From a virus (lineage: Duplodnaviria; Caudoviricetes), in IMG/VR virus record IMGVR_UViG_3300021962_000304, positions 1 to 36,001 of that record: DNA of 36,001 nucleotides; one strand, given 5' to 3'. This document shows positions 1-36,001 of the stretch, in pieces (position 1 is the first letter of the stretch; each line of letters opens with the position of its first letter). A program made the position numbers and the translations under genes. The notes under the pieces are model-generated. The model was not told the DNA's origin. It did no database searches and saw only the letters and a list, made by a program, of their open reading frames with translations.

Positions 1-519
1 CGTAGTCTCGACAACGGTTGTTGTCGTCTCGACAAGCGTAGTTGGAGGGACAAAAACGCTGGTAGAAGGCACATTTTCGGTTGTGGAAGTTGTGGTTGTT
101 TCCACGGTCGTCGTGGTCGCATCAGGAACGACGGGTTGTCCCGTGAAACTCAACCCGAAACTTTGGTTCCAGCCACCGCCTGACCACCACCCATCCGGGT
201 TATTGCAACACGTTGCGGCCCGAAGCCGGTAACTGCCGGCAGGGATCACCACGAAGATCCTCGATTGCAATCCATCAAAATCGTCGTTCGTCGTGACCAA
301 CGCCCCTGTTAGAACGTCGTACAGCCACAATTGCGGATCTGAGTTGATCCCCGGTGACATAAAAGTTTCCGCAACGAACTCTGTCTCGTCAGCGAACTCC
401 ACGAAAAAATCGGTTGGTGCGGTAACCGTCACGCTCGAGGTTTCGTCGGCTCTAACGGTTGTCGGCCGCTCAAACCAGAGCAGTCCCAACGCCAACAGAA
501 ACGGCAAACGCCATTTCAT
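1..519 (-). CDS. Exported/surface protein (3' end outside window): signal peptide, PPC-like beta-sandwich domain, Thr-rich linker
   Basis: Not in the ORF track; translated by hand. ATG at 519 overlaps the upstream TGA. MKWRLPFLLALGLLWFERPTTVRA|DE..., then SDPQLWLYD...NDDFDGLQSRI...PAGSYRLRAATCC, then DATTTTVETTTTSTT...ETT. The frame is open to the window edge. Confidence 0.75.
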   Translation of the reverse strand, partial: MKWRLPFLLALGLLWFERPTTVRADETSSVTVTAPTDFFVEFADETEFVAETFMSPGINSDPQLWLYDVLTGALVTTNDDFDGLQSRIFVVIPAGSYRLRAATCCNNPDGWWSGGGWNQSFGLSFTGQPVVPDATTTTVETTTTSTTENVPSTSVFVPPTTLVETTTTVVETT

Positions 520-704
520 CACTTATCAGAAAGAAAAGACGCGACCCCTCGCTCACCGACAAGAGTAGACAACCAAGCAAATAGCCCTGCCAAAGCAGGA
601 ACTACCAGCATCATCGCCTCCGGATTGTCCCTAAACCAAGATGCAACCATGCCAAGAACCAGACCCTTACCGATCTGATCAATGATTTGGTTAGCCTGTC
701 GCAC
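519..704 (-). CDS. Small membrane protein, holin-like
   Basis: 61 aa with two hydrophobic segments (GLVLGMVASWF; AMMLVVPALAGLFAWLSTLV), located directly after the tail fibre genes. Confidence 0.5.
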   Translation of the reverse strand: MRQANQIIDQIGKGLVLGMVASWFRDNPEAMMLVVPALAGLFAWLSTLVGERGVASFLSDK

Positions 705-716
705 ACGGCGACAATA
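702..716 (-). promoter_or_regulatory. Putative leaderless promoter -10 element
   Basis: TATTGT-cgccgt-GTG: a TANNNT hexamer 6 nt before the start codon. Nearly identical to TACTGT-cgccgt-GTG at the portal start. Confidence 0.5.
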
Positions 717-728
717 CCACCGTCAACT

Positions 729-869
729 TCAATCATTCTCCACGGGGGTTGGTGTGCGCTCCGCCTGCAACTGTGCGCGAAGAATCGCCAATTGCAGATG
801 CGCTTGTTTCAACTGATCCAGCAGATCATTGATCACAACCTGCACATCGACCTGAGTGTCATTGTTCAT
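729..869 (-). CDS. Small coiled-coil protein (46 aa)
   Basis: Hand translation MNNDTQVDVQVVINDLLDQLKQAHLQLAILRAQLQAERTPTPVEND. ATGA overlap with the tail fibre stop. Confidence 0.6.
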   Translation of the reverse strand: MNNDTQVDVQVVINDLLDQLKQAHLQLAILRAQLQAERTPTPVEND

Positions 870-2125
870 TTTTCCTCCAATTGAGCAACTTTGTTTTCAA
901 GTATAGAGATTCTTTGACGGCTTTCTTGTAATGCAATTGTCAAAAGGCTCATCCATCCATTCGGACTGATTCCGTTCGGAGGGGTACGAACAAAATTTCC
1001 GTTTTCATCAGCGTCCATACCGTGCGTAGCAAGAAACGGCGAAATATCGTTCATATCCTCCGCCATCGGTCCCACCTCAGGGATACCGGGGGCTATCTTT
1101 CTGTTCCACAACAGCACATCAACATCGTCAATCATGGATGGCGTAAGAACACCTGCAAGGCTTTGTATGTTCTCTTTGTCTGCCTTGGTGGACGTATTGC
1201 GGACAAGGTAATAAATGCCGAACACGCTCGCCCATTGTGCCGCTTGACCCGAACCCGTATTACTGGCGTGTTGGAAGTAAGCCCCACCCGTTCCCGAGAT
1301 GTAGACGTTAGTGTTACTAATCTCCAACTGTGCGTTGATTGGCTTGTTGATGGACACGTTCGTGCCACTCACAATGAGTGTGTCGCTTGACGGTGTTCCG
1401 ATGCGAACATCGTTGGCATAGGTTCGCAAATACATTCTTTGGTCGCCGGCCGCACCCATAAGCAAATATCCGTAAGCGTTCTCAATTACGGAATACGAAG
1501 CACCACCGGTCCAATCACCAATCCGAATGTTCTGACTACTCGCACCATCAACATCCAAGAATCCGTATACCTTTGCGGAGGTAGAACCCACTTCCAAGGT
1601 GTTTGTGTTCTGACCACCAATGTAGACAGCCCCAGCCCCTGACTCAGTACGCAGATAAATGTTCGTGTTGACGCCCGTTGAACCAAGCAACAGGTAACCG
1701 ATGTTCGTTCGGAGGGCGGTGTAACGACCGTCTTGGTTCCAATCTCCGATTTCCAGTTGAGGGCTCGATGCATTTGACCCATTCACAATGATTTGGGTTG
1801 GGGTTGTAATCGTTCCGCTGATTGACAGGGAGGTCAGCGTTCCGAGTCCAGTAATCCCTGTGTACGACCCGGAGATACGAGCAGACGCAACGGTTCCACT
1901 AGACAAATTTGAAGCATTGAGAGTTGTAAGGTTCGCACCAGAAACTGCACCAAACGAACCAGACCACGTTCCAGTAGTGATAGTTCCAACCGCAGTCAAA
2001 GACGAAGTGACCACGTTCGAGGCAAGCGTCGTCCCGGTCAAAGTATTGGCCGCTGCCGGCAAAGCAATGGCGGCGTTCAAATCAGTCGCTGTCAGCGTTT
2101 GACCAGCACTCCACGGATACGGCAT
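866..2125 (-). CDS. Tail fibre protein with C-terminal intramolecular chaperone (peptidase S74-like) domain
   Basis: G/S/T-rich shaft and an internal duplication (IGDW...GYLLxG...YLRT). The C-terminus NTSTKADKENI...VGPMAEDM... ends in a coiled coil (LQESRQRISILENKVAQLEE). Confidence 0.75.
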   Translation of the reverse strand: MPYPWSAGQTLTATDLNAAIALPAAANTLTGTTLASNVVTSSLTAVGTITTGTWSGSFGAVSGANLTTLNASNLSSGTVASARISGSYTGITGLGTLTSLSISGTITTPTQIIVNGSNASSPQLEIGDWNQDGRYTALRTNIGYLLLGSTGVNTNIYLRTESGAGAVYIGGQNTNTLEVGSTSAKVYGFLDVDGASSQNIRIGDWTGGASYSVIENAYGYLLMGAAGDQRMYLRTYANDVRIGTPSSDTLIVSGTNVSINKPINAQLEISNTNVYISGTGGAYFQHASNTGSGQAAQWASVFGIYYLVRNTSTKADKENIQSLAGVLTPSMIDDVDVLLWNRKIAPGIPEVGPMAEDMNDISPFLATHGMDADENGNFVRTPPNGISPNGWMSLLTIALQESRQRISILENKVAQLEEK

Positions 2126-2144
2126 CTCAGATCAACTCCTCACA

Positions 2145-2873
2145 TCACCGATACCCGTACACGCGCACCGTGCCGGTGATATTGCCTGTGTTCGCAAGAA
2201 ATCTGATCCCGTCATATGTCGAGACACTCTGATGTGCTCCACCGTGAAGACCCATATAGTTCGCCACCGTGTTGTACGTTCCTGTAAACACACCCGAATA
2301 ATTCGTGTAACGAGCCTCGGATGCACCGTCAATATCAAGAGACGACACACCACGATTGTCGGAACTGCCGATAGAACCAAACGTGAACCCGGTACTGCGC
2401 TGATCGTAGTTACTGAACCCTTGTACTGTGTCGCCGGTATTGACCCAGACGGTCTTGGAAACATAGTTAGTTGTCGCAGGAGTACCGGCTGATGTTAGTT
2501 GTCCCAACAGGTACTGAGTCGCTCCGAGAGTTCCTGTTCCGATCGAGTACATAAGACGATAGGTGCTGTAGTTTGCGTTGAAGACCCCGTTGATCGTCAC
2601 CGACGCTACGTTTGTAAACGTGACGATGTTTCCTGTTGCCGTGCCGTTCGTTACCGACGTAGGCTTCATCGGCTGCATCGGCGTGTTCGGCATCCACGTA
2701 GCACCGTCGTACACCCACGTGTTATCTGTGTCGGTCTGATAGATCGTCATCCCCTCGACCGGCGACGCTGGCCGCGTTGACGAGGTACAGGTGATCACAG
2801 CCTGCTTCATCAGGTATGTGTTTACATCACTTGATGTCAATACTTCTGAAACGCTGAATGATTTGAACGGCAT
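2145..2873 (-). CDS. Tail fibre / minor tail protein
   Basis: N-terminal FSVSEVLTSSDVN motif, TRPASPVEGMTIYQTDT..WVYDGATW knot, C-terminal beta-rich domain ending TGTVRVYGYR. Confidence 0.7.
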   Translation of the reverse strand: MPFKSFSVSEVLTSSDVNTYLMKQAVITCTSSTRPASPVEGMTIYQTDTDNTWVYDGATWMPNTPMQPMKPTSVTNGTATGNIVTFTNVASVTINGVFNANYSTYRLMYSIGTGTLGATQYLLGQLTSAGTPATTNYVSKTVWVNTGDTVQGFSNYDQRSTGFTFGSIGSSDNRGVSSLDIDGASEARYTNYSGVFTGTYNTVANYMGLHGGAHQSVSTYDGIRFLANTGNITGTVRVYGYR

Positions 2874-2882
2874 CTTGAGTCC

Positions 2883-3884
2883 TTAGTTGAAAACGAGTGT
2901 TAGGCGACCAGAGTTTGCATCAGATATCGGAGAATCAAAAATTCGGTACGTGCTTCCCGAAGCACAGTTAGTTGCTGCTGTACCGTTTATCGTTCCGTCA
3001 GCGTTGCCGGGATACATAAACATCCCGAAATTGGCATCAACAGCCATTCGACCACGTGTTGCTGCTGTAAGAGTAAATTCTCGTGCATTGTTTTGTGTTT
3101 GAGATGTACCAGTCGTCCAATATGTAGTGTCATTGGCTGGCGCACCAGCAGGCTGTGACGCATAGTTGTGCGTAGCAAACGCAACTACAGCCGACGAACA
3201 ACCATCCGCTGAACTCCGGTATGTACGAATCGTCGCACTATCTGGCACATAACCCTTCGCGACTGTTGACACGCCTGTCCCATAGAACCAATGACCGTAT
3301 TGATAGCCATAGGTGGGACCGATCCACCCTGAGAAGATTGAGCCAATATTTGCAAAGTCGCCTCTCCAGCCACCGTTTGAACCGTAGGTGTTGTGACCAG
3401 TCGTCGTCACATAGAAAGTCCCGAGAGGCTTCGCATAGGTCGCTACGGCCGCCGACGTAGTGGTATTCCCAATATTGTCAACAGCCACAGTCCGGAAATA
3501 ATGCAGATTCCCTCTGTTGCCCGAGGTAACCGAGTACGAATACGAGCCACCAGCAGTCGAGATAGATCCGAGACTTGAGTACGACGATCCGTCAGCCGAA
3601 TATTGCAGGCTGTACGAGGCAATACCAGATGTCGCATCAGAGGTACTGGCGAAATTGACTGTGAAGCCGGGAAGACCTTGATTCCAAACCACCGAAGTGA
3701 TACCCCCACCTGTGGGCGGTGTCACGTCATATTGGTAGACGAGCGTGTAGGTACTCGCCCCTGTTTGCACATACACCTGTTTCACCACATCGTATGTTGA
3801 TGCGCCGGTCTGGGCATAAATGCCTTTAGTTCCGGTGATTTCGGTGAATGTTGATGCACCTGTCTGAATGTAAGTACCAGCCAT
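2883..3884 (-). CDS. Minor tail protein with FN3/Ig-like domain
   Basis: DVTPP...DATSGIASYSLQYS...YFRTVAVDNIGN is an FN3-like pattern. The N-terminus has three YxQTGAST repeats. Lies in the tail tip cluster. Confidence 0.65.
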   Translation of the reverse strand: MAGTYIQTGASTFTEITGTKGIYAQTGASTYDVVKQVYVQTGASTYTLVYQYDVTPPTGGGITSVVWNQGLPGFTVNFASTSDATSGIASYSLQYSADGSSYSSLGSISTAGGSYSYSVTSGNRGNLHYFRTVAVDNIGNTTTSAAVATYAKPLGTFYVTTTGHNTYGSNGGWRGDFANIGSIFSGWIGPTYGYQYGHWFYGTGVSTVAKGYVPDSATIRTYRSSADGCSSAVVAFATHNYASQPAGAPANDTTYWTTGTSQTQNNAREFTLTAATRGRMAVDANFGMFMYPGNADGTINGTAATNCASGSTYRIFDSPISDANSGRLTLVFN

Positions 3885-3885
3885 T

Positions 3886-4356
3886 TTATGCCGTCACAAA
3901 CCAGATATCGCCAATGCTTCCGCCTGTCGTCGGAGCACCAGCGGTCGTCTTGAAATGAACCTTTGACGAGGCTGCACTCGGAAGAGCCGTCCCGACGCTG
4001 TAAATCGACTTGGCCGCACCATTCGCCTGACAGTCATCAGAAGTAACCGTGTTGGCCGCAATCTTCGCTGATGTGATCGCATTGTCCTCAATACCTATCG
4101 TCGGTACTTGCCCCCACTTCATCTTGTATGTACCGACCGTGGTGTCTGCGATTAGGACATACCCGGTGGTTCCCGAAACAGCCAACTTCGCCGCTGTACC
4201 GGCTCCTGAACCTACGAGAAGGTCACCAGCCGACACCGCGAGTTTGTTGTACGAATAGTCGTACAGGGCGTTTATTCCGTTGCCGTAGGCGTTCACGTCG
4301 GTGGCCGCCCAAGCGTTTCCGTTCACATAACTGGCTGATACAGGCAGGGTGGGCAT
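3886..4356 (-). CDS. Short tail fibre / minor tail protein
   Basis: AGDLLVG...GYVLIAD...KW knot, IEDNAITSAKIAANTVT repeat and terminal APTTGGSIGDIWF motif, all typical of fibre segments. Confidence 0.65.
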   Translation of the reverse strand: MPTLPVSASYVNGNAWAATDVNAYGNGINALYDYSYNKLAVSAGDLLVGSGAGTAAKLAVSGTTGYVLIADTTVGTYKMKWGQVPTIGIEDNAITSAKIAANTVTSDDCQANGAAKSIYSVGTALPSAASSKVHFKTTAGAPTTGGSIGDIWFVTA

Positions 4357-4365
4357 TTTGTTCTC

Positions 4366-5649
4366 CTAAAAAGACAGGACATTGGTGTCTAGGACACCGT
4401 AGGTTGATGAGTCAAGGATAAAACCCTCTCCAGCAATCGGCTCCGCAGTCTCGAGCGCGACCATCCACGAGTCCGGAGAAATGTCGTGCGAGATCCCTTG
4501 GATAGTGAGGGTTTTGGTGAGCGTGGTTCCACAATAATTTTTGCTGACCGTCACCGGGTCAAGAAGATCCGAATTGAGGATTGAGATCAGGTTCGCATCG
4601 CTCAAAGCGGAGGCATTCAACTGCACATTGTCAATGTGCAACTCCGGTGTCGAGCGGTAACCCAACAAGAACTTTGCGTGATCTGTAGCCTCCGACCCGG
4701 TTTGAATCAATGTGCCACTTTTGCTGGCAGAACGAGCAAAATACTTGCTGATACTCGCCGTGTCGGTTTGCTGATAGATCGTTCCGGAAGAGTCAGACAC
4801 CGACACATCGTTCAAAATCTGCTCGTCGTCAAACCGTTGGGTCAAGCCCACAAACGGAATTCCGCTCGTCTCATTGATAACGAGCGGTGTTGCGGTGATG
4901 CCAGCCGCCAATTTCTGAATGCTGTGGCGGCCAAGAAACTGAGCGATTCCTGACGGGTCAATCCAAAAAGCACCAAGTTCACTCGCTTCGCATTGCTGGA
5001 TGAGATCCAACGCTGAGGAAACACCGTCATCATTCAAATCGACTGATGTTTGCCCTGTTTCAATGCTGTACAAAGAGTTTGGTGCGCCTGCGGCGGCCAA
5101 AAGTTTGGTGATTCGAGAACCAGAAGATTCCCCGGTTGTCAATGTTTGCGAGATCGCACCAGACGAACCGTACCCGGTAGCCACCCCAGCAGCAGTTGTA
5201 AGCGACGCGAGGTGTAACAGGCGGAACATATCCACACACTCAATCGTGACGACGGATGCATTGAAGCCAGTTTGATACTGATAATTGAAAGACTCCGTAA
5301 AACCCCTGAATAACAGGTATTCCGAACCGCCGACCGTCGCTGTCACCTTGATATGGCGCAATGGTTCAATGTATCCGTACAACGCGGACGATGTATTTGA
5401 CGGGTTGAACAACCCTGTCTGGTCCACCACCTCAATAGTGCATCTGCCGGCATCAAATGACTCCGTGACCCGAGTGCGGCCTCGTCGCACGGTGACCCCA
5501 CGAACAACAGTCGATATCTCGTAGTCAGCACCGACCGGAGTACCCAGAAGCGATCCTGCACCCAATGTGGTGGTTCCGAGCGTGAAATTACCGCCAATAT
5601 TGAACGACGAGGCTGTACGGAAGTAAACGCGAATATTGGGTAACGTCAC
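4366..5649 (-). CDS. Minor tail protein (distal tail / hub-like)
   Basis: Immediately follows the tape measure gene. VRRGR...FDAG..TI...D..G.FNP.N, and ALDLIQQCEASELGAFWIDPSG. Confidence 0.7.
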   Translation of the reverse strand: MTLPNIRVYFRTASSFNIGGNFTLGTTTLGAGSLLGTPVGADYEISTVVRGVTVRRGRTRVTESFDAGRCTIEVVDQTGLFNPSNTSSALYGYIEPLRHIKVTATVGGSEYLLFRGFTESFNYQYQTGFNASVVTIECVDMFRLLHLASLTTAAGVATGYGSSGAISQTLTTGESSGSRITKLLAAAGAPNSLYSIETGQTSVDLNDDGVSSALDLIQQCEASELGAFWIDPSGIAQFLGRHSIQKLAAGITATPLVINETSGIPFVGLTQRFDDEQILNDVSVSDSSGTIYQQTDTASISKYFARSASKSGTLIQTGSEATDHAKFLLGYRSTPELHIDNVQLNASALSDANLISILNSDLLDPVTVSKNYCGTTLTKTLTIQGISHDISPDSWMVALETAEPIAGEGFILDSSTYGVLDTNVLSF

Positions 5650-8600
5650 AGAACGACCCTTCCACCCGACTTCTGCACTCGGAGCAACCCAACTCGGATC
5701 GCTTCGACAAGGTCACGCTCGGTTGAAACCGAACCCTGAACAGTCACATTGATCGTCGTCCCACCGAACGCACCTGCCTGCGACAACGGGATGACAGCCT
5801 CCGCCCCAGCCTCACCAACCAGAGCCAAAGTTCCTCTGGTCACAATTCCGCCCTCAGCAAGCGGCACGGCACGACCAGAAACCGTTGGCGTTTGGAGACG
5901 ATCCAACGCCCCGGTGAACCCAGCCAAGAACTCAAACATCGTGTCGTGGAAACTGACCTGAATTGCGTCAATCAAATCTCGGATTGAATCATTCGCATTC
6001 CCGATTGCCGTCTGCAAACCAGAAACAACCGTCTGCTGTTCACGCCACGCCGCCTCCGCCTCAGAAACAGCCGTAGCGAACAACGATTGAACCAAAGTCA
6101 ACTGATCGTTTACGGCTGTATTCGCCTCATTCAGATCAGTCTCAAAAAGCACCGTTGTAGCCACCGTGGCGACTTCAGCGGCCACCGAGCGGATCTGCTC
6201 ACGCATTGACACAAGTTGCTGGAAGTCCGACCCGGACATATTGAGCAGGCGTTCCGCAAGCAAACCGCCCTCACGAGCACCCAGACCGACAACTTCGGCA
6301 ATCAAATCCTGCGGGAAACCGCGATCCCTCATTTGGATGATTCCGTCACGGAAGCGTCGAACTTCCTCCAACATCCTTGAGGTGTTCGCTATCGCATTAC
6401 CTCGGCCGCCGACAGTAGGCATCATTGACTGGGCAACCGAAGAGGCGTACTGAGAGGCATTCTGAATGATTGAATTCCGCTCGTCTACGAGTCGTTGGTA
6501 TTCCTGCAAAGCACTTTGCGCTCGAGACAGAGCCGTATCGGTCGGCAAAACAGCCCCGGCAATATCAATGTTCAAACCGGCCGCTACCTGACCAGCCTCC
6601 TGACGGATCGCATCCAGCGAAGAAGAAAGTTCTCCCAGTCGAGCCAACGCCGAATCCAGTTGACCAACCAACCCGTCACGAGCCTCAACAGCAGCACCGA
6701 GTTCCTCAAATTTGCCCTTGAGCAGGGACAACGCGTTAGAAACAGCCGGGATATTCTTCAATCCCAACGCTGCGGCCTTGGCATTCAACTCATCAAAAAC
6801 CGCCACGATCCGAGTCGTCGCCGTCTCGACAGCAGTAACGCCGGCAAGATCAGCCAGCGCACTAGAGCCGATTTGGTCGTTCGCATAGTCCACAAGGTCG
6901 TCAACCCACTCCTTGACCCAAGCAAACGGGTCTTGCGAAGCGCGAGAACCGCCCCCACGACCAGAAGATGCTCCTGTCCTTCTGGTTGAAAAAGCGTCAA
7001 CAGCCCTCTGTGCCTCTTGAATGCCGGCAAGCACCTTGGCGATATCTGCACTAGCACCGGGGATGGCATACAGGGCCGCATAAACCTTGCTCAGAACCTC
7101 CAAAGCCTGCTTGGCAGAATCCAGATTGAAGTAAATGGTGATGCTCGGGTCAAGGTTGTTCAACAAACCCATCTGGTCGAGCAACATCCGGATATCGCCC
7201 TCCAAGCGGCCAGCCTCAATCCCGGCGGCGATGAATTCTTGGATGAACTGCTGGATCTTCGCATTTGCCACATCTTGATCCATTTGACCGTCTCGGACGG
7301 TCTTCTGATACGACAAAATCGCGTCACCGAGGTCATAAGCAGAGTTCTTGAAATCGTCAAACGACTGCTTGCCATTGACAATTTCTTTTCCTATGTCCTG
7401 AATCTGTTGCATTGTTGAACGCGACGCCCGGAAGAGCAAAATGTTCGCTCGCTCTGCTTTTTGCACACCCTTCGCATAGTCCTCAAGTGCAACCTCGGCT
7501 CCGTCCGCCTCAACTCGAAGTGTGTCGTAAATAGAAGCCAAAGTTTTCGTAGTATTCGCGTAACCGCGAGAATAGAACTCCATACCAGCCAAACGAGCCT
7601 CAAATTCTGCCGCGGCTCGTTCCTGTTCTTGGAATTTCCGTGTTGCATACGCTGTCGCCTCCGCCATCAGATAATTGTTGAAAGCAACAGCCTTCTGCTC
7701 TTCACCCCAACCGTTAGCCGCAGCATCAGCCTCAGCCAAAGCGGTCGCTTGATTGATCATGGCGGTCGTCAACTGACCACTTCCAACCATCGCATTGACT
7801 TGATCTTGAACAATCTTGGAAAGGTCAGTCTTTTCGATCTGATCTTGAATTTCCTCCAATGCTTTCGCCGTTCCGGTGAATGCATCATTCATATCCAATG
7901 CTGACCAAACCAACGAGTCAAAATCGTTGTCGTCTGTTTCTGCTATGTATTTCGCCATAGCAACAGCGGCCTCTTCGGATGCACCCTTTGACTTCAAAAC
8001 AGAAGCGGCAAAACCCTCAAAATCGTCGGCTGCCGCGGCAAATTTCTCCAATGAAGCAGACATTCCAAGACGACCAAAAGCATCGACCAACTTGTCGCTG
8101 TTCTCGCCAGTAGTCAGGATCGCATCGCTCAACAGTTCTTGCCCGGTAGCCCCCTCCTCTAAAGCCTCCTTATTCGCCAACAATTCTTTGGTGTTGGCTC
8201 TAAGAGCATCCGATAGTTCGTTTGTCCTCGCCGCATTTTCACGCTGTTTAGCACCAAACGCGCTGATTGCCGCCACGATCAACTGGACAGCAACAACCAT
8301 CGCAATCATCGGTCCCAGAGAAGCCATAAGGCTCATAGCACCAGCCTTCAAAGCCATAAATGTTGTGACACCGGCCGCTCGGAGTGCTTGGAACGATGTG
8401 ATCGTAAGACCCTGCTGGGCTGCCAAAGTTTTCTGATAGGCAATCTGCTCTGCTATTTGCCCTCGCATCTTCGTGAAACCCATAGCCAGTCGAGTAAATG
8501 CTTTGGCAGTCCCGTCAGCATTGACACCCATCAACTTCTTCTGCAAAACAAGCGCGGTGACAATAGGCAATAATGCGAGCATCACAATCTTGTTGGATGT

Positions 8601-10007
8601 CAAAACAGTTGCCAGCGATGCGAATGCAGAAACAACAGGAAGAACAACCTGCGACAAACCAAGAATGACATTCGCCAATCCAGTAAGCGTTGTACCAACT
8701 ACCCCTTGAAGATTTGTTGCGACGTTTACAACACTTTCCATCACCTTCTCAAACACTTGGAAAAGTGTTTGACCGAGATCCATAATCGCTGGCAATAGAG
8801 GTTTGAGCGATCCCAACAAATCAATAAAAATTGCTCGAAGTTCGGGAGACAAAGCGACGAGTGCCGCAAGACCAATCCCAACCGGACTCAATTTGACAGC
8901 AAAATTCTGCAACATTGGTCCAACAAGAGGCAGTTGACCGAGCAAATTTTTGCCGGCGAACGCTGACAAACCGGCGGCCAATGCACCGATGAGAGGAATG
9001 AACTTATTTATCGTCTCTGACAATTGACCGACGTTCACATTTGTCAACTCAATTGATTTGAAAAAATCTTTGACCTTAGCAAAAACGCCTGCTAGCGGTT
9101 CAACCAATGTCGTAAAAGACTCTCGGAGAGCCTGAAGAACCGGGAACAAGGCTCCGCCCTCACGTATAAGCAAACTGAACTGCTTGAATGTGTTGTATGC
9201 CCCCAACACAACTGGGCTAAACCCCTCCAGAAACAGGCGGCCAAATTCCAATTTGACATCGTTCAAAATTCGAGGGAACGAACGCAAGACCTTGCCCGGT
9301 TCGGTCATCGCCGCCTCATAGGTCCCCGCAACCTTCGCACCCTCCTCCATAACCATGTTCAGAACAGCCTGCTGACGTTCCGTAGCAGTCAAATTGTTGG
9401 CACTTTTACCGAGTTCACGGGCATACGACGCATACGCCTCACCTGCATATCGCGTGATTCCAACTCCCTTCAACAGTTGAGAGTTGCCGGTCTGGATCGC
9501 ATACGCCAAAGTCTTTGCGGTGTCCGTCGAGTTCCTCTGAGACAAAACAGCGAAGTCCTGCGCTACACGAGCCAGATCAGAAGCCCTAGCCAGATCCAAG
9601 TTTGACTTCACGAACAAGAGAGCAATCTCTTGAGAAGCCTTCATTTCAATGCCCTTGGACCGGACAGCGTCGGCCGCCTCTCTCAGGGCTTTAGCACCAA
9701 CCCCGGATGACTTGCCGACCGCATCCATAGCAACAGCCATTTCCGCAACATCGGCCGCAACAGCAAACGACGACCGGGAAAACCCGATCAGCCCGACAGA
9801 CAACGCCCCAATCGCCACCCCGAGGGTATTCAACACTTTCGTGAAATCGCTGGTTGATTGCGTCATCCCACCGAGCGTCGCATTGACGCTTTGACCACCA
9901 GATGTGATTACTCGAGCGGTTTCCTGAAACGAGGTACGCGCCCGATCCATTCCGGAGACGAACCCCGAAACATCAGCACCAAGGACAGCATCGACCGTGA
10001 TCGCCAC
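5646..10007 (-). CDS. Tape measure protein
   Basis: 1453 aa, Ala-rich helical with central hydrophobic blocks. N-terminal LGADVSGF and C-terminal LAEGGIVT...VGEAGAEAVIPL motifs. Follows the tail chaperone. Confidence 0.95.
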   Translation of the reverse strand: MAITVDAVLGADVSGFVSGMDRARTSFQETARVITSGGQSVNATLGGMTQSTSDFTKVLNTLGVAIGALSVGLIGFSRSSFAVAADVAEMAVAMDAVGKSSGVGAKALREAADAVRSKGIEMKASQEIALLFVKSNLDLARASDLARVAQDFAVLSQRNSTDTAKTLAYAIQTGNSQLLKGVGITRYAGEAYASYARELGKSANNLTATERQQAVLNMVMEEGAKVAGTYEAAMTEPGKVLRSFPRILNDVKLEFGRLFLEGFSPVVLGAYNTFKQFSLLIREGGALFPVLQALRESFTTLVEPLAGVFAKVKDFFKSIELTNVNVGQLSETINKFIPLIGALAAGLSAFAGKNLLGQLPLVGPMLQNFAVKLSPVGIGLAALVALSPELRAIFIDLLGSLKPLLPAIMDLGQTLFQVFEKVMESVVNVATNLQGVVGTTLTGLANVILGLSQVVLPVVSAFASLATVLTSNKIVMLALLPIVTALVLQKKLMGVNADGTAKAFTRLAMGFTKMRGQIAEQIAYQKTLAAQQGLTITSFQALRAAGVTTFMALKAGAMSLMASLGPMIAMVVAVQLIVAAISAFGAKQRENAARTNELSDALRANTKELLANKEALEEGATGQELLSDAILTTGENSDKLVDAFGRLGMSASLEKFAAAADDFEGFAASVLKSKGASEEAAVAMAKYIAETDDNDFDSLVWSALDMNDAFTGTAKALEEIQDQIEKTDLSKIVQDQVNAMVGSGQLTTAMINQATALAEADAAANGWGEEQKAVAFNNYLMAEATAYATRKFQEQERAAAEFEARLAGMEFYSRGYANTTKTLASIYDTLRVEADGAEVALEDYAKGVQKAERANILLFRASRSTMQQIQDIGKEIVNGKQSFDDFKNSAYDLGDAILSYQKTVRDGQMDQDVANAKIQQFIQEFIAAGIEAGRLEGDIRMLLDQMGLLNNLDPSITIYFNLDSAKQALEVLSKVYAALYAIPGASADIAKVLAGIQEAQRAVDAFSTRRTGASSGRGGGSRASQDPFAWVKEWVDDLVDYANDQIGSSALADLAGVTAVETATTRIVAVFDELNAKAAALGLKNIPAVSNALSLLKGKFEELGAAVEARDGLVGQLDSALARLGELSSSLDAIRQEAGQVAAGLNIDIAGAVLPTDTALSRAQSALQEYQRLVDERNSIIQNASQYASSVAQSMMPTVGGRGNAIANTSRMLEEVRRFRDGIIQMRDRGFPQDLIAEVVGLGAREGGLLAERLLNMSGSDFQQLVSMREQIRSVAAEVATVATTVLFETDLNEANTAVNDQLTLVQSLFATAVSEAEAAWREQQTVVSGLQTAIGNANDSIRDLIDAIQVSFHDTMFEFLAGFTGALDRLQTPTVSGRAVPLAEGGIVTRGTLALVGEAGAEAVIPLSQAGAFGGTTINVTVQGSVSTERDLVEAIRVGLLRVQKSGGRVVL

Positions 10008-10009
10008 GA

Positions 10010-10207
10010 TTACCTCTTGCTCTTCGCCATCTGTTGTTCACGCTCCCAAGCGGTCAATTTGTCGTGTGCTGCCCATCCCACCAGTTCATCTGAACTGAGC
10101 GGACGGTGATTTGGTGATCCCCACAGCAACTCTTCAACTGTCCGCCCAAGACGCTCTGCTAGGACGAAGTAATACCTGTATTCCTGATCGGCTAGTTGCC
10201 TTTTCCC
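10010..10207 (-). CDS. Tail assembly chaperone -1 frameshift extension (lambda gpT-like)
   Basis: The -1 frame from the slippery site reads GKRQLADQEYRYYFVLAERLGRTVEELLWGSPNHRPLSSDELVGWAAHDKLTAWEREQQMAKSKR* and ends 2 nt before the tape measure start. Confidence 0.85.
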   Translation of the reverse strand, partial: GKRQLADQEYRYYFVLAERLGRTVEELLWGSPNHRPLSSDELVGWAAHDKLTAWEREQQMAKSKR

Positions 10208-10542
10208 TCCACATCAATGGCATCAGGCTTCATTCCGGACATTTCCATCGCCTTTTGAGCAACGAACTCGATTGCGGAAGCCGACTTGTCGGCAATCGCA
10301 TCCATATCCTCTTCAGAGAACACGCGACCCTTGGTTTCGGGGTCGTACACGCAGGCGATGATCAGCGACGGATACATCTTCTGCACATCCACCGTTCCTT
10401 CGGCGGTCATACAAGAAGCGATCAGTTTCGCACGGTCGGCCGCACTCAATGTACGGAGTTCAATATCCAGATCCCATTGGGGGACGTGGATCGTGGACGA
10501 CTCGATGTCGTTGCTGGCGAGGATTCGGTCACGTAGGGACAC
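10192..10542 (-). CDS. Tail assembly chaperone (lambda gpG-like)
   Basis: 116 aa between tail tube and tape measure; VPQW...LRTLSAADR pattern; slippery heptamer at the 3' end. Confidence 0.85.
   Translation of the reverse strand: MSLRDRILASNDIESSTIHVPQWDLDIELRTLSAADRAKLIASCMTAEGTVDVQKMYPSLIIACVYDPETKGRVFSEEDMDAIADKSASAIEFVAQKAMEMSGMKPDAIDVEGKGN
10201..10207 (-). promoter_or_regulatory. -1 programmed ribosomal frameshift site G GGA AAA
   Basis: In-frame X XXY YYZ heptamer (GAG GGA AAA GGC AAC TAG) two sense codons before the stop, with an open -1 frame downstream. Confidence 0.85.
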
Positions 10543-10565
10543 TTTTGCTCCTTATTGGGTTTGGG

Positions 10566-10982
10566 TTACGACCAAGTGCCGCGGGTAACGGCTCCGGTCA
10601 CTTGCAGTTCGACGGAGGCGGACACGACATCCGCAACCGGGGAACCGATGTTGTAGGCGGTCACGTACGCCTCACCCGAATACTTGACCAGACCAGCGGT
10701 GGAGCCAGCCGGACCGTATTCAAACGAGAGGGAAGCGGTCTGCCCGAGAACGGCCGCAATGTGAGCGTCGAAGGTCGAGTCCCACTTGCCGGTGAGGCTG
10801 ATCGTCGCATCCTTCAAACCGACGATGTAGGACTTGGCTCCGGTGGTTCCGAAAGCGGTCACATCGGCGGTGTCAATGGACTCGGGGAACGAAACCTCCA
10901 TCAGGTACGAACTGATATCGGTGAGAGTGCCGCTCGAGTTGTCCAACTTGAAAACTGCTGACTTGCCGTGGACGAATGCCAT
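10566..10982 (-). CDS. Major tail tube protein
   Basis: 138 aa; DTADVTAFG...YIVGLKD.TISL.G.WD, and YSGEAYVTAY; lies before the chaperone. Confidence 0.85.
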   Translation of the reverse strand: MAFVHGKSAVFKLDNSSGTLTDISSYLMEVSFPESIDTADVTAFGTTGAKSYIVGLKDATISLTGKWDSTFDAHIAAVLGQTASLSFEYGPAGSTAGLVKYSGEAYVTAYNIGSPVADVVSASVELQVTGAVTRGTWS

Positions 10983-11612
10983 TTCTGTGCCTTTCGATTA
11001 TCGCCGTGCGAACGACGCTTGGTAGGTGATTGAGCCGGTTGACCCGGCGAGGGTGTGTTGTGCCCGCAAATATCTGTTGACAGTCGTTCCAGCGGCCACG
11101 ACCACACGCTCAGATGCCGTCGTAGACGTTGAAACGGCGGTAAATGTCACCAAATCCGCCCAAGTTGAGTTATCTGCGGAATGCTGGATCTTGATTGTGG
11201 TTGACCCATTGCGAGTATTGGCTGTCGCATGGAGGTGAGCGACCCCACCGTTGCTGGTAGAAGTCGAGTTATCGTCAGCCGAACCGTTCCCGGTGGCTGT
11301 TTCTGCGGTAAGAGCGTGGAGGGAATCGCCGTAATCAACACCTCCGGTCGCTTGGAATTCGGCAGAAGCCTGAACAACGTCGGCAACAGGGCTACTCAAG
11401 TTGTAGGTCGTTTCGTGAACTGCGGCCAGAAAACCGCGCTTACCCACCGCTGCACCGTCAGGGAACGCGCTGAAAACACCCTCCGAAGCACCCAAAGCAC
11501 CTTGAAAAACCGAATCGGAAGCCCCGTTCACACCGTCAAACATTCCAGCGGCCGAAATAGCCCCATCTTTCAGCCCGACAATGTAGGACTTGGCTCCGGT
11601 GGTTCCGAAAGC
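10825..11612. repeat. Exact 32-bp direct repeat shared by the two tail tube genes (10825-10856 and 11581-11612)
   Basis: atgtaggacttggctccggtggttccgaaagc is present at both positions. Confidence 0.9.
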
Positions 11613-11723
11613 AGTCACATCAGCCGTATCAACACCCTGATTCGCCTGAACTTCCTTCAAATACCCGGACAAATCGGTCGCATTGAAGAGGACAACAGTT
11701 CCCTTACCGTGGACAAACGCCAT
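10998..11723 (-). CDS. Second tail-tube paralog with about 105 aa C-terminal beta-sandwich extension
   Basis: Shares MAFVHGK, DTADVTAFGTTGAKSYIVGLKD and SPVADVV.AS.E.Q.TG with the downstream gene. Extra domain contains IKIQHSADNSTWADLVTF...RYLR. Confidence 0.8.
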   Translation of the reverse strand: MAFVHGKGTVVLFNATDLSGYLKEVQANQGVDTADVTAFGTTGAKSYIVGLKDGAISAAGMFDGVNGASDSVFQGALGASEGVFSAFPDGAAVGKRGFLAAVHETTYNLSSPVADVVQASAEFQATGGVDYGDSLHALTAETATGNGSADDNSTSTSNGGVAHLHATANTRNGSTTIKIQHSADNSTWADLVTFTAVSTSTTASERVVVAAGTTVNRYLRAQHTLAGSTGSITYQASFARR

Positions 11724-11920
11724 CAGACACCGTCCTCTTCATTTGCCGGCTCATCAGAAACCGGGATTTCCTCGACCTTGCCAGAATCCAACTCGATCAG
11801 ATTCTGATCAGTCAACCACTTGATTGACTTTGACGGAATGGAGGTGTGCTCGACCACGGTTCCAGCCTCAAGCCGACCGCTCGGGGTATCTAGCCCCACT
11901 AACACCTTGTATTTCGCCAA
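11723..11920 (-). CDS. Small hypothetical virion-cluster protein (65 aa)
   Basis: Likely TTG start at 11920 after AGAGG. AKYKVLVGLD...AGTVVE...SIKWL...LIE followed by an acidic tail. Stop overlaps the tail tube ATG. Confidence 0.65.
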   Translation of the reverse strand: MAKYKVLVGLDTPSGRLEAGTVVEHTSIPSKSIKWLTDQNLIELDSGKVEEIPVSDEPANEEDGV

Positions 11921-12013
11921 CAGAACCTCTCTTGGGATGTGCTTCCCCAGCACACCCAAGACACGAGGTCACGGAGGGCTGGGGACACGATGGTCACGAC
12001 AACCCGAAGTGTA
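11921..12013 (-). promoter_or_regulatory. Structured 5' leader of the tail operon with GTGNCC repeats and alternative hairpins
   Basis: -10-like TACACT (12008-12013); repeats cgtgacc(a)tcgtgtc at 11984-11998 and 11960-11973; hairpin 11931-11960; alternative pairing of 11944-11951 with 11978-11985. Confidence 0.55.
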
Positions 12014-12018
12014 AACGA

Positions 12019-12050
12019 AAAGCCCTATCGCATCGTCTGAATAGGGCTTT
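12019..12050 (-). terminator. Intrinsic terminator after the transglycosylase gene
   Basis: 10-bp inverted repeat aaagccctat/atagggcttt, running into TTTTCGTTT on the minus strand. Confidence 0.65.
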
Positions 12051-12576
12051 AGTTACAGGGTTCTGTCCACGGTTTCCAGCCGCACTTCCCGATCTCCTCA
12101 CGGCTTGAATACAACTGGTAGGCAAACCAGAGGTTCAACCGCGGATCAAACATATCGGTCGGATGATCCAGCCCTAACTCGGCAAGCCACTTGGAATGAA
12201 TCTGGTTGATCTGGGTCAACCCGGCATCGTGACCATTCCACGCATCCGGAGTGCATCGGGACTCAGTCCACAGAACCGTAGACAATGTCGCCCACTCCTC
12301 TTCCTGCCAGCCAACGGATATAGCGAGATCGTGCCATTCCCCACATCGACCGTGTTCAGCCCTCTCAGACTCAATGACGGCCGCATAATCAACAACCGGA
12401 GCAATGGTCGTCGTAGTCGTCGTTTCCTCAATAGGAGCAACTGTTTCAGACACAGCCACCACTACCGAGGGTGGCGGATCTATTCGCACCGTCACCTCCA
12501 CAGCCGGTGGCGGAGTCACCCCTCGCTCACCTGCACAACCGACAAGAACCAGCAAAACAAACATCCGCTTGAACAT
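12049..12576 (-). CDS. Lipoprotein lytic transglycosylase (SLT/lysozyme-like fold)
   Basis: MFKRMFVLLVLVGC signal with lipobox, a Pro/Thr linker, then ES(RC), GLTQIN, FDPRLN...AYQLY and GWKPW motifs. Confidence 0.8.
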   Translation of the reverse strand: MFKRMFVLLVLVGCAGERGVTPPPAVEVTVRIDPPPSVVVAVSETVAPIEETTTTTTIAPVVDYAAVIESERAEHGRCGEWHDLAISVGWQEEEWATLSTVLWTESRCTPDAWNGHDAGLTQINQIHSKWLAELGLDHPTDMFDPRLNLWFAYQLYSSREEIGKCGWKPWTEPCN

Positions 12577-12613
12577 GGTCTGTAACACTACCGTCACAAA
12601 ACGGCAGGGTCAA

Positions 12614-12775
12614 TTACTCGTGCCCGTTCTGAGCCTTACACCGAGGACACATAACAGTCCACGGTCGAGTCAAACGAATAGCCAAAAGCCTCTGACAACG
12701 CCAACAACGCGGATTTTCGTCCGCCTGCCGAGGCAACCCGTAGGCATTAGACGACTGATTGTCCACAGACATTAC
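12614..12775 (-). CDS. Mu Com-like zinc-ribbon regulator
   Basis: RCWRCQRLLA...VMCPRCKAQN matches the Com-family pattern RCxxCxxLL...CPRCxxxN. Confidence 0.7.
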   Translation of the reverse strand, partial: VMSVDNQSSNAYGLPRQADENPRCWRCQRLLAIRLTRPWTVMCPRCKAQNGHE

Positions 12776-12956
12776 ACATCGTTTCACGACCCCCCAAAGT
12801 GTCAATCACAATCCTGCTCTCGACCGGATGACCGCACGAAAGAGCCTCACTACCAGCACTTTCGTTCAAACAGACGACCAATGCGTGTTGGGCCGCATCC
12901 AAACACGCCTGAGCAGCCAACAGGGCTTTATGCACAGCAATCAAACCTTCGTTCAC
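12747..12956 (-). CDS. Small hypothetical protein, putative Zn-binding (CGH...CNVC)
   Basis: GTG start overlapping the upstream TGA; helical N-terminus and a CxH/CxxC pair. Confidence 0.5.
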   Translation of the reverse strand: MNEGLIAVHKALLAAQACLDAAQHALVVCLNESAGSEALSCGHPVESRIVIDTLGGRETMCNVCGQSVV

Positions 12957-13348
12957 GCCTGCACCCAACAATTGAACTCACAAGCCAGCATCGGCCGCTC
13001 CTCACCATCAAACCCAGCCGGGTAAATACCCGTCGCATCCAACACCGTCAAAAACGACACCCCAGAAATTGTCACATTCCTAATTGCACCCAAACTCGCC
13101 TGAACAGCCTCAATTTTTGCCCGAGCGGATGGATAATCATTCCGAGCGGCCCGAGCCACAGCCAGAACCGTATGAGTAAACGTCGACGCGACGGAAGCAC
13201 CAAAAACGTGATCCACCTCACCCCGTTGCTCCATCAAAACGACCGAAACATCGGGAGAATCCTGCATCTGAGACAGCCAAATGTTCGTACCTAATGTCCC
13301 CACGCCATCCGACTGCAACCGCGTACCCAAAGCATCCAGAACAGCCAT
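12953..13348 (-). CDS. Tail terminator / tail completion protein
   Basis: 131 aa, last neck gene; LGTNIW..QMQDSPD and G.D.EERP..ACEF patterns. Confidence 0.65.
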   Translation of the reverse strand: MAVLDALGTRLQSDGVGTLGTNIWLSQMQDSPDVSVVLMEQRGEVDHVFGASVASTFTHTVLAVARAARNDYPSARAKIEAVQASLGAIRNVTISGVSFLTVLDATGIYPAGFDGEERPMLACEFNCWVQA

Positions 13349-13764
13349 CAGTACATCACCCTCCGAACAAGTCGCATCAGATACGAGTTCAACATCAACT
13401 CAAAATTCGGCTGGTTAGCGTCAAGCGGATCTTTCAAATACAACGCCTTGCGCCCCTTGGCGTGGCGGTACGTCAAATTGTCGTGCTGTTTCTCCGCATA
13501 CGCAACAGCCGTATTGCCGTAGGAGATTCGCACATGGACAGTTTTCCCATTGAACGAGTACGGAGACACAAATCCGGATGAACGCAACGCCCCCGTAAGA
13601 ACCGGGACCTGACGCTGCGACTCATTGAAAACCTTGTTAGCGACCATATAGAGAGCCGTGCCTACAGCAGGGACGACACCATCCTTGCCGAGGTACTTCA
13701 ATGCTTCGACCATCCGGTTTTCACCGAGGATCATCACCTGAGCATTACCGACCCGAGCCATCAC
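13348..13764 (-). CDS. Neck protein, HK97 gp10-like
   Basis: SQRQVPVLTGALRSSG, YA..QH and KALYLKDP motifs. Confidence 0.75.
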   Translation of the reverse strand: MMARVGNAQVMILGENRMVEALKYLGKDGVVPAVGTALYMVANKVFNESQRQVPVLTGALRSSGFVSPYSFNGKTVHVRISYGNTAVAYAEKQHDNLTYRHAKGRKALYLKDPLDANQPNFELMLNSYLMRLVRRVMY

Positions 13765-14090
13765 GCCCTCCCGTAAGAAACGGTCGTATGGTTATTACCG
13801 TCCTCATCCAAGTGGACCTGAACCGACAAAATCACCGGGCTAGAACCGTCAGGAAGCACAATCTTGGATGACAAACCCACGGTCGGAACACCATAAAAAA
13901 TGATCCGCCCCTCCTCAATGACCTGTCGCCCCTTGTCGTCGTGCGAAACGCGGCCAGTTTGCTGAATCCTGCATCGCACACCAGTCCCAGACCCCGAAAA
14001 GGTCTGCTTACCGTATGAATCCAGCGCGGTTTGGGCGTAAATCGTCACCGTAGATGGCATCAACTCCAGAAAGGCGGCCTCGAGAGTCAT
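13761..14090 (-). CDS. Head closure / stopper protein
   Basis: 109 aa beta-rich; TVTI...LDSYGKQTF and IVLPDG motifs; follows the adaptor. Confidence 0.65.
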   Translation of the reverse strand: MTLEAAFLELMPSTVTIYAQTALDSYGKQTFSGSGTGVRCRIQQTGRVSHDDKGRQVIEEGRIIFYGVPTVGLSSKIVLPDGSSPVILSVQVHLDEDGNNHTTVSYGRA

Positions 14091-14093
14091 ACA

Positions 14094-14519
14094 TCAATCC
14101 ACAGCCGTCGAGTTGGTGGAAGTCCCGTAATTGCTGTCCATACCAATCGCAAAGTTCATCGGACCAAACACATTGTCTTCCGAATCCGCATAAAAATTGA
14201 CACTCGGAGGATTACGACGAGAAGCCTGAAACCGCAAACTTTCAGCCCGTTTCAACAAGGTTGAAGCCTGCGACCCATACTGAGTCGAGATAGACAAATC
14301 CCCAACTGACCGGGAATAGTCAGCCTTAGCGGACACCTTGGAAGCCATCGCTTCGCAAGCCGACGCTGCGGCCAAATAGGCATCCGAGTTCACCTCAGAC
14401 AACAAAAACGAGATTTCCTCGTTCGTTACCTGCTGGTTTGTCGTGTCCGTGTCACCACACAGGAACCTGACCCGATCCGTCGTGGAGTTCGCCGGATCTC
14501 CGCCGTAACTCCACGTCAT
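14094..14519 (-). CDS. Head-to-tail adaptor
   Basis: DRVRFLCGDTD...NEEISFLL and SVGDLSIS motifs; first neck gene after the capsid. Confidence 0.7.
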   Translation of the reverse strand: MTWSYGGDPANSTTDRVRFLCGDTDTTNQQVTNEEISFLLSEVNSDAYLAAASACEAMASKVSAKADYSRSVGDLSISTQYGSQASTLLKRAESLRFQASRRNPPSVNFYADSEDNVFGPMNFAIGMDSNYGTSTNSTAVD

Positions 14520-14523
14520 TGAA

Positions 14524-14748
14524 TCAGCCTTCCTCTACAGCAACCTTCGGGGGTCTTCCAGCCTTCTTGACCGGCTTCGGTTCAACAATCGCATCAGGAA
14601 CGGTCGCCGTCAACTCAATCCGCTGAATGTAGCGGCCAGCCTCAAGCGTCCTACGGTTACGCCAATTATCAGCGTCAACCACAGTTCCCTGTTCGATCTT
14701 CTTGCCACCACCGACCGGAATCGGCTTCAGTACGAGCCAACCGCTCAC
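14524..14748 (-). CDS. Small hypothetical protein with basic AT-hook-like tail
   Basis: 74 aa coupled to the capsid stop; ends PVKKAGRPPK. Confidence 0.6.
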   Translation of the reverse strand: MSGWLVLKPIPVGGGKKIEQGTVVDADNWRNRRTLEAGRYIQRIELTATVPDAIVEPKPVKKAGRPPKVAVEEG

Positions 14749-15695
14749 GAAACCACGCTGGCGAAGAAGTAACCGAGATCCGCGGCCACGACCTTCATAT
14801 CAAACGCCATTTCGGCTTCGATGCGATCAGCCTTGACCGAATCCATCCGCAGACGGCTGGCTCCGATGGTCTGACCCAAACCGCCCGACACACCAGTCCA
14901 CGACATGATGTATCCAGCAGACGGCTGGAGCAGTCCCGGCGAAGGAGCCGAGTAGCAGAGGAGGGCATTCTTGCCGGCGGTGAAGTCGTAGGCGGCCGTG
15001 CCACCCTCGTTGTTCGTCGCCTTGATCGCCTTGGACACGACCACACGATCCACGTCGAACATACGAGCGATCATGTCGGTGGTGATGACGGACGAACTGG
15101 TGTACTTGATGCGATCCACCAGATCGGGGTGGTTCTTCAGTTCCTTGAACACGTCGTAGCCCAAGACCAGCGTGTTGGGCTCGAACCCGGTGGTGGCAAG
15201 GATCTGACGCTTCGCATCTTCCACATCGTTCAGCGGATCGCTGTTCGTGTAGTCCGACCAGAGGTTTGTCGGCGTGTTGTCGGTTCCCCACACGCCGGAG
15301 GTGAAGTAGGTCGAGACGAACTGGGTTTCCATCTTGAGGAGGAGACGGCTGGTCACGAACTCGGTCGCCTCACGATCCACGTTGATGGGGGCATCGGCGT
15401 TGGCGCGAGTCTGATCGCCAATGTCCTTGTGGAAAGCCCACACGTCAGCCGAATACGAATCGGTGGTCAGGTTGTAACCGCCGCCAGCCGACTCGGTCGC
15501 ATCGGCGCGGAGTTGCGCCTCGTCGCGGAACCAGTCGTTCTTCGTGTACTTGAAGAACTTGTCCGACTGCTTATCGACCGGAACAATCGGGAAAATCTTG
15601 TTGGCGATGAAGTTCTCCGCCTTCTGCATATATGCGACCGAGATGTTGGTCAAGATCGCATCAACATGGACCTGAGATTGAGTGGGCTGGGGCAT
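14745..15695 (-). CDS. Major capsid protein
   Basis: 316 aa; HVDAILTNISVAY, IFPIVPVDKQSD and PNTLVLG..VF..LKNHP motifs; strongly C/G-ending codons; follows the scaffold and decoration genes. Confidence 0.9.
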   Translation of the reverse strand: MPQPTQSQVHVDAILTNISVAYMQKAENFIANKIFPIVPVDKQSDKFFKYTKNDWFRDEAQLRADATESAGGGYNLTTDSYSADVWAFHKDIGDQTRANADAPINVDREATEFVTSRLLLKMETQFVSTYFTSGVWGTDNTPTNLWSDYTNSDPLNDVEDAKRQILATTGFEPNTLVLGYDVFKELKNHPDLVDRIKYTSSSVITTDMIARMFDVDRVVVSKAIKATNNEGGTAAYDFTAGKNALLCYSAPSPGLLQPSAGYIMSWTGVSGGLGQTIGASRLRMDSVKADRIEAEMAFDMKVVAADLGYFFASVVS

Positions 15696-15731
15696 GGCTG
15701 GGGGTGACCTTTCCTTGTGGAGATTCTGGGA

Positions 15732-16127
15732 TCAGGCGGCTCGGGCGGGCGAGGCGCAGTTGATGACGGCGGTGAGGAGTTCGTTGTCCGCACCAGCGGC
15801 AAGAATGACCTGTCCGACGATGTAGTTGGTCGTATCGGTTCCAACGGTCTTCGCCCCAGCCTTGCCAGCCGAGGTCGTGCCGATAGCGACACCCTCGTCG
15901 AGGGAAGCGGAAGCGACCACCTTGGTTCCACCGACGACCAGCACCTCGGCGGCCTGACCAGCGGTCGGGGTGTTCTGCAACACGCCCACCGGCTTGTCCG
16001 TGGCCGCGGCACACAGAGCGGCCTGACCCGAGGTATTGATCTTGACGAAGTAATACTGCTTCGCACTCAGGTCGGCAGCAGCCGGGAGCGTGATCTTGAC
16101 GCTGTACTGGTTGAATTCGTATGCCAT
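15732..16127 (-). CDS. Capsid decoration / cement protein (DUF2190-like)
   Basis: 131 aa Ala/Gly/Val-rich; AAADLS..QYYFVK, VGVLQN.P.AGQAAEV...G.TKV motifs. Confidence 0.75.
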   Translation of the reverse strand: MAYEFNQYSVKITLPAAADLSAKQYYFVKINTSGQAALCAAATDKPVGVLQNTPTAGQAAEVLVVGGTKVVASASLDEGVAIGTTSAGKAGAKTVGTDTTNYIVGQVILAAGADNELLTAVINCASPARAA

Positions 16128-16147
16128 TTCAGGGTTCCTTTGCTGGG

Positions 16148-16840
16148 TCAGCGGGTTTCTGCGACGTAGTCGGCGTAGAGGGACGGATTCTTCTCGATCA
16201 GACCGGAAATTGCCTGCTCGACGGTGGCGAACTCACCACGCGAGACAGCGGACTTGGCGAGAGTTTCGATTCGCTGGTACGCATCGCCCGTCTGGGGAAC
16301 GAACGATGAACCGATTTCAGCGAAAATGGCGGCCGATTCAGCCTGACCGTTGGCCGCATCCAAAGCCTTGGAAACGGTTTCGGCAAGTTCGGGAGCGAAT
16401 TCGCTCAGACGGCGCAGAGCCGGGGCGAACTCGTCGTGCTCCAGCGGGAGGTTCGGGTAACGCTCTTCGGACTTGGCGACAGCCTCAGCATCCAGACGGA
16501 TCTCGCGCTCCTTGCGGAGTTCCTCTTCGGCGTACTCGGCGGCCTGACGAGCCTTCTCCAACGCTTCGCGGACAGCCGGGGGAGCCGACTTCAGAAGGGA
16601 ATCCTCGTCGTTCGCATCATCTTCTTCGTCGTCTTCCTCGGGGTTTGCCTCGAGTTCCGCAATGCGAGCGTGAGCCTTCTCCAACTCAGCCTCCAGCGAC
16701 ACCATCTTTTCGATGACGGTGAAGTCTTCGTTGTCCAGTCCGGAGTTCTTCATCAAAATCCATCCTTCATCCAAGTGGGCAGGATGGTCTACGCCTGACG
16801 TTTCTTCAATGTTCAACTTGACCATCTTGCGCGGAGCCAT
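16148..16840 (-). CDS. Scaffolding protein
   Basis: Likely start MAPRK. LNIEETSGVDHPA motif, acidic coiled coil, several hxK[AS] sites and C-terminal NPSLYADY. Confidence 0.8.
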   Translation of the reverse strand: MAPRKMVKLNIEETSGVDHPAHLDEGWILMKNSGLDNEDFTVIEKMVSLEAELEKAHARIAELEANPEEDDEEDDANDEDSLLKSAPPAVREALEKARQAAEYAEEELRKEREIRLDAEAVAKSEERYPNLPLEHDEFAPALRRLSEFAPELAETVSKALDAANGQAESAAIFAEIGSSFVPQTGDAYQRIETLAKSAVSRGEFATVEQAISGLIEKNPSLYADYVAETR

Positions 16841-16897
16841 CGCACGAGGACGGTAGTGATACGCCAAACGGCAATCAACTAAACAATGTTCTATTAC

Positions 16898-17296
16898 TTA
16901 GACGCAGAGCCAATCGTTTAGTGGCACTCTCGGGAAATCGGAGTATTCATCGGGATCACTAGGCGTGTAAATCCACGCTCTTATCACTCCATTTGCAGTC
17001 ATCACATCGGTTTCCACTCGCCTGTAGAACGACGGCACACCCTCCAGTTGATCCATCCGTTGCAATGCCACGAAATAATCCCTGTCGTCGTCGAATGTGA
17101 TTACCTCACCAACCGATGATTCTTGTTCGTCTGGTAGTGCGAACGGGAAATAGTTCATTGTCTGGGCGACTAGGCGGAAGCCGGGGATCAGACACGGTTC
17201 GGATTTGCCGCCCAACATCGTCCACAAACGGTCGTTTCGTTGTCCCTCCCGAAGCGTTCCGTAGACCGCTATCGGCAAAATGCGCTTGTTTGTCAT
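16898..17296 (-). CDS. Gamma-glutamylcyclotransferase (GGCT/AIG2-like) family protein
   Basis: AVYGTLR.GQRN, GEV, MDQLEG...YRR and AWIY motifs. Confidence 0.85.
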   Translation of the reverse strand: MTNKRILPIAVYGTLREGQRNDRLWTMLGGKSEPCLIPGFRLVAQTMNYFPFALPDEQESSVGEVITFDDDRDYFVALQRMDQLEGVPSFYRRVETDVMTANGVIRAWIYTPSDPDEYSDFPRVPLNDWLCV

Positions 17297-17331
17297 AAAC
17301 CGATTATGACCGGCTACTAAACCTGCGTCAA
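17294..17331 (-). promoter_or_regulatory. Sigma70/SigA-type leaderless promoter
   Basis: TTGACG-17 nt-CATAAT-6 nt-ATG. Confidence 0.8.
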
Positions 17332-17335
17332 CCTT

Positions 17336-17812
17336 TTATCGAGATTTTCCTGAACCGTTACACTTGTAGCAGGTGTAACCCGTCTTGCACCACTTGTCTG
17401 ACCGCCCTGCGCCACCACATCTGGTGCATTTCCCGTCGGCTATCAAGGCTTCTCGCTTGACCCTTTTTCTTTTGGCGTGAGCGCGGTCGCTGACATCCGT
17501 GAGAACCAAGGCAACCTCCTCGCAGGTCATTTCGCTCAAGTCGGTGGTGCGGCCGTTTGAAGCCTTCAGGAGAACCTTCTCGTAGGTCGCTGGTTTGAGA
17601 TTTGCTTCCGCAACGATCATAGGAATGAAGGTGTTGATTTGGAGTTGTCGGCGTTCCTCGTCGACTATTTTGATGCGCTCGGCGTGTCGGGTGTAGTGGT
17701 CGGCTTCGCATTGGTCGTTGCAGTAGGTTTCGCCATCAGACCAAATTCCCGTGCGGGCTGGCACGTATTTTTGGCAAGAATGGCAATCTGCTGATTTGAA
17801 GTTTTCCCTCAT
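17336..17812 (-). CDS. Cys-rich protein with DnaJ-type zinc finger
   Basis: N-terminal CHSC...YCNDQC; C-terminal CTRCGGAG...CYKCNGSG (two CxxCxGxG repeats). Confidence 0.7.
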   Translation of the reverse strand: MRENFKSADCHSCQKYVPARTGIWSDGETYCNDQCEADHYTRHAERIKIVDEERRQLQINTFIPMIVAEANLKPATYEKVLLKASNGRTTDLSEMTCEEVALVLTDVSDRAHAKRKRVKREALIADGKCTRCGGAGRSDKWCKTGYTCYKCNGSGKSR

Positions 17813-17847
17813 AGTGAAATTATGTCATACAACTAAACCGTAGTCAA
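17810..17847 (-). promoter_or_regulatory. Sigma70/SigA-type leaderless promoter
   Basis: TTGACT-17 nt-CATAAT-6 nt-ATG. Confidence 0.8.
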
Positions 17848-17877
17848 GTTGTTCTTTTATGGCTCCGACCTGCGGTT

Positions 17878-18741
17878 TTACTCCCGAACTAAGTCGCTCG
17901 CCATTGGGAGCGTCCGTGTATCGTGCGGATAAGCCCTTTCCGCCTCAGACCTTGACATTGACCCCTTCACGAAACCCCACTCCGAGTCCGCCTTCACCCA
18001 CATACCGAACTGAATATCGCCCTCACGGATCTCCTTCAACAACGTGGAGACACCGTTCGCATCAATCCCAAGACGCTCCTCGACCAGAGACTTAGCAACC
18101 CCAGCACCTTCCAGCAACACGGAACGGTCACCAGAACGAACGAAAATCCCAGTCCCCTCGGGTCGGACAGAGAACAGGCGGCCATCAACACGGACCGAAG
18201 CCGGGATAACCGCCAAATCGGCATCTGCAGCCTTCACAACCTGCTCCGAGGGCTCACCCTGCAACCTCATTGACGATCCACCAATTGAAAAACCCCTGAT
18301 CTTGCCCTGTTTCACCAGATCCCACGCCCACGGTTTCCAAACAACCCCCAAGAACACCGTACCCTCAGGATAGGCGACCTCAGCACCGTCAGCGGCCTTT
18401 CGCATCGTCACCTGAACAGGCAACTGCATAGCCTCAACCCACTCGCCGGCAATTATGTCCCGGTTGTGTTGCAAACGGATACCGCGGTCACCCTTACGCA
18501 CGTAATCCCACAAACCAGCCTGCAATTCCTCGGCATCAGTCCACTCACTATGGGCATCCAGACGATTTGGGATGTACCAAGGACCCAAGGTGAACCGTTT
18601 CTCATCGACAGCCTTATGGATCAACTCGACGGCGGCAACGGCGGCAACACTCATCGCATCAGCATCAATCTGCTTGCGAACATCCTCTGGCAGATCCGCG
18701 TACGGAACCTCGCCGGCAAGCCATCCCTGATAATCAGCCAT
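17878..18741 (-). CDS. Prohead (capsid maturation) serine protease, XkdF-like
   Basis: YIPNRLDAHSEW, LQH, G.WVE, PEGT.FLG and WDLVKQGKIRGFSIGG motifs; core flanked by IHKA and VVKA. Confidence 0.85.
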   Translation of the reverse strand: MADYQGWLAGEVPYADLPEDVRKQIDADAMSVAAVAAVELIHKAVDEKRFTLGPWYIPNRLDAHSEWTDAEELQAGLWDYVRKGDRGIRLQHNRDIIAGEWVEAMQLPVQVTMRKAADGAEVAYPEGTVFLGVVWKPWAWDLVKQGKIRGFSIGGSSMRLQGEPSEQVVKAADADLAVIPASVRVDGRLFSVRPEGTGIFVRSGDRSVLLEGAGVAKSLVEERLGIDANGVSTLLKEIREGDIQFGMWVKADSEWGFVKGSMSRSEAERAYPHDTRTLPMASDLVRE

Positions 18742-19423
18742 TTTCGCCCTCCAAAGACTTCAACCAGTCCAACGCGGCCTTACCACCCCACGCCGAGAAT
18801 GCGACTCGGCTCGGGTTCGGGAAACCCTCCACCCCGGCAGTCCAGCCAGCCGTCCTTCCGTCTCGGTTATGTGATTCCAAGAACGGTCGCATCTTCCTAA
18901 GAGTCTCGACCGAAATCGGTTCCCCAGCGGCGATACTTTCCGCTCGTTTCTGAACCACAACCGGGACACCCAAATCGTGCTGTGAAGCCCAAATAACCAC
19001 CTTGTGAGCCTCTGCACGAACCCTCTCGGGCGGATACAACTCGGCAGACTTGTTCATCTCGTAGGCGTAAACATCCTCAAGATTGACCATCTCTTCCTCG
19101 TCTTCGCCCTCTTCATAGCCCTCTTCCTCCTGCTCATAGCCCTCTTTCTCCTCTTCGGAGTATTCAGAAAGAACTTCCTCGGGGATTTGCCACAACTTAC
19201 AGATCCCGTTCGGATCAATATCCCCCGACACCCAGTCGCATCGCCGCAAACCCAAATAGGCGACACAGTTACCGCAGATCAACCCGTCTTCCTTGAACGG
19301 ATTCTCATCCGCATCCCCATAATGAGCACCGTCAGCCCCATCAGACTGGTCAAACTCACCGTATTCAGCGACGATCCCATTGATCGCCTCCGTCAACTTC
19401 TTCTGTCGATCCGAAATGAACAC
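18734..19423 (-). CDS. Head-cluster protein: HiPIP-like 4-Cys domain, acidic linker and basic helical domain
   Basis: CGNC-x8-CDWVSGDIDPNGICKLW, an E-rich linker ending MNKS, then YPP..VRAEA...ISVETLRKM...GFP.PSRVAF.AWGG. Confidence 0.65.
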   Translation of the reverse strand: MFISDRQKKLTEAINGIVAEYGEFDQSDGADGAHYGDADENPFKEDGLICGNCVAYLGLRRCDWVSGDIDPNGICKLWQIPEEVLSEYSEEEKEGYEQEEEGYEEGEDEEEMVNLEDVYAYEMNKSAELYPPERVRAEAHKVVIWASQHDLGVPVVVQKRAESIAAGEPISVETLRKMRPFLESHNRDGRTAGWTAGVEGFPNPSRVAFSAWGGKAALDWLKSLEGENG

Positions 19424-19454
19424 GGCCGCACCTTACAACTAAACCAACAAACCG

Positions 19455-19637
19455 CTATTCAGTAGGGGGATTTACCCAAGTCCAGATACTCATCGGCATT
19501 CTGGCTATCGCATTCTCAAGGAGTATCGGAGTTGTCCGGATACCACCGCGTTCAATGATCACTCGAGTTCCAAACTTGGGGTCATCATCCTCAATGTCGT
19601 AAACCGACGCTTTGCCGGCATAGGCGATCAACTTCAC
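19455..19637 (-). CDS. Small hypothetical protein (60 aa), possible orphan immunity/partner
   Basis: Coupled to the upstream gene by a GTGA overlap; terminal gene of the effector array. Confidence 0.55.
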   Translation of the reverse strand: MKLIAYAGKASVYDIEDDDPKFGTRVIIERGGIRTTPILLENAIARMPMSIWTWVNPPTE

Positions 19638-19873
19638 ATCCGCTCCTGTCTGATGATTTTCATTGCCAGAGCCTCATCTTCGGGGGTATTGGCGACGAAC
19701 AGCAGGCCGCCGTCCCCCTCAAAAGGCAACCGATGGTCAAACCCATCCACAAAAATCTCCACCGGGATGCCGTCTGGGAAAGCATCGCACGTTGACACTT
19801 CAAACTCGCCCATCCTGACCGCTGAATCACGCAACCGCTTACACGCCCAGCACATACCAATACCCTCGGTCAT
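19634..19873 (-). CDS. Small Cys/His protein, candidate immunity protein for the upstream zincin
   Basis: CWAC...TCDAFPDGIP.EI...FDH..PFEGDGG..F; ATGA-coupled to the metallopeptidase gene. Confidence 0.65.
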   Translation of the reverse strand: MTEGIGMCWACKRLRDSAVRMGEFEVSTCDAFPDGIPVEIFVDGFDHRLPFEGDGGLLFVANTPEDEALAMKIIRQERM

Positions 19874-21213
19874 ACTTGATCGCCCTTCCCACTATTTTTG
19901 GTCAATTTCGGCACTTTACCGGATCGAATAACCTCTAACAAACCCTCCGTTACCTCGACGGCGATACGAGTCGCGGGAGGATGCCCCGGTTCAAACTTTG
20001 CGGCGAAATATTGCGAAGCACATTCAGCGACAAACTCGTCGTAGTTGGTCAAACCGTACCTAGATAGGTCTCTCTGAGTTTGAGTGTTGCGGAGACCGGC
20101 TAGTTTCACTCGGCCGCGACCCGGCAAACCGTAAACACGCCGAATGATTGGACTAACCAAGTCCATCAATGCACGGTCGTACTTCGTTCGGTCATCCGAA
20201 TCTTTCCAATACGACTGAACAACCTTGCCCTTATCCCCGTACAAGGCTGTATTGCCTGCTTGATAGCCGATATGGTGACCAACCTCGTGGTAGAATGTCC
20301 TATTTGGAGATCCTGTCGAAGAATGGTTATCTGCGAATCTTTCTTTGCCCCGCCAGATCCAAAACTCTTCGGCATTCATTGATCGCCCCGGAAGACTCAG
20401 ATCGGTTATACCCCCCTTCACGAAGGTCATCCTGAACTGAGAAGGGGAAAACCCTATGTATGCCTCCTCGGTTCGACCAGCCCAGCCAGAGGCGGTAGCA
20501 CCACCTTGCGATGACTGAGGTTCCCAACTGATCTTAGAAATACCAGTACAAACCTCGGGAATTTCCTTGAACATATTGTCCATTGACGATGCAAATGTAT
20601 TTGCGGCCCAATCTGGCAGTTGAGAAACACCGTCAGTAACGAATCGACTGGTTCCGTTACCCGGCGACCACTTCGCATTCAGCCAATCCAAAGCCTCAGA
20701 CATAGTTGCGAACACGGGTGGTTTCTCATCCCAATCACGCCCAGTAGGAGTCTTGCGGCCAGAAACAGTCGGCTCCACAACCGCCCCACCCTGCTGTTCT
20801 CGCCATTTATCCGGAGTCAATGGCTCCACACCACTATTCCGAGACCAACGAATATGGGCTGCGTAGCGGCCAGCCTCCGAACGCGACGCGAACTTCGCCT
20901 TCATCATCGCATAGTCAAAACCGACGCTCTCGGAGTTCACATCTTCAACAAACCCCAACTGGTTCGGCGGTCGGTCAACAATCTGAGCGTATGGAAGCGA
21001 CTGGATAGCAGACGAGATGGTCCCCCACGCCTGCACATCTGTTTCCAAACTTGCCGGCATCAAAAAATCTATTTCGGCACAATGCACCGAATCCCCTAAA
21101 GCAACCAAAACATCAACTTTTTGGCGAAGATCGCCGTCACAGTTCAACCCATTTTCGAGATCAAACTCTGCAAACTTCAACACATCATCTTGCTTGTACA
21201 CGAATCGCATCAT
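19870..21213 (-). CDS. Effector 6: about 100 aa leader, shared motif, zincin metallopeptidase (lethal-factor/MPTase-like)
   Basis: Start at the ATGA overlap. MMKAKFASRSEAGRYAAHIRW; FYHEVGHH and LSRYGLTNYDEFVAE. Confidence 0.8.
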   Translation of the reverse strand: MMRFVYKQDDVLKFAEFDLENGLNCDGDLRQKVDVLVALGDSVHCAEIDFLMPASLETDVQAWGTISSAIQSLPYAQIVDRPPNQLGFVEDVNSESVGFDYAMMKAKFASRSEAGRYAAHIRWSRNSGVEPLTPDKWREQQGGAVVEPTVSGRKTPTGRDWDEKPPVFATMSEALDWLNAKWSPGNGTSRFVTDGVSQLPDWAANTFASSMDNMFKEIPEVCTGISKISWEPQSSQGGATASGWAGRTEEAYIGFSPSQFRMTFVKGGITDLSLPGRSMNAEEFWIWRGKERFADNHSSTGSPNRTFYHEVGHHIGYQAGNTALYGDKGKVVQSYWKDSDDRTKYDRALMDLVSPIIRRVYGLPGRGRVKLAGLRNTQTQRDLSRYGLTNYDEFVAECASQYFAAKFEPGHPPATRIAVEVTEGLLEVIRSGKVPKLTKNSGKGDQV

Positions 21214-22718
21214 CGTGAACCTGCCAAAACAAGTGCCCCAAGGAATTGCTTCACCGATGTCATATCTGTCCAACTTTTCCGCCTGTTGTCAGGAGACAAC
21301 ATTTCGGACAACACAGTCGAGAATTCGCTGTTATTCCAGTTGTAAGCCATCCCTTTTCCAAACTTAGTGAGTCCGTAAATGCCATCCCCGTAGAACTGGC
21401 CGCTGTACGGTTCGCTGAGTTCGTCTTTGAACACCGATCCCCCAGCCGACCCGGTGTGCGTTTTTTCTGGTTTCAACCCGATTGCACGATCACGGGCTGT
21501 CATCGACCGATCTTGAGCACCCAACCGACGGTAATGCAACCCAACATTGTCCAATGCGGCGAAAAACGGGCTGTACTCAACAACCGCGTGGAAATACTCG
21601 TGAATCATCGTGTTCTTTTCAGATGAAGTCAAAATTTTGGGTCCACTACCTTTTCCGACCATACTCATCCGTTGCCAATGGCCGCCGCCACCACTTTTTG
21701 TGAGAAGAATGCCGTCACCAGTTCCCGGCTGACGAAAAGCGCGAGATTTTTCGTTCACTTCGGTAATCAAAGTTTCCGGTACAACCATTTTGATGAGGTC
21801 GCGCATAGTTTTTGCCTGTGACCCGTGCAAAGCAGGTGTTACAGAACCCATCGGAACAAGTTGAGACAAAACTGCCAGCACAGCATCCACTTGCGTCTTT
21901 CGTGCCTGATCAATAAGTCCCCTTGATGCCATTACAACGTCTGTGTAATAATCGCTCCGAGTTTTCCCGGTGCGTTCAATCCAAAATTCGTCTGAAATTT
22001 GTCGAGTCAACTGCACAGCCTCAGTCTGCAACTCGGGAGGTACGACCTCACCGCTCAGCCGAAGAGCACGAATTCTGGCTCTGACCTCACCCAGACGGCC
22101 GCCACGCAAACTCTCCTCAGAATTTGATAATTCCGACTCCCATTCGTTCATCTGTTTCCACGTCGCATCAAAACGCCTTACCGCGTCATCGACCAACACG
22201 GCAACATTTGTACCGGCGACCTCATTTATCGCCTCAACAACCAATTCACCCAGATCAATCACATCATCCATCATCTGAATCGCACCAGCATTGAGCCGGT
22301 ATCCGTTAGCCCGATTACCACTCAATACACCTGTGTTGACCACCTGCGGGATCGTACCCGTAAGAACCAAATCAAGTCCGTCCGCCGAAACATTCATAAC
22401 CGGGCTGAGGGATAACTCCTCAATGTCCGCTCGAAGTTTCTTCACCTTCTCGCTTGCCATCGCCTGTTTCAAACCCTCTAACGCCGACGCAGGGGGCGGA
22501 GGAGGAGGCGTTACCGTAGACCCACCGGACTGTTGGGCTCGCCAAGCCTCAGGGGTCAATGGTTCAACACCGCTTTCGCGTGACCAGCGGATGTGGGCCG
22601 CATACCTGCCAGCCTCAGACCTTGAGGCGAACTTCGCCTTCTCCAGATCGTCGTGGACCTCGTCATCTTCACGAGAAACAAGGCGTAAGTCTGTGTGTGC
22701 CCCAATAAACCGGCTCAT
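21210..22718 (-). CDS. Effector 5: short leader, shared motif, helical region, HExxH zincin
   Basis: Start at the ATGA overlap. LEKAKFASRSEAGRYAAHIRW; MIHEYFH...EPYSGQFY...SEFST. Confidence 0.8.
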   Translation of the reverse strand: MSRFIGAHTDLRLVSREDDEVHDDLEKAKFASRSEAGRYAAHIRWSRESGVEPLTPEAWRAQQSGGSTVTPPPPPPASALEGLKQAMASEKVKKLRADIEELSLSPVMNVSADGLDLVLTGTIPQVVNTGVLSGNRANGYRLNAGAIQMMDDVIDLGELVVEAINEVAGTNVAVLVDDAVRRFDATWKQMNEWESELSNSEESLRGGRLGEVRARIRALRLSGEVVPPELQTEAVQLTRQISDEFWIERTGKTRSDYYTDVVMASRGLIDQARKTQVDAVLAVLSQLVPMGSVTPALHGSQAKTMRDLIKMVVPETLITEVNEKSRAFRQPGTGDGILLTKSGGGGHWQRMSMVGKGSGPKILTSSEKNTMIHEYFHAVVEYSPFFAALDNVGLHYRRLGAQDRSMTARDRAIGLKPEKTHTGSAGGSVFKDELSEPYSGQFYGDGIYGLTKFGKGMAYNWNNSEFSTVLSEMLSPDNRRKSWTDMTSVKQFLGALVLAGSR

Positions 22719-23548
22719 TCCACAACCTCCAAAACCCACTCAGATCCGACGCGATAGGTGTCGCCATTTGCTAGTTCTTTGAAAACATCTTTGATTTCCA
22801 CGACCCTCAACTTACTCTTCGGTCGAAGCAACACTTCCTGCTCGTCCCTAACCCCCCTAAGACCCGGCACAATAGCCTTGTAACCCTTCGGCAGACGGAT
22901 CTTCATCACAACAGGGTATGTGTATTTCACCGACTCCTCGGTCCAATCACTTCGGAAATCGTTAGCCACACCCCTGCTCGCTGATGTGGACATAAATGCG
23001 TCATCCTCATACACATCACCGACTTTGATTTGGCGATCCTGTGCCATACCTAAACCGCGATACACAAAGGTGTCTTTGGGCATCGGCAAAGCCAATTGAT
23101 CAAACTCTTTGACTAACCGATCCGTCGCCGCCCCGGTTTCTTGGTCAAATGTCTGCCGAAAATCATTCGCCCAATCATCCGGATTACCGCCTCGAAGATA
23201 ATCGTTCATTGCCCGATACCCCAAGGAAATGTATTTGCTGACATAATACGCGGCCAAAACGGTGCTGTTCCGACCGTCTGCATTCTTCGGCAAATCACCA
23301 ACCGCTTTAGCATCGCCCAACAAATCGTCAAACAAGCCGATTGCCTGTTGGTGCATCGCATCCCACTCGTCTGGGGACATTGCCTCAAACCGACGCTCAG
23401 AATCAGCCAGATGCCCCTTCCACCTCTGCTCGGCGGCATAGCGGCCAGCCTCAGAACGAGAAGCAAAAGTTGTTGATTTCCCCATCGTTCCACCTGACAG
23501 AAAAACGAGGTCAGACAAATTTACAACGAACCGATTATCAACCGACAA
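22715..23548 (-). CDS. Effector 4: short leader, shared motif, VIP2/C2-type ADP-ribosyltransferase
   Basis: Likely TTG start after GGAGG. MGKSTTFASRSEAGRYAAEQRW; Y..MNDYLR, VYRG, FMSTS, IRLPKG and EQEVLL (R-S-E, ExE). Confidence 0.85.
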   Translation of the reverse strand: MSVDNRFVVNLSDLVFLSGGTMGKSTTFASRSEAGRYAAEQRWKGHLADSERRFEAMSPDEWDAMHQQAIGLFDDLLGDAKAVGDLPKNADGRNSTVLAAYYVSKYISLGYRAMNDYLRGGNPDDWANDFRQTFDQETGAATDRLVKEFDQLALPMPKDTFVYRGLGMAQDRQIKVGDVYEDDAFMSTSASRGVANDFRSDWTEESVKYTYPVVMKIRLPKGYKAIVPGLRGVRDEQEVLLRPKSKLRVVEIKDVFKELANGDTYRVGSEWVLEVVE

Positions 23549-24539
23549 GATCCACCTCCACAATCGTGACAAACCCTCGATCGGGATCACCATATTCATT
23601 TAGCCCAACGATGCGGAACTTACTGTCAGGTCTGAGCAAGATCTCTTGCTCGTCACCTGAATAACCCGGAGGTGGAACTGACACCTTCGTGCCTTTCGGA
23701 ATACGAATTCGCATCATCATATAACCTTGATTTGAGTCGTATGGATCAGCAAAACGGTCGGCAACATCTCTGCTCGCTGAAGCAGACGAAAATGCACGAT
23801 CCGAAAAAATGTCCCCGACTTTAGGGCGAGGAAGATCCTCGTCAAACAGATTGACTCTCAGACCTCGGTTGACTATCCGATCAAACGGCATTTCGACAGC
23901 GTACTTATCAAAGTTGCGTACCAAAGTTTCCACCTGCTCACCAAAAGGTGAGTCTGCCGGGAGCCCATCCATCTCTCTCAGATAGGCATTTATATTCACG
24001 TGACCCGACCGCACATAATGTTCAAGCATCCGCACTACCTCTGCACCCTCCGCTGACTCACCCCTTAGGCTCTCCTCTTTCTTCCGCGCCAGCGACCGCA
24101 ACTCCCGGTACTCCTCAGATGACATTGAGTCAAATACCTTTGCCGGCTGACCTCCCCTATCCTGCCAGCGCACATTGGCGGCATAGCGGCCAGCCTCAGA
24201 ACGAGACGGAAACTTTGCCTTCGTTACATCCGGAGAATCCGGTCCATCGCACGAGCCCTCAGACCCTAGAAATACAGACGGTGTCGGCCGCTCAACAATT
24301 CCTTGACCAAGCAGTCTCAAAGCGTACTCGACCGTGACAACCGCCTCCATTTCGGAAGCCAAACTTGCACGAAATAGGGCGAAAGGGAACCGCGGCGAAC
24401 TGACCATCATCTCAACATCAATGAGGGTATTCACCATCATTATCGTCAAAGAATCAGCGTCAATTTCCGTGTTATCCACCGAGTCGGTCGAATACACAGA
24501 AACGCTAGAGCCGTCTTCCAAAGTCCAATTCAGCATCAT
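23538..24539 (-). CDS. Effector 3: about 105 aa leader, shared motif, VIP2/C2-type ADP-ribosyltransferase
   Basis: Start at the TGATG overlap. VTKAKFPSRSEAGRYAANVRW; INAYLR, VNRG, FSSAS, IRIPKG and EQEILL. Confidence 0.85.
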   Translation of the reverse strand: MMLNWTLEDGSSVSVYSTDSVDNTEIDADSLTIMMVNTLIDVEMMVSSPRFPFALFRASLASEMEAVVTVEYALRLLGQGIVERPTPSVFLGSEGSCDGPDSPDVTKAKFPSRSEAGRYAANVRWQDRGGQPAKVFDSMSSEEYRELRSLARKKEESLRGESAEGAEVVRMLEHYVRSGHVNINAYLREMDGLPADSPFGEQVETLVRNFDKYAVEMPFDRIVNRGLRVNLFDEDLPRPKVGDIFSDRAFSSASASRDVADRFADPYDSNQGYMMMRIRIPKGTKVSVPPPGYSGDEQEILLRPDSKFRIVGLNEYGDPDRGFVTIVEVDLVG

Positions 24540-27268
24540 CACAACACAGCCCAAATACCCATAGTGAATGCGGCCAACTCAACGTCAATTTTATTGAACC
24601 TAAATCTGTTCGGAAACAACAGGTGGTCAGTAGAAGTTGTTACCTGTTCGTGAGCAGAAAACCGTGTCCTATAAATCCTGCCTGCATACGGATCAAGGTA
24701 ATCATCCTCAAATCGTGTGTAACCCAAACTCAGTTCGTCTGTCAACGCTTCAAAACTTGAAGACATAAGACGATCAGCAAAATTCTTGACTGTCGTAGTC
24801 CGTTCTGATCTCTGTTTTACATTCCCGGTCGTGCGATGGTAGTCAAACGCCGAAATGAGTGCTTTTACAGACGGTGTTCTGTCTTCGTACATATGAACCA
24901 TTTCGTGAATTGCCGTTCCAAGAGTCGAATACGGCGACATACGGACTACTTGATTCGCAGCGCTCCACGAACTAGCCGTTTCGGCAATGCCCTCCACACG
25001 GAATTTCCCGGTCGCTTTGATTCGTTTCAACCAATCTGTAGGTAACTCCTGCAATACCTCAGTAACACGCCGAGTCAGGGTTTCCGCCATCTTTTTTTCG
25101 GCTGTGTAAAACATTGATTTCGCATCTGCCTCGCTAATACCGAAATCTCGTATTTCTTTCAACACTTGCAAACGGATCGCTCGAGAACTGTCAGCGACAG
25201 GTTCGTTCAACTCAACCCACTTTTCGCCTGCTCGTGCGCGTAGTTCCATCAAATTCTGCACCACTCGCTCTACATTGCCTGTCGCCAACAAGTCGTCAAA
25301 CTTGAAGTCAATTCCTAAAGCACTAGCCATTTCTTTGGCATCGTCTCGCATACGGACAATTCTGTACTGGGTGAATAATGGATCATCTGGACCAATAGGT
25401 TTACCACCAGCGGTGTTCAAAGTTTTCACGAATGCGGCCAAACCAGTATCAAACGAATCAATTGGCAAATCCATTTGTGCCGCTGTCTTCAGACGCTCGC
25501 TCTCTACAGAATATTCGCCGGGTACAAATGAATTTTTTGCATCAATTCGACGTTGGACTTCTTGGTTGATCAGCGAACCTAACTCGGTCACATCAAACAT
25601 CAATTGCATAACTTCTGCGTTTGGAACCAACCATCCGTCAACATCAACAAGCCACGCTTTATGGATCTGAGACGGTGTTTCAGCCGGGATCTTCGTTTGG
25701 TCCCACACATCGGCGGCCACAAAACTTTCTTCATCCAGCAACATATCGTTGCCACCGTCCGGATTAGAAAACGTATTCAATTGACCGAGGAAATCCGACG
25801 GGTCGCCGCCATCCAGAATTTTCAATTTTGCTAGTCGAGCGGCCACAGATTCACGAAGATCAACAATTTTCTGCATTTCGGCAGATCGCCCGGTGGCTGT
25901 AGGAGTCTGTTGACCGGCTCGCCATTGATCAACAGGCGTAGGTTCAATCCCGCGCTCGCGCGACCATCGCACGTGAGCAGCATAGCGGCCAGCCTCAGAA
26001 CGAGAAGCAAATTTCGCTTTTTCTAAATCTGCGAGGTTTGCATCGCCACGAATCTCTACCGGAATATCAAGATCACGATCTTCCAACATTGATTCAACAG
26101 ATTCTTTGCTGTCTTCGTCCGCAACCCAAATACGAGCAATATCGGACAGAGTTACACCGCCCAAAACCTGCGCTTCGGTGTAACCGCCACGAATATCAAC
26201 AGGACTAGGTCGTTGCGAAAAACCGTGTCCCAAATGATCACGCAATTTTTCTGCCGTCACTTCTTTGACAGGTATTGTTCTGGCAACAGTCCCCAGAGAA
26301 TCAAGACCTGCCAAAGTTGTGCGTGACAGAACTGATGGCTTCAGTTCAACAGCGATCTCACCGTATGAATTTGAGTTTTCACTCCACTTGCCACGCTCGC
26401 TGTCTCGAGGTTCAGTCATATATGAACGTGGCATAGCCGAACCGTAGATCGGTCGTTTTGTTGGGAGACAGTCCGTGACAATACCCATTGCGGCGGCCTC
26501 ATAGGCTGCTCGTGTGTTGGGGGACAACAAACCTCCAGAACCCCCGGTAGCGAACTGAGATAAAAACTGTTCCTCGTCTAGAACGAGTTCCAAACCTGTT
26601 TCGTCAATGTTCACAAAAATTGTCGGGTTGGCCGCCGTCTCGCGGTGGATGCTTTCTGATATGTCGTTAGCCCATTGTGTGCCGAATGTAGAAATTCGTG
26701 CTGCTTCAGACAACAACTCGGCAAGCATATAACCGACACCATCCTTTGTCGGGACTGTGCCGTCGTCACCGTAAGTTTTAGGGTAGACCTTCCACGATTC
26801 GGGGATCGTACCCAATAATTCAATAATTCTTGTAGCAAGAACCGCTTCTTCTTGCACCGACGCAGAAATTGACTCCGGTGTGTTCGTCTTTTTCAACTCT
26901 TTCAGTCGTTGCAAAGATTCTTGGACTTCCGGATCATTTTCAATTTGAAGAAGCGGCCTGAACGGTCGCCCACCCAAAGCCTCAGAGTAATTATCCGTAG
27001 GATCAACAAAATCTTCCTTGACCGCCACAGGAGGTTTTGGTTGCTCGGCAATCCGCCATACATCAGCCGGGACAGGTTCAACCCCTCGTTCTCGCGCCCA
27101 CCTAACGTGAGCCGCATACCTACCAGCCTCAGACCTCGAGGCAAACTCCGCCTTCTCCATCGTGTCGTTGGTTTTTCTTTGGACACCCAATGCAACCTTG
27201 ACCCGATGAATAAATGTTTCTTTATCACGCGCCGAACCGTATGGTCCCCGAATCACCATTTTGCTCAT
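24539..27268 (-). CDS. Effector 2 (two-module polyprotein): motif plus DUF3626-like domain, second motif plus HExxH zincin
   Basis: MEKAEFASRSEAGRYAAHVRW; FLSQF.TG.SGG, RPIYG, YG.I...LK, RTT...DS, YTEAQVLGG. Internal LEKAKFASRSEAGRYAAHVRW; AIHEMVH...DPYAGRIY...HEQVT. Confidence 0.8.
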   Translation of the reverse strand: MSKMVIRGPYGSARDKETFIHRVKVALGVQRKTNDTMEKAEFASRSEAGRYAAHVRWARERGVEPVPADVWRIAEQPKPPVAVKEDFVDPTDNYSEALGGRPFRPLLQIENDPEVQESLQRLKELKKTNTPESISASVQEEAVLATRIIELLGTIPESWKVYPKTYGDDGTVPTKDGVGYMLAELLSEAARISTFGTQWANDISESIHRETAANPTIFVNIDETGLELVLDEEQFLSQFATGGSGGLLSPNTRAAYEAAAMGIVTDCLPTKRPIYGSAMPRSYMTEPRDSERGKWSENSNSYGEIAVELKPSVLSRTTLAGLDSLGTVARTIPVKEVTAEKLRDHLGHGFSQRPSPVDIRGGYTEAQVLGGVTLSDIARIWVADEDSKESVESMLEDRDLDIPVEIRGDANLADLEKAKFASRSEAGRYAAHVRWSRERGIEPTPVDQWRAGQQTPTATGRSAEMQKIVDLRESVAARLAKLKILDGGDPSDFLGQLNTFSNPDGGNDMLLDEESFVAADVWDQTKIPAETPSQIHKAWLVDVDGWLVPNAEVMQLMFDVTELGSLINQEVQRRIDAKNSFVPGEYSVESERLKTAAQMDLPIDSFDTGLAAFVKTLNTAGGKPIGPDDPLFTQYRIVRMRDDAKEMASALGIDFKFDDLLATGNVERVVQNLMELRARAGEKWVELNEPVADSSRAIRLQVLKEIRDFGISEADAKSMFYTAEKKMAETLTRRVTEVLQELPTDWLKRIKATGKFRVEGIAETASSWSAANQVVRMSPYSTLGTAIHEMVHMYEDRTPSVKALISAFDYHRTTGNVKQRSERTTTVKNFADRLMSSSFEALTDELSLGYTRFEDDYLDPYAGRIYRTRFSAHEQVTTSTDHLLFPNRFRFNKIDVELAAFTMGIWAVL

Positions 27269-28068
27269 CGCACACCTGCCAGATACAGAGAAACCGACCC
27301 CTTGGAAACTGCCTCGCTCGGGGCGGCCACTTGCTCAAAATAAGCCAACATCTCGGGGCGTTCCGCACCATCGGCAATACTTTCCGGTGTCTCATACCCA
27401 AGTTCCTTGTATTCACGAACCGTCCCAATCCAAGGGAAATCCTGATTAGGGTCAAATTGACGCAAAGTGAAATCAATGATGATTGCATCATCAGAATCTT
27501 GTGGACCGATATGGGTTACGAAATGTGTTCCGTTTCCTTCGCCATACCACGGTTCACCGACCTCACGGAGAAATACCTCACCCTCCTGAACAACCCCTTT
27601 TTTCAAAAGAAACTGTCCTACATCGACCGAAGCAATACCACAATTCCCGGCGGCCAAAGCACCGTTCGCATAGGAACTGAGAGTGAGTCTGTCTTCCGAC
27701 ATCAAGTTCGCTTCCTCCTCAGGTACACCAGCGTCAATCAGGTCATCCAAAATTGAGTCGTCACCCAAACCCCAATGCGAAGTTCGGACACCAAGGATTG
27801 CCGGCACGAGTTTCTTGATCGCATCAACCGTAACCCCCTCTCCGGTGGTGTCTTTCTTTGAGTTGCCTTTCCACCGTTGCTCGGCCGCATACCTGCCAGC
27901 CTCAGACCTCGAGGCAAACTTGCCTTTTTCGACATAACGCTTGGCGGCATACAAGGCTCTCAACTGCGCCAAAGCCTTTGACCGAGAAGAATGTTTCCCA
28001 ACTACCTTCTCGGTTCCCTCACGAACGACGACATACTCGCCACCACGATTTTCTACCTTCCAAGGCAT
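27265..28068 (-). CDS. Effector 1: small basic N-terminal domain, shared motif, transglutaminase/papain-like Cys-His-Asp domain
   Basis: Start MPWKV at the TGATG overlap with MuF. VEKGKFASRSEAGRYAAEQRW; AGNCGIAS, THFVTHI and IIDFTLRQF. Confidence 0.7.
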   Translation of the reverse strand: MPWKVENRGGEYVVVREGTEKVVGKHSSRSKALAQLRALYAAKRYVEKGKFASRSEAGRYAAEQRWKGNSKKDTTGEGVTVDAIKKLVPAILGVRTSHWGLGDDSILDDLIDAGVPEEEANLMSEDRLTLSSYANGALAAGNCGIASVDVGQFLLKKGVVQEGEVFLREVGEPWYGEGNGTHFVTHIGPQDSDDAIIIDFTLRQFDPNQDFPWIGTVREYKELGYETPESIADGAERPEMLAYFEQVAAPSEAVSKGSVSLYLAGVR

Positions 28069-28973
28069 CAGAACTCCTCGTCGGGGAAAATTAGGAGAGC
28101 CGTACACCGACAATTCGGATGAGCCGGTGGCATCAACCGTCCGTTCGGGAACAGATCATTGACCGCAACTGTCTGACCAGCCAGTTCCTGACACTTTTCG
28201 CATACCTCTACGCCTTGCCAGCCGTCTGGTCCGATTACCCACTCTTTACGAAGCAACCCAGCCGGGAAACCAGACTGCTCTATGAATTGTTGCCATCCCA
28301 TAAAGCGTCCAGCGTTGTTCGCTGAGATGATTTCCGTGCGAGCAATCGTGTTCGCTCGAACTGTTGTCAACCTCGCTCTGTAGGCATCGGCCGCGGCGGT
28401 AGCACGAGTAGTAGCCATCCCGACCGTCATCCCTGTTGCGGTCAATGTGTCCAAAGTACGAGCGTAAAGGCTATTTACGGCTCTGCTCCACCGAGAATGT
28501 AGACCGACAAGACTTTCAATTTCCTTGGCGATCTGATTGACCGTCAATTGATCACGGTATCCGCGAGCCACCAAATCTTTGACCTGCAGCCGAACCTGCT
28601 CAGAAATCTCGACAATTAGATCCCCGGCTCGACGCTCCGCCCAAGCCAACGCCCTCGGATCTGTTACATCAAACGCCACTCGGATAGCGGCCGAGGAAGG
28701 CAGCGAACCGATCGCATCAGCCGCTGCCATCTGGATTTCGGCAAGTAAAGGCTGAATTATCAGAGGGGTGACCTCAGCCAAACCAGCCAAAATGTCCACC
28801 CCGGACAACTTGTTCAATATTTCGGCAGATGAACCCTTCCCAGATCCAATAGTCGTCATCAGGACTCGAGACAATTGGCGTGTAACCGCGTCCACCGCCC
28901 GAGCCATATCAACCTCGGTGCTGGTCAGTTCATATGCCTTAGTTAGAGATGTAGTCTTCAATCGGACCACCAC
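28068..28973 (-). CDS. Minor head protein, Mu gpF / SPP1 gp7 (MuF) family, no C-terminal toxin
   Basis: RANTIARTE, KEW, C..C..L.G and PPAHPNCRC, then stop about 11 aa later. Follows the portal; start approximate. Confidence 0.9.
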   Translation of the reverse strand: MVVRLKTTSLTKAYELTSTEVDMARAVDAVTRQLSRVLMTTIGSGKGSSAEILNKLSGVDILAGLAEVTPLIIQPLLAEIQMAAADAIGSLPSSAAIRVAFDVTDPRALAWAERRAGDLIVEISEQVRLQVKDLVARGYRDQLTVNQIAKEIESLVGLHSRWSRAVNSLYARTLDTLTATGMTVGMATTRATAAADAYRARLTTVRANTIARTEIISANNAGRFMGWQQFIEQSGFPAGLLRKEWVIGPDGWQGVEVCEKCQELAGQTVAVNDLFPNGRLMPPAHPNCRCTALLIFPDEEF

Positions 28974-30366
28974 TCTGCATCGGGGCTTCCGGAACAGTCT
29001 GCGCCGGGGCAACAGGAGCGGCCGGTACTTGATCTTGGGGGTTCGCATTGGGCATCATCTCCGCACCCATAGGCATTGCACCCTCCTCTTCCACCTTCGG
29101 CGGCAAACCGACGAGGTCGCGAACAAACTCATCCAACCCGGAATCAACCTGCAAAGCCCCAGCCCCAGCCATCTTCGTGATGAAATCACCGAGAACCTGA
29201 AGATCCGTTGTCTGCAATTCCTCGACGCGGAGCGTCGGCGGCCGTAGGGGGTCCATCCCGTTCATTTTCAACAGCCGAGGTATCGCATCTTTGTTCATCA
29301 CATCTGCCACTTGAGCGGTCATCTGAGCGATTGCTGTCATAAAAAGGTCAATTTTGGATGATCCGAGGGCAAAAGAACCGACTTTTTCGTGTCCCAGCAG
29401 GATGAAGTCAGCCAAAATCGTCATTGCAATCCGCTGGTCATATCGACCGACTACAGCATCAGTATTGAACTGCCGGTTACCGCCACTTGACAGAAGTGTC
29501 AACTTGTACATTTCTCGTCCACCCTCGTCAAAAGCGAGCGGGAAAAGAATGCCCTCGTTCTGGTTTCGTTTGATGCCCCGGACCAAGTTTTGGATCGCAT
29601 TTCGGGCGGCCACTTCATCAGCGGTTGCGGTCGATGACAGCATTGACGGTGGCACATAGGCGACCGGCAAGCCAGCGAGGTCGCGTTCAATGCCGATTGC
29701 CTCAATCTCTTCAATCGTCTTCTTGAACCGCCACGGGCGGTAGGCGTTACGGAGAAGCGACCGTCCCTCGGGGCTATTCCGCTGGTTTGATGTGCGGAAC
29801 AGAAGCGACTTTTCGATCGGAATCGTCACCAGTCCGGTTCCTGAACTCGGATCTAACTGTCGCATACCCAAAATGTCCCCATTTGGGGCGATATCCCAAT
29901 CAAAAAGTGTCTCTTGCGCTCGGTTTGCAAGTCGCCGCCAGCCGATCCTGCCATCGTCGTACCGAGACTGTTTGCGCTTATCCTTGGATTCCATCCCATT
30001 GCGCTTTTTGTAGACGATTTCACAGTATGACCAGCCGTAGGTCAAGAACGACAGGATTTGCGAGAGCGTGGTACTCCACGAATCCTCCATATCGTCCAAA
30101 CATTCTTCGACGAACTGGGCGACTTTCTCATCCTTTTTGGCGGCCTTGGTACTCTTCGCATCCTTGTACGGATCTACGTGCCATTTCAGATTCAAGATCA
30201 TTCGCTCGACTGCGAAAATCATCGCTCCGATAACCGGGTCATTGTCCGCCATCTCGCGGTAGGTCCGAGCACCACGAAGTCCTTGAAGACCGGCGACGAA
30301 TTCATCTGTAACCGAGCCACCGGATCGCTGATATCCGTATGTTCCGATTTCTTTCATGTCAGCCAC
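28939..30366 (-). CDS. Portal protein (DUF935 / Mu gp29-like)
   Basis: YREMADNDPVIGA, L.YGWS..EIVYK, PEGRSLLRNAYRPW.FK, GIERDLAGLP and ILADFILLG...GSFAL motifs; likely GTG start at 30366. Confidence 0.9.
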   Translation of the reverse strand: MADMKEIGTYGYQRSGGSVTDEFVAGLQGLRGARTYREMADNDPVIGAMIFAVERMILNLKWHVDPYKDAKSTKAAKKDEKVAQFVEECLDDMEDSWSTTLSQILSFLTYGWSYCEIVYKKRNGMESKDKRKQSRYDDGRIGWRRLANRAQETLFDWDIAPNGDILGMRQLDPSSGTGLVTIPIEKSLLFRTSNQRNSPEGRSLLRNAYRPWRFKKTIEEIEAIGIERDLAGLPVAYVPPSMLSSTATADEVAARNAIQNLVRGIKRNQNEGILFPLAFDEGGREMYKLTLLSSGGNRQFNTDAVVGRYDQRIAMTILADFILLGHEKVGSFALGSSKIDLFMTAIAQMTAQVADVMNKDAIPRLLKMNGMDPLRPPTLRVEELQTTDLQVLGDFITKMAGAGALQVDSGLDEFVRDLVGLPPKVEEEGAMPMGAEMMPNANPQDQVPAAPVAPAQTVPEAPMQSGGPIEDYISN

Positions 30367-30380
30367 ACGGCGACAGTAGC

Positions 30381-30413
30381 AAAGAGGGGTGAGACAGCAT
30401 CCCACCCCTCTTT
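30381..30413. terminator. Hairpin / probable intrinsic terminator upstream of the portal
   Basis: 11-bp inverted repeat aaagaggggtg/cacccctcttt, followed immediately on the minus strand by -10-like TACTGT (30373-30378). Confidence 0.65.
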
Positions 30414-30432
30414 AGCAACGATTTAGGCTCTG

Positions 30433-30837
30433 TTAGTCGCCTGAATCAATCTCGTACCTGTAGTCGCACTTCTGGCACGACGATTTGTAGAAACACCGAC
30501 CAGCCCGAACGGTACGAATGTCGTGGTCACAGCCATAAACGGCAATACGGATCGGATCGTTGCGGCCGTACAGGTGCAAGACACCGATGTTGGTCATCGG
30601 AGAAATTGCGGACATTCCACCGTGATCCAGAGGGAACAAACGCATCAATCCGCCATAAGCGAATTCGCTTACCAGACCCTCAAAGCGTTCTGCCAGCGGT
30701 GTTCCGTACTCAATCGCCTTCCACAAATAGTCAATAGACGATTCGAGGGTGTCGCATTCAATGACCTTGACGAGTGGCAGAGTCATTTTGCCATCCACAA
30801 TGGCGGTTTTGAGTCGATAAGCGAACTGCTTATTCAT
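30433..30837 (-). CDS. Hypothetical protein (134 aa), C-terminal Cys/His cluster
   Basis: AGAGGGG RBS; GCDH...CQKCDY..EIDSGD. Confidence 0.6.
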   Translation of the reverse strand: MNKQFAYRLKTAIVDGKMTLPLVKVIECDTLESSIDYLWKAIEYGTPLAERFEGLVSEFAYGGLMRLFPLDHGGMSAISPMTNIGVLHLYGRNDPIRIAVYGCDHDIRTVRAGRCFYKSSCQKCDYRYEIDSGD

Positions 30838-31018
30838 TGCTGTCCCCCTCTTGGTGATCCGACCGAGTCAGTTTTTCCAAGCCCAAAATCATCAGGATTG
30901 TTGATGAGGCTGTGCAAAAAAGTGTCACAAAAGCGAAATTTGAGGGATCTTTCAACCCGAGAACAAACATCCCGAGGAACTGACAGCCGATTGCTGCGTG
31001 AAGCCACCGAACATTCAT
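30830..31018 (-). CDS. Small membrane protein (62 aa)
   Basis: ATG overlaps the upstream TGA; two hydrophobic segments. Confidence 0.5.
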   Translation of the reverse strand: MNVRWLHAAIGCQFLGMFVLGLKDPSNFAFVTLFCTASSTILMILGLEKLTRSDHQEGDSNE

Positions 31019-31347
31019 TTGCCCAAAACCTCCCTGCGGCCAGCCTCGGTGATCGCTCGGATAACCATATGGCATCCGGTCATACCGGGTCGCGTGAACA
31101 GGGTTCGGATCAAGAATCCGTCTGCCTCGAGTTCCGAACACCGTTTCCAGTAACTGCACTTTGGCTTGTTGATTAGCCCGGTGATAATGCCAGCCTCTTC
31201 GTCGGTCAATCCCTCGGGATTGTTGAAATAGGCGTTCAGCAAAAGCATTTTCTGGGTTGGTGTTCGACCCTGAACGCTGACCGCCGAGGCGTGTGATGTG
31301 GCTGGATCAGTTGCCCGAACCAGCGAGGTGATCGGTGTGGGTTGCAT
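31015..31347 (-). CDS. Winged-HTH DNA-binding protein
   Basis: RATDPATSHASA, GLTDEEA, KRCSELEADGFL and ITEAGR motifs; strong AAGGAGG RBS. Confidence 0.7.
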   Translation of the reverse strand: MQPTPITSLVRATDPATSHASAVSVQGRTPTQKMLLLNAYFNNPEGLTDEEAGIITGLINKPKCSYWKRCSELEADGFLIRTLFTRPGMTGCHMVIRAITEAGRREVLGK

Positions 31348-31399
31348 TTTTCCTCCTTGTCCCCTCGGGACATAAAGGATGGTACGAACTCACTTCACC

Positions 31400-31720
31400 C
31401 TAGTCAAGCATTTGCGACAGGCGATCCGCGATTTTCTGTAAATCGGCAGGCCGCCAGATATGTACTTCACAGCCACCTGCGGCCAAGGTGTCCAGCCAAA
31501 CCTGTTGCTCCGGAGCCACCCTGCCCTTCTCCCCCTTCAACTCGGCAAACACCGTACCCCTGTTCGCATGGCTCAAAACTAGATCGGGAAATCCTCTGTG
31601 ACCTTGAATCGGGGTACTCCATTTGCCAGATCGGTTCAGGGCAGGCCGCGTGTGCATAACCAGCCAACCCAACTGTTTCGCTAAAGCGACGACCTGTTTT
31701 TGGAATTCGGCTTCCAGCAC
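31400..31720 (-). CDS. VRR-NUC domain nuclease
   Basis: EAEFQ..V, GFPDLVL, FAELK..KGR..PEQ..W and WRP.D motifs. Confidence 0.85.
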   Translation of the reverse strand: MLEAEFQKQVVALAKQLGWLVMHTRPALNRSGKWSTPIQGHRGFPDLVLSHANRGTVFAELKGEKGRVAPEQQVWLDTLAAGGCEVHIWRPADLQKIADRLSQMLD

Positions 31721-31729
31721 CTTCGCATA

Positions 31730-32554
31730 CTAGCCAGCGAACTCGTCTGCGTCTTGAGAGATGAACGCCCCTCGACACTCGTGGTAAAAATTGCACCACA
31801 CCGGGGAGCACAGGAATGACTCCTCATTCTTCGCCCACGGCTCGTCAGCACCGAAACGAATGGCGAACCGCGCCACATCCGCCAACTGCCTCAAAAACCA
31901 ATCTGAGTGTTCCTGCCGGCGTTCCACGGTCACAATCTGGCTGGAAGCGGACTTTTCACCACGAACCATGACCCCGAAGTTGAATTTCATAGGCAATTCC
32001 AGTTGCCGCTGCAGGCTCATTGCCGTCGCATAGGTCGAAGCCTGAATTGAGCCCTTCTGGTATTGCTTCTGGCTGTACTTCTTGCCGGCGGTCTTCCAAT
32101 CCCACAGCACATCGCCCGAGGGCGGCACATAGTCAATGGTCCCGGTCAACCCGACCTCAATTCCGTCAATCTCCATCACGACGACCGAGAAGTTCTTCTC
32201 ACATTGGCCGCCTAATTCGACGTGAGGGAGGATTCCATCCGCCCACGCCCTAGCGCACCTGCGAGCGTGACCGGGCAATTGTTCAGCCTCGTATTTGTTG
32301 TACGACACCTCGTCGGTGATCAGTAGCGAAACGACCGCATCGTTGGTTGCGTCTTCAATGTCTTTGGGGTCCACGTGCCCCTCCAGAACCCCCTGAATTG
32401 CCGTATGAACGCCTGTACCAATCAAGGCAGCATCAGAGGTCATTCTCGGCTGATCAGCCTTCACAGCCTTCAATCTTGCCCTCTCAGGGCAATCGAGGAA
32501 CTCTTTCAACCACGACTGACGGAACCACAAACGACCTTCAAGATCACGAAACAT
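31730..32554 (-). CDS. PD-(D/E)XK RecB/Cas4-like exonuclease
   Basis: S.L..F.DCP, GTGVH, E...GTIDY...DWKT, QASTY and C-terminal C...WC.F...C motifs. Confidence 0.85.
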   Translation of the reverse strand: MFRDLEGRLWFRQSWLKEFLDCPERARLKAVKADQPRMTSDAALIGTGVHTAIQGVLEGHVDPKDIEDATNDAVVSLLITDEVSYNKYEAEQLPGHARRCARAWADGILPHVELGGQCEKNFSVVVMEIDGIEVGLTGTIDYVPPSGDVLWDWKTAGKKYSQKQYQKGSIQASTYATAMSLQRQLELPMKFNFGVMVRGEKSASSQIVTVERRQEHSDWFLRQLADVARFAIRFGADEPWAKNEESFLCSPVWCNFYHECRGAFISQDADEFAG

Positions 32555-32578
32555 CTATCCTCCAATTTTGCAGCCACT

Positions 32579-32815
32579 CTAGCGAGGGCGTGTCTGATAC
32601 TTCCGTTTCCGCGAAATCCGAACCCGAGCCGGGTCAAACGATCGCATTCGGTGTCGTTTCTCATCCCAGACCGCAAACGACCCGTCTGCCAGCCAAACAT
32701 ACTGGAACAAAAATTCGCCTTTTAGCCCGTCTACGACGACAGCCACGCCCTTGGAAACCTCAATACCCCCGATTACTGCTGTCTCACAGATGTTCCGCTC
32801 CATTGCGGCCACCAT
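32579..32815 (-). CDS. Small basic SH3-like hypothetical protein
   Basis: 78 aa beta-rich; G..VVVDGLKGEFLF and RSFDPARV. Confidence 0.55.
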   Translation of the reverse strand: MVAAMERNICETAVIGGIEVSKGVAVVVDGLKGEFLFQYVWLADGSFAVWDEKRHRMRSFDPARVRISRKRKYQTRPR

Positions 32816-32821
32816 ACAGGG

Positions 32822-34243
32822 TTACGGTTGGAAACCTTTTCCGCAGCCAAGACATTGTGGTTCATCGTTCGCATCGTCAACCGACTTCTTCGTCTTCTCG
32901 TAACGATCCAGCAACCTCCGCCCCTTGGCGGCCAGCCGTCGAGCATCCTCAGCGTTCTTCGGAACCGGCTCCCCCCACGCGTGGGCGGACAGGGCGAGTC
33001 GTGTTGGCTTGCCCTTTTCATCAACCATCGGACCAGACGGGTTCGTGAAAAACCGGGTTAGGAAGGAACCCTTCCGTCGCATCTTCTCGGGGGTATCTGC
33101 TGGACCTTTGACTCCCGGCTTCAAATTTGCACCCTCGGTCCGCTTGAAGTGCCTCCGCCCAGCCGCAGTAAGACCACCCTTGGGATCGCGGAGCCGTTCC
33201 TTCTTGGTTTCCTCCATACCGCCGGGAGCGTTAGGAGCGGTCGAGGGACCAGCGATAGACCTCAGACCCATATCGGCTGTCCAACTGTTAGCGATTTGCA
33301 AAACTTCCGAAATTGGAGCGTCAATCATCCGGACTTTTACATCCAAATCGCCCAAAGTGCCGTCAGACAGGTCTTTTCCAACCGTGGCGGCCCAACGGTG
33401 GTGTCCGTCAAGGATGTATCCGTCACGAGTAACCCAAATTTCCTCTGCGTCAGGCTTGAACTTTGGGTCGCTCATCATCTGAGCAACCTGCGTACCCTTC
33501 ATATCAGTTTGGGTCGCTTTTAGAGACGAGGCACGAACCTTCTTGCTCTCCACACCGATACCCAATTCCTTCTCAAGGTGGGCTTCAAAAAGATCCGCTC
33601 CCTCGACCTCACCCCATTGGTTGCGAGGGAGAGCGTCAGCCTTGGAGCCAGCCACAGGCTTTGAACGCAATTGGGGCATTTTCGCTCGAGGAACACCCTT
33701 ATTGTCTTTGCAAAACAGGCTTGTGCCGGGAACGGTCACCTTACAGAGGTCATAGTTCGGTGCATCGCGCCCCTTCAACTTTGCGTCATTGGCGATCCGA
33801 GCAAGTTCGTTCAGCAGGGTGTGAACATCACCAATATCCTCCAATTCAACAACCTTGCCCTCATTCATTGCCGCCACAGCCTCATCAAGGGTCTTCACCT
33901 TGATCACTTCTGGACGCTGATAGCCGGCAGATCCCCCCGCGGCCACAGCCCCGGTCGCTGCCGTCGCATTGGTAGGTGCTGCACCGCTGGTCGCCACGGC
34001 GGGTGCTTTCTGCTCCTTGATATGACCCTTCCAGCGAGCCTCGGCCGCAATCCGACCAGCCTCGGAACGGTTGGCCGCCTTCAAAACGCTCTGCTTCCGG
34101 ACACGATCCACAGTCCCTTGCAAGATCAACACGGTTGACTTCGACATTGTGTTGGTTCGCATCTCTCGTTCAACCACATCCATCGTGGCTGGATCAAGGT
34201 TGCCTTGGGCACGAACAAGTTCAATCAGAGCATCAATATTCAT
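32822..34243 (-). CDS. Multidomain protein: leader, shared motif, ParB/Srx-like domain, basic DUF6321-like domain
   Basis: Start MNID at the ATGA overlap. VLKAANRSEAGRIAAEARW; LKATQ...IWVTRDGYILDGHHRWAA; DPKGGLTAAGR...NLKPG...RRKGSFLTRF...TRLALS..AW. Confidence 0.75.
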   Translation of the reverse strand: MNIDALIELVRAQGNLDPATMDVVEREMRTNTMSKSTVLILQGTVDRVRKQSVLKAANRSEAGRIAAEARWKGHIKEQKAPAVATSGAAPTNATAATGAVAAGGSAGYQRPEVIKVKTLDEAVAAMNEGKVVELEDIGDVHTLLNELARIANDAKLKGRDAPNYDLCKVTVPGTSLFCKDNKGVPRAKMPQLRSKPVAGSKADALPRNQWGEVEGADLFEAHLEKELGIGVESKKVRASSLKATQTDMKGTQVAQMMSDPKFKPDAEEIWVTRDGYILDGHHRWAATVGKDLSDGTLGDLDVKVRMIDAPISEVLQIANSWTADMGLRSIAGPSTAPNAPGGMEETKKERLRDPKGGLTAAGRRHFKRTEGANLKPGVKGPADTPEKMRRKGSFLTRFFTNPSGPMVDEKGKPTRLALSAHAWGEPVPKNAEDARRLAAKGRRLLDRYEKTKKSVDDANDEPQCLGCGKGFQP

Positions 34244-34446
34244 CTTTGGCGATTCCGTTTCAGGATCGTTTGGTGAGCCTGCCAAGCGACCTTCGCCAAT
34301 CTGACCTGCTCCCGAGCGGATTTGGACAGGTTGCCGAAACCTTTTTCGGCTGCCTCTGCCTCGACGGCATCCCACGTCGCATCGGAACAGGAACGATGTT
34401 TACGGAGTTCGTTCAAGATGTACACGGTTGCGTTGGGTAAAGCCAC
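34240..34446 (-). CDS. Small hypothetical protein (68 aa)
   Basis: GTG start 6 nt after TAATGT; stop overlaps the ATG of the next gene. Confidence 0.6.
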   Translation of the reverse strand: MALPNATVYILNELRKHRSCSDATWDAVEAEAAEKGFGNLSKSAREQVRLAKVAWQAHQTILKRNRQR

Positions 34447-34486
34447 AACCCGACATTACAGAACCGTCATCAACACCTATTTAGGG

Positions 34487-34729
34487 CTATGGAAGGATGC
34501 AGCATACGGCAACCTCTATGTCGCTTGTGCTGTAGGTGACCGGCATCCAAATATCCATCTGCGCCGGGTCGGTCACCCTCGTTTGGGGTTCCTCGACCTG
34601 CGCGGACAGGGTACAGACCAAATCGTCTAACTCATCTGCCGTGAGTATCCGGTCGCTCTTGAATGTGATCCTCAACGTCGTTACGACGGAATTGTCCTCC
34701 GTACCAATTTCGGTCGTGTTTTTCCCCAT
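34487..34729 (-). CDS. Hypothetical acidic protein (80 aa)
   Basis: GGAGGG RBS; fills the gap between neighbouring minus-strand genes. Confidence 0.55.
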   Translation of the reverse strand: MGKNTTEIGTEDNSVVTTLRITFKSDRILTADELDDLVCTLSAQVEEPQTRVTDPAQMDIWMPVTYSTSDIEVAVCCILP

Positions 34730-34740
34730 TGTTATCCCTC

Positions 34741-35856
34741 CTACTGGATGATTGCTGTGACTTTACGAGATTCCCTGAGTGGCAATTCATCGTTGCCCCG
34801 GATATGTGGATCAATCCAGATCAGCCGGTGGCTGGCAGGGTCCGAAGCCTCGCCTAGCGATCTATACCATTGCCTACGCCAATGGCCGCGGACGACGACA
34901 CGCCAGCGGAGCGGTATCCCCTCGCCGTGTGTCCTCTGGAACTCAATCTCTCGTCGAAGACGAAGCACCGATACACCCTGATCAAGGTCGGGTTGGGTCA
35001 TCTGCCGTTCGGCCGCTCGTCGGCTCTGTCGCACAGCCGTCTCTCGCCGTGGCACAACGATCTGTTGCCACGCAAACCTCATCAAGGCGAGGAAAAACAG
35101 CCGTTGCTGGCAAACCGAGGTGACCAGACCGTCAAAAGTCTGTGCCTCTTCGTTCCAGACAGCGTTTCCGTTGACCCATTCCACCCCGAAAGCCCACGGC
35201 ATAAAGTCGCACGGGATCAGGTGGTCGCCTCGTTCCTTCTGAATGGCAGTCAATTCCTGAACATCTTGCTGGGAGGTCCCCAAAGACTCGTGAATCGTGA
35301 GCGTTCGGAGCCGTCCCTCGAGATCGGTGTAAGGGATCAGCAAAATACCTGTTCCCATTGTGCCGTCACGCTTCTGCATCTCTGTGATCACCCATCCGAT
35401 CGCACGAATGTGCATAATGTAGTTCTCGTCTGGTTGTCCGGTAACCGGGTGCAAATCCACCACTTCCAGAGGACTCTCAAAGACGAGAAGACCGCTTGGG
35501 GCGAGCAAATCTGTCTCAAACAGAGGTTCTGCTTCCATCGTTTGAGAGGCGGCCGACACGACCGCCATAACAGGTTCTGAGACGAACATTGTCGTTCCGT
35601 GCTTCAGGAGGTCGTGTTCCAGATTGACGATTTGTCCGATTGCTCGCGGATCAGACGAAAAACTGTGGGGACCAGACACGGTTTCGCCGTCCACCTTGGT
35701 CGAGGGATTCTTGACAGACCTCAACAGCGTCGCCCACTCCATAAATGCACCATCGCCGGCGATGTTGGATGCGAGCGACTGGTTGGTTGCGACAGAAACA
35801 CGCTCCAGACGCTTTAGATGAGCGTTTAGAGCGTGTGTGCAGTTGTCAATCCTCAT
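34741..35856 (-). CDS. Hypothetical protein with C-terminal VRGHWR motif
   Basis: 371 aa; RWRVVVRGHWRRQWY...HRLIWIDPHIRG. Confidence 0.7.
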   Translation of the reverse strand: MRIDNCTHALNAHLKRLERVSVATNQSLASNIAGDGAFMEWATLLRSVKNPSTKVDGETVSGPHSFSSDPRAIGQIVNLEHDLLKHGTTMFVSEPVMAVVSAASQTMEAEPLFETDLLAPSGLLVFESPLEVVDLHPVTGQPDENYIMHIRAIGWVITEMQKRDGTMGTGILLIPYTDLEGRLRTLTIHESLGTSQQDVQELTAIQKERGDHLIPCDFMPWAFGVEWVNGNAVWNEEAQTFDGLVTSVCQQRLFFLALMRFAWQQIVVPRRETAVRQSRRAAERQMTQPDLDQGVSVLRLRREIEFQRTHGEGIPLRWRVVVRGHWRRQWYRSLGEASDPASHRLIWIDPHIRGNDELPLRESRKVTAIIQ

Positions 35857-36001
35857 TGAATTCCTTTTCCAATTCGCGGAGGATCAGATCCTCATTGGCT
35901 TTTTGCATCATTCGAGAGCGGATGAAATTGAAAGCATCATTGGCCGCCTCTCTCATCGCCTCTCTGTCCATCGCACCGTCATCTTCACCACGAAGTTCAC
36001 G
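35846..36001 (-). CDS. 3' end of a hypothetical protein (start outside window)
   Basis: Open frame ...RELRGEDDGAMDREAMREAANDAFNFIRSRMMQKANEDLILRELEKEFNED* overlapping the next start. Confidence 0.5.
   Translation of the reverse strand, partial: RELRGEDDGAMDREAMREAANDAFNFIRSRMMQKANEDLILRELEKEFNED

Follow-up and report, generated by a model that had tools for sequence, protein, structure and literature searches.

The window, by which we mean the whole 36,001-nt stretch of phage DNA that was analysed, contains a tailed-phage head module in which six tagged cargo genes (A to F) lie between a MuF gene and a gene for an XkdF-type protease (Table 1). The array is flanked by portal, MuF, protease and major capsid protein genes, which places it within the phage head/DNA packaging module. 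MuF ends with its Pfam domain and has no toxin extension; the enzymes are encoded as separate tagged genes. All four junctions are bridged by contigs of another run (X4, records 9, 11 and 12), and the array is therefore not an assembly artefact. No integrase was found among the 38 ORFs scanned in the partial contig.

Table 1. Features of the cargo array and its surroundings, with positions in the window.
Feature	Position	Strand	Description
Eighth tag copy	34031..34069	-	Inside a DUF6321-containing protein, after VLK|A
MuF head morphogenesis gene	28068..29048	-	Pfam PF04233, E 7e-10; array starts directly downstream
Cargo A	27265..28068	-	N-terminal phrog_3684-like segment, tag (core 27871-27909), payload class 13
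Cargo B	24539..27268	-	909 aa; class-13-type leader, tag 1, DUF3626-like module, tag 2, Z1 zincin
Parts of cargo B	leader 27155-27268; tag 1 27098-27136; tag 2 25964-26002; HEMVH 24893-24907	-	
Leader of C	24222..24539	-	Zincin-partner family domain, cognate to B zincin; VTK|A site 24219-24221
Cargo C	23538..24221	-	Tag 24165-24203, VIP2-like ART; PF03496, E 3e-9
Short leader of D	23480..23548	-	ART-partner peptide, RF-x5-DL at 23507-23533
Cargo D	22715..23479	-	Tag 23420-23458, VIP2-like ART; PF03496, E 1.5e-12
Short leader of E	22641..22718	-	ART-partner peptide, RF-x5-DL at 22686-22712; LEK|A 22638-22640
Cargo E	21210..22640	-	Tag 22584-22622, helical region, Z1 zincin, HEYFH 21588-21602
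Leader of F	20902..21213	-	Zincin-partner family domain, cognate to E zincin; MMK|A 20899-20901
Cargo F	19870..20901	-	Tag 20845-20883, second zincin type, HEVGH 20275-20289
Gene G	19634..19873	-	Free 79-aa Cys-containing ORF at the end of the chain; partner of F-type zincins
XkdF-type putative head maturation protease	17878..18741	-	PF14550, E 3e-9; PHROGs head maturation protease matches

Genes B and E encode zincin metallopeptidases with an HExxH motif and a downstream Glu ligand, and their zincin domains are related to each other (E 5e-5). In all 30 aligned zincins of this type (Z1; 20 clusters at 50% identity) both histidines, the motif Glu and the later Glu that acts as third ligand are invariant. 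PDB matches of the Z1 zincins were weak and included zincins among others. With the structural model, nothing in the PDB matched at E 0.001 and the BFVD matches were all uncharacterised phage proteins; a single-sequence scan returned close kin only and a homolog search six proteins. Genes C and D match PF03496 and carry the R, S-x-S and E-x-E motifs of VIP2-like (R-S-E) ARTs, as R, S-x-S and E-Q-E in C and as YRG, STS and EQE in D. The class-13 payload of cargo A is labelled papain-like from an NCG...H...D pattern, and the leader of B is of the type usual for payloads of that class. Gene B and the multi-tag ORFs of relatives hold at least two unrelated conflict domains per polypeptide, whereas C to F are single-payload genes. 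Gene D has a TTG start at 23548 that is preceded by GGAGG; it also contains an ATG in frame at 23485 that has a separate Shine-Dalgarno-like site, and initiation there would yield a leaderless form.

Of 215 tags, 203 have a K[AGVS] dipeptide no more than 12 residues ahead of them; the distance is 6-7 in 174, and the P3 residue is hydrophobic in 189. Over all head proteins K[AS] is not enriched (50/267 lysines versus 30/156, with the MuF row disregarded). The tag follows the predicted cut on its C-terminal side, in many cases within the protein, and is not a removed N-terminal propeptide signal of the T4 type. HK97 is reported to be cleaved at K103/S104 (PMC10275583), and the XkdF-type protease is a plausible candidate for the K|A cut.

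The leader coordinates and sequences given in an earlier, sequence-only reading of this DNA were as stated on recheck. That reading had proposed that the leaders of C and F, both of which come after a C-terminal HExxH...Y-x-G-x-x-Y zincin (B and E), are homologous. In the window alone the two gave a local score of 40 (p = 0.011 in 3000 shuffles), which is the best of 28 pairs and is non-significant once corrected for that number. Family profiles built without any row at least 30% identical to the target scored leader C at 44.7 bits and leader F at 59.5 bits, while 300 shuffles reached at most 6.3, thus confirming the homology of these leaders of about 100 aa. The short leaders of D and E were likewise said to be similar; their pairwise comparison within the window is non-significant (p = 0.081), and the similarity was borne out by an [RK]F-x5-D[LVI] motif in each. 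This motif follows 9 of 12 VIP2-like (class-3) ARTs and 1 of 161 other genes in a count that uses a pattern read from the same data, and the sole exception is leader F itself. A different short leader follows the other three class-3 ARTs. An HMM of the nine short ART leaders did not rank phage peptides over controls.

Comparison of 88 related loci revealed that leaders track the upstream payload, not their own, and an exchange of that payload goes with an exchange of the leader. From 95 fused leaders, 32 were dropped (heterogeneous class 0, lengths below 12 or above 140 aa, near-duplicates) and the remaining 63 were compared, with z > 4 taken as similar; the loci are mutually related, so that pair counts are non-independent. 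Leaders that share the upstream payload class and differ in their own were similar in 118/210 pairs, against 2/150 for the same own and a different upstream payload and 15/1567 where neither is in common. Homologs of B, C, D, E and F accordingly bear other leaders where another class sits upstream, and GNAT, papain-like and other ART classes each have their own leader type. The gene unit is a tag, an enzyme, a stop/start overlap and a class-specific partner. Certain internal modules lack a partner next to them. On this point, a partner tied to the upstream enzyme, the sequence-only reading stood; its second part, arming by cleavage, did not fare as well (see below).

Across the related loci, 29 of the 30 ORFs of the ~100-aa leader family that have an upstream gene come after a C-terminal Z1 zincin. 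Conversely, 27 of 31 Z1 zincins are followed by a leader-family ORF (15 fused, 12 free), compared with 1 of 142 other genes; the other four are followed by a different 100-aa ORF that the partner profile does not match (0.7 bits). The gene G family lies directly after the F-type zincin class in 4/4 rows, three of them distinct, and had no match among cultured phages. Five partner classes have pN/pS values of 0.14-0.29, which indicates purifying selection. A mirror tree of zincin against partner gave r 0.89, which is no proof of binding because linkage alone predicts it. The leader of F is modelled as a compact alpha/beta domain (pLDDT 87). No Pfam or PHROG family, no PDB sequence match and no Atlas match at 0.9 was obtained for the long leaders, and their fold search returned nothing above Z 3.6 or E 0.05; these absent matches do not establish a new fold. 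Comparison of the zincin partner with HipS (7ab3_B; Z 3.0, rmsd 4.0, 68 residues) was level with unrelated rows.

If a leader belongs to the enzyme before it, its homologs should also occur as free ORFs behind that enzyme class, and they do. A whole-library profile search, from which seven repeat-rich matches were discarded as noise, returned 76 proteins that are free forms and 28 that are longer; in 25 of the longer ones a tag comes directly after the domain. Outside this tag family, free forms occur in Bacillus and Gordonia phages. An unannotated ORF after the MuF-zincin of Bacillus phage vB_BboS-125 matched at 25.6 bits; among six Z1 zincins of cultured phages, one has a matching downstream ORF, three have small non-matching ORFs and two have none. 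Of 13 phage ART loci outside the tag family, five have an exact ART motif, as a free peptide in Forza gp81, GMA2 Orf15, S4-3 and ctl617 and in cis in Gray gp26; seven have no clear motif. In the cultured Gordonia phage GMA6 a homologous peptide leads the next tagged gene (4/5000 shuffles), an ortholog of which in Gray is without it; the fusion arrangement is the same as in the array and the tag is different. Further partner forms are in cis (L029) or displaced, as in L080, where the zincin is internal to a polyprotein and its partner lies free ~3.5 kb away. That partners occur free, in cis and displaced indicates that they are more than passengers. A tag scan of genome contigs confirmed no locus, and a scan with the GMA6-type tag found one new locus, without a cargo array. 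GMA2 Orf10, a cargo with a different repeated tag, is present in virions with its tag peptide included, and GMA6 Orf13 and Orf14 are missing from a short virion list of three proteins (PMC4524720 Table S5).

On balance we favour a probably head-packed enzyme array in which each enzyme's probable inhibitor is fused N-terminally to the next enzyme, before a predicted protease site and a shared tag. The arrangement is best read as enzyme–inhibitor pairs like those of MuF toxins, in which the inhibitor became the removable N-terminus of the next cargo. The partners would probably bind and block their cognate enzymes in the producing cell, as small ORFs after MuF toxins do. For the ART peptide, its conserved Arg/Lys would suit an active-site decoy, a tentative idea. 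The basic tag would probably bring each cargo to the prohead or DNA, and cleavage by the XkdF-type protease at hydrophobic-x-K|A would be expected to leave the cargo with its tag and the partner with none. Whether the next host would then receive the tagged enzymes free of their partners, to act on host proteins, is evenly balanced in our judgement; release would be likelier when tagged enzymes unfold on ejection and the untagged partners are left behind. Fusion is optional and probably arose from shuffled tag-bounded cassettes, with the partner gene supplying the start of the next cargo, and would also couple the amounts of partner and cargo.

The genomic results all show partnership and not its sign, and the partner could instead serve the upstream enzyme as an activator, a folding or packaging chaperone or a split-off subdomain, the last of which would fit the in-cis forms in Gray gp26 and L029 too. 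We consider this unlikely. The catalytic motifs of the enzymes are complete without the partner; relative to the predicted cut, the partner is on the side that lacks the tag, and many partners are free ORFs with no tag of their own. The small ORFs after MuF-type toxins reported as tested in the available text of two studies are immunity proteins (PMC12226406, PMC11699363). The sequence-only reading had gone further and proposed that cutting at K|A arms the enzymes. In its strict form, fused inhibitors would link all enzymes in a silent complex until head maturation. A conserved cut-like site does lie between nearly every leader and tag, the protease gene adjoins the array, and the partners of all 12 class-3 and all 9 class-4 ARTs are fused. 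Such arming nevertheless found little support and is improbable, because the cut would detach the partner from the cargo that follows and not from the enzyme it is bound to, presumably leaving that contact unbroken; moreover, the ORF behind 16 of the 31 Z1 zincins is unfused and needs no cut, and several cultured phages encode their ART partners as free ORFs.

Recombination between tag-coding repeats, which have 62-84% nucleotide identity across 45 nt and identical stretches as long as 32 nt, probably explains cassette shuffling, and the window shares a block of ART end and leader (plus tag) with L008 and L010, where it is at another gene position. It could be argued from this that leaders merely hitchhike with the upstream payload and have no link to it at the protein level. 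This explanation is largely refuted by the free and displaced partners, and their retention as tagless genes or in cis and under purifying selection makes it very improbable. Lastly, the leader is covalently part of its own cargo, at the site of T4 capsid targeting propeptides as described in the available part of PMC9026906, and might be a propeptide or targeting signal for that cargo. We regard this as extremely improbable: homologous cargos carry unrelated leaders, and cargos of one class behind different upstream classes have similar leaders in just the 2/150 pairs given above.

An array of enzymes with class-specific probable inhibitors invites comparison with several known systems. MuF polymorphic toxins likewise lie in head modules, have ART or metallopeptidase payloads and a small partner behind the enzyme (as far as the accessible text of PMC5576092, PMC12226406 and PMC11699363 goes). 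Small ORFs are reported there after 89.4% of MuF toxins (PMC5576092), and immunity by binding is described for Apk2 (PMC12226406) and Bxa (PMC11699363). A genuine MuF fusion with the Z1 zincin, accompanied by the partner, is found in vB_BboS-125. In the array no toxin is fused C-terminally to the MuF domain; six separate tagged cargos follow it, and the small ORF directly after the enzyme is present as free ORF G, as leaders fused to the next cargo and as free genes in relatives. Polyvalent proteins, in the portions available of PMC5512222 and PMC9503650, similarly combine ART, GNAT, zincin and Zeta-like kinase modules near head genes, some in multi-module polypeptides with predicted injection; compared with those described there, the modules of the array have a repeated tag and a cut-like site as their boundaries, and each class has a dedicated partner. 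The T4 capsid targeting sequence, according to the available text of PMC9026906, is also a short signal common to diverse cargos, including the ART Alt among the internal proteins, which are processed by the prohead protease, whereas the cut in the array is predicted from a motif. The T4 signal is a removed propeptide cut after Glu; the array tag follows a Lys site and would stay on, and the removed part would be the partner of the neighbouring enzyme. Immunity-like domains can be fused in polyimmunity loci and proteins as well (PMC3482391), but those are immunity–immunity arrays never interrupted by toxin genes, whereas the array partners are fused to unrelated enzymes. Pfam has no family for any tested partner, and literature searches found no description of such daisy-chained enzyme–partner arrays.

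The rule allows the partner to be read from the enzyme across zincins, several ART classes, GNAT, papain-like enzymes and a Zeta-like kinase. An array of neutralized enzymes would explain how several harmful enzymes can be produced late without damage to the phage's own production, and predicts that a portable tag for capsid loading exists beyond T4 and that ART inhibitors can be very short peptides. A general platform, in which a retained 20-residue tag would package and eject any cargo from a self-neutralised chain cut by the head protease, is a more doubtful extension. GMA6 and Gray offer a natural pair in cultured phages, with the partner on the next gene in one and in cis in the other. 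If the general-platform reading is correct, the same grammar is used with unrelated tags, as in GMA6, and the arrays are a catalogue of new enzyme–inhibitor pairs, among them a nine-residue motif with a possible blocking action on Arg-specific ADP-ribosyltransferases.

Analysis of the cargo genes between MuF and the XkdF-type protease revealed a class-specific genetic partnership, in four arrangements, between each enzyme and a partner, a small protein or domain encoded downstream of it. The window, a single 36-kb phage contig, carries on its minus strand a portal, MuF, the tagged cargos A to F, two small ORFs, the protease, the major capsid protein and tail genes; contigs from an independent run bridge all junctions of the array. 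The basic tag K-A-x-F-x-S-R-S-E-A-G-R-Y-A-A-x-x-R-W occurs in seven copies across A to F, and an eighth lies inside a DUF6321 protein. Cargos C and D belong to the VIP2-like ARTs and show R, S-x-S and E-Q-E motifs (E-x-E marks Arg-specific ARTs), the C-termini of B and E are mutually related HExxH zincins (Z1), and F carries a zincin of a second type. Some payloads are putative papain-like, Fic or topoisomerase proteins; the Zeta and GNAT labels were assigned in this analysis. The protease is nearest to Arthrobacter phage proteins (at most 63% identity), so an actinobacterial host is likely.

The sequence-only reading had reported two pairs of similar leaders, the N-terminal segments ahead of the tag, and all four were found where it placed them. 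Their similarity is weak within the window alone (C versus F, p = 0.011; D versus E, p = 0.081), but the C/F family was confirmed by leave-out profiles, which scored 44.7 bits for leader C and 59.5 for leader F when 300 shuffles reached at most 6.3; profiles from database sequences only gave 34.6 and 55.1 bits. Searches from either leader reached the same proteins, forming one common family, and the F leader is predicted to be a compact alpha/beta domain (pLDDT 87).

A tag scan yielded 45 viral and 42 metagenome loci, plus one locus found separately; this set contains window copies and duplicates, and merging identical ORFs left 210 tagged ORFs. The leader C/F domain is present in 31 ORFs, and a Z1 zincin ends 29 of the 30 genes that stand upstream of them. 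The partner family follows 27 of 31 Z1 zincins (15 fused, 12 free), the other four having a different 100-aa ORF next, and only 1 of 142 non-Z1 genes. All 12 class-3 ARTs, the VIP2-like class, precede a short fused leader, nine with the motif [RK]F-x5-D[LVI], which follows 1 of 161 other genes. Further payloads are followed by an acidic peptide (14 of 16 GNAT payloads, judged by eye; one is a free 31-aa ORF), a D-N...DW-x-KA domain (class 4, another ART class; 9/9), an MTP domain (class 6; 6/6), a B-type leader (A-type; 3/3) or the Cys ORF G (F-type zincins; 4/4). Among 63 fused leaders retained from 95, similarity links 118 of 210 pairs with the same upstream class and different own payloads, 2 of 150 with the same own class and different upstream classes, and 15 of 1567 background pairs, the pairs not being independent; for 54 of the 63, the nearest neighbour has the same upstream class, and for 13 the same own class. 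Homologs of every window cargo carry another leader when another class stands upstream. The offset rule, by which a leader goes with the previous gene's enzyme class, is obeyed at every junction from A to G, which confirms the original observation and makes it broader than reported.

Hitchhiking, in which a cassette recombined from tag to tag drags the leader along with the upstream payload, is compatible with tag DNA alike enough for recombination (exact runs up to 32 nt), but cannot be the whole explanation: partners also exist as free, displaced and in-cis forms, some in phages without the window-type tag, and show low pN/pS (0.14-0.29 in 17 close pairs, for which a selection cut-off of at least 55% identity depresses pN). 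A library-wide search with the zincin-partner profile gave 111 matches, namely 76 free proteins (at most 135 aa), 28 longer ones, 25 of them with the window-type tag immediately after the domain, and seven repeat-rich ones that were put aside. Two long proteins (P0038 and P0070) carry the domain without the window tag and contain other candidate tag sequences. Leader homologs were indeed found as free ORFs behind the matching enzyme class, at the Z1 loci counted above, in Bacillus phage vB_BboS-125 (25.6 bits; hhalign E 1.4e-4) and at phage ART loci; no ORF matching the partner family accompanies the other five Z1 zincins of cultured phages. The ART motif, written down before phage records were inspected, is exact at 5 of 13 phage ART loci, and a clear motif is absent at seven; it occurs in the free ORFs Forza gp81, GMA2 Orf15, S4-3 and ctl617, and in cis in Gray gp26. 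One Z1 zincin lies within a polyprotein (L080), and its partner is encoded roughly 3.5 kb off as a free ORF; a class-4 partner is in cis at L029. The LP-x-x-HPV segment of an internal zincin class is possibly another in-cis partner.

Coordinates of leaders, partners and neighbouring features
Record	Position	Strand	Feature
Window	24222-24539	minus	Leader of C
Window	23480-23548	minus	Leader of D
Window	22641-22718	minus	Leader of E
Window	20902-21213	minus	Leader of F
Window	23485		Second in-frame start with Shine-Dalgarno-like site; could yield leaderless gene D
Window	16898-17296		Gamma-glutamyl cyclotransferase-like gene (PF06094) within head module
Window	16148-16867		Scaffold-like protein, six hydrophobic-x-K[AS] sites in 230 residues; candidate substrate of XkdF-type protease
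L092 (vB_BboS-125)	2812-3078		Unannotated ORF directly behind MuF-Z1 fusion
L034; L040; L042	1-3321; 33-3374; 6334-9894		Internal zincin class ending in conserved LP-x-x-HPV right before next tag
L013	9317-11103		Tagged payload like small alarmone synthetase (label by eye), then free 66-aa ORF
L015	5269-7191		XkdF protease joined via tag to Zeta-toxin-like kinase
L040; L039; L070	3695-6564; 3034-7286; 13180-17174		Proteins similar to that of L015, then 70-100 aa partner, free at some loci and fused to next tagged gene at others
L109 (GMA6); L110 (Gray)	8862-13003; 7042-11045		Cargo genes in portal-protease interval marked by second repeated tag, VR-D-x-x-[YF]-WG-x-P-x-GTPI, with K|A or a comparable site ahead of it; cultured Gordonia phages
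L094 (Planktothrix phage PaV-LD)	346-4749		ART and two Z1 zincin proteins in one array, with common Cys-rich N-terminal motif QCVK...YNCG..CI; one small ORF after last zincin

In GMA6, a homologous ART-partner peptide (score reached by 4 of 5000 shuffles) leads Orf14 and is followed by EDK|A and then a repeated tag unlike that of the window; the Gray ortholog, 40% identical, is without the peptide. A third repeated tag, YG-x-PIGS, is found in GMA2 and Forza, and the Cys-rich motif of PaV-LD is a possible further tag.

Of 215 tags, 203 have K[AGVS] ahead of them, mostly at one spacing; the Lys is followed by Ala in 161 cases, and the position two residues before the Lys is hydrophobic in 189. 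Several hydrophobic-x-K sites of this kind also occur in the scaffold-like and protease genes, but K[AS] is not in excess across the head proteins taken together. HK97 is cleaved at K103/S104 (PMC10275583), and XkdF is a proposed head-processing peptidase (PMC7824862). From the sequence pattern, we infer that leaders are cut from their cargo at the predicted K|A site. The sequence-only interpretation is partly supported, its weakest step being that this cut arms the enzymes, because it would part a partner from the next cargo and not from its own enzyme, and because free partners are common. More likely, the partners would be left without a tag by the cut, and ejection would be confined to the enzymes.

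The partners probably inhibit their upstream enzymes, as the small ORFs found after MuF toxins (PMC5576092) would suggest; immunity by binding has been demonstrated for Apk2 (PMC12226406) and Bxa (PMC11699363). Gene position suggests that tagged cargos are packaged in the head, as does GMA2 Orf10, whose repeated tag is a different one and which was detected in virions, tag peptide included (PMC4524720, Table S5); GMA6 Orf13 and Orf14 are absent from the short virion list in that table.

Passages of PMC5512222, PMC9503650, PMC3482391 and PMC7302621 deal with enzymes packaged in the head, with MuF-VIP2 fusions and with polyimmunity loci, and contain no partner fused to the next enzyme. The literature searched, which included few subscription papers, gave no description of the tag or the arrangement. 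The array would work similarly to MuF toxin-immunity systems, multiplied, and be loaded by something similar to a capsid targeting signal. With its enzymes encoded apart from MuF and its shared tag placed after the predicted cut, unlike the T4 propeptide (PMC9026906), the array is a member of neither family.
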